Positions 1 through 64,000 of a stretch of DNA of 64,000 bases are shown piece after piece (the stretch's first letter is position 1; every line of letters begins with the position of its first letter). Position numbers and translations under genes: made by a program. This stretch comes from Cenococcum geophilum (Eukaryota). Where the stretch lies: NCBI GenBank assembly GCA_050273025.1, contig CP158635.1, forward strand, positions 19,840,001 through 19,904,000. The letters are read 5' to 3'. Below the pieces are notes generated by a model, which saw nothing but the letters and a program-made list of their open reading frames with translations, did no database searches and was not told where the DNA came from.

Positions 1-3000
1 AGAGGAAGGGCGTTAGGGTTTAACGCGAAGATAAGTAGCTGCTAAGGCGCTAGTAGTAAGCGAGCTAATAGCAATTTTCTATGCCAGGTATAGAAAATCC
101 TAATTGGCTAGCTTAATAAATAGTATCGGCAGAACTCTATACCGCTACCTAAATTAATTAGGCGTAGCGCTCTTAGTAAGAATCTAACTAATTAGATAAC
201 TTTAACCGGCGGTTAAAGTTTTATAAGATCTTAACTTTTTTAAGTTTCCCTCTTAACCTAACCTTTAACTTATATATATAGAGTATTTATATTTACAAAC
301 GTCTCTAGTACCTTATTTAGGCTTACCTTTATTATTACATCTACTAGGTTATCTTGGCTATTAATTTATTAAATCTTAAAGAGTTCTTAACGCTTATAGG
401 ATTGCTAAAGTGCTATAATATTAATTATAAGGCGCTTCTTCTTTATAGTATTAAGCTTAACTAAACACTTATAAAGGGAATATAAGTTAGTGTATACAAT
501 TATAGGGATAATAGGAAGTTTAAGCCAATCTATAATTATCTTAAAGGTAGTTCCAATTACAATTATTATATTAACTCTACTAACTATTCTATATATCTCT
601 AATACTAGAACGCTTTAGGTAATATACTTACTCTTAGTTAAGCTCTAATAGATAAGATTACTATAGATTATAAAGTTATTCTCTCTAGTAGATTTATTTA
701 TAATAATAATCTTATATCCTAACTAGGAGCTAAAATCTTTATTATTAGCAAATAATCTATTAATAAATACAAAGAGCTTAGCGGTAGGAAGATTAATAGG
801 TATATAGAGTAGTCCCTAATTAAGATAGTTTATTTACTAGAAAAGACGCTTATTTAAAGTAAAAATATTATCCTTAGTTAGTTTCTAGTATTAAGCGGCA
901 ATAGAGAGATTAAAGGAAGCCTTAGGTTAGCAGATAAAAGTAATATAAGCTCCGCAAGCGCGTTACTCTATATATTCTTACTTTAGAGAATTAATATTAA
1001 TAACTTTAATCTTCTTACCTTAACCCTTCTGGCGTAAAGCAATGGAATCTTTATTTAGGGAAAGGATGCATCCATTAAAGAGTAATAGTATTATTAAATT
1101 AAGCTTTTCCTTTAGCTTTGCTATAGGATTTACCTTTACTAGCTTATCTTCTTTAAGAGCTAAAAATTAGTTATCTCCCAAGATAATTATATTATTAGTT
1201 TATATACTAATAATTCTAAATAGGGTTCCTATAGTTGTAATAAGAAAATAGGGGTTAAATATAGAAGTAGTTATTAAAAGCTTCTCTTTATGGTGCTTAC
1301 TATAGGTAGCCTACTAATAAGTTCCTGCCTCTATAATTCTATATAATAGTTTAAGTACAACTATAATTATATTTTTGGGATATTAGTAGCGAATTTGCTT
1401 TAGAAGGTATACTAGTATTAAGCGCTAAAGGCGCGTCTCTAATTGGGTATAGGCCTAAGTAATATCTTATAAATAAACCGCTATTCTATTCTTTATTAAG
1501 GAGGGAGCTAGCGTAATAATTACTTGCTAATTAGCTTGTTAAATTATAAGGGATTATATAAGAATTACTTTCTTACCGTTATTGTTATAACCTTAAATAA
1601 TAAGCCTTAATTTCTTAAATAAGGCGTTAGTAGCTTTACCCTTAATCTTATTAACTATTTTTAACTTAAAGATATGGACTCTATTAAACTTAGTAGGGTT
1701 ATACTTTTTAAATTTAAAGACTTCTCTAGTAATAAGACTGTTAATCTCCTGTTTATTAGATGCTTAAAAGGGGGGTCCTAAAGTTATAATATAGCCTTCC
1801 TTTTAGAGCTGTTTTATAAGCTTAAAGTTAGCTATCTCTTTAGCTATTATAAAGGCCATTAATAACTCATCTCTACTCTTAATAGCGGTAACAAATTGCT
1901 CTTCAAAATTAACAAGATATTAGCGATTTTATAATCCCTTTAGGTGACCTTTACCATGTTATAGTTGCGGCATATCTACTACAATTATCTTAGAATTATA
2001 GTCGCCTTCTAGAGCACGTTAATTATGGTTCTCCTTTAAAATATTCTTTAGGGCATCCTATAAAGGCTTAGAGCAGTTATTCCTATAGTAGGGCTTAACG
2101 ATAGTTAAGCGGAATTAGGTGGGTCTATAGGGCATCTAAAGAGTATAAGTTTAACCATTAATTGTAATAAGTTTATATAGGCCTAACTATTCTCCCTTTT
2201 TATACTATACGTATACCTTAGATTAAAGTAGCAGATTAAGCGTAGTTAAGGTATTTAGGCCATTTCTTATCCCTAATACGTTGTTAACCTAGCGCGTAGC
2301 GTAGAGATGTTATACCTCCTTTATTACTTTACAAATAGCCTTAGCTTATTATATAATAGAGGGAGATAGTAAAGAATTATTAGTTATTTAAGGGTAGGCG
2401 CTAAAGACTAGTAATGTGGGTATAAGCCTATCTAGACTAGCGGAATTATTAATAGCCTTAACAGCTATTTATAAGATAAGCTCTTTACTAGCGTCCTTTA
2501 GTTCTAAAGAAATAATCTTATATACTTAGCGTAATGGTGTATAATATTGTTCTACTTTTCTAACGCTATTATATGCCTTAATAGGGACTTCCTTAACCTT
2601 AATTGCTATTGCCTTTACTTATTACTAAAACTCTATAAATAAAAAGTTCCTTCCTATATTATAGATAACTTAATTAGGGGGTCCTAGGTAGATATTAATC
2701 TAGCATAATTAAAAGTATCTTATACGTTCCTAGCTAATATATCTTTTAAAAAGCGTACGGCTTAAAAGGAGGTTAAAAAGTTAATAACTTAGAGTACTAG
2801 CTTGCCGCTAAGATATATAATATCAATAATAATATAGAAGTTAAAGTTATAGTTATCTTTAAGGGTAAACTTAAATCGGCTAGGGGACTTTTGGTTTATT
2901 TAGTAGTAGTAGCAGTACTTTATAAGATGCTTAATTGCCTTAACCTTAACCTTATAACCTGCTTACTAAAGAACCCTAAGTAGTTAGTAAACAGATAGGT

Positions 3001-5680
3001 GGCTAAAACGATAGTATAGTTGATATAGCTCTAACTCGGTTAAGTAGCTCTAAGTAACGCTCCTTTTTAGCTATTAAAGGAGTAACTAAGGGTAACCCTA
3101 CTTACGTATAACGGGCACCCGATTATCTCCCTAAATAAGTATATTCTTAAGGTTATTAAGCTTAACGCCTAATTTATCTATATTTTAGATATAGAATAGA
3201 AATAGGGTATTTACGGGAATAATATAGAAAGTAATATATCCTAATAGGGTTTAGACCTTAATTATACCAAGAGAAATCGCAGTACCCTTACTAAAGTAAA
3301 TTGTATATTAACCTACCGTTAATTAGTCGATCTAAATAAAGCTATTAAGCTACTAAAGAGCTTAAACTTAAGGTTCTCCTACTATAGATACTCCTGCGGC
3401 TCTAGTATCTGGTATAATACCATAAAAGACGTTCGCTAAGTATCTATCATTAAAGGAAAACGCGGAACTTTCCTTTAGCTTATTAAAGATATCTAATTTT
3501 ATAACAAAATAGAGTATAGATTGGTTATTAAGAATAGTAACGGTTTATATACCATTTACCTCGCCATACTTAGTAAAGTATTGGTTGGGAGAATAGTTCT
3601 TAATTTTCATATCTATAAGGAGCTGTTTGGCCTCGTTAACCTTACCCTTAAGATCTTTTACGCCTTTATATTAAACCAGAAAGCTTTAAAAGTAGGCTAT
3701 AATAACCTCTTAATTTCTAACGTTTTATGCACTCTGGCGAAACTTATTATATACCTCCTTTTGTCTATTAAGGGGGTGCCTAGTTAACTAGCAATTTGGC
3801 TTCTTATAGACGTAGCACTTCTTCTAATAATCGCTCTAAAATAAACCTCCACAATTGCCTTATAGTCAACGTTAGTTATACCCTCTATTATATCCTCTAC
3901 CGCGGCCACTATATATTTAATCAGTCTAGTTATAATCGTATTAGTCTAGAATACTGGTTTAGATAGGGTTTTCGGTATAAAACTATTAAAATTCTTATAT
4001 TTGCGTCACAGTACCTATAGCGGAGCGTAGTTCAGTATATACTCCTTTAAATATATCTATAGGTTTATATAGCGCTAAATTACACTTAAGAATACTATAG
4101 CAGGCTAAAATAACCTAGTCCCTTAGACTATTCTTATTTTAGTAAGTTTTAGTAAAACTACATTAGATTTTCTAGAGTTTATTAAAGAGTAGTTAAAGGC
4201 ACTCTAAATAAGTCTTTATTGGATTATAAGCAATAACCCTCTAGAATATAATCTCCCGCTATTTAGATATATAGAGTTAGCGATTCTTATTAGTCTTAAA
4301 GTGGGCTCTAGTAAGCTAAAGTATTATATTAAAGTTATAGTTTCTACCTATAATATAGTCGTAATAGAATATCGCCGCCCGTCCCTTTAATATAATAGAG
4401 AAAGCGTAATAGAACTAGTAGCGTTAAATTCCGACCTTATTATAATAGTTATAAAAGACCTATAGTTTTGCTCCAAGTATATTATACAGTTCTCCTCTAA
4501 ACTTCTTCTCTTTGTCTAAATATACCTTTATTAGATTTGTAACTTCTTAAAATAGAGGCTTACTGGTTAGCTAGAATGGAGGAGTTAAAGGAGGTAAAGG
4601 AGGTAGAGGAAGAGCAACTCTAGATAGGAGAGCACCTCTAGGTGGGAGAGCACCTTTAGGTAGGGAAGCACCTTTAAGTAGGAGATTAGTGTTCTGGGGG
4701 TTTTAATACAAATTAAAGTTGCCTTCTAAAGAATATGGGTTAGTTTTAGGTTTCCGTAGTTAACGTATAATCTTAGCTTCCGTCCATTCTAGTTCTTCTA
4801 TACTAATAATAATGGCCTGAATATTACTAGTAATTGGGTTACCGTTCTTAGTAATATATACCCCATTTCTACAAAGGAAGTCCCAAAAATCCTAAATAAT
4901 ATTAATATTACCAAGTGCCTAGGTGTCAGTAGTCCATCCTACGAAGTTTTCCCTAAAATATTCCTACAGCTATAAATCGGCGTAGTATCTATCTCGGTAA
5001 AATAGGATATAGTATAGAAGAAAGCTATTGACTTATTTTGTGGTATAGGTTATTATATTAAAGGTAAATTTATCCTAATCTTTATTAATAAGTTTCGCGT
5101 GCGTAGCTACCCCTAGTAATAAGGAGTCTCTCTAGTTGTTTATAGCCATGCTTTTAAAGGGAAGTGTTATTAGTGTAGGGATTGTCGTTTGGTACGCGTT
5201 CGTGACGTATATTTACGATTATAGGGCTTAGGACTAGTTCTGGCCTTAAATCGCGAAGACCCGTAACGCGTGTTGTTCTATATAATGGACGCAAGAATCT
5301 ATAATCTAGGAAAGGCTTAGGACTAGTTCTAGCCTTTAGATCCTTAGATTTATAAAAGAGTTCTATTTAAGATTTAGGACCAGTTCTAACCTTAAAAGAC
5401 AACTTCCTTTAGCACGAGTAGCACTAGTATAGTGGCTCGTCTCTTCTTGGTGAAATACCTAGCTGTTTTACAGTATAACTGTAAAGTTAACCACTAATTA
5501 GTGTTAGTCTTATAAGGTAATATTACGTATCTATAAGTTGTAGGTAGTATAATAATTGTTGTTATATATTCTTCTTTTTGATTAAGGGCGAAGGGCTTAA
5601 GGCTCTTCGCCACGCTAGTGTCGCGGCGATACGTGACGGCAACTTGCCTCACGTGGCGGCGATTTGCCTTATTCCCAACA
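1..5680 (-). mobile_element. Ty1/Copia LTR retrotransposon, GalEa-like clade, RIP-inactivated; 3' LTR lies outside the window
   Basis: De-RIPed minus strand at ~600-780 reads KLFVFVDGSFANNKDFSSQLGY...GNLIHWSSTKSKR.TRSVLASE (GalEa-type RNase H). RT and integrase relics lie upstream in Copia order. Probable ATG near 5149. LTR at 5502-5680. Confidence 0.9.
5502..5680 (-). repeat. 5' LTR of the Copia element (179 bp)
   Basis: Bounded by TGTT...AACA. On the element strand it is followed by CTAATTAGT. Its outer end abuts piggyBac coding sequence. Confidence 0.75.
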
Positions 5681-6388
5681 TTAATTTATATAGGCTTACA
5701 CGCAGAAAGCACCATTAAGGACTATTGGCATATAGACTTCCACTATGGCTTAATGTATATTATTTAGAAATATATTGGCGCCAATTATTAGCAATAGATT
5801 AATTGCTACTTCTACTATACTAAGCCTAGATCTAAAGCTAATAAAGCCTTTAAAATATATTTAAGAGGATTAATAACTTTAATAAAAAGCTTTGCCTTGC
5901 CTTAATAAGATATTATAAGTCTAGAAGATACCTTGCTGTTAATAAAACAATTAAGTGCTTTATTAGCCGTATTACTAAAACGATTAATATTCTAACTAAG
6001 CCTATACCTAAGGGCTTTACAATCTAGGTTTTAGTTAACTAGAGCTATATCCCTAATTAAATATTTTATATAAAAGGTAATAATAAAAGTCTAGTAAATT
6101 TAGATAAGTTTTAGATAAAAAAAGGAAAGGCTTTTTAGAGACATAAATAGTTATAATAAATTGTTTAATTTAAAAAGATCCAGAGATAGACTAATATCTT
6201 TATTAGTTAAATATATATACTATCTAACTAAATAACCTATTTACCTCTATTAAACTACTTTAGCAATTTTATAAGCCTAGAATTAGGGGGTAGGAACTAT
6301 ATAAACAATTAAAATAAAGTATAAGGAGCTAGATAAGAAAAAGGAGTTAAAAAGGTAAAAGTAATTACTAATTAAGTAAATTAACTAG
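5681..6388 (+). mobile_element. piggyBac-like transposase fragment (RIP pseudogene), cut by the Copia on the left and a Gypsy LTR on the right
   Basis: De-RIPed translation gives LIYMGLH.E..IEDYW, YLAVDETIERFMGR, IPTKPTPEGF.IWVLA and WLDNLFTSIKLL..L...GIGGAGT, typical of fungal piggyBac transposases. Confidence 0.8.
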
Positions 6389-8371
6389 TGTTAGCGACTT
6401 AGTCAATTGAGGCACGAATATAGTAAGAAGGACGTATGCAAACCTATACAATTGGATTGTCTATAAACGAGGACCTAAAGCTAGAGAAAGGAGAGGGACG
6501 GAACCGCCGCTTAAAGTTTTATAAGATCCTCTAGTTACGTAACCACAATCTACCGTACTCTACTAGCTTTCTGCCGTATTCTGCCATATTCTACTAGTAC
6601 TGTAATATTACCCCCCCCCTCCTCCGAAAAAGCCTGCCCTTAGGCTTTATATATCCGTATTATACCTATAGGGCATTCTTATCTTTATGCTCTATAGGTA
6701 ACCTATTATCCTTACTATACTAGCATTCTATCTACTTATCTAAGTACTTTAGCGGTCTAGGTTCGTTAGGGTAACGGCTATAGAACTCTTATAACTTATA
6801 GGGACTACCTATAAAATTCTATATAGGGTACTAGGTAGGATCCAGGTCATATCCTTTCTAACTTATACGGTACTTTAGTATTCCCCTTATAAGTTTATAG
6901 GCTAGTATTTCTTTAATTTCCTATTTATTATCGCTGTTAACTTAAATTAGTAGGGGCGGTTTATTCTTTTATCTAGGTAATAGGTTATTTATAGCTTTCT
7001 ATAACTTATCTGGTAAGAAGATAGGGTAGACCTTAATTAAATCCGGGAGCTTTACTTTATATAAGTTGCCTCTCTTCTTAAGGACCTTATATGGTCCTAC
7101 TATCTAATAGTCTAGCTTATAGCTAGGCCGTTCTATCTTCTAGTTCTTTATTATAACCTAAACCTTATCACCTATAGTAAAGTTAGGCTTACGTCTATAT
7201 TTATTTGCCTACTATTCTATTAATTTCTAGGCCTTTTCTAGGTTTATATAGGCTACTTTCTAGACTTCTTTTAAGTGTTTATTATAATACCGTACTTCCT
7301 TATAAGATAGTTTTTCGCATATAGTCTATAGCCCTTCTAGTCTTTTCTAGTTAAAGCTTATCTAGGATAAATACTCTATTTCTAGCTAAATAGATACAAA
7401 ACCTATAGAGTTATGGGGTAGGGTAGCCTAGGCGTAGTCTATTAGAGGTAGTAGTTCGGCCTAATTATCCTAAAAATAGTTAATAAAGGGTTAGAGTCTC
7501 TAGTCTAAATACTAGTTTATAATCTCTATCTAACTATCTATTTAGGGGTAGTATACTATAGAAAGCTTTAGCTTAATACCTAGGATCCGGGTAAACTTGT
7601 TCTAGAAAGCTAATATAAACTATAGCCTATAGTTAAATACGATAGTATCTAGTAATCTATAAATTTAGTAGACGTAGTAGATATATAGTTAGGCCGCCTC
7701 TTTAGTATTAATATTCTTATAATAAGGGATTAAAAACAGGCTCTTACTAAAGCGGTTAACTATAACTATAGTTATATTATATCCGTTACGGTCTATAGAT
7801 AGCTTATGGAAGTCTATAGAGATATACTATTAGGGGCACTCTAGTATTAGGAGTAGTTTTAATAGTCCTAGGGTCTTATCTCGTGGAATTATAGACCTAT
7901 AGTAGTCGTTATAGTTTTATACGTAGCAATTAATATCTATAACTATTCTAGGCCAGTAGTAATAGTTGCCAATAATCTTACGGGTCTTATTTTTTCTAGG
8001 GTAGGCCATAAAGATCTAAGTATACGCTTTAGTAATAAGTTAAGTTTATAAGTTCTATTCCTTAGCTACTACTAGCCGTTCCTTATACTTTAGTAGTCTA
8101 TTTTTAAGGGACCATAAGCTAGTAACGCCCTTACCTTTTTATAGTACTCCTATAATAAAGGGACTATATAATTTACTTGCAGTATTTTATTAATAAGGTT
8201 AAGTTCTATAGTATTAGCAAGGCATATCTCGGCCTTTGTAGGGTCTATATTTAGTTCTACCTATATTTAGGGGTTAAGGTACTTTAGTTATAATAGTATC
8301 TAGGTCTATAATATAATCTTTACGGCTATCTTGTTATCTATATCCTATTTAGGCATTATAAGAGTATCTAT
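6389..8371 (-). mobile_element. 3' part of a chromodomain Ty3/Gypsy retrotransposon (integrase, chromodomain, PPT, 3' LTR 6389-~6607), truncated at 8371
   Basis: LTR TG...TGTAATA is followed by a poly-C tract (PPT on the minus strand). Relics of the integrase (HP.TDGQ.E and GPY motifs) and chromodomain (Y.VSWKGYD.D.TW.P) are readable. Confidence 0.85.
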
Positions 8372-8399
8372 ACGTTAGGGAAAAAATTTACTAGCATTT

Positions 8400-9150
8400 T
8401 ATTTTACTTTTTTGCCATTTTAGCATTTTCTAGCATTTCTAGCATTTTCTAGCATTTAGTAGTCAAATGCGGCATCTAAAACCAAGTACTAGCACTTAGC
8501 CGCTAAATGCGACATCTATAACTAAGTACTAGCGCTTAGCTGCTAAATATGGCATTTATAACTAAGTACTAGCATTTAGCTGCTAAATACGGCATTTATA
8601 ATTAAGTCTTAGTATTTAGCTACTAAGTGCTAACTATAAGATTATTAAGCATATATAAAAGTATAAATTTTAAATTTTATATATACTTTATTAATATTAG
8701 TAAGTATATATAAAAGTATAAAAGTATAAATTTATATATACTTTATTAATATTAGTAAGCATATATAAAAGTATAATTTTATAATTTTAATAATTTCAAT
8801 AAAATTTATATTTTATATATACTTTGTTAATAAATATTAAAGTTACTACCCCTATAAAAATCTCGCTAAGGCTCTATATTACGAAAAAATTTACTAGTAT
8901 CTTAAGTTAGGTTTATGCCAATCTAGTAATTTTAGCATTTAGCCGCATTTAGTTGCATTTTACGGCTATATGCTATACCACCAATAATAATGCTGCAATT
9001 TGCGGCTAAACGCTGCCTTAATAATAATAGTACTGTAAGCTGCAGCTTGTTATAGTACAAGCCGCTTATTACAGTACGAGCCGCTTATTATAGTACAAGC
9101 CGACTATTACGGTATGAGCTGACTATTATAGTACGAGCTAACTGTTAAGG
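8400..9150. repeat. Subterminal tandem repeat arrays: ~10-bp TAGCATTTTC units, 4 x 40-bp unit (8465-8624), AT-rich ~55-60-bp duplications, ~5 x 20-bp unit (9045-9150)
   Basis: The 40-bp unit AAATGCGGCATCTAAAACCAAGTACTAGCACTTAGCCGCT and the 20-bp unit TTATAGTACAAGCCGCTTA are visible directly. Confidence 0.9.
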
Positions 9151-9517
9151 TACGAGGTAAAAGTATATAATTAATATCGCGTAAAGATCTATATAGGAGG
9201 TAAGGTAGTATATATACGCGTCGCTTAGGGGTTAGGTCCGTGCTTATACATACGTATACGCTTATAAGCTAAATTATAACAACGCGTATTAATCCCGTAA
9301 TATAGCTTAATGCTCTCTTAGAAATAATACTAGAAATATTTTAGTTGACTAAGTTTACTATATACGCTATACTATTACTTATAAGTTACTAGAAGACATA
9401 TCCCTTGGCCCGCGTATACGCCACTATATAATTGTAACAGGTTTTGCTATATAGTAACTATATATAGTATTCGGAACTATCTATAGTTATATTATACTCT
9501 TATAATTATTACCAGCA

Positions 9518-12500
9518 TTAGATAGTCTTAGTGTCTTCCTTTTTACCTTAGCCTGCTTTTAAGCTTAAATTAGTTTTCTCCTTATATACCGACTTCTGCA
9601 GTAATAACGTAAATTTAGTTAACTTTAACATCCTCTACTTAATACTTAACTTCCGATTGGCTATAATAGTACTATAGTAGACGAGCTTAGTTTATCCTCG
9701 TTGATCTATCTAAGTAAATAGTTACTTTACCTCCAAGAGCTTATAGCTTAGCTTAACCATAATAGTGTAATTTACGCGCTATAGGTTAATAGATAGCCTA
9801 ATTAATACGAAGGTACAAAGTAGGATCTACTTAGAGTTATTAGTATTAAAGGTTTGCCTAGCCTCGGCCTTCTTAATATTAAATATACCGGCTATATATT
9901 AGAGCACCTTATCTTTACTATATTTTTTATATAGCCTATTAAACTAATAAGCCAGTATAAGAGGTAAGTAAGTAGTAATAATAATCTTATATAGTAAACC
10001 ATCTGTCCGTTTTTAATATAAATATAATTATAGATTTTTTTTTGCTTTAAAGAACTTTATATTCTATTAAAAATAGCGGTTAAGCATATTAGTAAACTCC
10101 TTACTAAGCGGGTTAGTAGTCTACTTAGCGACAATTAGGTCCTTAAGTGTACAACTCTAAGTTTTTAGGTATTTATTATCGGACTTAATTATAATAGGGG
10201 CTTACTAGTCCTAGTATTAGATAACCTAGGCTACGCTTACTATCGTTTTCGCGTTAGTATATAACTTGGCTTAGGTAAGTTATAGTATCTTAGGTTTAGT
10301 ATTTAGATTACTACTATCTTCCTCCTATATAGCTAGAAGTTCCTTATATTAGAGCCTCTACTCTATCCTTACTTAGCCCTCTATAGCTATAATTATAGCC
10401 GCCTTAGTATTATTAGAGTTAGCCTATAATATAACTAATTTAAAATAGCTGTTCTTTAGGATAAGCTTTTACTAGTTAAACTAGAGTATTAACTCCCCTC
10501 TATATATCTAAAATATTAGAATAACTATGCGGAAAAATATAGCTAGTTCGTCGAATTTCCTATCCGTTACTACTTTAGCTAGGTTAGTCTTCGTATCCTT
10601 ATAAAGATAGTTAAATTCCTTCTTCTTTAGCTAGATGTTTTCTTCTTTAAGCTTAAGCAGTACTTTAAACTCCGTTCCCTTTAGCTTATCTACTTCCTAC
10701 TTAGGCCTCTTTAATCCTGCTATAATAAACTATATTAGTTATATTAGGTTCCCGTTATTAGGCGTGCTAGATACACCCTATATAGTAGGGCTATAATTAT
10801 ACGTAATGCGGTACTCCTTAACTATATCCTAAATAAACAATATTAAGACCCTACCGGTCGCGTCTAGGTGGCATTTATCCTAAAGGATATACCTAACCTA
10901 TATTGCACTATTTAATACCTAATACGATCTAGGGGTTTAGCTAGTTAGGTATTTCTATATACTAGTTTATATAGTAATAAACTCGCGTATTAGTTGTATA
11001 GTAATATAATTTTGTGTAGTAATTAGAAGGAATTAGGTTAAGTGTTTTAGTGCTAATAGTTCCGTTATATTAGGGGTAGGGCGATAATTATTCTTAAACC
11101 TGGCTTTACCCTATAGGTATAATAGTAAAGTCTTACTAACTAAATATATATTATTGTTATTCTCCTATTATTTCTTATTAGTCTACTTAAGAGCCTTATA
11201 GATTTATAGCTATTCGTTCTTTTTTAGTTTACTAAATATTTTAACTTTATTATAGCTAGGGGCGAGAATTATAATCCGGGGCGGGTTAGGGCGCTTTATA
11301 ATTACGCTATCTCGTAATATTATACTTACGTCCTTTAGGAATCCTAGTAGGCCCAGGTTTAGCGTAAGGATAACTAAGTAGCCTCGCTATAGGTCTATAG
11401 GGTATAGCTTCTTAGAGTTATCTTCGCAGTAGTATATAATTAGCTGCTTTACTGCCTATAGGCATTTTATATCTAGTAGATACATCTTAGATAGATAGTA
11501 AGTTACGTCCCTAATAGCTTAGGCCTTTTAAATATCTATTACGTTCTAATAATAACAGTAGTTTATTAGCTATTAAGTAATTATTTATATAGTCTTGCCC
11601 GCGCTAGGTTCGTCTATATAGATACCGCCTCCTTTAATTATCCTCTCTTACTTAAATACCTAAGCTATATATACTAGTTAGTATAGGCTAAATTTAAAGC
11701 CTAATGCGAGGCCCTAATTAGGGAGTTCGATTAGGGCGGTCTTAGAGAGTACTTTTAATAAGACGAGTAGGAAATACTTTAGAGTAAGTAGAAGATCCGC
11801 CTCCGTTACGTACGCTAGTGCGCTATCTAGGTTATCCTTCCCGGCCTTATAGAGCTAGGCTAGGAAATTTTACTAATTAAGTTCTTCCTCTACGTCTATA
11901 TCTTAGTTATAATTATTAACTAAATCCTTGTCTTAGTCGCTATTATTAACTAAATCCTTATCTTTATCTCTACTCTCTACGTCTTTAGAGTTAGTATAAT
12001 ATAGGAACTGATTATTATATCCACCGGCATATTACGGTAATTTACTATCCTCTGCGGTAATATCTTAAGGGGTATTAACGGTTAGTAATGCGGTAGTAGG
12101 GTCGCCTATTATATCGTTAGGCTAGTATATACCTATAGGTTCGGTAATAGATTACAGCGATTTACCGTTATCTACGGCAATTTCTCTAGTACTACTATTA
12201 CTTATTAATATAGGCTTATAGGTAGATAGGTTATATCTTCCCTTCGCTAATTACCTTCTACGCATAACCGGCTTACTATTACTATTTTCTATAAGGGTGC
12301 CTACTACTAATTCTAGTTAAGGGCGCTTCCTACGTCTATTTAGGTTAGCCTTATAACTATTTAACTTCCTAGGCACGGCTAGCTTACTTTCATTATCCTC
12401 CGCTAGGGCACTTATTACTAATCTTAGTTAAGGCCACTTATTATATCTACCTAATTTAGTCTTACTATTATCTAATTTCTTATATCTAATAGGCTCGCCC

Positions 12501-13660
12501 TTACTATCTTCCTTAGAGCTATATACTACTAATCCTAAATAACTCCGCTTCTTACCTTCTCCTAGTTTACTCTTACCGCTAGCCTTATATAACGTTAGGA
12601 CTTACTAGCTATCTTTTACGCTACGTCTATCGCGTCTAGGCGTCTTAGATTTAATAGCTAGCAGTATATTATTACTAGTAGCAACTTAGGAGTTTAAGCT
12701 AGGAGGCGAGAATAAAGCTACAAGTACGGCCTCCTTTATACTATTTTTTGCTATTTCGCTAAGAGCTATAATAAGTATACCCTCCGACCATATTATAAGG
12801 TTTTTATATCTCTACGGTAATATATAGATATTCTTTTTAGGCGGACCGTTAATATTAAGCTCTATATAGGCTTATAGTTCCTCCTATAGCTTACCTAGAG
12901 CTATATATAGGTTTCCGCTTATTAGATATAAGACTTAGACTACCCTAACTATTAACTTACCCGTTAAGCCTATAGATTGGATTTTAATCTTAATATCTCC
13001 TATATTAATTATATTACTTACCGCTAGGGTTACTAGCTAAGGCGAAGGGATACTAGGTAGTAGGTTTATAGTAACGTCTATAGGCTATATTACATATAGT
13101 AGCTAAGGTAGCATCGTCTTATCTTATACTTTAGTCTTTTAGGGTAACGTATATTTATATAGAGGTAGGTTTTTTAATATATTAGAGGTACTTAGTACTC
13201 TCCTTACGCGATTAGAATAAGCACTTCCTACAATTTTTGGGATTACCCATAGTTTCTAATCCGGTAGAGTATTAGTAAATTATAGAAGTTACTTATAAAA
13301 CCCCTTAACGTATCCTTCTTTTATTATTATAGAGTTATCGCAATATATTACGTGCTTAGGCTTAACTTTAATCGCAACATCTTTAACCCTCTCTTTTAGT
13401 CTATTATAGTTTTTAATAGTTATTCCAAAGCCTTAGGTAATATCTACATCTTTAGTTAGCTTTAGGTTCGCCTTATACCACGTATCTAGCTTTACCTATA
13501 GTTACGTTATTATTAAGTCGCTTATTTAGTTAGGTACGTATAATATTACGGTATATATATTAAGTAGAAGGTAACTATTAAAGTAGGACGGCTTTATACG
13601 GTAGCTAACTAGCGATATACTAGTATAACTCTAATATTAGACGTAGTTAGAGGTTAGTTA
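9518..13660 (-). pseudogene. SNF2/SF2-family helicase-like ATPase, RIP-inactivated; long N-terminal region of unknown type
   Basis: Motif I GGIYxDEPGAGKT (11592-11633), motif II D(E)CH (10868-10879), motif III WGVSGTP (~10760-10785), motifs V/VI SINLQRANYTIMVEP...RVDxRGQ (~9690-9800), probable stop at 9518. Many TAA/TAG stops are RIP-derived. The start is approximate. Confidence 0.8.
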
Positions 13661-13982
13661 TTAAAGAGATAAAAGGTAGAGTAAGTAAGGTAAATAAAGG
13701 AGAGGTAAAGCGGTAGATCTTATAATTACCTATACGTACCCGTATAGAGGTAAAATTAGCTATTATTTACTACTACTAGTTAGGGTAAATATAGCTAGAC
13801 TTAGTGCTATATAGTTAAATAAGGGTATAATTATATAACTTATAAGGACTACCCTACCTAGCCTATTTAGGGCTAGGTAGCGGTTTAGTACTACTAAACT
13901 CTTATAGTTTTTAATATAAGTAATTTATTAAGTGCCTATAGAGGGGTAACTAGTTATTATAGTATAGTAGAATACGGAAGGT

Positions 13983-14308
13983 TATAGGCGTTACTATATT
14001 TCTTATTATTAATAAAGTTAGTATATATACGCGCCGCTAGAGTTAGAGGGCTAGCCTACGTTTATGCGTACGAGCTCTATTACTGCGAAGTATTTACTAT
14101 ATAATAGGTAGTATTTCCAGTAGACGGTAACGTATTATACTTATTATAGGCGTTACTATATTTCTTATTATTATATAAAGTTAGTAGATATACACGCTAC
14201 TAGAGTTAGAGGGCTAGCCTATATCTATATATATAGACTCTATTACTATAAAGTGCTTAGTATATAATAGGGAGTACATCTAGTAGATGGTAACGTATTA
14301 TACTTATT
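13983..14308. repeat. Tandem duplication of ~162 bp in the spacer between the two helicase genes
   Basis: TATAGGCGTTACTATATTTCTTATTATT...GGTAACGTATTATACTTAT occurs twice, head to tail. Confidence 0.9.
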
Positions 14309-15429
14309 TTATAATTACTAGTATTATTATTATACTACTAGGTAGTACTTAAGGGCCTATAAGGTAAGTCTATCCGGAATAATAATTATCTAGTATATAG
14401 GATGCTTCTATATCCGTACCTAAATATCTAGTACTTATTTAAACGTATATCTACTATAAAAGGTAGTAGGAGGTTTTATATCTTATATTATAAGTTTATA
14501 TAATTAATAGTATTTTATAGTATTTTATAGCATATTAGGGCATATTAGGGTATTTTAGGATAGTAGATATATTATATATACCTAGCATCTAGCCGCTTAG
14601 CAATATTAACTTATCTTACTATTTATCTATTTAGTATTATATAAGAGGTTAGTATTCTACTATAGTATTTACTGCGTTAGAGTCTCTTATATTTAATATC
14701 TCTATTTTAGATCTATTTAAAATTATATATAGTTTTATAATATCCCGCTCCCTACCTAGTACTCTAGTAAGAGATTATTTAGCTAATAATACCTTTTCTC
14801 TTACTAATTAAGGGAGGAAAAGGCTTATACTTTCTAGCAGTAGTAGGCTATACTTATTAGTAATATTTTTAATAGATTATAGTATTTAAGTTTTCGTTTA
14901 CCTATAACGTAATTAGTCTACCTATAGTAAAGTACTTTTACTTTACTACTTACTTCTCTTTTCCCTTACCCTTCTATATATTTATATACTTATATTATAA
15001 ACTATAAGAGCTTAATAGTACTAGACTATCGCCTAGCCTATATTAAGAGATAGGCTAGATAGGGTAGTCCCCGTAACTTATACTATACTACATCTTCCTC
15101 TATAGGTTAGTCTTATTACTATAGATTTACCTTTATACGCGTTTAACCTATAGAGTATATAACCGTATATATTGCCGCCAAGGCCTTATATATATAATTT
15201 TATTAGGGCGTGCCTTATTTCCTTATCTTTACTAGTTAACCTAACTCTACTAACTACCCTCCCTTACTCCTACCCTACTAGTATCTACCTCTATAACTAG
15301 TGCCTTTATAGATCTATCTAGGCTATAGAGCCTTATAATATAGTAAGTTAGCTGCCTTATCTTTAACCTTAGCTATATAATAGAGAATCTATATTTACTA
15401 ATATATTTATATAAACTACCGCTTAATAT

Positions 15430-18400
15430 AACCTGCCACTAAAATAGACCTACCCACTAATTATTTTATAACTCGCGATATTAACTATATCTATAACCAC
15501 AAAAAGTTTACTAAGGGCGTTATAATTTTAAGATTGCCTTAACTATAGTGGCTATAGGCTCTAGTATCTCGCAAGGCAATGATAAGGGCCCTATACTTAA
15601 TAAGCCTCTTCTTCTAGAGCTTAGTAGTCTATACCTCTTAGCTAATAACACTTTAAAATACTATCTCTATCTATCTACCGGCTATATATGCGCTAATTAT
15701 CCTCTTAAGAAAGCTTCTTAACTTTATTGCGGCTATAGTAAGGCCGGTTATCTTAAAGCCAACTGCCTTAACCCTATATATAATAATTATAGGGAAGCCA
15801 GTTATCTTAAGAGTAACTATCCTTATATAACGTGTAACTAATATAGTACTATAGGTCATAGAAAGCGAGACTATCCCTAGCTATTAGATAAGAAGAAGCG
15901 GACTTACCTAAACTATAACTCCCTAGACTATTAAACTATCTTCTATAGTTAGGTATATAAAAACTACGGAGTTATGGGGTATAATATTAATAATTATATA
16001 AGTAGGCCTACTTTAATTTAGGCGATAAACGCTGTAACCGCTCTAGGCAAGGTAGATGTACTAGGTACTACCGCTTTAAGTATAGCTACTACCTCTCTGT
16101 CGCCTAAACCCCTTAATATAGTCGGCTTCTATCTAGTAGTAGATAGCCTAGTAGATAATCTAGACACCTACATAGAGGATAGCAATTCTATAATGGCCGA
16201 ACCTTTAAATGCACTCTAGCTTCTAAGTAATAACTACCTTATAGTTTAGTTTATTACGCAAATTATTAAAGAGTATATTATAGTATATAGTATTATATTC
16301 TAGGTATTTTATAAGGCTAGTAGAATACCTACTTACCGTTTATATAAGATAGCGTCTATCTAATTTACGGATGCTAATATCGCTAGCAACGTTAAGGTTA
16401 GTACTATTAATGCTACTTCTCTAGTTACTTAACAACTATTATATCTAACCACGCTTAAGTATCTTACTTACATTCTCCCGCAAGATGCTATAACCCTATA
16501 ACTTTACTATATTAGGTTTATTGCCGCCTTTAATAAACTCGTACTAGGTACGCGCACGCTGCTTAGTAAGTACTTCTTTATTAATAGGGACTTCGGCCTA
16601 TTTACGCTACAAATCTATAAAGCCTAGGATATGCTATTAAATAATTCTACGGTTATTATCCACTTCTTTATACTAGGCACTAAATAGCTTAATAGTTATA
16701 TCGTGAGCCTAAACGCGAGCCTATAATAGTAGAGCGTTAATAATCCTTTAGGTTGCTAGTAGAAGAACTATAATATAAATGTCTAGCCTAGTATATAGCT
16801 CTTAGTAGAGGACTAACCATCGTACAAAATCCCCGCGAGGTATTAGTTTAATAGTATTCTTAAGTATTTTGCGGTCTAGTTCTATACCGCAGTTATAAGC
16901 CTTAAGGTTGTTAACTAGAACCCCTAGGTACCTACTATTATTTATCTTATTACCTTCCTAGGTAGCGCAAACTAAGTCTACTACGCTGCCATCCAAATAG
17001 TTAATAGTCTTACCCTTCGCACTAACTCTATTATTAATATTTTATTTCTAGGTAAAGACGTAGATAGTTAGGCTAGCTAGAAAGGAGTTATTATTAATAC
17101 TACTCCCTTTAGCTCCGGCTATAACTACTATACTTTTATCTTTTAACTATAGGTAGGTTATAAGTTTATACTAAATCCTATATTTACTCTAGAGCATATC
17201 CTAAGCAGCGATAACTTTATAATAGTTAATAACCTAAGTAAGGCCCTAATTACGGTATAGGGTATTAAATATCTTATAACTAAGCGTATCCCTAAGGTTA
17301 GAATCTCCCAAGAGATTAATACTCTACGCCACCTATAGTAAGGAGGCGATAGTTTCTATATTAAGCGCTAAATTACGCTATCTAATAACTTTATAGATCT
17401 CTCGCGTATTAATTACTTTAACTATAATATTGCTAAGTAGAGGAAGAACTTGGTTAATAATGCCCTTAAGGCCGTCTTACCGCTACTTAATAAAGAGTAA
17501 ATAGGTGCCTATACTACGCTTAAATATATAATAATAATAATAATAATAATTCATTGCTTAACGTCCGATTCGGATCCCTATTGGGCCCACGCAGACTACT
17601 CCTTATATACATATGGGGAGAAAACTCTATTTGAGAAAACCCCGTAATCTATCTCCCCGCCTTTTAGGACTCGCCTATAGGGCGCCTGCGAGGCGCCTGC
17701 GAGTCACCTGTGGTGCTCCTACTACCTTACTTTTTAACCTCCTTAGGAACCACTGCTGCCGTAATAAGCCTACGGACGCGCTAGTATCGCAAACTTTACT
17801 CTACTGCTATAGAGTTATTAGGGGGCACCCGTTACTCACCCCCCTACCTTTTATTACTATTTCCTTTATAACCCGGAACTGGTTTAGTATATTTTAGCTA
17901 ATAAGCCACTAGGTAACCGCCTTAAGGCCTTTTTATATTAAGAGCAGTGTCTTATAGTTCTCTATACTAGCTACTAAGAGCATTACTTCTTGGTTAGTAT
18001 ATAAGGGGCATAGCAGTATTACGTGCTTTAGTGTCTATCTTAGCCAGCTATATTTGCATCTTAGGCTACCTACTAGGACACCCACCTAGTAGAGCCAGTC
18101 TTTTAGTCCTATTACTCCTGTTCTTAAGAGTATTACTATTATATTTTCTACCTTTGTTAGGCCTTTTTAGAGCCCTAGAGTATTTACCCCCTATAGCGTT
18201 AACTATACTACAGCTTAGGTTCTTTTTGCCTTAGTTAACCTCTATACCTTTAACTCCCATATACCTTTCTAGCGTTGGTCCAGCTAGTATTATATTACGG
18301 TAGTTAGTTTCCCGGCGTTCTTTTATACTTTACTTTAGCTCTTTTCTCTCTCTTATTGTTGTCCTTACTAGCCTCTTACGCGTTTTTCTTTCTCCTCTAT

Positions 18401-20848
18401 ATAGGCCTGGGCCCTAAAGCAGCACCATTCTTCTTCTGCTTTCTTTACCTGTTTCTCTAATATATCTTCCCTACTTTAGGGTTATTGGTTTGTTCTCCTA
18501 TAAGGCGCCCTAAGGTCCCTCTATAGTTTATTTAGGCGTGTCTTAATATACTTTATAACATTAAAGTTGCGTTCCTTTTGCGCCCTTTATATTGCAGCGG
18601 CTTCAATATATAGTTATAGGGGGGGAATATTAGCTTCCTTCTTAAGCAGTGCTGTGGCCGTTCGCTTATATCCGCCTATTATACTCTAAAGGCAGGCTAT
18701 TTAGACCTTTTAGAGTGGTTTAAGGAGCGATTTGGGGGGGCCTTTCTCAGATTCTCCAATGGCCTAAATACTGGACCTATACGTCATGGTTGGCCGGACA
18801 ACTGCTGTGTATAGTAGGCGTAACCTCTAGAAGCATAGGCCCTATATAGAACGCTTAAATATATAATAGGCGGTATTTTACTAATCTAAGGCCCTAGTAA
18901 TATTAGGAAATTAACCTTTCTAACTATTTTAGTATAATACTAGTATTAACTTAGGTTACCCTAATAGGATCCTACTAGAATCTAGGTCTTATTACCGCTT
19001 AATTACCAACTATATATACTAGCTAAGACAATTAATAATATACTTATAGAGGACTACGAGGCACTAATTACGTAAGGCCGTCTCGCTAAATTTCCTATTA
19101 TCCTTCGCCGTTATATACGCTTAATGGAAACTAAGGTCTATATACGGGATGCCGTTATATAGTAAATAGCGATAGGTATTAATACTCGTCTTAAGTATTT
19201 TAAGAAATAGGATAACTATGCTATAATTAACAAGGACGCATCTATACTAAATATAGCATTCCTGCTCTACCGTACGTTTAAGGCTAGTAATACCACCAGC
19301 TTTAATAAGCGGTTATAGGTTATAGATTTATCTAAAGGTTAGTAGCTGTTACACCTTATAGGTGTCCTAGATAGTAACGGAAACCTATATTCTATTATAG
19401 ACCCTAATATAACTAAATACGTTAAATTCCGCCAATACTTGTATTAATTTATACTTAATAATAATATAACGTAAGATAATAAGATGGGAATAACACTTGC
19501 GGCTAATATAGTTATTATAGACCTGGCTAAGAAGGCTAATATTATTCTTATAATACCTAATATAGTCTTGCAGACCTATATATATTCTATTAGCGCTATA
19601 TATATAGTTTTCTATAATAAGGCTAAAAAGGCGTCTAAGCTAGGTAGTCTTACTAGATTTACCTAAAGTAGACTATATTTAATCTAGAGAGGTCTATAAA
19701 TCTAGACTAGTAACCCTATACCTTAGGTTCTCCTTAGTAATATATACTAACTAAAACTAATCCTTAATCCCAATTTTAATAATCTATTCTACTATTAAAA
19801 ATCTATCTCCCTTTATACGCGTCTCCTTGCGGCTAGTATAGATATAGTATAGTTCTTACTGTAATATTAATTTGTTAAAGATATTATATATCTCGTAAAT
19901 GCTGTTTTACCGCACGGCTAGCTTTAGATAAGCCTAATAGTTAAGGACCAAGAGTAGTTAAAGCTGGCGGCGAGCTTTTTTAAAGATGTGCTGCGCTATA
20001 ACCACCCTATCGCGTTTCTTACCATTAATAGTACTATATAGGTAAATAAGTTTAGCTAATTAATGTATAACCTAGTCTACGCTTAACGCGTATTCTAGGT
20101 AGCTATAGCGCTAATAGACTTTAGATTTAAGCTATTAGAGGTTAGCCTTACCGTTTTGTATATAGCTTAACTTGCCATCTACTCTATGGCGCTATATACG
20201 CTTAAAGAATAGTACTACGCCTAGTAAGATGGTAGTAAGTAGCGGGAATTTACGCCAGTAGTTAGCGAGATTAAGGTCTTTACTGTTAACGGTATCTAAG
20301 GCGGCTAGGTAGAGTTATTAGTATATAATATAATAGTTGCCGGTCCGCTAAAATTTGTCTAGGATATAGCAAGGAACCTTTTTATAATTACTAGACTATA
20401 AGCGGGCCTTATTATTGTTAGTAGTCCCTAGGTAGTCTATAATTATTATACTAGTAATAAGACCTTTATAAATACCACGTACTATAAAATTAAGAAGTAG
20501 TATAAGGATAATAAGGTATTTATTAACCTTAAGAATCCTAAGTTGAAAGAGAACTTCTAGCAACTTATCGCCCTATTTAACGTTAATAAAACTATATAGT
20601 ATATCTACCGCTAGCGTATAGCCGATTATACGCCCATTTCGTATAGTATAGACGTTAACTTTAATATTGCTATCCCTAACTTCGCGGGTATAATAAATAT
20701 TAGCGGTACTAGTAATTATACCGAAGCGTAGAACGAGGCCGATAGAGAGGGCGCTAATAATAACGGCTAGGACGGTACCGGTAATAATAGTAAGAATAAT
20801 AATAATAGAGAGGATATTAGTGGTGTTAGAATATAAGGAGAGTAGTAA
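15430..20848 (+). pseudogene. CCHC zinc-knuckle array + UPF1/DNA2/NAM7-like superfamily-1 helicase, RIP-inactivated and interrupted by a LINE
   Basis: De-RIPed 15660-16000 gives CxxCGEAGHLKANC, CNNCGEAGHLESDC, CDQCGTVGHGKRDC and CENCGVMGHNIDNC. The frame is continuous across the LINE: LNKEQ..AY...LIQGP..(T)GKST (18881-18916). Then come FYDEAEKASE (~19610), VLLGDTHQL (~19730), SLYARL...QHRF (~19810-19875), TVDGIQGGQ (~20282) and MITRPQAGLIIVGS (~20385-20425), followed by an acidic Gly/Asn tail. Confidence 0.8.
17534..18850 (-). mobile_element. 5'-truncated Tad1-like LINE with (ATT)n tail and ~18-bp TSD
   Basis: TSD ACGCTTAAATATATAATA at 17516-17533 and 18851-18868. A (TAA)n run lies at the left end. 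ORF2 C-terminal relics include LYTAVVRPTMTY and CxCG...TLKHVILLCP. A near-identical copy starts at 61858. Confidence 0.9.
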
Positions 20849-21439
20849 GAACGGATATTATAGACTTTATTAGTAGTAAGACCCTTAAATAGGGACACTA
20901 GATAGAAGTTAAGAGCGGCAGTAGCTATAGGCCTTTAGTATTTATAATTTTGCTATAGTATTAGATAAAATACGGTATATTATAATATTATATATTATAG
21001 CTAAATAGAATAGACTTTCAATAATTATAATCTCTAAAATAGATAAGCGTATTATAATAAAGACGGCTTAATTTATAAAGTCTAGTAACCCTAATTTATA
21101 TCCCTTATAGGCTAGCGGTTAATTAATACTAATCTATAATCTAGATTTTAAGTACTTAACTAGTTAGATTATAGTCTAGATATCTCGCTAATAACTATAA
21201 CTAGTTAGCTAGCTACGAGCTTTAGCCTTTATAGCTAACTAACTGCGTTAAGTAGATTGCTCGCTGTTCGCTAACTATTAGGCTATTAGCTAGCTGTTCT
21301 AATTAGGTAAGTAGTATAGCTAGCGGAGCCTTTAGTAGAGCCTCTAACCTAGTTTTAGCGCGTACCATATTTAACTAAGGGTTTACTAATCTATAATAAT
21401 TCTAGCTTAAAGCTAGACTCTATAATTAATTTCCCTAGC

Positions 21440-21710
21440 TACTAAAGCTTTACTAGGGGCTTAGTATAGAGCTCTACTAAAGGTTCTACTAGGAGCTCTA
21501 CTAGAGAGGCTCTATAAAGCTCCCTTAAAGCTCTATATAAAGCTCTACTAAGACTTTATATAGAGCTCTATAGAAACTCTATATAGAGCTCTATGGAAAC
21601 TCTATATAGAGCTCTATGGAAACTCTATATAGAGCTCTATTGAAGTTCTATACGGAGCTCTACTAAAGCTCTATACTAAAGCTCTATATAGAGCTCTACT
21701 AAAAGCTTTA
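21440..21710. repeat. Degenerate tandem array of ~11/22-bp AGCTCTATATAG / AAACTCTATATAGAGCTCTATGG units
   Basis: Directly visible. Three near-perfect 22-bp copies lie at about 21575-21640. Confidence 0.85.
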
Positions 21711-22028
21711 ACTTACCACTAAATCTTACTACTAAGGGAGAGCAGTAAGAGAAAAGATACTAGAATAGTAGAAAAATAACTGGCAGTAGAATAAGAATAA
21801 AGGAAAATACTATACTAGGATCTATAAGGGGAGCCATTCCTTTTCTCTTAAAGCCCCTAAGGATAAATATCCTAAAAGGCTATAATTGGCTTTCTTCTAG
21901 CTAAAGCTAGGAAAAGGCTATTTTAAATCCTTTACTAAAGTAATAGGAGAGGATAAAGAAAGTAGATGCTTTAGGGAATGTAGAGCATTACAAACCCCTA
22001 GGTACCTACTACTAGACTGTAACCTATA

Positions 22029-23546
22029 TGTTACGGAAGTAGGCACGAGCTGGAATACAATGTACTAAACAGAGTAGTAATTAAAGAAGGCTACGTACGC
22101 GTAACTATGCGTGGTTAATACAAAGACATTTGGATAAAGAAGAAGATTCTTCGTGTACCAGGTTGGGTATAAATAGGGGTTGTAGGGGAACGTGCGTAGG
22201 TGTCTCGGGACGAATATAAGCACGGGTTAAGAACGTCAAAACGCGCAGGGACGTGAGAGCGTGTGAGTCCCGTAACAGTACCCCCCCCTTACTTCCGAGC
22301 TCCTGCGAGGTGTGTCGTGTCATATATACCAGAAAAAAACCCAATACGGGAAAAAAAAAAAATTTTATTAGCCTTCTCCGCCCTTCTACGTCCTCCGTTG
22401 CACAGGCTCCTCCAGTTCAGTCCTTCTATGTTTAATCGTTAGGCCACTGACTTGTCAGGCCTAAAGCATAGCCCAGCTTCCGTCGCCAGCTATACTCCTG
22501 TTCTCGCCGCTTGGAGACGTATTGCTGAAGCTTATATAGTCCCTTTCTCGCTTCTAGCAGCTCTACGGCCTTCCCTTCTTATACTCCAGGTCCCCCTAAA
22601 AAATTACCCCAATTTTTGGTCCAAAATGGGCGTTTTAGGCAGTATTTATCGGCCTAAACGGTAGTATAGTACGGTGTTCGTGGTCGTGGCAAGGCATATT
22701 CTTAGCAGGTTCTTGTTGATGCGGTGCAGTATTCATATCGTAGGCAGGTTCTTATCGGTAGCAGTACGGTGCTAGCGTTAGGTTCGGGTTCCGTAGGTAT
22801 ATCGGCACGGGATCTTATCAGATTTGGGTAGCAGTACGGTACTAGCAACGTGTTCGGGTTAGGTTGTAGGCTTATCGGCACAACGGGTTATTGGGTTTGT
22901 TTCGCAGGCATAGCGGCGCAAGGTCTTGTTGGTACGTAGGGCAGTGCGTGTAGGTCGGTAGGACAGTAGTAAGATACCAGCTTCCGTGTTCGTGTTCGTG
23001 TTCGTGTAGCAGTAGGATGCGAGCCATTAGGTCAAACTGAGGGGCAGTAACGTGCCTGTTCGTAAGCGGTAGCAGTAGGGTGTAAGCCATCGAGGTCGCA
23101 GGCGTATTGGCGCGGTGTTTTATTATCAGGTCCGTATGCAAATTGGCGCGGAGACTTGTCGTACCAGTTTAGAACCCCAGCGTCCTAGTCTACCCGCAGC
23201 CAGTAGCTCCTGTATCTACCCCGTAGGCGTAGAAAGGCATACTCCGCGACTAGTAGCCCACAGGCCCGCTAGGTATAGAAAAGGGATCCAAATGTAGTGT
23301 TACGGAAGTGGGTATAAGCTGGAATACAATATACTAAACAGGGTAGTAATTAAAGAAGGCTACGTACGCGTAACTATGCGTGGTTGATACAAAGATATTT
23401 GGATAAAGAAGAAGATTCTTCGTGTGCCAGGTTGGGTATAAATAGGGGTTGTAGGGGAACGTGCGTAGGTGTCTCGGGACGAACGTGAGCACGGGTCAAG
23501 AACGTTAAAACGCGCAGGGACGTGAGAGCGTGTGAGTCCCGTGACA
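22029..23546 (-). mobile_element. Non-autonomous LTR retroelement (TRIM-like), 1518 bp
   Basis: Two 249-bp LTRs (22029-22277 and 23298-23546), both TG...CA. 5-bp TSD CTATA on both sides. Poly-C tract (minus-strand PPT) at 22281-22288. The 1020-bp internal region has no RT or integrase motifs. Confidence 0.92.
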
Positions 23547-24009
23547 CTATATAGGGAAGAAAGAAGAGAAATGTAGAAGAAACTAGGCTCTTCTCTCTCT
23601 CTAAAGAAGCTATTTTGCATACAAAAAGGAAGAGAGGCGCTTTTTCTATTTCTAAGTAGGACAGAGATAGCTATTAGAAAGTGGCTAATAACAGCAGGAT
23701 CTATAGGAGGTAACTCCTACTAGGCTCCTAGTAAAGAGATATTAGTAAGTAAAAGGTCAGAAATAAATTACAAAAGGTCAGGGATAGGCGTTAGGACTTC
23801 TTATTTCTTATAGTTTTCTACCGTTTTCTTATTCCCTAGTAGTTGCTTATAACTTAGTATTTTACTAAGGAACTATAAACCCCTAGCTTAGGGGCTTATA
23901 AACTACTAGGACATAGTTACTAGTACATGTTAAGCTGCCCTAAGGGATTTATATATATAGGACTATAGCGCCATAGCCTAGAGGCTGCATGCGTAGTATT
24001 GTACGTAGT

Positions 24010-25234
24010 ATAATACAATGGATATATATAAAATAAAAATAAAAAGAGTACTTTTTAAAAATTATTAGTAAGATTCAGCCTTAAATCTATTTTACTAAAT
24101 TAATTAATAGCATTTTTAAAGCTGTAGGTCTTTTACTTTTTAATCCTAAATACGTATTAAGGTGCTATACTAAGTAGATTTCATTTAATTAACTATTTAT
24201 ACCACTTTTAGATATATAAGTAACGCTTTTATTCTCACCTTTATATCTTTATATACCTTAAACCTATACTAATTTAGCTTAATACGCCTATACAATTCTT
24301 TACCTTAAAACTATACCTAAGGCGGCTGAGATTATTAAAAAAGAATACAAAGTTAATAGAGGTTAAAGCTACTAACTTTTACAATTCTACTGTAAAGAGG
24401 AATAAAAGGAAGTAAAAGAAGTAAATTATACTTTTTTTATAAATTAATACTTACTACTAAGACAATAAGGGCAGTTATTGCTACTAAAGAGATTACTAAA
24501 AAGCTTAAAAAAGGCACTAAAATTGTACAAGAGTAAACTTTAAAAAAACTGCTAAGCTACTATTATAATTATTGAAGAGCAAATTAAAGTTAAAAAGAAG
24601 ATTTATATTATTATTATAAAGCTTAAGAAGGCTGCTAATTAATACTAAAGGGAGGCTAATAAGGCTAAAAAGGTAGTAAAGAAAGTATAGAAGGCCTTTT
24701 AGACTGCATCCAGTATATATAAAAGAAGCCTACTAAGGATGTTTTATAAGTAGTAATTTAGGTAGTTAAAGGTATAATATTTATATAAGTTACTACTAAA
24801 TAGCTTTAAGAATAAGCTAAGGTGTTACTTAATACTATCTATACTGCTTTAGCATACTATAAAAAACTTATTATAGCTTTAAAGAGGATTAAGGAGGCAG
24901 CTGCTTAACTAGACAAGCTACTTAATAAGGAGGATAATAAGGAAGATAGTACCTTAAGTAATAAAAAGGCCTTAAATATAGATTTTAATCTACCAACTTA
25001 TAGTTATATAAGCCTTTTAAGCAATTAGCTGCCTAATATATTATTAAAAGTCAATATAAACTCTCTCCTATATATATTTAAGGCTTCATTTGAGTTTAAT
25101 AATAAAATAATGCTTTGCGATGGTTTTTGCTAGCAATTTACCTACAAATGGGCATTCGGCAGTATTTTAGTGTTCCAAAGACGGTTAGATTTCCCTCATA
25201 ACCTGGTGGACCGTCATAACCAGGTGACCCACAT
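24010..25234 (+). mobile_element. 3' half of a pogo/Fot1-like (Tc1-mariner) DNA transposon, RIPed
   Basis: De-RIPed translation K.AFLEIISKIRPQIYS.KSI.S.FEAAGL.PFDPEHVL resembles the DDE_1 C-terminus and is followed by a Lys/Glu-rich tail. The terminal segment TCATAACCTGGTGGACCGTCATAACCAGGTGACCCACAT, with an internal direct repeat, is followed by TA. Confidence 0.65.
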
Positions 25235-25715
25235 TATGCCATTCGCGAAATATCCCGCCACTTGTCGAGCGGAGTAGCCAGGCAGTGGCAATGTTAGCGG
25301 GGAGGCGATGGTTGCCAAGCGCGACGACTGGTCAGATGCTAGTGGCGGCTACTCATCCGAAAATTGGTTCATAGCAATTCACACACATCTTGACCCCTTT
25401 GTGGTTGTACTTGTGATGATCGTTTGCTAGCCCCCGGGGGGGGGAGTGGAAGAAAGACGATTAAGAGAGTTATTCTCGAATGAAGATAGTACTTTTGAAG
25501 AATAGAAAGTATATAGTTGACATGGGTACATGCTGATAAATTAGCAAATTTATGCAAATTCACAACTTGCGCGCGTGCTATATAGTGACTCTAAAACATA
25601 ATTCCTGCCAGAAAGGTTCCGGCGGTCTTCGAAATATCTTAATCTTCACGAAACGACATCCGGAAAACATTCCGACGGAACCCTTGCTGCTTGGTATGGG
25701 CTTAACTTCCGGATT

Positions 25716-28700
25716 TAGTGATGGAAATGGATTAGAGTGGTGTGGATTAAGGCTCAAATCCACTCTATCTAGCAAATAGCTGGTGGAGCTCCAGGAGCTC
25801 CAGCATGTGACTATACTATTAATAGTATATACATATAAGTCTTGGCAACCTTTTAGTGTTAAGGAATCTAGGTGCAAATCTCACTAATTTAACGCCCTTA
25901 ATCCTTATCGTCATCCTTACCGCTATCCTCACTAGCTTCCTCCACCTTACTAGTAATATCGTCGCCTTCTAGATTAGCCAGTTGCTCTGCTAAAGGTCTG
26001 CCCCCAGCAGCACTTACTTAACGGTCCGCCTCAGCCTCCGCCTTATCACCTTCCTTATCGTAAGTAGCCAGCTTCTTTAAAACCTCCGCGACCGCGGCTT
26101 TGTATTTATTAAATGATGCTATCTATATAGTCCCCTCCTCAGCCTCTACCTCCGCCACGTCCTTATTATCAAACGTCCGTTTTGGCGGCGGCCCGTACAA
26201 GTAGCGAAGACTCTTATTTACTTCAATTATATCTATCTAAAGCCGCGAGCGGCGGTCCTTAAGTAGTATCTTAGCGCTGCTAAACAGCCGTTCGCACTTA
26301 TCCGATATAGGTAGTATAGTGAGGATATTAAGGGCGAAGCGGGCAAGAGTAGGCTGGCTTAAATAGCGGTCGTTCTAGTATTTAATAATATTAAATTCGT
26401 TAAGCTTATACTTAGTAAGCTGTAGAGGATTTATCTTAATATAGTCCTTATAGTAATTAATCGCCAAAGGTATAGAGGAGTTGTCCAATATATAAGCTGT
26501 CTTAAGGCGTTTATAAGCTTTAGCAGAAGTAAATATCTTGCATATTTAATTGCGAGCTCGTTATAGTATTTAGCTTCTTATTAAGAAGGGGGACGACTTA
26601 TTAGATACTTACTTGCCTTTATATTTACCCTAAAGCTCCTTAACTATATCTACTACCCTCTAAATCTAATCCTTCTTTACTAGGTAGTCTCCCCACTTAT
26701 TATTAAACCACTATAGCTTTAAAGTCGGATTAAGAACTATTACTGCATAGTACGCAGCCGTCTCATCTACCTTCAAATAGTACTTCTCGCACTTTATCTA
26801 CGCAGCCTCCGCGTAGCCAGCTAAATATTTATAGTTCTTTACATTAAGTAAACAATGCTTTGTTTTCGCAAGCTCTAGAAACCTCTACTTAGTATCTTAA
26901 AGCTAGAGTAAAAGCTAATCTAATATAGTAAAGTGGTCGCCAATATTCGTCTAGTTGCCTTCTACTATAATAGTAGCCTTATAGAAGGTTTTAAGGTAGT
27001 TATAAAGATAGCCAAGCTCTTGCCAGTAGCGCTCTTGCAAAATATTATCCTTAGTAAGAGGCTTTAAGCTAGGTAAGGGCGTATAGGTATAGTAGAACTC
27101 CTATACACGTTCGCGGCAGTTTAGGAAGCGGCCAATTGCTATAAATAGCGAATTCTATTATGTTGCGTTGTTTTAGATAAGCTATTAAATTTATTAGTAT
27201 CGCGACCGTAGAAAAAGGATTATTATAATCCCACCTCCGCAGCCAATTAGATAAGGTGGCGAATATTACATACTTGTAGTCTATTAAATTTGGCCAATAA
27301 ACCCCCCATCTTAATCCTTTTAAAGAAGTTACGGCGCTAAGGGGTTATACAAATATACTAAACGAGGTTGTGAAGCAAACTAATAGCCCCCTACTTGCGC
27401 CAGAGCTTTCTAATCTTCCTTATATCACCCTCCCGGTAGGCAGCATTAAGCTCCTTACAACCCTTTTTAGCGTCCTTCCCTATAATAAAGGATTAAGTAT
27501 AGAGGTTAGTAATATAGCCAAAACAACGTAGCCGACGAGCCTTTTATTACTTTACTAATATATTTTTATAAAGGGTTCGAAGAATAAGGTCAATACACTT
27601 ATCGTTTATACTATTATTGTCCGCTATAAAATATCCAATATTACCCTAGATACCGTACTCCCTAAATAGGACAATTAGGGCCGCTGCTATATTCTCACCG
27701 CTATACTTACTAGGAACCTTATAAAGCCCTAAAACAACCTGCCGTTACCTACCCTACTTATTAATAAAGTGGGCTAAAATACTAAGGACCGCGTAGGAGT
27801 TCGGTAACGTCTATAAGTCGAAGGATATTAATACCGCGCTATAAACCTAGGAGAGCTCTAAATTCAAGGCCTTCCTATGAGCATTATATGCTTTAATTAC
27901 CCACTTTCTAATTATATAAGCTACCCGCGGTAAGAGCTTATTAAGCCCCAAATATAGAAAGCATAATAGCTAGCGGAAGTAGGCGTTTTTAAATTGGAAA
28001 AAGGCGACGTAGTAGTAGACAATCCAGCGTACGAGCAACGCCTTAAAGCCAGTAAACGTTTTTATCCTATTAAGAGAGGCCTGTTTAGGATACTCCTCAA
28101 TTATTAGCTGTCCCGAATTAGACGGCTTTAGTAGAAGAAGCTCGCCTATTATCTTATCTATATAATAATCCTTAGCAAGGTATTCTAGGGTAGTTAATCT
28201 TCTAGATAAAACAACCATAAGCTCCTACTAACGCTTCTGTCTCTTATATAGGTAGCAGTAGTAATACTACTTAGATTAATCGCCGCCCTTTTCTATAATA
28301 TCCTCGCCCCATTTCCATATTGGCGATATATACTGCTTTATATATAGTACTGGCTTTATTAAAGTTCCACACTAAATATACACCTTACTGTTTAGCCGGA
28401 ACTCCTCTATATCCTTTGCAGAATTAACAGTGTTTAGATTAATTGACTTTAGGGTAAGGATAATATTGTTAGAGGCAGAAGATACGCGTAGAGGGAAGAG
28501 GTGCTGCTATACCTGGGGTATGGCGAATAACACTAAGGAAGAGGTAGTAATAGTAAGGTAGGTAGCGAGGACGAGCTTTAAGGAGGGCGCCAGATATAGG
28601 CAAGCAGCGGTAAGGGCTAGACGATGGACATAAGTCAAATATTAGGTGGCTGAGACTATAATTTTCAGACGCCCTACCATAAGGAGTACCACTAATTGGC

Positions 28701-28885
28701 TATTTACTATACACTAACTACTAAACGCTCAATCCTCCTCCCGAAGAGGTATAAGCTGTGGAGCTCCAGGAGCCCCACCAGCTTTAATCCACGCCACTCC
28801 ACCAATCAAATCAATCGATCCAAATCCACTAAAAGGGGTGCTCCATCTAGAGCTCCAAATAGCCTCCAATCCAGTTCTATCACTA
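25716..28885 (-). mobile_element. Full-length hAT DNA transposon (3170 bp); transposase disrupted by RIP stops
   Basis: Imperfect TIRs TAGTGATGGAAATGGATT / AATCCAGTTCTATCACTA. Perfect 8-bp TSD TCCGGATT (25708-25715 and 28886-28893). Relics include ISFDLWTSPNSYAVL, YFMADN, RLRCFGHI.NL, NATRWNS and MSDECERLFSSAK. Confidence 0.95.
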
Positions 28886-28950
28886 TCCGGATTGGACTAG
28901 ACCATTAGTAAATCTCGTTCAGTAGTTACTACATGACTACCGTACGCGTT

Positions 28951-29863
28951 TCACATATTTTTGATTTGCTTCTGGCGCCCCTCGAATTTCTTAACATGTG
29001 TAAAGACGACAGGATACACCAAAAAATCCATAAGGGTCGCGCTCCAGATCATCAATGCGCCGCAGGGCGAATGAACGAAGCTATGGCCGTCTGGCCAGTC
29101 TCTGGGATAGTGCCATACGCGCATCTCGAGCAAGCAGACGACCGCAAATGTCCCCACCGCTCGGCACCACCTAGAAACCCGATACCTCATCAGAAAAGAT
29201 CTGTGAGACATGGCGTGGAATATATGTGAGAGAGCGGCTTACCAAATCCCCCAGGAGTGTCCCCTCGTACTACCCCTTGAGAGTAACTGTATAATACTCA
29301 TCAAAGATACGGACACTTGCAGAATAAAACCGGACCAGAAGGTCACATCGGTGATGCCCTGGAACTGGATCTTGAATGCCCACAGACCAACCAGGCTCAT
29401 TACGATAGATAGAGTAATAATAGTGACGAGATTCTCAGCAATGAGAGGACTGTTTTTCCACTCCCTTGGCCAAAACTTGATCGTCGCATAGACAAGGAAG
29501 AGATCCACAATAAAGGGAATTGTAGAGGCTATCCGGTCGAGGATTGTTGGAGATTTAATGATGTAAAGAAACTCCCATGAGACATTGCTGCAACTATACA
29601 ATTTTATTCATTTACAGATCAGTTATGGACATTTTGTAGACTGGGCTAACGAAGGATCCCACAATCAGGTGGCAGAGACCATTAACTCACAGCGAAATGA
29701 GAGGCATTCCATAAGACTTGTCACGGAAGGATTTCCGAATGTAGAGGACATATGCGATAGTCCAGAGAGCAGAACAGACAAGAAATAAAACCATCTGTAT
29801 CCAGAGGTACACCTCAGGTGGGCCATGTTCCATGTCGAAGGGAGTTCTCCATGGGAACTCCAT
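28951..29863 (-). CDS. Pyr4/PaxB-family integral-membrane terpene cyclase, intact, 247 aa; exons 29863-29691, 29593-29243, 29170-28951
   Basis: Spliced product MEFPWRTPFDMEHGPPEVYLWIQMVLFLVCSALWTIAYVLYIRKSFRDKSYGMPLISLCSNVSWEFLY...QLLSRGSTRGHSWGIWWCRAVGT...MDFLVYPVVFTHVKK. Canonical GT..AG introns of 97 and 72 nt. The 744-nt frame is open. Family hallmarks are present: YGMP..L..N..WE, RGSTRG.S..IW, a late Asp and multiple hydrophobic segments. No RIP bias. Confidence 0.93.
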
Positions 29864-31336
29864 CGCGACAAGTGAGACAAGAATCGCTGAGGCAGGGGAG
29901 AAAGGGAGGCGGCGTTGGTTTAAAAAAAGTGGACTTTTAGGCTGGCAAGGGCGTGAGCTCTACCGCCGATGGCGGTCGTCTTAACAGTCGTGCTTCTAAC
30001 TTAAGACGGGAAAGCAAACCTTAATTAGGAGTAACTCCATAGTATGGTAACTTGGGTTCATTAAGGGCTCAGGTCGTGGCTGATTACTAATTACTGTACT
30101 TTAGACACTTAGGCTATTTGCTGAGAGATATCACTATTGCCTCAGTGCGCATGGGGAAAGATAGCTGAGTGTGCTAAATTATTTACCTCAGCAAGCTCAG
30201 ACGCATAACGTGTTTCACCACTCCTCGGGCTTTGGCGTATGAGTTAATTCATGTAATCCTTGGTACGATTTTCCCCGTTTTCCCACGGAGATTTCAACAA
30301 CAGCAATTAATTAACTTTATCACCAAGTAAGGCCACTTTTTTACAGTAAAATTGTTACACACACTAATTCTTAGTGTTTTAATGGTATTTAGCACCTATA
30401 TAAGCGCTTAGCCTTCTAAAAAGAGGAAAGGAGACTTTTTAAGATTTACTTTAAACTACCCCACTCCTTACAGTGTTTTTATCAGTCTTTAGTACTAATT
30501 ACGCTTATTAAAATATTAAATATTAACGTTTAATATTTAATACCAATACGATATATTTAATACTGAAAGTTATTAAATATTAAATATTTTGGAGTTAAAG
30601 TAGTAGAAATACGGCCTAAAGGCTTGGTAAATGACTCTTAAGCCTCTTAACAATACTTATACATTCTAAATTTATTAAGTAAAGTTAAAATTACTAAGAT
30701 TAAATTTGGGTTTATAAGTAATTACATATAATATCTTTAAATTTTGCACCCCTATACTTGTTTTACCTTTATAATTAACACTATACCTTTTCTACCTCCT
30801 AGTATTACTAATAATTATAATATAACCCTATCTACTCTTTTTGATTTTAATTTTAATTAGTTTATTTAACTTACTAAAGATAATACATTAAGCAACTCTT
30901 AGCTAAAAATATAAAACAGAACTACTTTTTAACCACTTTTTAGAAAATACAGGCAAACTACTATTTTTATTTAAAGTTTTGCCTACAATTCTCTTCCTAA
31001 TAAATCTATTTGTAATAGTAAGAATTAAATTTAATACTATTTAATATACAAATAAGATTTTGCCTTTTTAATATTTATATACACTTACTTAAATAAAAAG
31101 CATAGTATAGGGATTTAAGTAGGAGAGATTAAGGCAAATTAACTACAGTAGGAGTGCCCTTTAAATATATTAAATAAACTAAAAGGCTTTTAATAACTTT
31201 AACACAAAACATTAAAAAGAAAATCTTTAAGCTGTAATTAATTATAATGCTTTTAACAAAGCTCTTATATAATTTATTACTGTATAAAATCTACTATATA
31301 ATGCAGCTACCCGGCTAGAGCTATACACCTTACTAA

Positions 31337-32560
31337 TACGTCAGGAAAAATTTACCAACATTTTTGCAGCATTTGGCGGTATTTAGCAGCCAAATGCGCA
31401 ATCCGCGCACCGCGCCCTATAGCCTATCCCTTGTACGGATAAGCGCGCTCTATAAAATGCGGCCCTAGCTACGCCTACGCGACTACAATATCTAGACCTG
31501 GCACCGATACGAACCAATACAAACCGATAAAATATTGGTTATCGGAAATATATTAGCAATATAATATTGCCAATATTGGGTAAAAAATAAAAATAACTAG
31601 CTTTACGCAGCCTTATATTATAAAAGAGCCTTACTACTTTATAAAAAAGCTTTTTTATAAGGTAAGATATAGATAGGGAGTTTAATTAATAGAATAATAG
31701 GGTATATTATAAGAATAGACGAATCCTTAAGGAAAAGGAGGTATCCGGCTATAAGCGCACGTACCCTATATACGAGTCGCCAAGGTTTTTAGGGAGCCTT
31801 TAGCGGGTCTAGGGGTATAGACCGCCTAAAATCTTATTGCTTAGGCGATAGAGCCCCTATAACTTTAGCGACCTTATAGGGGCTCTATTACCTAAGTAAC
31901 GAGATTTTAAACGGTCTATACCCCTAGACCTACTAAATACCCCTAAAAGAGACCTAAAACCTCAGCTGCCTACCCCCCCTACTCCCCCTCCCCCCCTACT
32001 AATAGTATTAAAAATAAGAGATAATTTAAAATTTAGAAGATAACCTTTAGGTATAATATAAAATTTTAATATACTAAGTAATATTAGTAATACTAATATT
32101 TTATTAGTTCGTATTAGATAAGATTTTATCATTGCTAGCACTGACAATATCTCGCAGCTAGAGTACACGGTCTACATTTTATACGACCCTATCTATATAA
32201 GGGATAGTCTTAGGCATAGTGCAGCTAAATGCTCTAAATGCTCTAAATACTCCAAATACTCTAAATACTCTAAATACTCTAAATATTCTAAATGCTTTAA
32301 ATACTCTAAATATATTAAATATACTACTAGTATTAGTAATATATGTATAAGAGTATATATATTAGATCCCACCGCGCTTATAATAAGTTCGCAAGCACTT
32401 TTTATCTTTTTAGCCGTATAGCAACGTAGAGGCAGGATACGTTATAATATGCTTATTATAGTACGAAGTAAGGTATAAAGTAAAAGTATAAAAATTAATA
32501 TTATATAAAGATTTATATAGGGGGTAAGGCGGGTATATATATGCATTGCTTAGGGGTTAT
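31337..32560. mobile_element. Second, divergent copy of the terminal region seen at 8372-9240
   Basis: TACGTCAGGAAAAATTTACCAACATTTT matches 8371-8400. 32445-32558 matches ~9120-9235 (GTAAAAGTATA.AATTAATAT...AAAGAT.TATATAGG.GGTAAGG..GTATATATA.GC.T.GCTTAGGGGTT). A 9-bp CTAAATACT array lies at 32225-32320. Confidence 0.6.
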
Positions 32561-32562
32561 TA

Positions 32563-32800
32563 CTACCTACCTACTAACCTACCTATCTACCTACCTACCT
32601 ACCTACCTACCTACCTACCTACCTACCTACCTACCTACCTACCTACCTACCTACCTACCTACCTACCTACCTACCTACCTACCTACCTACCTACCTACCT
32701 ACCTACCTACCTATCTACCTACCTACCTACCTACCTACCTACCTACCTACCTGCCTACCTACCTACCTACTTACCTCTCTACCTACTTATCTATCTATCT
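32563..32800. repeat. (CTAC)n microsatellite, ~60 units
   Basis: Directly visible. It generates the spurious YLPT-repeat ORFs. Confidence 0.98.
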
Positions 32801-35800
32801 AGGTAGGCGACCTATACCCATACTAGTATAGATAATTTTAATAATAATATGGAAAAGGCTTAGCTTAATACGTGTTATGGGACGGGGCAGTGGCTATAAG
32901 ACGTATGTATTCGAGGAGTCTACAAGACGTTACGCGATCAATCATAAGGGTCGAGGGCGTAAGGAGGTGATATACCTACGCGTAGCTAACATAAGCTATA
33001 CGCGAGGTGTACGCGAGAGCACGGGGCTCTCCTATAGAGGCCCCTGCGGTGGGGTTCCGTAACACTACCCCCCCTCCTATAGAGGCGGAGCTCTGGCGAC
33101 GCTATAGTTACTATATATATATAGAAGGGACACTTAGGGTATAGAAAAGAAAAAAGGGGGGTATCGCTAAAGGCTTAAAACAACGTTATGTAATAAGGCT
33201 TGGCATCTAAGAATCCGACCAATCAGACAACTTTAACCGCCGGTTAAAGTTCCTGGACATCTTAACGATATTCCAGTTATATAATCGCACTTTACCGTAA
33301 TCTGACGGTAATCTAACGGTAATTTACCCCTACGTGGCAATATACAACGGTTTAACTCTATAAGGGCTCCTATAGAGGATTAGGTATAAAATCTCTACTT
33401 AGGCCCAGTTTCTGTGGGTTCGCGTAGTAAAAGTCGCTAATTAGATCCTTTGCATTTTCAAAGTCTTCCTATAGTTGCTATTCTAGCTAATCTATGTCGA
33501 ATCCTATATATATAGCTCTGTAGTAGAGCCATCGTCCTCTACCTTTGCCAAAGTATTTAGAGTCGATAATTTATTTAACGGTCCACTCCTTATAGTTCTT
33601 ATCTTTATTCTTATCTTAGATTAGTACTAATAGGGGTTCGGGCTATATCTGCCCCGGTAAGGGGTTAGGCTAGTGAAGGTGTAGTAGCTATAGGTAAAAT
33701 ATAGGCTATATCCCGCGGGTGGCTAGGGTAGGCGGGAGCTCTAGCTCGTATGCGGCTCCCCTATTAATAACTCATTTAATTAGGTAGGGGCTAAGGTTCT
33801 TATAATTAAGTGACTTTATAGGCCTCTGTATAGAGATATTACGTACATCTAGCTATACCTAGTTGCCAACACGCATCTCTAGTAGTGGCGTTCTATAACG
33901 GTCGGCGAAGTAAGCCTACTTTGCTTAAGCCTAGGCCATTTCTCCCTTACAATAGTTAAGTAGATTTTTTATGCGGTCTGCATGCTGGTCGGTAAGTAGC
34001 ATCTTAAGGCGTTTTCTATATGGCAGTTTCTTATCAATAGGTTCTGGTGGTTCTATGCCGGATTAGGGGTAATATCCCTTATTCGCGAAGAACGGGGTAA
34101 GTCCTATAGTAGTTAAGACGTGGTTATTCGCTGCGAATTTACCCAGTAGGAGGTAATCTACCCAGTTATCTTAACTATAGGCGACTACTTATCGTAGGTA
34201 CGCTTTTATGCTAGCATTAGCGTTTTCCAGTTACCTAGTAGTTTTGTGGTAAAAGGATATAGACATCTTAATAGAGATGCCAAGGCGTTAGCAGATTTGT
34301 CTCTATATATCAGAGCCGAACTATATGCCTTAGTTAGATGTAATTAAGTTAGGTAACCTATATAATCGGTAAATTTCGCAAAGAAAGGCATTAGTAACGT
34401 CGCTAACGGCTACGCCTTCGGTTAGGACGTAGTGGCGCTCTTTTATAAGTTGGCATATTATCATAAGGATGTTCTTATAGGTACGGCCATGTCGCTTATA
34501 GGGTGGTAGGTTAACAACGAAATCTATAGCGATATCTGCCCATTGTCGTATAGGTACTAGTAGAGGGTGCAGTAGTCCTTAGTACTTTGTATTAAAGGCC
34601 TTAGCGTGCTTATAACCGTAGTAGGCGCCTATAAAGCGTTCGACTAAGTCTATTAATTTAGGCTAGAAGTAATATCGGCTAAGAAGCTTATAGGTTCCTC
34701 CTCTGCCTAGGTGGCCGCTTAATTAGAGGTTATAGGCTATTTAGATTAGTTGCCGTTATAGATTTTCTAAGTTAGGGATAAATAGACGGCCTCTATAATA
34801 GAGCCTGTTCTCTTTTACTTTTAAGGCTGCTATATTAATCTAGCCTAAGCTTTAGAGTTTAGTTGGCAGCGTACGGGCGCTAGCGGTCTTTACGGCAATA
34901 AGTTAATATAGTAATAGGTCAACAGAGGTGTTATATACCGTGGTAATAAGCTTATTAATTTCGGGAGGTAATTCTAGTTCTATAGTGTGGAGCTAAGGTA
35001 TAGTTAGCTCTATTATAGGTAGCATACCTAGGGCTAAATTCCGTGCTTTTAGGATCGTCTATTATTGGAACTGGTTACGGGGGTTATCTTTAGACTAAGG
35101 AAGGTTTTATAAGCGGCGTATTAGGCTATTAGGCTTAGTACCTTATACTCCTAGCCTATATACGATTTTAAAGTTAAAACTAGAGAGGAACTCATTCCAG
35201 TATACTTAGCATCGGTTTAGCTATTTTATAGTTATAAAGTACTTAAGGTTATAATAATCCGTAAGGACTTTAGTTGGCTAGTTAGGTTCTGCTAAGGAAA
35301 GTTTTAGTTAGAATTCCTTAAACGCTTATATAATCGCGAGAAGTTCCTTATTATAGATCTTATAGTTATATTCTTATAGTATAAGCTTAGATAAATAAAA
35401 TGCGACTAGGTAGAGGAGACTGTCATTACCTATCTAGGAGAGGACGCCTGTGTTAATATGGTCTAAGGAGTTAGTCTTAAGATAGAGTTATCGTCCTGGT
35501 ATAAAGTGAGCTAGGATGGGTGCTTTAGTAAAAGCATCTTTAAGGTCTTAGAACGCCTTCTCGCATTTAGGCGTCCAGATAAAACGTGGATATATTTTTC
35601 TTCCTTTTACGGAAAGGCCCTTTGTTCGCATTATTACTATAAGTAGTACTATAACACCCGAGAAGTTATATATAAATTTTTAATAGAAGTTAGCGAAACT
35701 AAAGAAAGCTTATACGTCTTTAATATAGTTAGGGGTTTACTATTCGGTAATTATATATACCTTCTTAGGGTCTATATGGACACCCTTAGTAGTAACAATT

Positions 35801-38800
35801 AGTCTAAGGTATTTTACTTCTGTGACTAAGAATTCGCACTTCTTTAAATTAATATAAAATCCTACGTCCCTAAGGCGCTGTAGAACCTTTTGAACGTGCT
35901 TAGTATACTTAGAAGGGTCATCGCTATAAATAAGTATATCGTCTAGGTACGCAGAGCAGAAGTCGTTAAAGTAGTCCTATAAGGCGTTATTAATATAGCT
36001 TTAAAAGCTGCCTGGGCCGTTGCATACGCTAAAGGGTATAATAGTATATTCGAATTGGCCAAAGCGCAATGCGAATGCGGTTTTCTATTCGTTACCTTCT
36101 CGTATTTAAAGGCGGTTAAAGGCGGCGATAATATCGAGCTTGGTATAGATTTTAGCTTGGCTAAGCCGCTTAAGAGTCTTATGTATAAGCGGTACGGGGT
36201 ATCGGTTCTTAATTGTGATAGCGTTAAGTCCTCTATAGTTAATATAGAATCGAATACCTCCTCCTAGCTTCTTAGTAAGGAGGATAGGGGCGGCTGCTAG
36301 GGACATGCTAGGGCGAATAAACCCTTTATTAAGGTGTTTATCGATATACTTTTTAACAACTAGAAGTTCGTCTTTTAATATTAGGTAGGGTCTCTTATAG
36401 GGTAGCGTTTTTCCTTATTTAATATTAATAGCATAGTTATTAGGTTAATATAGGGGAGTATATCTGCGCTTTTTTATAAGCACACGTTAATAAAGTTATA
36501 GTACCTCTTAGGGAGGAGCTTGCGGAGTTCCTTATTGGTAAGTCCTTTTTTAAGCTTTATAAACTTCTTAAAGTCTAAAGGTAAAAATCCGTAGAGTTCT
36601 GCGGGGGTATTATTTTCTAGAAGGTCGACTATATCTATCCTATTACTATAGAGGACGTAGTCCTATTCTTTATTAAGCTTATATAGTTATAATTAGGAGG
36701 CTACGGTAACGGTCTAGCCTTTCCTACGTGCTATGCGGTAGAAGGCCGCGGCACTTATATAGTAGTAGTTAGTCATAGGTAGGGTAATAAGGGGTTCCTT
36801 AGGTTAGTATCCTAGGGAGTAGATAGAGGCGGCTAGGCTATATCCTAGGCAGGTCTCTCTACGGTATTTAGAGTTAAAGGTTACTTCTCTCTTTTTCCAG
36901 TTAATGGCGGGGTTGTATTATTCGAGCCAGTTTATTCTAAGGATAATAGGGTAGTTAGTAAGTAGTATAATATAGGCCTAGAGTTCTTCCTAGTGCCTAT
37001 TTATGTCTAGGTGGAGTTATACTATATAGGTAATCTTCTATACGGTATAACTACCGTCGGCGAGTTATAGGGCGCGGGCTTTAGTAAGGGGTAAGGTAGG
37101 TAGGTTATAAGTGCGTATAAATTAGGTATCTATAAATTTATTAGTAGCTCCGCAATTAATTATGGAACGGCTTTTATATTATTTTTTAGCAGTAGTTCCT
37201 ATTACGGGTAAAACTATCTATTTCCGTCTATTTATCTTTACTAAGTTATCTATTAAGCAGGCCGATATATAGATCCCCTTATTATTAGGGCGTCCCAACC
37301 TGCAACTTAGGGCTGGGACTTAGCGTTTTCCGTTTCCGTATCTAACTCTACCGCTATTACTACGTCTTTGTCTTATACGGTAGTGGTATATAGCGACGTA
37401 TTTAGTATTTAAGGTACTAGGTTAAGTATTAGGCAGCGGCTGCTAAACCTAGCCATTAGGTAGTTTAGGCTATAGCTATAATAGCCTTCTTAACAACATC
37501 TATAGCAACGCTTTAGCTTCTAGAGTAGCTCGCGTTCTCTATCTAGTAGCTTCTGCGGAAAGGTTAGTATAGAAAGGTCGATATTAGGACCAGTAGTGTT
37601 GCTTAGGGTAGTAGGCGTTAGTGGTTTAGTAGGTCCAGAGGGCTTCTATAAGGAGGTCTTTGGGTAGAGGTTTGTAGTAGCGATCTAATTTAGTCGTCGT
37701 TTAATCTTTTATATAGCTGCTACCATATTATAAACATTATTGTAGTTATAGCTGGCGGCTGCGTAACTAAGGTAATAAGTAACTTTTTTAAGGAGATCTT
37801 CCTAGTCTTTAGTATCGTCTTAGGCGAGGGCTCTAGTATATTCCTGGAATTTAACATAGAACTCGTCGAATAATTTAGTAGGGCTTATCTTTAGGGCACA
37901 TAGTTTAGCTCGGTTGGTGGCTAGTAGGTTATAGTCATAGTACATTAGGTCAAGATTATTAAGGACTTCTTAGTGGGACTACTACTTCTAGGGGCTATTG
38001 GTCTCCCATTAGGCGAAGAGTCTATTAAATAGTGTACTCTTTATTTACCCAATAATATAGCTAATCTTAGTATCTTCCATAGGAAAAAGGCAGGCGCTCT
38101 AAGTTAGTTTCTCGCGGATTTACATCTTCTAGTAGCTGTATTCTTTGCGGTCTCCCTAAAAAACTAGGGGATTAAAGTAATGTGCATTAGACCCTACGAT
38201 AGTAGCTTAGGTTCAGTCGTTATAGCTTTTATCGTCACTTTAGTAGGGGTTCCTATTAGGTAAGGCTGCTCGGCGCTAACCCTCCGTTAAGCGTTAAGTA
38301 GGTAAAGTTGCCGGGGGCGTAGAGACTTAAGTGGCGTTATATACAGTAGAGAGGTGTCTAGTGTTATTACGAATATGCTCGTTAAGCTAAGATTATAGGT
38401 ATTTAATTGTGCCTTCTTTTTTAGTGACTATAGCAATAAGTGCAATCTTAGCCTTCTTTAACTGTTAGACGTCGCGTTTAGACATATAGAGGTTATCTTC
38501 GGTTTCTTAACGCGTGTTATCGGCGAGCGCCTCACAAGCTTATAGGTCTTAGATGATATCGCGATCTTAGGCAGTACGCATCTCGGCTTATATAAGCTTT
38601 AGGTGGTAGTTCTATAAAAGGCGGTAGTATTTATTGGGTTCTTATGCTACTATTTTTACAAACGTCTCGGCGTCTTATATTTTAATTTTAATAGATAGTA
38701 GCCCTTCCGCTTACTTGTCCGTAGTTATATAGTCAATAAAAGATAAGACATTATTGGTGTCTATCTCCTTAGGGGTTAAGGCTAGGGCTAATAAATCAAA

Positions 38801-40350
38801 TTCTCCTAGGATTAATTGGCGTCGTAGGTTAAGTATAGGTATTGGATTGTTCTTTAGGTTTAACATAATAGCTAGTAAGAAATATCGTCTTACTATTATG
38901 GGTTCCTTAGAAGTATAAAGTGAGGTAACTCATAGGCACGCTGCTTCTAGCAGCGCCTATAGTATTACAGAGACGTAGAATTGGTCGTAGGCTAGGTGTC
39001 GGTGGTAAAAAGGCGCAACGTAATGTCACGGGACGGGGCAGTGGCTACAAGACGTATGTATTCAAGGAGTCTACAAGACGTTACGCGATCGATCGTAAGG
39101 GTCGAGGGCGTAAGGAGGTGATATACCTACGCGTAGCTGACATAAGCTGTACGCGAGGTGTACGCGAGAGCACGGGGCTCTCCTATGGAGGCCCCTGCGG
39201 TGGGGTTCCGTGACAATACGTAAGCATTGGTAATATAAGAAAGAGTTTTATTACGACGAACTATCTATTTTAGTAATAATTAGATATACTAGAAATATAG
39301 TAAAGGGGTTTACTATAAAAACCTTACTAAACTAAAAAGGTAAGAGCTTAAGTAATATCTAATAGACCAATATCTTTCTAATTTAGATATTTTGCTCCTT
39401 AGCTTATTTTAAAGGAAGTTTTTTTATACTTAATCTAAACTTCCTAAACTAGCTCCTTAAGTTAGGCTACTAACGTACTATAGAATTTATTTATGTAACC
39501 GACTACTAATACCATATTAGATATTACCTTATAACTTACTACCGTGCCTTTTACTATCGCATATCTTACTACTTATTTCTATTACATTATCTATAGCGGT
39601 TATTATCGGCGTTATCGTTAGCCTCTTACTACTTACCTTATATATATATAGAGACTTGTTAGAGCTATATTTAAAATTTAAGTTGCTTGGTCAATACCTA
39701 TACACTATAAAAGCTTACAATTTACTTTCTTTTTAAAGACTACTTAAAGCGCGACCTTATAGAGAAGACCGATAGAGCTGCTATAATATCTAGGTTAGAA
39801 GGCTATATTATAGGCGCTCTAAGGTATTAAAGCAGATACGGTATCTTTAAGCGGTACCTTTATAGGAATCTCCTATAGTAGGCGTCTAATAATAAGATAG
39901 AGCAGATTGTATATAAAAATTAGGATGTACTATTATAGTTATAGATGGTATATAATAGAGGCATTCGATTTATAGATATCCCTTTTAGTATGTTAATTGG
40001 ATTAATAGCCTCTAGTTTAATAAGAGGCCCGAACTTGCACTAATTACCTATATAGGGAAGTTTTAAGATTGTATAATGGAACTAAATAAGAAACATTATA
40101 CTTTCTTAGATTTCGGTAGAATAAAAAGAGGATAGATATATTATAATATTAAGGATAAGAATCTTTTTAAGGAATAATATATTGTTGCCGGGAAGAAATC
40201 TAATAAGGATAGGGATAAATTAGATATTAAGGAGTACTATATATTAGTTATTAGGCCAACTGGTATAGATAGCAAGTATAAGAGTGTTGGAGTTATGTTA
40301 ATTTAGAGTAACTATAAAGTAAGATAGAGGTTTAAGGTGCGAGTTATATA
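32801..40350 (+). pseudogene. HET-domain (TOL-like) protein, 3' part, RIPed and split by a Gypsy insertion
   Basis: Joining across the ATACG TSD gives de-RIPed DDFDNDVEKARLNTRA.VMQERVLSRRTIHFS..QMYWECGEG. Further on: DR.AAMSGLEGRIA.ALRCQSRYGIFERYLHRNLLW and VPSWSWMAY.GGIRF (~39770-39970). The 5' part is absent. Confidence 0.8.
32873..39215 (-). mobile_element. Complete chromodomain Ty3/Gypsy retrotransposon (6343 bp), RIP-inactivated
   Basis: 192-bp LTRs (32873-33064 and 39024-39215), TSD ATACG, PPT next to the left LTR. gag, protease (IDCGA ~37150), RT (ORF 36106-36306 GGIRF.INYRGLNAITIKNRYPVP; YLDD ~35938-35949), RNase H, integrase and chromodomain lie in Gypsy order. Confidence 0.96.
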
Positions 40351-41350
40351 AACGACTTCGTATTAAGAAATCTAGTAAAGTAACCGATGTATATATCGAT
40401 TCAATTTTAAATTATAAGGCATAGTCTATATATAGGCTTTATCTATATATAATATTGCTAATAGTTTAACGCTTCTTACTATAGTAGAGGTACTTAGTTA
40501 TAGCTAGGGCGACTAAAGAGATAAACCAATCTATATAAGATACTCTACTATATAGAACATTGTAGTAGGCTATAATAGCACACTATCCTTATATAGCCGT
40601 CTAAGTATAGCGTTTAACTATTCTAGATAAAGCTTACTACTAAGAGTTTAAGTAGTTTTACTATGTACTCGACTATAGGGCTACCTTCTACTAACGCCTA
40701 CACTTCGGCCTATTATAGGGCGGGTTTAGCGGCAGTGTAATTAGCGGTATTTATAGTAGGTAATTGAAGAGTAAAATACTTTAAACTTGCCCCCACTAGT
40801 AGGGAGGGTAGCTAAGCCGCATCGACTAGATCCTTATAGACATTAGGAAAATGTTTATACCTCCTAATAGTACTAACAGGCTCCTAATAGCTCCTATTAG
40901 AGCCGCTAGGATCTCTAGGAGACACTTATACTCGGTTTCCTATTAGGAGCCTATTAGGAGGCCGCCCGGATCAAACGGACCAAATGGACTAAATGGACTA
41001 AACGGGCCTCTAGGACCTCTAGGACTATTAGGATAATTAGGATAATTAGGATAATTAAAATAATTAAAATTCTAGATTTTAAAATAAGGTATATTAATAC
41101 TCTAGTATTTATAGCAGTTAAAATATAAAAATTAGTTATTTAAGTAATCTAAACAATCCAAATCGATCCTTCCTACCTACCACCTATATCTATGCCTATA
41201 TCTATATCTACTCAGGCGTTATACAATCGATTAAGGAGATAAGGGGTAAGGCTCTCGCAGAGGCTCCAAACCGTCGACTAGCAGTGTTCCCAATAATCCA
41301 CTGGCCGTGTACTGATTTCCTAACTAGGCCTAGTACTTACCTACCTGCCT

Positions 41351-43523
41351 TAGTAATATAACTAGTCTAGTTCGCTTATTGGTTAGTTAGTTAGAAATGC
41401 TTTAAAAATCGCAACCGGTTCGGAGCTTTAATTGGCTTCCAGCTGGTTAGTTTTAAAGCTCTCTAATTAACCGGGTAACCAGCTAAACCAGTAAAGTTAG
41501 TATGGGCCTTTAGCGGTAATGATTTGGGTAAGAGCGTACGCTATATAGGGGAGCCGAAGCCACCAAATCGTTAAGATCTACCACCTTATTTCCGGATACT
41601 ATTTTAAGAGTTAAGCGTAGTATTATACGTCGCCCATTTCTACGCGTTGCCTCCTTCTCGCGTCGCCTTACTGCCTTATCTTTATTACCCTTATTTCTAC
41701 CTATTACCAATTTAATAGAGGCCTTTGTTTTAACCAGTCGATCGTTATATAGAGGAGGAGGAAGTAGCTTTATAAGTAGCAGTCGTTCTACGGGTAAGGC
41801 TCCTACCGCCTCTTAAAAGCGCGCTAGCTAGGGCTCTGGTAGTTAACGAAAAAAGCGCTTAAAGACAAAGCCGTATAAAGCTCCGGCAGAGCCTCTTACC
41901 TATTATAAAGTTAAGTCTAGCTTAGATCCGGAGCCTCTACTAAGGTAGGCTTCTATATAAACTAGAATTAAGATCTACGGCCAGTGGTATAGGCGTAGTA
42001 ATAATATTGTATAGAAGGGGAAGGCCTATATAAAGTCGTTGTATATATAGGGTAAAGGAAAAGGATATACAATTATTCACGAGGCTATAGGCGTTTAATA
42101 TTACTACTGCTGCTAATACCTAGATTAGAAGAAGGATCCAAAGTATAAACCTCTTAGTAAGTTGCCCTGCTCTCTTATATAAATACTAACTAATTTAGAA
42201 ATAGCGCTTAATAGTAATTCGATAGTATTATGCCACTAGAGACGAGCTTATCGACTTAATAAAAACGGTAAAGTAATTCCGGCTAAAGGCCTAATTTACC
42301 GCTTTATTTTGTAGTAGAATTATATTTAGAAGGCTTAGTATAAAGCCTTTAAGCTTCTACTAATTTAGTAGCTTATATACTGCTATATCGCATTTTACTA
42401 AATTAAAAACGTCTACTTTATTAAAATAATTTAGTATCTAAATAAAGGCCTTATAAGGTTACTTCCTTTATAAAATATAGTACGTAAGTGGGTAATAAGA
42501 GAGTTTAAGAAGTAGAAGAGGTTACTACAAGAAGACTTATAAGAAGCTTGTTCAAATATACACCTATCCTTTAACTTATGGACGTTACCAAATTACTTCG
42601 CTATTATCGCGATAGTCGCCTATTATATTAATTGCGACAGAGCTCACTAGATAAAGCTTCTTGCCTTACGGTAGCTTAAGGGAGAGTACAGCGACGCTAA
42701 TATAGCCCAGGTAGTTTTTAATATAGTTAGTAAGTATAAAATTAGAAGTTAAATTGGGTATTTTATACTTAATAACGCGTTAAGTAATAATATAGCTATC
42801 GACCTAATTCTAAGAACTCTCTATCCCTAAATAATAGAGAGACAGCGGAAACGTTGTTGCCATTAATATCTTAGCTATATAGTTAACCTAGCTGCCTAGG
42901 CCTTCCTTTTAGGTAAGACTACGGATACTACTTTAGAGGAGCTTGAGTTGGTATACGGCCGGCGAGATTTTAAGGCTATTGCGATAATCTAGAGGAAGTA
43001 GGGAGCGCTTAGTTGGCTATATAATATTATAAGGTATATTAAGATATTACTATAGCTTAAAGCTAATATTATTAAAGCAAACGAGTGCTTAAAATCTTGG
43101 TATAGGCGCCTAAAGCCGAAGGCCTTTAAGCAAGGCGTCGATCCTAATATTGACGATTTGTATAAGGAAGAGGCTACTGCTAAAGCTGCTGCTAAAGCCG
43201 CTGCTAAAAAGGATTCTAATATATAAGGTAATATAGATTAGGAAGCTGGTGAAGGAGCTAGGCAAGAGGGGCTAGGCAAGAAGGGTAGGGCGATAAGGAC
43301 GATAAGGGCGATAAGAGCGAAGAGGAAGACACTGTTAAATATATCGTTGTTAATAATTAATCGCAACTTAATACCATGCCAAGCCTTATAATATATTAAA
43401 TATTATCTAGTTAAACCGGTTAAACCGGTTAAACCGGTTCGCGAACCAGTTTAGAGCTTTAAATAGGCTATCGGTTAGTTATAGAGGTTAAATTTATAAC
43501 TAACCAGACTAGTTATATCACTA
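41351..43523 (+). mobile_element. Internally deleted hAT transposon (2173 bp)
   Basis: TIRs TAGTAATATAACTAGTCTAGTT / AACCAGACTAGTTATATCACTA. 8-bp TSD ACCTGCCT / GCCTGCCT. Relics IHLSFDLWTSPN, YFMLDNASSND and CLGHIVNLAAQAFL, then a jump at ~43055 straight to the C-terminal LEADIIEANECLKSW. Confidence 0.9.
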
Positions 43524-44310
43524 GCCTGCCTATCCTATTCTATCTATCCTACCTATCTAACCGTCCTACCTATTTATGCCTACCTATCTATACCTACCTG
43601 TCTATACCTACCTATCATACCTACTTATCTATATCTACCTATCTATATCTATAATTTAGGGGAGAGGTCGGCCTAATTAAAGGCTTAATTCAATTGCAAT
43701 TAATTATATTAATTTAAATCGTTCTCTATAGGCGTTCGCTAGCTATATATTTAAATAGTAGTTATCTAGGGTGCCTCTATAAAAGGCCTCAATTTGATTT
43801 AATTTAGTAATAGGATGATATTAAAGCTCTGGTTCAATTCAATTAATTGATTAAATTAATTGTAGTGTTTACTGGCTAGTTATTTAAACGATTATCGTCT
43901 AGCTCTAGCGACGGTCTCTAGTTCTAGCGACAGTTCTCTCCTACCTACTTACCTACCTACCTACCTACCTACCTATATACCTACCTGCCTACCTACCTAC
44001 TTATCTATTTACCTACCTGCGTTAGTATCTGGTTTAATTTAGGGGGGGAAGAGGTCGGCCTAATTAAAGGCTCTAATTAATTCGAATCGTTCTTTATAGC
44101 CGTTTGCTGGCTATATATTTAAATAGTAGTCGTCTAGGGTGCCTCCCTAGGAGGCCTTAATTTAATTCGGTAATAGGCCAATATTACAGCTCTAGTTTAA
44201 TTCGATCAATTAATTAATTAAATTATTCGTAGTGTTTGCTAGCTGGTCGTTTAAACGGTCATTATCTGGTTCTGGCAACGGTCGTCTAGTTCTAGTAACG
44301 GTTCTTTACT
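43524..44310. repeat. Two ~280-bp direct repeats (43652-43940 and 44035-44308), each preceded by a degenerate (CTAC/CTAT)n tract
   Basis: Both units start TAATTTAGGGG..AGAGGTCGGCCTAATTAAA and end GTTCTAG..AC.GTTCT. Confidence 0.85.
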
Positions 44311-44499
44311 AGCTACCGTTCTAGTGCCTATTCCTTATAAATACTATATATCTTATTGTAATAGATTAATATATTATCTATTACTAGAATTAAACGAGGC
44401 TATAGATAAGGCTGTATACGAGTAAAAACCTTATTCTTTATCTACTAAATACATATTAGCCCGTTAATAGCGCCCTAGTATATTAACTAGCTAGGTATA

Positions 44500-45050
44500 T
44501 AGCCCTGCTAGGTATACGCTAGCAGTAAGCTCTATCTTTTAGATCTCTTTAATTCCGATATTCCTTTAGTAGGCTTATTAACTAGCGCCTATCTATACTT
44601 CCTATCTATTATCTTTTTATTATAAGCTAATTTATAAGCAGGCCTGGTAAATGACGAGAAGATAGGGGATAGCGGATCAATGGTTCGATTAGGAGTTATA
44701 AAGAGGGTTTGGGTAGGCGGTAGCTTCGGTCTACAAAAGAATAGGTACGAGATTGTTAGTTAAATAATATATATATATGGGGTTGCTGCGTTAGCCACCG
44801 GCTTAAAATATATAGCTAGATCACCAAAGAGCTAATAGAGTCCATGCGATAAAGTGAGGGCGTTGTACGGTTAATCGATATTAGCACTGTTAATTATATA
44901 TATAATACCTAGATTAAGCATATTAAGTATACAAAGAGTATATATTTTAGTATTTCGTAGAAGCAAGCAAGCATATAGGCTCGTGTTCCCTATGGGAGTG
45001 GAAGCCATCTACATTAGTCTTCCGCAATTAGAATTTCAAAGTAATAAATA
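44500..45050 (-). pseudogene. Fungal HNH-endonuclease-like gene fragment, RIPed
   Basis: De-RIPed ILNMLDPGI..IINSADIDRPYNALTLSHGLHQLFGDLAIYFEP...HTY.I...TPNRTIDP resembles the C-terminal half of fungal HNH_2 proteins. Confidence 0.6.
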
Positions 45051-45199
45051 CTAATACTATTAGCTACAAGACCAACAAAACGTATTTACCGATGCTGTAT
45101 ATATATAAGTAAATCTACGCATATGAGTTCAAATTATTAACCGATCTAGTACGTTTAAAGTCACTCTTAAAGTCTCGGTTTAACGCAAGAGTTATTCTC

Positions 45200-47894
45200 A
45201 AATACTTATATATAAGTTTCTCCCCCCTACTTTTAGCTAAGCCATAGCTAGTCCGTATAGTGTTCTTGATCTACCACGGTATATTAGCGCTAGGCTTAAA
45301 ACTTTCACTTAAATATTGCCTTATCTGTCTTCCGTTTAATTTATAATTTAAAAGTCTCTTTATATCTTTTTCAGAAATATTGGTAGCAGCATTAGTTTAC
45401 TCTAGAAAGGTCTTCCACACCCACTCTCTTACTAGTCCCTTTAGTTTGTTATATCTAAGTATAAGATATATTCTGCTCTGTATAGCTGCATTAAATACAG
45501 TAATCCTATTTGTCGTAAGAAACATAATGCCTTAGAAATACTCTAGCTGTCGCAGGAAGACGGATACTAGGCTATTACGTTAGATATTACTTAAAGTTCT
45601 TTCTGTAAGAAAGACGTCGGTCTTATCTAGAAGAAGGATAGCGCTCCAGCGGTAAATGTTTTTAATGATTAGAGCCAGGCTTTGTTCTAAACGGGCTAGA
45701 TTTATACTAAGATCTCCTATATAAGCCTTCTTATAGTTAGACTAGTATAAAATATACTTATAAAGGGGAATAAACCACATAGAGGGGTCTCCTTTGAGAT
45801 TCAGCAAGTGCTTTAGCTGTTAATGTCTTTCCCACCCTAGGCGGGCTACTAAAATGGTCAGCCTTTAAAACAGCTAGTGCCCTATTAGATAAACTTACTA
45901 TAGTAAGAAAACTAAACCTTTTCCCTTCCCTTTAATTATATTGTTAAACTTGGATTTTTTAGACCTAGACTAGTAACTCTTTATAAGTCCTTAAAGCACT
46001 ATTTTCTTCTCCTCCTTAATTGCGAGTAACTTAAATGCTAAGGCATTCCATTTAATTTCCTTAATATTGGCGACGGTAAATTTACCTAGTGCTTATATTA
46101 GTATATATAATTCGTTAGCTTAAGAAAAAGAGTATAGAAAGCCTAACCTTATCTTTTATCCGCTAAACTAAAGGCTAGGGTTGTTAGTAGATAGATTAGG
46201 TACTAATTATCTCCTATCTCCTTAGGAACTAAACCCTAATTTTTCACGTTACCTTGCTAATTAGTCCATTAATTATTTACGCTAATTCCGTATATATCTA
46301 TAGCGATTAGCTGCTTGCTATAGTTAGGATTTTAACGATAAAATGCTATCGCGTCCACTATAATGCGGCCGCTTGTGGAAAATCTTAACGGGCTATCATT
46401 GGTCCGGAAAAAGGCGATCCCTTTATATTTACGGTGGTTAATGCCTCTTAAAGACACGAACTTTTGGCTATTACTAATAAGATCCTACTTTATCTCGGCT
46501 TGTCTCTTATAACGCTCTAGTAGAAATACCTTAAGAGACGTAATCTTTATGGTTAAATGGAATTCCGGAATAGAGAGGGTGGTTTTTACCTCGCTAAACG
46601 CCTTCCTATTATAGCTGAAATAGTAGCAGTTAAGTTTAAAGCTCTTTTTGCTAAAAGGTGGGGTTTTAAAGTTGCCTAAATTATATATAAGATATCTTAG
46701 TTAATCCGAGCCTTCGCAAATCGTAAGGATGCGCGTATTTGGTTTAAATAAGGCCTAAAGGAGATTAAAATTAATTTCGCCGTAGTGCAGAAGCGGTAGG
46801 AGACTATTAGTTATAGGCGCAAAATGGTCTTTAAGGAATCTTAGTAACTCCTAAAGGTGCTTGGCGCCGATTAAGTTAGGAGAAAAACTCTCCTAGTATA
46901 TTTTTAACTAGGGTAGAAAATTAAATATAATGCTTATAGGAATCTAGAAGTTAAATTAGAATAAGCTATATCTATAAAAAGGTCAACTTACTATAGGCTT
47001 GTCTTCCTAAAGGGAGATAGCTCGTACGTTGTCTAGTACCACCTATAAGGCGTCTTTTACTTCTCCTAAATTTATGCCTAAGTATATACTATAGTCTTTC
47101 TTATCCATTTTTAGCTTAAAGTTAGTATCTAAGTTGATATATCTAAAGGCACCTAAGAGACAGACTAAATTTCTTCCAAAGGACATAAATATATTAATTA
47201 TACATATCACGCTCACTTAATGAAGTTTCTATAGTCTTATACTGGCAGCTTTTTTTATCCCAGCTGTAGCAGATACTATATTAGCGTATTTCTAAGTATA
47301 TATTAGGGGTTTTGCGAGCATATATCTTATTTAACACCTTAACTTTAACCTTAGAACCTCTCGCTTTAGGTATCTCTTTAATCCCTAAACTTATAGGAGG
47401 AGGTAAAAAAGGTAGAGGAGGTAGAGGAGCTTAGGTCGCTTAGGTCGCTTAGGTCGCTTAGGTTACTTAAACTATTTTTAACGCAGCTACAAGCATTTTA
47501 ATTATAAGATACTGCGCTAACTGTTTATAATATAGATGTATTTAGCTTAGGCTATAGGGAGGAGTATTTATGCTATTATAAGCTAGTAAAGGTGCCGGTA
47601 TAACAAGCTTAGGTGTAACTGGCATTGTTACTCTATAAAGCTTTAGTAGCGTAATACCAATCTAAAGTATAAAATTGAGTAGTCCGAATTAGAGTTCAAT
47701 TCTAAATCTAAGTCTGGGTCTGGGCTTGTATATGGAGGTGAGCGCAGGTTTCGATTTGACGTGGCCTTCGGATCAACGGCGCTGGTGACTAGCGCTTTCG
47801 TTGTCCTTCGGACTGGAGCTGACATTTGGATTACCGCAGCACTGCCGGCTTTATGTCGCTGTGCTGGTCTAACGGGTAGGCGAGCAAGTGGCAT
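45200..47894 (-). pseudogene. Fungal AAA+ ATPase (GKGKGL-type family), intron-containing, RIP-inactivated
   Basis: De-RIPed FD.IIEGKGKGLVFLL, GRPGVGKTLTAE, ILLLD.TDVFL.ER, RNSLVSVFLRQLEYF.GIMFLTTNR..FDAAIQSRI. GT..AG intron relics remain (e.g. ~46086-46147). The probable N-terminus is ORF 47643-47894. Confidence 0.85.
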
Positions 47895-48229
47895 TATAGC
47901 GGAAGAGGTATAACTGGAGAATGTGGGTGAGTTTAAGGTTGGCGAGAGGACTGGAGCAAAGAGAGGGCGAGTAGCCCACTCCTATAAGTAGGCACTGGCC
48001 CTTGGACGACTTTATGGGCTGTGCCATAGTTGGTTCAGCGTAAGCGCCGACGAGCATTACTGAAGGCAGTGGACTGTTTCTGACCCCTCCAGGATAATGG
48101 GGTGGCTTGCATGTTAGGCGAGCAGAGCCTCTTTAAAGCGGCGACAGGACAGGGCCTAAGCGAGGTGGGAACGCCGCCAAAAGCGGCGGCCAGACACCCC
48201 CCAAAATGGATGCATTCCCACCGCAACAT

Positions 48230-49760
48230 ATATTTATTAAGTTATTAACCATTTTATAAAAATGCGATATATAATTCCTATAGACTTAATTAATGCAATA
48301 TTAGTAGCCGAATGTTTTATTAAGTACGTTTTTAAGCTACACGGACTTCCTAATTTAATAATATCTAACTATAAAAGCTAGTTTATTTTAGACTTCTAAT
48401 AAGCCCTATATAAATAATTAAGTATACAAACATAACTCTTAACTGTATTTCATCTAGAGATAGATAGTTAAACCGAAATTGCGAACCCAATTATAAAACA
48501 ATACCTATAAATATACTACTCCTACCTATAAGACAACTGGGAAAAGTGGCTACCTTTAGCTAAGTTTACTACAAATAATATAAAAAACAAATTAATAGGC
48601 GTAACGCCGTTCTACGCAACCTACGGATAAGACCCTTAACTTAGATTTAAACTATAACCCAAAATTAATATAATAGGACCTATAATTAAGAGGATTTAAC
48701 TAATTAACGCGTATAACTTCGCTAATTAAATAAAGTAGTTAACGGAACTATTATAAAGTAAATTAGCGTACGCTTAAACGGTATAGGAATAGCATATAAA
48801 TAAAGGACGAGCTCCCACGTGGGACTTTAAGGAAGGTAATATAGTTTACCTAAATATATAAAACCTAAAGACTTAACGACCCTTAAAGAAACTAGACTAG
48901 AAGTTTATAGGCCTATACTAAATTAAGAAGAAACTAAGCCTGTACGCTTATAAGCCTAAACTGCCAACTAAAATAAAAATACATCCGACGTTTTATGTAA
49001 ACTTACTATAACCCTTAAAAAGTAAACCTATAACTTACGAAGTGCCACCGCTACCTCCTATAATTGTTAATAATGGTAATGGTTTTTACTTTATTAACTT
49101 AATTAATAATATATAATAGAAAACACGATCTAAACAATTTAAACTTTTTATTAAGTAAAAAGGATATAAAATATAAACTTAAGAAACCTATAACTAAATT
49201 AAGACTAACGCGCCTTCCCTAATAAAAGAATTCCACAAAAACCATCCTTTGCGGCCTACTCTGGCTAGATAGACACGATATAAAGGTAAATAACTACTAC
49301 CTAATACAAATACACAAAATATAATAGCAGGAAGCTTAAAATTAAAAAGAACTTAAAATACGTTATAACGTTTATAATATAATTATATAACACGCAAGAT
49401 GTTAAAGAACTTTAACCGGCGGTTAAAGTTATCTAATTAGTTAGATTTGCTTTGCTAAGACCTACTATAAGGATATTAGTTTAGCTTACCGCCTTAACTA
49501 AGCTAATAGTGATTTTCTATACTAGGCATAGAAAATCCTAATTAGTCTACTTAACAATTAGAACCGGTAAAACCCTATACTGCCACCTAATGCGAAAACA
49601 TAATATATAATAAGTTATAAGTCTTAACTAAAATTAAATTATTTAAATTATTTGGACCTTTAGCTAAAAGGGGGGGTATTATAACGGGACTAGCCCAGTT
49701 ATAGTAGGAATATCTTAGTGAAATACTTAACAGATAAATTCTAACGCTTTAACTAAATTC
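48230..49760 (+). mobile_element. 3' fragment of a chromodomain Ty3/Gypsy element; its 3' LTR (49680-49760 + 57721-57983) is split by a younger element
   Basis: Integrase relics (HVFKLHGLP..I.SD...QF.S.FW; FHPETD.QTEIAN), GPY and chromodomain. PPT AAAAGGGGGGG at ~49666-49676. The LTR resumes after the TSD and ends CCCTTACA. Confidence 0.8.
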
Positions 49761-52700
49761 TGTAACGGAACCTTGTAGCAAGAACTACGGTAGGTCCTGT
49801 TATTGGGCTAGGTGTATAGGAAATACAAAGATAGTAGTTAACAAGTAATAATAACTGGTGGAGTGGTTGCCTAACAGATTAACTCTAATTATATTCTAAG
49901 AATCACTATAAGGAAGGAACTATCTAGGTAGGGACTAAAGGTCCTTAAATACACAACCGTACTCCTATAAAATCCTTCTTATACGTAATATACGTCTTAT
50001 ACATAAGGTACGTAAGTTCCTCTCGTTCCTTTTATTTAATACGTAGCATATTATATAACCTTAGCTACTATTCCTCGTCACATAGTTCTACTGGTTCCAT
50101 CCTAGACCGTACCTAAATTAACTAACTAGCTTCTTCTAACTCTTCCCTAAGTAGTTATAATATTATACTTAAAGCGTCTATAACACTATCTCCCTCCTCT
50201 TTATCTTCGTCCTTAAAGATTCCTAATATCTCTAAGTTATTTACTAGAGGTATAATATCCATCTAATTAATTTAGTTAATATTATTGCTTATTATACCTA
50301 AAGCAATTTCTTCTTCACACGCCTAACGTCGTGCTCGCACTATTGCTGCAATATTATCTCTTAGTGAGATTATACTATCTCCATATTCTCGCTGTTTAAA
50401 AGAGGAGTTAGTTTATATTGCGTTAGCAAACCTATTTTTACAATAACTGTCCTCTTGCTTAGAGTGCACTAAAGCAAATATTTATTCGTCCTGTAACGTT
50501 CGCTCTACGTCTAATGCTAAATATACGCGACCTATTACTCTTAATAGTCGTCTAGTTCCCTAATTAATTTGTCTTAGGGTCTTATATTTAATCTACTACT
50601 ACACAGCTAGATAGTAAACTGTCTTAAGCCCTTGCTAAGTTAAAACGTTCTTATAATACGGAATAGAAGGCCCTAAATACTTAGATCGCGGCGTCTACTT
50701 ATTTACTTTGTCTTAAGAAGGTTTATAAGAAGGTTTGTTTTAAGGAGTAGAAACTTATAGAATAGGGTTTATAGGAACTTGGTAATAAAAGAACGGATTC
50801 TCTTCTAATAGAGAAGGAAATAGATCTAAGTAGCTCGGTAACTACTCTTCTTAGGTCCCCCTTAAGTAACTTATTCTTTAGCAATCCTTCTTTATTAATA
50901 CTACCTAACCTAATCTCCTCTAATGCTTCTATACCTTTCCTATAGCGTTTTTTAAATTCTCTAGTAGTTCCTAGGTAGTCTTAGTATAGCCTATCCACTT
51001 AACCTTATACCATATTTCATTGTTAATATTCTTATAACTAATAATCTTCAAAACTTACTATTCGTCTTCCTCTTATCCTCTATACGTGTTTGCTTTATAG
51101 ATTAGTAGCTTAATATTCCTGTATGCTAGCTCTAGTATTACGATATACTATATAGGGTAGATCTTTATTTTAGCTAGTAAGTTTAACTTAAACGTAACTA
51201 GTGAAATCCTTTATATAATTTTAAAAGGTCCTAGTCTAATATAGTCCAACTTCTTACTTAGTCGTTAACTTTTGAAATTTTTGTGTAGTAGCTATACTTT
51301 ATCTCCCTCCTTAAGATCTAGTCCCTTAGATCTCTTAGTATCGTAGTACCTTTTTATTCTCTCTTATACTTTCTTTACTAATTCTATAAGGTCTATATAA
51401 AGATTTATTAACGTCTTTATCCTTTCTTTAACTATGCTACTTGTTTTCTTTACTTACCGTAGCAATAACGATATTCTTAGCTTATATCCTTAATTCGCCT
51501 TAAATAGTAATATGCCTATGCCTTTCTGTAGCGTTACGTTATATATAAACTATATAACTAGTAATAGTAATACCCAATTATTCTATATATAATTAATATA
51601 ATGCCTTAAATACTACTCTAGTATCTAGTTTAATCTTTCCGTTTAACCGTCTGTCTACGGATAATATACGGTAAAAGTTACTACTTAAACTCCTTACTCC
51701 GCTAAAAATACCTCCTAGAATACTACTATAAATCTTAAATCTCTATCCGATATAATTTTACTTAGTGCTCTATATCTTATAAACACTTCCTTAATATAGA
51801 TTTTAGCGACATCTTCCGCTAAGATTTCTTCTATATATACTATAAAGTATCCCCACTTTATAAGCTTATCTACTATTACTAAAATTATATTATAATCTTA
51901 TCCGGTAATAGGATCTCTTAACTTTAGTAACTTAATAATAAAGTCCTATAATATAACCTCCTATAGTCTCTCTAGTATTTTAATAGGTTATAGCCCTCTA
52001 TATAGCTTATACCTTATTAGTTTATTTCTTTAGCAATCTAGACACTCCTTTATAACCTTCCTAGCTATCCTCTAGATTCCATTAATAATATACTCCTCCT
52101 AGAGTCTTAATACTAAGCCTATAGCTCCATTATGTCCTTAAGTTAATCCCTTATAGAACTCTTCCATAAATTACTCTGCTATACTTCTTAGGATATACTT
52201 CACTTCTTAATTTTTATATATATCCGTCTATAGATCTTCTAGCTATACTTTTAGAATCCTTTATACCCAAAAGCTCTTTAGTATCTTATAGACTCTTTCT
52301 AACTTATTTTCTTAAGTTACTATAATCTTTAGATAATTATACCTAATCAGTCCATCTATATCTTTTCGCAGTAAAGCCCCTAATGGCTTCTTATTATTTT
52401 ATAGTTTAGCTTTACGTCTTAGAGCATCTACCCGCGTATTGTCTGTACCCTTAGTATACTAAATCTTAAAATAGTATTCTATAAGTATCTCTGCCTATCT
52501 AACCTATCTTTAGTTAAGTTCCTTTATTATTAAGAATCCTATTAGGTTCTTATAATCCATCTTAACTATAAATAGTTTCTCTATACCTTATAAGAATGCT
52601 CTCTATTTCTTTAATGCTATAACTATACCTAATAACTCCTTATTGTAAATGTTATAGTTTAACTCTAGTAGTATTATCTTCCGACTATAATATACCACTA

Positions 52701-55700
52701 GGTGCCATCCATCTTAATGCCTTTATATAAAGCACGCCCCTAATATATAGTCTAATACATCTATCTCTACAACCGTCTTTAGTTCTAGTTAATAGATCTT
52801 AAGAACTGGCTCCTAGGTAAACAACTCTTTAACTTTCTTAAAGAGTTCTCGCTGTTCCTCTCCCCATACCTATAGTTCTTCTTTCTTCGTTAATTACGTA
52901 AGTGGCTTAATATCTTTTAACTACTGCGCTATAAACCTTCTGCAGTAATTGCAAAACCCTAGAAATAATCTTAATTGCGTAACGTTCTCTAGTTCTTGCC
53001 AATTTACTATAGCCTTAATCTTCTTTAGATCTATACTAAGTTGGCCTAGTTTAATAATAAATTTAATAAAATCGGTCTTCCTAGTAAAGAACTCGCATTT
53101 CTTAATTACTACTAGCATCTATTCTTCTTATAGTCTCTTTAAAACCTATTTAATGTATTCCCCGTGTTCTTCCTTAGTTATTAAGTAGATAATAATATCG
53201 TCGAGATATACCATAATAAATTCATCTAAGTATTCTCCTAATATATTGTTAATACGCTTCTAGAACGTTGCTAGTGCATTTATAAGCCCGAATTGCATAA
53301 CTAATAGTTTATATAGTCCTTCCTTTAACCTAAAGGCTGCCTTCCATTTATTGCCTTCCTTAATTTTAATCTAATAGTGCGCCCATCTTAGATCTATCTT
53401 TATAAAGATTTGCGCATTACCTATCCTATCTTAGATTTCGCTAATTAAGGGTAAAGGATACCTATTCTTTCTTATAATGCTGTTTAACTATCTATAGTTA
53501 ATACACAGCCTTAGTTTACCATTCTTCTTTAGTACGAATAGTACTGGATAACCCGCTAATAACTACAATAGTCTAATATATCCCTTTTATAAGTTTTCCT
53601 AGATAAACTCTTTTAATGCTCTACCTTCTTCTTTAGTAAGCTTATAGATTATAAAGAACCTTAGACTTATTCCTAGTTCTAATTCTATCTTATAGTCCTA
53701 TACTATATACTCTAACAGCTTTTTACTCTCTAGTGACCATAGTTTCTTACTATACTTATGGTATCTCTTTAGTATATAGCTTAGCCCTTTTTCCGTTTCT
53801 TTATAGGTCGCTTTTACTTAGTACTATACCAACTTAGCTTATTATTACATCTTACGGCGTTAAGTATCCCTAATATTAACCTAACCTATAATCTAATTAA
53901 TCTTTAGATTATATTCCTATAACTAAGGCATTCCTAATACTACCTTATTATTCCCTAATAGTAATATATTAAAAGACATTTTAATTTATCTCCCTTTAAT
54001 AATTAACTAAATAGGTCCTATTTTAAGATTAATAATCCCTCCTCTATAGGCTATTAGATCTCCTAAAATTGTCACTAATAGGTAAGGCTCCTCTTTTTGT
54101 CTATAAGGTAATCTTATCCTTTTAACTATTACTAGCAAAATATAGTTCCTTATTGCTCCACTATCTATTAATGCCTTAAACTATTAATCTTGCCATTTAA
54201 CTCGTAAATTTAGGTATCGTCCTTAAATTCCTTTAAGGGTTTAAGGCTCTACTACTGGCTCCCTTTAGTCCCGTAGGCCTCTACTTTTCCTAACTATTAG
54301 CTACTTAATCCTATCACATTTGGTTTACTCTTTAGCCAATACCTAGTTTACTTTTTGTCTTTAATATACCATAGATACGTATTCTCTAGGTATTCCTACT
54401 ACTATTATCCTTCTAAGCATTCTTCCGTAAGGAATCTTCCTGGTTAAAGTATTAAATTTTCTTCCTCTTAGACTTCTGCTAGATGCCATCCGTATATATA
54501 TTTAGTATTTCTATACTATTACTTATCCGTTATCTAGTATATCCTTATAGGGTATTTCTAATTCTTTTCCTTTGGATTCTTGTGCATTTCGTATATATTA
54601 TCTATGTACGCAATCCTTAATAACGTATGGTATGCTAGGTGCTTTAGGTTAACTCTTAGCTTGTCTTTATCCCTAAGTTTAAACCTCTATTATACTAATC
54701 TAAACGTTATAACTTTATTTATAGGTACTAAGATATGTCTCTTACTTCTCTAATCCTCTAATTGTTCCTTTAGATCCTTTAACGTTATAATTAAGGCTCC
54801 TTTAATATAAGTTATAGCCTTTTCTATAATTGGGTGGTCCTAGATAACTTTTTTATCCAACTATATATAGAAATCTTCCTACTTATTGTTGCGCCTCTGC
54901 CTATATCACTTTTGGTACAGCTACTAGAGTGTATATAGCCTGTCTATAAGGAAGTATCTTCTCATTGCTATATTATAACAGCCCTTTATATGTCATTCTT
55001 CGAACCTTATAGGAATTCCTAGATCCTCTTCGTTTTCCAGTTCGGTAAGCCACTTAGCTCTTAGTATGCCTGCTCTTAGCCTATTAGTAATTCTTTATAC
55101 TAGCGCTCTATCCCTTATACGTCCCAATATGCTAGATCTCTTATCTAGTTTCTATTCTTACTATACAATAATTCTTACTCTAAATTCGTCCATAGTTTCC
55201 TTTAGTTTATACCTTGCGCTTAGATCCTCAAAGTTGTCTTACTTCTTAATCTTAGTATTAACTTTTTGATCTTTAGTCCAAACACTATATTCTACTAGTA
55301 AGTCCTCTAAGTCCATATATCTGTCTCCTAATCTAGTTACTATTTATATCGCAGATTCTCTAATCTATAAAGAAGCTCCTTACTTCTTACCTATAGGTGT
55401 CCTAATTCGCACTCCGAATTCTTAACCCCTTAGATTCTTTAATCCTAAGCTTGCTTCTAACTTAAGCTTAGCTCCAGCCTTAGTCTAACTAAGCTTACTT
55501 AGTGTTCTTATCTCGTCTTAAAAGTCTTAAATCTCACTTATCTCGTCTTAAAAATCTTATACCTATAGAAATCTTCGTCCCGAGCTTATTTGTATATCTT
55601 TAAACTAAGCTACTGCTCTGCTCCATTGGTTATTGTCTATTATAGGTCCTTAAGCTTGCCTTATCTTATTTTAAGAGTCTTAGTTATCTCTTATCTTATC

Positions 55701-57715
55701 TTAAGAATCTTAAGCCTTTAGCTTCTTGCCTTTATTAAGTGCCAAAGTAGTTTACTATTCTACTTCTCTTGCGTCTTACGAAGCGATAGACATTGTATCT
55801 AGTAGGGTCTTAATCCCTACTAATATTTCCTATTCTGTAGTGGAATTATCCTCTACCTCTAGTATAATATCTCCAATGGCTACGTGTTCCCAGTAAACCG
55901 CCCTTATTGCCTTATTATTACAAAATATTTCGCCTATATTAAATTTATCGTCCTTAATATCCAATCTATGAACTGGTTTATTGGTTCCTCTATATCCTAT
56001 AGGTGCTAACTCCTATAGCTAATAGCTTACGCTATACTTAGCGTCTTTATAAATTTAGTATGCGTTATTATAACAAAACGTAAAACTTTTAATTAAATAC
56101 TCTTTTGTTCCTTATAGCACACTATCGTCCCTCTATACGTATGTATCGTCTACCGCTAGTCTAGTTCCCTTTATTGCATAGTACTTCTAACCATCTTTAC
56201 AATCCCTCGCAAAGTGACCCTATTTTCCGCAATTTATGTAAGCTCCATTTCTAAACTATTAACTTTATTATAGAGTCCGCCTAAACGTCTTCTGCTACTA
56301 AGATCCCTAGTTTAGCCTCTGCTCCTTAGTCCTATAATCACTAAATCCTTAACCTCTAGGTTTTTACGGTTTCTTACTCTATCTTTTATAGGCTTCTTTA
56401 GTACCACTTAGGTCCATTAGCTCTACGCTATACTATAGTTTCTAACTTAGCTTTAGTTATTGCGTACTCTATGCCTTATATAACTATAGAACTCTATCCT
56501 AACCTTTTTTAGCCTATTCCCTTTAGTAGATCCAATTGTCAATCTTAATTACCTAATCTATTAGTTCCCTTAGGGTATCCGCATTTTCCATTAGAATAAT
56601 TACGTCCTAGACTTTAGCCTTAAGTCCCTATTTATACTATGCTATAAGCGCCCTATTATTCCACTTAACTTATATTACTAGCGTCTAGAACTACATTGTA
56701 TACTTAATTGTTAAGGTTCGCTGCATAATATCTTAGAGTTTTTTTTCCGCTATAGTTACTGCCTCTAGGTCTCTAAATATTTGTATAAGTTGCTCCATAA
56801 ATCCATTCCAGCTTAAGAACATAAACCGTACCTCTTAGTTTATAGTCGTTATTCCATTTACCTAGATTTCCGTAAGGTAAGGCTTAAACTACTTAAATGC
56901 TCTTCCTATTAGGAACAATCCTGCGTACGCTATTTAATCCATAGGTGTTACCAGCTTAGCTCCCTCTTGCGCTACTTTAAAGTATATTTATATAAAGAAT
57001 CCTTTAAGTTTTAATCTCTCTCCCAAGTATCTTTTAATTGATGGTAACTTAACCTTTACTGCGCCTATCCCGTTAATCCTATTTTCTAACGTCACATTAT
57101 TTTCTATTAACTAGTTAACTATCTCTTATAGTTATCTGACCGTTACAGGTTACTATAAGTTAGTATTTGCTATACTAGTGTCGTTACCTAACCTTGATAT
57201 AGTTGCCGCCGTTAATAGCGTTATAGTGGCTGCTTTTGGTGGCATATTATCCGACTTACTATATTTAATACTATAACTAGGTAGTAATTGTGTAACGGAA
57301 CCTTATAGCAAGAACTACGGTAGGTCCTATTATTGGGCTAGGTATATAGGAAATATAAAGATAGTAGTTAATAAGTAATAATAACTGGTGGAGTGGTTGC
57401 CTAATAGATTAACTCCAATTATATTCTAAGAATTACTATAAGGAAGGAACTATCTAGGTAGGGATTAAGGGTCCTTAAATACACAACCGTACTCCTATAA
57501 AATCCTTCTTATATATAATATACGTCTTATATATAAGGTACGTAAGTTCCTCTCATTCCTCTCGTTTAATACGTAGCACATTATATAACCTCGGCTACCA
57601 TTCCTCGTCACATGGTTCTACCGGTTCTATCCTAAACCATGCCTAAATTAACTAACTAGCTTCTTCCAACTCTTCCCCAAGTAGTCGTAACATTGTACTT
57701 AAAGCGTCCGTAACA
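49761..57715 (-). mobile_element. Complete chromodomain Ty3/Gypsy retrotransposon (7955 bp), RIP-inactivated
   Basis: 425-bp LTRs (49761-50185 and 57291-57715), TSD AATTC, PPT at 50186-50200. gag with zinc knuckle (~56195-56245), protease ALIDSGA (~54155-54175), RT YLDD (53197-53208), RNase H, integrase and chromodomain. Confidence 0.96.
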
Positions 57716-60201
57716 AATTCTGCCAAATTTTATTAGCTTAATTAACTTCTGCCAAATTCTGCTAAATTAATTAAATTTTACCGAAGTCTGTTAAAAACCG
57801 CGTGTGTATATGCGCACGCATTGACCACTAAGCCCCTAACTATTTAATTATATGATTCTCTTATTATTCCCTTCTCTTCTTTACACAACGTTTTATTCCT
57901 AGCGAGAGCTATATACCCTTAGATTTAGATAAAATTTATATCGTTCCTTTAAATCTTTTTTAAAGTCTCTTCGCGCCCTTACAAGGAGCGATATATATTA
58001 AAATGGTTACTATAAGGGAAACCTACTTTCTTACTTTTATAGCTATAGCGTTAATAAGGATTCTTGGTTTTAATATAGGCTATTTTAGTGCCCAGATTAG
58101 CTCTATAGGAATTCTAGCTTAGCCTTATTTAGCGGGGTATATAAACGCTAAATTCGCCATATATAGCTAGGACTTAATCGCCGCTATATTACTTAGCGCT
58201 ATTTAATAGCAAAAATAACGCTTATATATATATATATATATTTCGTCATCTTAATTATATAAGTCTACCTTTTTAAATTAAAGAATAAAGATAGGAAAGG
58301 ATATAGCTACTATAGTTAGCGTTAGAACTAATAGTTATAGGCATAGTGTTATAGTGGTAAAGTACTGCCGCATCCTTACTGCTTAGTTATTAGCATAATA
58401 CAGCCAACTAGTTCTTTAATAACTACTACTTAGCTCCGCAATGCAGCTAAACTTATAGCATAGCGTATAGGTATTTACGTTATATACTTACTTAAAAGAA
58501 CATAAGTATATTACACCTTCTATATATATTCCCTACTAATACCACAAGCTATATCTTTAACGTAAATAGCTTTATTAAGCTAAGCCCTTATTATATAGCA
58601 CTTTCTCCTTTATATACTTTTAGGGTATAGTTAACCTAATAGCTATAAAATCCTCCAACTGGTACAGTCTGGCAATTTTATCTAAAATCTAAATTTAAGT
58701 ATATTAAGTATTATCCTTAGTAATAACCTTCTTTATTTAGGCAATAGTATTAAAACTGATATATTAATTGATCTAGAAGAAAGACACTATTTATATATAA
58801 AGGAGTAGACTAGGTTAGTAACTAAGTTAGTAACTAAGTTATAAATAGGGGGCCCACCCTATAAAACTCTTAAACTAAACTATATTTAATATCTAATATA
58901 TAGCGTTATGCTTATAAAGGTGTTAAAACGGCCCTTAATTAGTAGGCCTATTAGGATATAGAGGTTAGGGCTAGGCATAAGCCTTAATCTCCCTTATTAA
59001 GTCCTTCTTTACGTTATATCTTATATATAGATTACAATTCTAGTCTATAGTAGAGAGCTCTACGTTTTTATAAAATCTTTAAAAGTATAATATTAATTTA
59101 GCTTAACTCTAGGACTAGTTTAACTTATCTATATTACTAATTAATTACTTAATATTCTATAGTTCTATCTTAAAATAAACTCCTTCTACTATATATAGAC
59201 TTTAGTTTATTTAAAAGCAGCTATAATTGTTCCTTCCGCATTTTAAATATATATAATATACGCATTATATTTCTTAATCCTAATTTGGGAACCTAGGATT
59301 CCTTCTATATAACTTTATAGTATTTACCTTATAAAGTAAGTCTTTCCTTAATAATATCCTCTATTTTCTACTTTTACTTATTTTAAAGCTAAGGCAAATA
59401 TAATATAATACCTTCTTAGTAATATGCTATATATTTACTGGCGAGTTAGTAGATAATAGGTATTATGCCTAATATTAAGCAATATTCCTCCTACTAGATA
59501 TTAAAATCCTACCTAAGCTACTATTACTACTTAAATTATTGTAATCTTTAACGATTTTATTAAAGAAGTTGTCTTTACTTTAAAACCCATTTAAATCCAA
59601 GCTAGCGGCTGCTTTAGAGTAAATATAAGGTTAGGAATATCTTTAAGAGAGCTTATTCTCTTCTAAGACAAGCTAAAGAAGTAGGAATTTTAGATTTCTT
59701 AAGGGATAAAGAGTTTTTAGATAAGCCATTGGAGGTAGAAGACTTAAAGTAAAAAAATACGTAAGTTAAGTAGATATTATAGATAGAAGAAAGGGTTTTT
59801 ATTTTTATTAGTATATTCTAAGAATATATTTCTATTTTTAAACTTATTTAGTATATAATATAAAATAGAACAGTTTAGGGAGTGACTAAATTAGAAAGGT
59901 AACTAATAAGGTATATAGATTAACTTGGAATAGAACTTAAAATAGAACTTATATAACTTAAAAATAAGTATATATTTAATATAAATATATATCTTACTCT
60001 TAGTCTAGGTCTATACTTTAGGTTATTAATTTAATATAAAACTAGTTCTCTCTCTATTACTGTTCTCGTTAGTAAGTTATAATATTAACCTTAAATTCTA
60101 ATTTAATAGAGATATAGAGAATTTAATTAATATTAAGTTAAAATTTAAGCTAGTTAAAGCTATTTAATCCAATCTATAGAGCAATTAGCTGGCGCCCTTT
60201 T

Positions 60202-60487
60202 TGTAACAAAGTCTTATAGAAAATACTACAATAGACTTATTAAAGGGCTAGGTATATAGGTATAGAATAGTTAATAATATAAACATAACTAGTAAAGTAA
60301 GTTGCTTAATAGATTAACTCTAATTATATTCTAAGATTTACTATAAGAAGAGAACTATCTAGGTAGGGACTATAGTCCTTTAAATATATAATACTGCGCC
60401 TAAGAAATATACTAAGTATGTTAGTATATTAGTATATTAGTATATCGCGTTTTTATATTCTAAACTTATAATATAACTACTATAATA
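60202..60487. repeat. Solo or partial LTR related to the 425-bp LTR family
   Basis: Starts TGTAAC. Shares GTTGC.TAATAGATTAACTC.AATTATATTCTAAGA.T.ACTATAAG.A..AACTATCTAGGTAGGGA with 49867-49935. The right end is uncertain. Confidence 0.7.
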
Positions 60488-60489
60488 TT

Positions 60490-61857
60490 TATAAACCTAT
60501 TATTGTTAGGCAGGTTAACTATAAAGTTAATTAAGATATTTCGCCATCTTTACATTGGAATTGGCAATAGTTAAAGTACTCCTTACTTCTTTATATAAGA
60601 GGTCTTCCCACGTACGTATATTCTATATACTTAAACGTATTTTTGTATATAGTCGTGCATTATAGGCTAGTAATATACTCGTTAGATAGTCTTATAGGTC
60701 TTTATACGGCCAGGGTGCCCTACTACAGGGGAATTATATATAAATTCGAGTATTTTAAATCGTAAGGGTTTGGAATTCGGGACTACTATCTTCTATTAAT
60801 AGTACAACTGATTATTACGGATTTCGTATTTAGCGAGTGTAATATCCTTATATTGCCGTTTCTCTATTTAAATTGCTTTTATTATATTTACTATCTAGGG
60901 GTTATTCTTATATTTGTGCTCTATTAATTTATCAATTTCTATATCCCACTTATTAATTTCCAATTCATTTCTGTTAAGCTCCGCGTCTAAAAATATAGGG
61001 CGTAGTTTCTTAAAGCGTTTAGGGGGTAGTAAAATTTATAATTAATTTATAATCCGTTTATTAAAGGCATTTATAGGTAAGTTCTATAATTATTATATTA
61101 ATAAGTTAGGCTTCTAATTAAGTTTACTAGGTCGGTACGTAATCTTAAAGTTAAATTATAAAAGGTATTCGGCCTAACGAATTTGGCGCTACGTTAATTG
61201 CTTTATAGTTATAAAGTACTGCAGGTTTTTATGGTCCGTTAATACGCGTATTAGGAATAATAATCCTTTAAGTTCTAGACGCTATTGTTTAAAGTATCTA
61301 ATAATTGCAAGCAGTTCCTTATTATATATCTTATAGTTTAATTTAGTAGGGGTAAGTTTCCGGGAGAGAAAGGCTACTAGGCGTAGCTCGCCGTTCTTAT
61401 TATAGTGCGATAACACTCCTCCTAGTGTATAATTAGACAAGTCTGTTTTAACAATGTATTTAAGGTCCGGATTAAAGTAGGTAAAAATTAGAGTAGTTAT
61501 AAAATAATATTTTAGGTTGTTAAAAGCTTATTTATATTTAGTAGTCTATTTAAATCTTATGTTCTTTCTTATTAAGTTTACTAATAGCTAAACAATTTTT
61601 AAGAAGTGATTAATAAATTAACAATAGAAATTTGCGAATTCTAGAAATCCTTAGATATTTTATATACTACTAGGACTTTTCTAGTTTATAATTACAGCGA
61701 TTTTTTTAGGGTCTATTTTAATTCCGTTGCGGGATATAATTAGGCCTAAGTACATAACTTCGGACGTATAAAACTTATATTTCTTAATGTTGTATTATAA
61801 GCCTACGTCTTATAGGCGTTTAAAGACTATTTAGACGTGCTTCTGATACTTAGAAAG
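60490..61857 (-). mobile_element. Ty3/Gypsy pol fragment (end of RT, RNase H, integrase zinc finger), RIPed
   Basis: Relics GFLGFANFY..FI..FS, ETD.SDY..GGVLS, NYEIYDKELLAII, TDHKNLQYF and AGHPGR..TY.LS.EYYWP. Confidence 0.85.
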
Positions 61858-63350
61858 CAAAAATAAATAATAATAATTCATTGCTTAACGTCCGATTTGG
61901 ATCCCTATTAGGCCCACACGGACTACTCCTTATTTACATATAGGGAGAAAACTCAACTTAAGAAAGACTTAACTTGAGAAAACCCCATAATCCATCTCCC
62001 TGCCTCTTAGGACTCGCCTATAAGGCGCCTACGAGGCGCCTATAAGGCGCCTGCGAGTTATCTATAGTGCTCCTACTACCTTACTTTTTGACCTCCTTGG
62101 GAACCACTACTGCCGTAACTAGCCTACGGACGCGCTAGTATTATATACTTTACTCTGCTACTATAGAGTCATTAGGAGGCACCCGTTGCTCGCCCCCCCA
62201 CCCTCTATTATTATTTCCTTTATAACCCAGAACTGGTTTAGTACATTTTAGCTAATAAGCCACTAGGTAACCGCCTTAAGGCCTTTTTATATTAAGAGCA
62301 GTATCTTATAGTTCTCTATACCAGCTACTAAGAGTATTACTTCTTAGTTAGTGCATAAGGGGCATAATAGTATTACGTGTTTTAGTGTCTGTCTTAACCA
62401 GCCATATTTATATCTTAGGCTACCTACTAGGATACCTACCTAGTAGAGCCAGTCTTTTAGTCCTATTATTCCTGTTCTTAAAAGCGTTACTATTATATTT
62501 TCTGCCTTTATTAGGCCTTTTTAGAGCCCTAAGGTGTCTACCCCCTATAGCATTAACTATGCTACGGCTTAGGTTCCTCTTACCTTAGTTAGCCTCTATA
62601 CCTTTAACTCCCATATACCTCTCTAGCGTTAGTCCAGCCAGTATTATATTGCGGTAGATAGTTTCCCGGCGTTCTTTTATACTCTACTTTAACTCCTTTC
62701 TCTCTCTTGCTGTTATCCTTACTGGCCTCTTATATATCTCCCTTTCTCCTCTATATAGGCCTAGGCCCTAAAGTAGCACTATTCTTCTTTTGCTTTCTTT
62801 ACCTGTTTCTCTAATATATCTTCCTTACTTTAGAGTTATTAGTTTATTCTCCTATAAGGCGCCCTAGGGTCCCTCTATAGTTTATTTAGATGTATCTTAA
62901 TATACTTTATAATATTAGAGTTACGTTCCTTTTACGCCCTTTATATTATAGCGGCTTTAATATATAGTTATAGGGGGGGAATATTAGCTTCCTTCTTAAG
63001 TAGAGCTGTGGCCGTTCGCTTATATCCGCCTATTATACTCTAAAGGCAGGCTATTTAGACCTTTTAGAGTGGTTTAAGGAGTAATTTAGGGGGGCCTTTC
63101 TTAGATTCTCTAATGGCCTAGATACTAGACCTATACGTTATAGTTGGCTAGATAACTGCTATATATAGTAGGCGTAACCTCTAGAAGTATAGACCCTATA
63201 TAAAATTAACAATCCTAAATAATATAATATACTATACTTAGCCCTTATAGGCCGCTTATGCCGTATATACGCTCCACTAGAGCTTACTATCTACCCATAC
63301 TCCTAATACTCTTAGGCCCTAAACTGGTTAACCCCTAAAGCCTTAAATGC
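61858..63350 (-). mobile_element. Second Tad1-like LINE copy, same family as 17534-18850, extending ~150 bp further 5'
   Basis: Colinear with the first copy from the (TAA)n tail and TTCATTGCTTAACGTCCGATT onward, with differences mainly C/T and G/A. The extra part reads LGVWVDSKL.W. No TSD found. Confidence 0.9.
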
Positions 63351-64000
63351 GAATTATATGCTAGAGATCTATAGATTGGTTACGTTTTCTTATAAAATAG
63401 ATTAGCTGGTATTTCTCTAGTAAGAATTGGACTCTATATTGTCTTGCCCATTCTATATAGGTATTTGTAAGCTTTGCAGTGTAGGAGAATTAAGTGAACG
63501 ACTTAATTGTAAATCTATGGAAATTAGGTGAAATATATACACAAAAGTAGAGCCCTGACAGTAGGGTCTATGACTTGATCTTTGACTTATTTGAGCTATA
63601 ATACGAGGTATGCGAGATATATGAAGGTAGTGCCAATACTGTCTTGGAGCCTTCTAGGCTACAGCCTTATATCTTGGCACAGTACCAGTAGTTAGTTACA
63701 CACCCCCCCAGATTTAACGGTGTAGTTAAAGCTATAGAAAATAAAAATGAAGGTAGGGGCTATACCAAAATAGGAAATTTAGATACAATTTGGGAGTAGC
63801 AAAAGAATGGGGTAACCGTGACTGATATTGCGAATATCGCGGATATTGCGGATATTGCAAATATTGCAATAATACTAGTTGCTAGATGATGCAGTAGTAA
63901 TCTGATATCGAATATCTACCAAATTCAACTGCTTTATCCATGCTTCGTGCTTTTGACGAGGTAAGATTTTTATAAGGCCGTCGGCAGGCATTTTGTCTAT

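Follow-up and report, generated by a model that had tools for sequence, protein, structure and literature searches.

We lean towards reading the segment at about 8372-21740 of the window (the whole 64-kb stretch of DNA analysed here) as a dead, RIP-destroyed copy of an unclassified, discrete and multi-copy selfish or mobile DNA unit of about 12 kb, whose two ATPases would be its own genes. The entire coding content of the unit consists of two long intronless genes that point outward, with short-period tandem arrays outside them. Its copy number in the host fungus is on the order of a hundred. The copy in the window spans 13.4 kb and not about 12 kb because a 1.3-kb LINE-like insert lies inside it, and it was inactivated by RIP (177 in-frame stops), one frameshift and the insertion of this LINE. 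Intact copies, mutually 93-97% identical, are present in public assemblies; because they exist, the question of mobility is directly testable.

Heavy RIP across the segment, claimed in an earlier note on this DNA, is borne out by the indices over 9500-21472 (TpA/ApT 1.77-1.86; (CpA+TpG)/(ApC+GpT) 0.11-0.28), and 8372-17500 holds no stop-free stretch of at least 80 aa. A six-frame Pfam search of 7000-22001 with stops written as X returned a weak SH3_Tf2-1 match alone, the helicase families were invisible to Pfam in the RIPped read-through (0 of 3 sub-pieces at E<=10), the SNF2 relic gave only a chance match when compared with PDB by phmmer, and a scan of stop density did not distinguish the coding frames from the others; scanning the window for Rfam families and tRNAs produced no matches. 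The practical lesson is that RIPped genes missed by Pfam and PDB were recovered only through intact relatives combined with a test of which codons are RIP-derivable. When the window is aligned with the intact proteins P0077 and P0090, 96.3% of 1330 and 97.2% of 1317 window codons, respectively, can be derived by C>T/G>A changes only; the corresponding values are about 17% in shuffled controls (16.5% for P0090) and 60-64% in the reverse direction. The same changes alone explain 172 of the 177 in-frame stops across both genes. To judge from sequence, the window copy is a RIPped version of the intact genes for P0077 and P0090. P0090 maps colinearly to the minus strand (13510->9551) and P0077 to the plus strand (15444-17551 and 18854-20818), which upholds the head-to-head arrangement of helicase relics proposed earlier. 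Two other gene assignments were rejected: the low-stop minus frame at 18900-20860, a candidate third gene, runs antisense to the helicase core, and a helicase core placed at 16000-17300 from motifs read by eye is put by intact P0077 at 18854-20400, to the right of the LINE.

The minus-strand gene is a RIP-killed, intronless Snf2-family ATPase gene of about 4 kb at 9551-13510, delimited by tblastn with residues 1-1328 of P0090 (1328 aa; 63.3% identity over the aligned codons), and 88 of its 91 stops are explained by C>T/G>A. P0090 passes the Pfam cut-offs for both lobes, SNF2-rel_dom with 27.2 bits (cut-off 24.9) and Helicase_C with 27.3 bits (cut-off 23.5), in support of the SNF2 member of the two-helicase module that the earlier note had claimed, and it carries the Snf2 motifs GAGKT, DECH, SGTPD and RRGQ (criteria for motifs I, II, III and VI). 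Across 11 SNF2-like relatives Pfam finds Helicase_C in nine and SNF2-rel_dom in seven, while a profile of six such relatives matches 75 PDB sequences, Rad5 being the best (E 1.9e-15). The core of an AlphaFold model of the family member P0010 has a pLDDT of 80-94, and the top Foldseek matches of this model are Chd1, SMARCAD1 and CSB (E ~1e-16). Before the ATPase core, the part in which the earlier note suggested looking for a recombinase or nuclease, the model shows one domain of about 95 residues and otherwise disorder. The translocase has a small domain at its N-terminus and a disordered linker rich in repeats, and its lobe 1 carries a conserved H/C/C/C cluster. Residues 1-300 of P0090 yielded nothing usable in the ESM Atlas, and a Ulp1 protease considered in the distant relative P0012 (E 0.1) was dropped, having no PDB sequence support.

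The plus-strand gene is a RIP-killed helicase gene in two parts, both placed by tblastn. Its 5' part at 15444-17534 (P0077 residues 1 to ~698) comprises six CCHC knuckles and an unassigned region, and is 95.9% RIP-derivable with 35 of 37 stops explained. The 3' part at 18851-20845 (residues 693-1355) holds the UPF1-like SF1 core; it aligns over 18854-20818 with 59.8% identity, 96.8% RIP-derivable codons and 49 of 49 stops explained, the gene end at 20845 being extrapolated from the eight unaligned C-terminal residues of P0077. Over about 4 kb, the alignment of P0077 (1355 aa) is free of introns. The reading frame shifts by one base near 15525-15536, and many other copies have an extra T behind 15525. 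In Pfam, P0077 matches AAA_12 with 71.6 bits (cut-off 27) and AAA_11 with 22.1 bits, under the cut-off; GPGGVGKS at residue 705 represents Walker A and DEAG at residue 947 motif II, and the best PDB matches are UPF1/NAM7 (E 6.7e-13). On these motifs and profile matches, P0077 reads as six CCHC knuckles, a predicted nucleic-acid-binding module, followed by a UPF1-like SF1 helicase, and the zinc-knuckle/UPF1-like member of the proposed module stands with it. For residues 236-700 AlphaFold run without an alignment reached a mean pLDDT of only 32.8, which is unusable; a homologue search with residues 230-690 found only P0077 itself, and the ESM Atlas leads for the same residues (SMUBP-2 1B, DUF6469, ZNFX1) all scored below 0.9. 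Between the two gene starts lies a divergent intergenic region at 13511-15443, presumably a shared promoter, which contains a 163-bp repeat in two tandem copies at 13982-14308.

What sets this segment apart as a discrete unit? In the contigs of four sequencing runs (X1, X6, X12 and X3; contigs at least 80% alike, in all four), the summed depth over the unit is about 100-fold and even, and both flanks differ from it more than 10-fold; summed contig depth does not equal copy number and is read here as copy equivalents. In X1 it amounts to 9,900-17,100 in all 18 bins of 8453-21472 minus the LINE (typically about 13,000), compared with about 90-136 for a single-copy reference, namely fully identical contigs at 24052-25774, and the proportions of unit to single-copy depth in X6, X12 and X3 are similar. 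Transitions account for 2783 of the 2979 differing places (93%) in X1. The segment is therefore multi-copy in all four runs, as the earlier note held, and not single-copy, the outcome which that note had set against its own reading. No second copy was found inside the 64-kb window by purine/pyrimidine self-BLAST at strict settings, and loose settings gave noise only.

On the left, the depth steps between bins 7802-8452 and 8453-9103; on the right, X12 contigs cease matching at 21737 (nine reads) and the depth shifts in bin 21473-22123. The left terminus lies somewhere within 8372-8800 and the right end at approximately 21740. By TRF, the outer flank downstream of the SNF2-like gene (8372-9550) contains short-period arrays at 8416-8457, 8449-8626, 8637-8789 and 9045-9156, and the flank downstream of the helicase gene (20846-21740) contains arrays at 21439-21710 with periods of 23, 37 and 69, in agreement with the tandem arrays reported near both ends. 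Two earlier placements have to be revised: the right end had been put at 24000, but the depth and sequence of the unit stop near 21740 and 21741-24076 consists of other repeats, while the supposed recurrence of the left end at 31337 reduces to a single 91-column piece (9146-9234, resembling 32469-32559). A joint 8850->21526 was rejected as the signal of a solo site: its short side has just 22 letters, and it fits the CTACTAAAGCTCTATA motif of the right-hand array.

Self-comparison in nucleotide and in purine/pyrimidine coding detects no terminal direct repeats bounding 8372-21740; four other pairs of repeats, at 97.5-100%, are picked up in the window by this approach. The unit does not have the bounding direct repeat of an LTR retrotransposon or LARD. 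In a RIP-tolerant end-to-end alignment the inverted and direct orientations scored 80 and 67, not exceeding shuffles (mean 83, maximum 106), a comparison which short inverted repeats would escape.

The neighbours of the unit are themselves repeats. Outside it on the left lies a 5'-truncated Gypsy-type pol on the minus strand (7017-8371), reduced to the integrase region. The Gypsy pol noted earlier at this boundary is retained on a weak SH3_Tf2-1 match (about 7017-7172; E 9e-5, 23 bits where the cut-off is 30), the sole database support for the integrase, and on HHCC and DDE-core motifs read by eye in P0006. With a depth of 208,000-253,000 in X1, against about 13,000 in the unit, it belongs to a far more abundant family. 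The LINE-like non-LTR insert within the unit (17535-18850) is 5'-truncated, later than the unit and flanked by a target-site duplication of 18-19 bp (17516-17534 and 18851-18869); its minus strand is deduced from a (TAA)n-like end at 17535. Its family is very abundant (depth 480,000-648,000 in X1) and has a further copy in the window at 61866-63205. On the right, the unit borders on a further abundant repeat (21741-22029 and 23589-24076; depth 171,000 in X1 at 23426-24076), which a TRIM-like element (22030-23588) interrupts. The 250-bp terminal direct repeats of this element are 100% identical in the purine/pyrimidine coding by which they were found; X1, X6 and X3 contain the empty-site joint 22029->23589. 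Both the LINE and the TRIM of the earlier note are thereby confirmed. The split repeat was also considered as an LTR partner of the left Gypsy, to which its similarity is no better than that of shuffles.

In intact copies both genes appear to share contigs, as suggested by equal contig sizes: members of both protein clusters are carried by same-source contigs of 20005 and 12438 bp (JGI/IMG) and of 11654 and 19995 bp (ENA), and two of these four (11654 and 12438) match the size of the unit. A distant relative, L001, contains an intact SNF2-like ORF whose best matching segment is 29% identical to P0007; divergent from it and upstream is an ORF which starts with six CCHC knuckles, as P0077 does. 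The spacer between these genes measures 1.6 kb and occupies the same position as the intergenic region of the unit, and beyond the end of its SNF2-like gene, on the downstream side, lies an AT-rich tandem array with a 20-bp period, analogous to the left array. The SNF2-like family is sparse, with 68 cluster representatives among 1.84 billion at E<=0.001, and members from two Plenodomus species are just 27% identical over 729 columns. It is not an ordinary, slowly evolving conserved host gene, and the possibility of ordinary syntenic host genes, which the earlier note had raised against itself, is set aside on the same grounds. The host is a RIP-competent ascomycete, and the SNF2-like protein has its closest named relatives among Dothideomycetes. 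A scan of metagenome contigs gave two loci from 32 pattern matches, neither of them the intact family; viral contigs and prokaryote genome contigs contained no relatives, and the former result lends no support to the idea of a viral-derived relic. Full-text literature searches brought to light no account of a repeat with a SNF2 and CCHC/UPF1-like gene pair.

How might such a unit spread? We suggest that it multiplies as a defined DNA segment, that is, as a selfish or mobile element, and that the two ATPases are the element's own genes and not captured cargo. They might supply strand separation and chromatin access, like the helicases of Helitrons, KolobokH and AcademH, and the activity that breaks and joins DNA would reside within P0077 residues 236-700 or be supplied in trans. 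Pfam, NCBIfam and PADLOC detect no PIF1/HUH, RecQ, DDE, tyrosine-recombinase or reverse-transcriptase domain in intact P0077 and P0090, which accords with the earlier statement that no transposase is recognisable. NCBIfam and PADLOC gave generic helicase-lobe matches only, far under cut-offs, and in Pfam neither Helitron_like_N nor PIF1 is matched by the two proteins even at E<=5; Pfam likewise detects no ubiquitin-conjugating domain in them, and no HxH motif was seen by eye in P0077 residues 236-700. The tyrosine-recombinase (DUF3435) domain is absent from both intact proteins according to Pfam, which is blind to RIPped genes elsewhere in the unit.

A new transposon class had been suggested as a possibility, and of that suggestion the multi-copy two-helicase segment stands, whereas no termini, target-site duplication of the unit, empty site or catalytic nuclease domain were found. 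It is unlikely, in our estimation, that the unit is an autonomous member of an undescribed class of eukaryotic mobile DNA, in which a Snf2 and CCHC/UPF1-like pair between subterminal arrays moves with no enzyme of the DDE, HUH, tyrosine-recombinase or reverse-transcriptase type. For catalysis such a class would depend on the unassigned 465 residues of the helicase protein or on host repair, and the lineage would be patchy in Dothideomycetes and old, because a relative keeps the architecture at just 29% identity in the best matching segment.

Another possibility is that a host-derived helicase pair was amplified, either through capture by another transposon (transduplication) or through segmental duplication within the repeat compartment, and was then RIPped, the genes playing no part in the spread. 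The two proteins of the unit, devoid of a transposase domain, would suit such a history, which also has precedents, in the parts of the sources cited here: the Dothideomycete X3X3R8, read as an endogenous gene cluster (PMC3017866), and TE-mediated amplification, mentioned for a fungal housekeeping gene and for the gene of a DNA methyltransferase in a wheat pathogen (PMC6710886). We nevertheless regard it as doubtful, since an even depth across 12 kb gives way to abrupt steps at either end, L001 has the gene pair, six knuckles and an outer array again with just 29% identity between the SNF2-like proteins in the best matching segment, the family is sparse and fast-diverging, and no carrier termini were seen. 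A helicase repeat of the yeast Y' or TLH kind, carried by homologous recombination and not by transposition from one chromosome end or repeat-rich region to another, is highly improbable in spite of the helicase-encoding repeats well known at fungal chromosome ends (RecQ families in the cited portions of PMC4522978 and PMC3017866). The 64-kb window contains no telomere repeat (TTAGGG-type run), RIP-tolerant patterns included, neither protein of the unit is a RecQ helicase, about 100 copy equivalents clearly exceed a plausible number of chromosome ends, and no tandem joint from right end to left end occurs among 15 of 205 joints. Least probable of all is a fragment of a larger known element, a Starship or other giant element with its mobilising gene outside the window copy or lost from it: contigs of 20005 and 19995 bp do carry more than this pair of genes, and the original context of the window copy is destroyed because both flanks are other repeats, but at either end of the 12 kb the depth changes by a factor of more than 10, up or down, two of the contigs that carry the pair are no longer than 11654 and 12438 bp, and Starships occur in few copies and measure from tens to hundreds of kb.

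The discrete unit that we favour, with about 12 kb, about 100 copies and only two motor ATPase genes, appears to fall outside every transposon superfamily compared. If it is self-moving, it would represent a new mobility mechanism, or at least a new self-encoded accessory module, and would explain part of the 'unclassified' repeat fraction in large RIP-shaped fungal genomes. Helitrons encode a HUH Rep endonuclease fused to a Pif1-like helicase; their ends are 5'-TC and 3'-CTRR with a 3' hairpin, and they insert between A and T without target-site duplication. These RepHel elements resemble the unit in bearing a helicase and in showing no obvious inverted repeats, and their helicase protein, like P0077, has N-terminal zinc-binding motifs, a middle region and a C-terminal helicase; we take both helicases to belong to the SF1B group, with the same domain order. 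The unit differs in its UPF1-like, not Pif1-like, helicase and in a second gene of the Snf2 family. Starships, like the unit as we read it, are fungal mobile elements, large and with cargo genes, and have a tyrosine-recombinase captain (DUF3435) at one end; the unit measures only about 12 kb, amounts to about 100 copy equivalents and shows no tyrosine-recombinase domain in its two proteins. The yeast Y' and TLH repeats likewise have a helicase as their main gene and no transposase; they are, however, RecQ-type or Y'-Help1 and telomere-bound, whereas the unit has other helicase families and a far higher copy number. In the portions of the sources cited here, KolobokH encodes a DDD/E transposase followed by a RecQ helicase (PMC9587614), and KolobokH and AcademH are, similarly to the unit, fungal elements with a helicase as an accessory function (PMC9587614; 10.1101/2023.10.20.563377). 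The unit is unlike KolobokH in that no DDE domain was found and its helicases are Snf2-family and UPF1-like, not RecQ.

X3X3R8 of Parastagonospora (Stagonospora) nodorum is a 26-kb repeat with three helicase genes (SNOG_09186 and SNOG_01370 being helicase genes of this family), a Rad6-like ubiquitin-conjugating enzyme and two unknown genes, which its authors took to be an endogenous gene cluster that had been amplified (Hane & Oliver 2010, PMC3017866, in the part cited). It shares with the unit a Dothideomycete host, multiple copies, the effects of RIP and Rad5/SNF2-like genes, with gene models in some copies and no transposase reported in that part of the account (PMC3017866). Compared by description only, the unit differs in its size of about 12 kb and in having exactly two genes, one of them CCHC/UPF1-like. 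Should the unit prove to be amplified cargo after all, it would join X3X3R8 as a clean second example of how clusters of helicase genes multiply in Dothideomycetes.

The stretch holds a RIP-killed copy of a ~12-kb unit (8372-21740) that is present in roughly 100 copies and carries two helicase-type genes, intact relatives of which are extant. In six-frame translations of 7000-22001, with stops read as X, the sole Pfam match was weak and lay at the left edge, an integrase SH3 domain of Tf2 type; three read-through sub-pieces gave none even at E<=10, and phmmer of the read-through against PDB sequences returned no genuine match. The minus-strand read-through of 9602-13201, compared by phmmer with 1.84 billion cluster representatives, yielded 68 matches at E<=0.001, some of them full-length proteins (936-1894 aa, 22-35% identity) and many of them fragments (39-148 aa, 49-88% identity) that we interpret as ORF pieces from other RIPped copies. 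Among 11 long SNF2-like relatives, Pfam recognized Helicase_C in nine, SNF2-rel_dom (weakly) in seven and further families in none; those that are named are hypothetical proteins from Lindgomyces, Kalmusia, two Plenodomus species and Mytilinidion, all Dothideomycetes.

Word-based searches with the relics recovered near-ancestral, intact proteins for both genes: P0077 (1355 aa, E 7e-236) for the plus-strand helicase gene and P0090 (1328 aa, 62% identity, full coverage) for the minus-strand SNF2-like gene. P0090 aligns colinearly along 13510->9551 and P0077 along 15444-15536, 15527-17551 and 18854-20818, on opposite strands, which bears out the head-to-head SNF2 and UPF1-like relics proposed in the earlier note. 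It is only through these intact relatives that the two genes prove to be real. Because the P0077 alignment is broken at 17535-18850, the helicase gene is split there by an insert; it also carries a frameshift of one base near 15530, where many other copies have an extra T.

What separates the window from its intact relatives? The entire window is AT-rich (GC mostly 0.27-0.40), and dinucleotide indices over 9500-21472 carry a strong RIP signature (TpA/ApT 1.77-1.86; (CpA+TpG)/(ApC+GpT) 0.11-0.28), which, together with the lack of any stop-free stretch of at least 80 aa within 8372-17500, agrees with the heavy RIP claimed previously. Each aligned codon was scored by whether C>T/G>A changes alone turn some codon for the intact residue into that of the window. 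This was so for 96.3% of 1330 codons against P0077 and 97.2% of 1317 against P0090, compared with 17% in residue shuffles and 60-64% for the opposite mutation direction. In the helicase gene RIP likewise accounts for 84 of 86 in-frame stops, and in the SNF2-like gene for 88 of 91. Judged by these codons, the differences between the window and the intact proteins are the product of RIP.

P0090 exceeds both Pfam cut-offs for the Snf2-family ATPase and keeps helicase motifs I, II, III and VI, and a profile from six relatives produced 75 matches among PDB sequences, with Rad5 at the top. The AlphaFold model of the family member P0010, with a 13-row alignment as input, has a confident ATPase core that Foldseek matches to Chd1, SMARCAD1 and CSB, preceded only by a ~95-residue domain of moderate confidence and ~210 disordered residues. 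The supposedly unassigned N-terminal region at 11700-13660 resolves in this model into the small domain and a disordered repeat-bearing linker. A 111-bp internal repeat (12253-12581) lies in the linker, and the distantly related metagenome locus L001 has a 105-bp repeat at the same place. Family alignments A1 and A2 share an invariant H, C, C and C (H471, C482, C492 and C494 in P0010) inserted between motifs I and Ia; the cluster is possibly a zinc site, and we know of no such His/Cys insertion in other Snf2 subfamilies. Residues 519-617 of the distant SNF2-like relative P0012 weakly match the Pfam Ulp1 protease (E 0.1, below cut-off), a reading unsupported by the PDB sequence search; Ulp1 protease domains are often carried by transposons.

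P0077 contains six CX2CX4HX4C knuckles, scores 71.6 bits against Pfam AAA_12 and sub-threshold against AAA_11, and has UPF1 as its top PDB sequence match. For its unassigned region ~236-700 the homologue search found none, and the only ESM Atlas leads, all below 0.9, pointed to accessory domains of the 1B/ZNFX1 type. Neither P0077 nor P0090 contains a transposase, Rep, recombinase, reverse transcriptase or nuclease detectable with Pfam (even at E<=5), NCBIfam or PADLOC, in keeping with the claim that no transposase is recognizable.

Other copies were sought in public protein collections, one metagenome scan and sequencing-run contigs. Words sampled from 9000-17500 are present at 30-45% in 20 of the 24 listed runs (11 studies), which comprise two organisms and root and soil metagenomes. 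Contigs of four runs were aligned to 6500-26000 at a likeness of at least 80%. In one of them, X1, summed depth was 9,900-17,100 in all bins of 8453-21472 except two LINE bins (480,000-648,000), 208,000-253,000 over the left Gypsy flank, 171,000 in bin 23426-24076 and 460-1,100 past 24077, where fully matching single contigs had ~90-136; the proportions were repeated in the other three runs. Transitions accounted for 2783 of 2979 differing places in X1. This depth pattern across the unit, set against its flanks, suggests ~100 copy equivalents, mostly full-length, of a family distinct from both flanks, the figure being a rough one, as summed contig depth is not a copy number; the segment is thus multi-copy, as had been claimed.

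Where does the unit end? Neither inverted nor direct repeats were found at the unit's termini, nor was there an LTR pair bounding it, a tandem junction among the joints listed or a telomere repeat in the window. The right end had been placed at 24000, but 21741-24076 consists of other repeats, including a TRIM-like element (22030-23588; 250-bp terminal repeats, comparatively GC-rich body of 0.44-0.48) whose empty site (joint 22029->23589) occurs in contigs of three runs. The abrupt start in a Gypsy pol is real in that the integrase-bearing 3' part lies at the left, but the missing 5' part is absent from the right side, so that neither a clean insertion site nor a target-site duplication of the unit can be read from the window. 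The left end was also thought to recur at 31337; the recurrence is limited to 9146-9234 and 32469-32559 (91 columns, 74 identities, 14 transitions, 1 transversion). The second site adjoins another tandem array, and the segment may be a small independent repeat.

The insert in the helicase gene (17535-18850) is a LINE-like repeat flanked by a target-site duplication of 18-19 bp. Another copy of this repeat occupies 61866-63205, and identity between the two is 88% at the nucleotide level and 97.5% in purine/pyrimidine coding. Contigs of the repeat reach a summed depth ~40-50x that of the helicase unit, which places it among the most abundant families in the runs examined. The LTR pairs 32872-33064/39023-39215 and 49756-50185/57286-57715 (the latter with a third copy at 60199-60392) are 100% and 99.8% identical ignoring transitions, and 94% and 92% in nucleotides, respectively; essentially all within-element LTR divergence is therefore RIP-type. 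The stretch 24077-31000 shows weaker RIP marks (composite RIP index 0.6) and near single-copy depth; no gene was identified in it, the sole ORF of at least 120 aa being 29239-29601 on the minus strand.

The clusters of P0077 (13 members) and P0090 (12), in which full-length sequences match the representatives at 93-97% identity, both have members on contigs of the same source and size (20005, 12438, 11654 and 19995 bp). From this equality we read them as lying on shared contigs, and two of the four sizes equal that of the unit once the 1.3-kb insert is subtracted from the 13.4 kb found here. Of the metagenome loci, L001 alone was useful; it is GC-rich and free of RIP. Its intact SNF2-like ORF of 1408 aa has upstream a divergently oriented ORF with six CCHC knuckles at its start, and downstream an AT-rich array, 20 bp in period, extending to the contig end. 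The tandem arrays reported near both ends of the window's unit were found downstream of each gene, with periods of 19-55 bp beside the SNF2-like gene and 23-69 bp beside the helicase gene. SNF2-like proteins from two Plenodomus species have 27% identity. The SNF2-like family is sparse and divergent, and the gene pair appears to be linked and old.

The overall observation in the earlier note, a RIP-killed multi-copy unit with two helicases, was largely right, except for its right end and left-end recurrence. Our best reading, favoured by a little, is that it spreads as a defined, selfish entity; that it represents a new class of autonomous elements is possible, but unproven and in our view rather improbable. 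A rival reading, as a subtelomeric repeat, was retained, but the window shows no telomere repeats and neither protein of the unit is a RecQ helicase. In Helitrons, an HUH Rep is paired with a Pif1-like helicase, a pairing absent from the unit. Nor was there a sign, in the unit's two proteins, of the combination described for KolobokH, in which a DDD/E transposase is coupled with a RecQ helicase (PMC9587614). The closest published case we found, likened to the unit by described gene content, is X3X3R8 of P. nodorum, a 26-kb repeat that includes Rad5/SNF2-like helicase genes together with a Rad6-like gene and that its authors interpret as an amplified endogenous cluster (PMC3017866).
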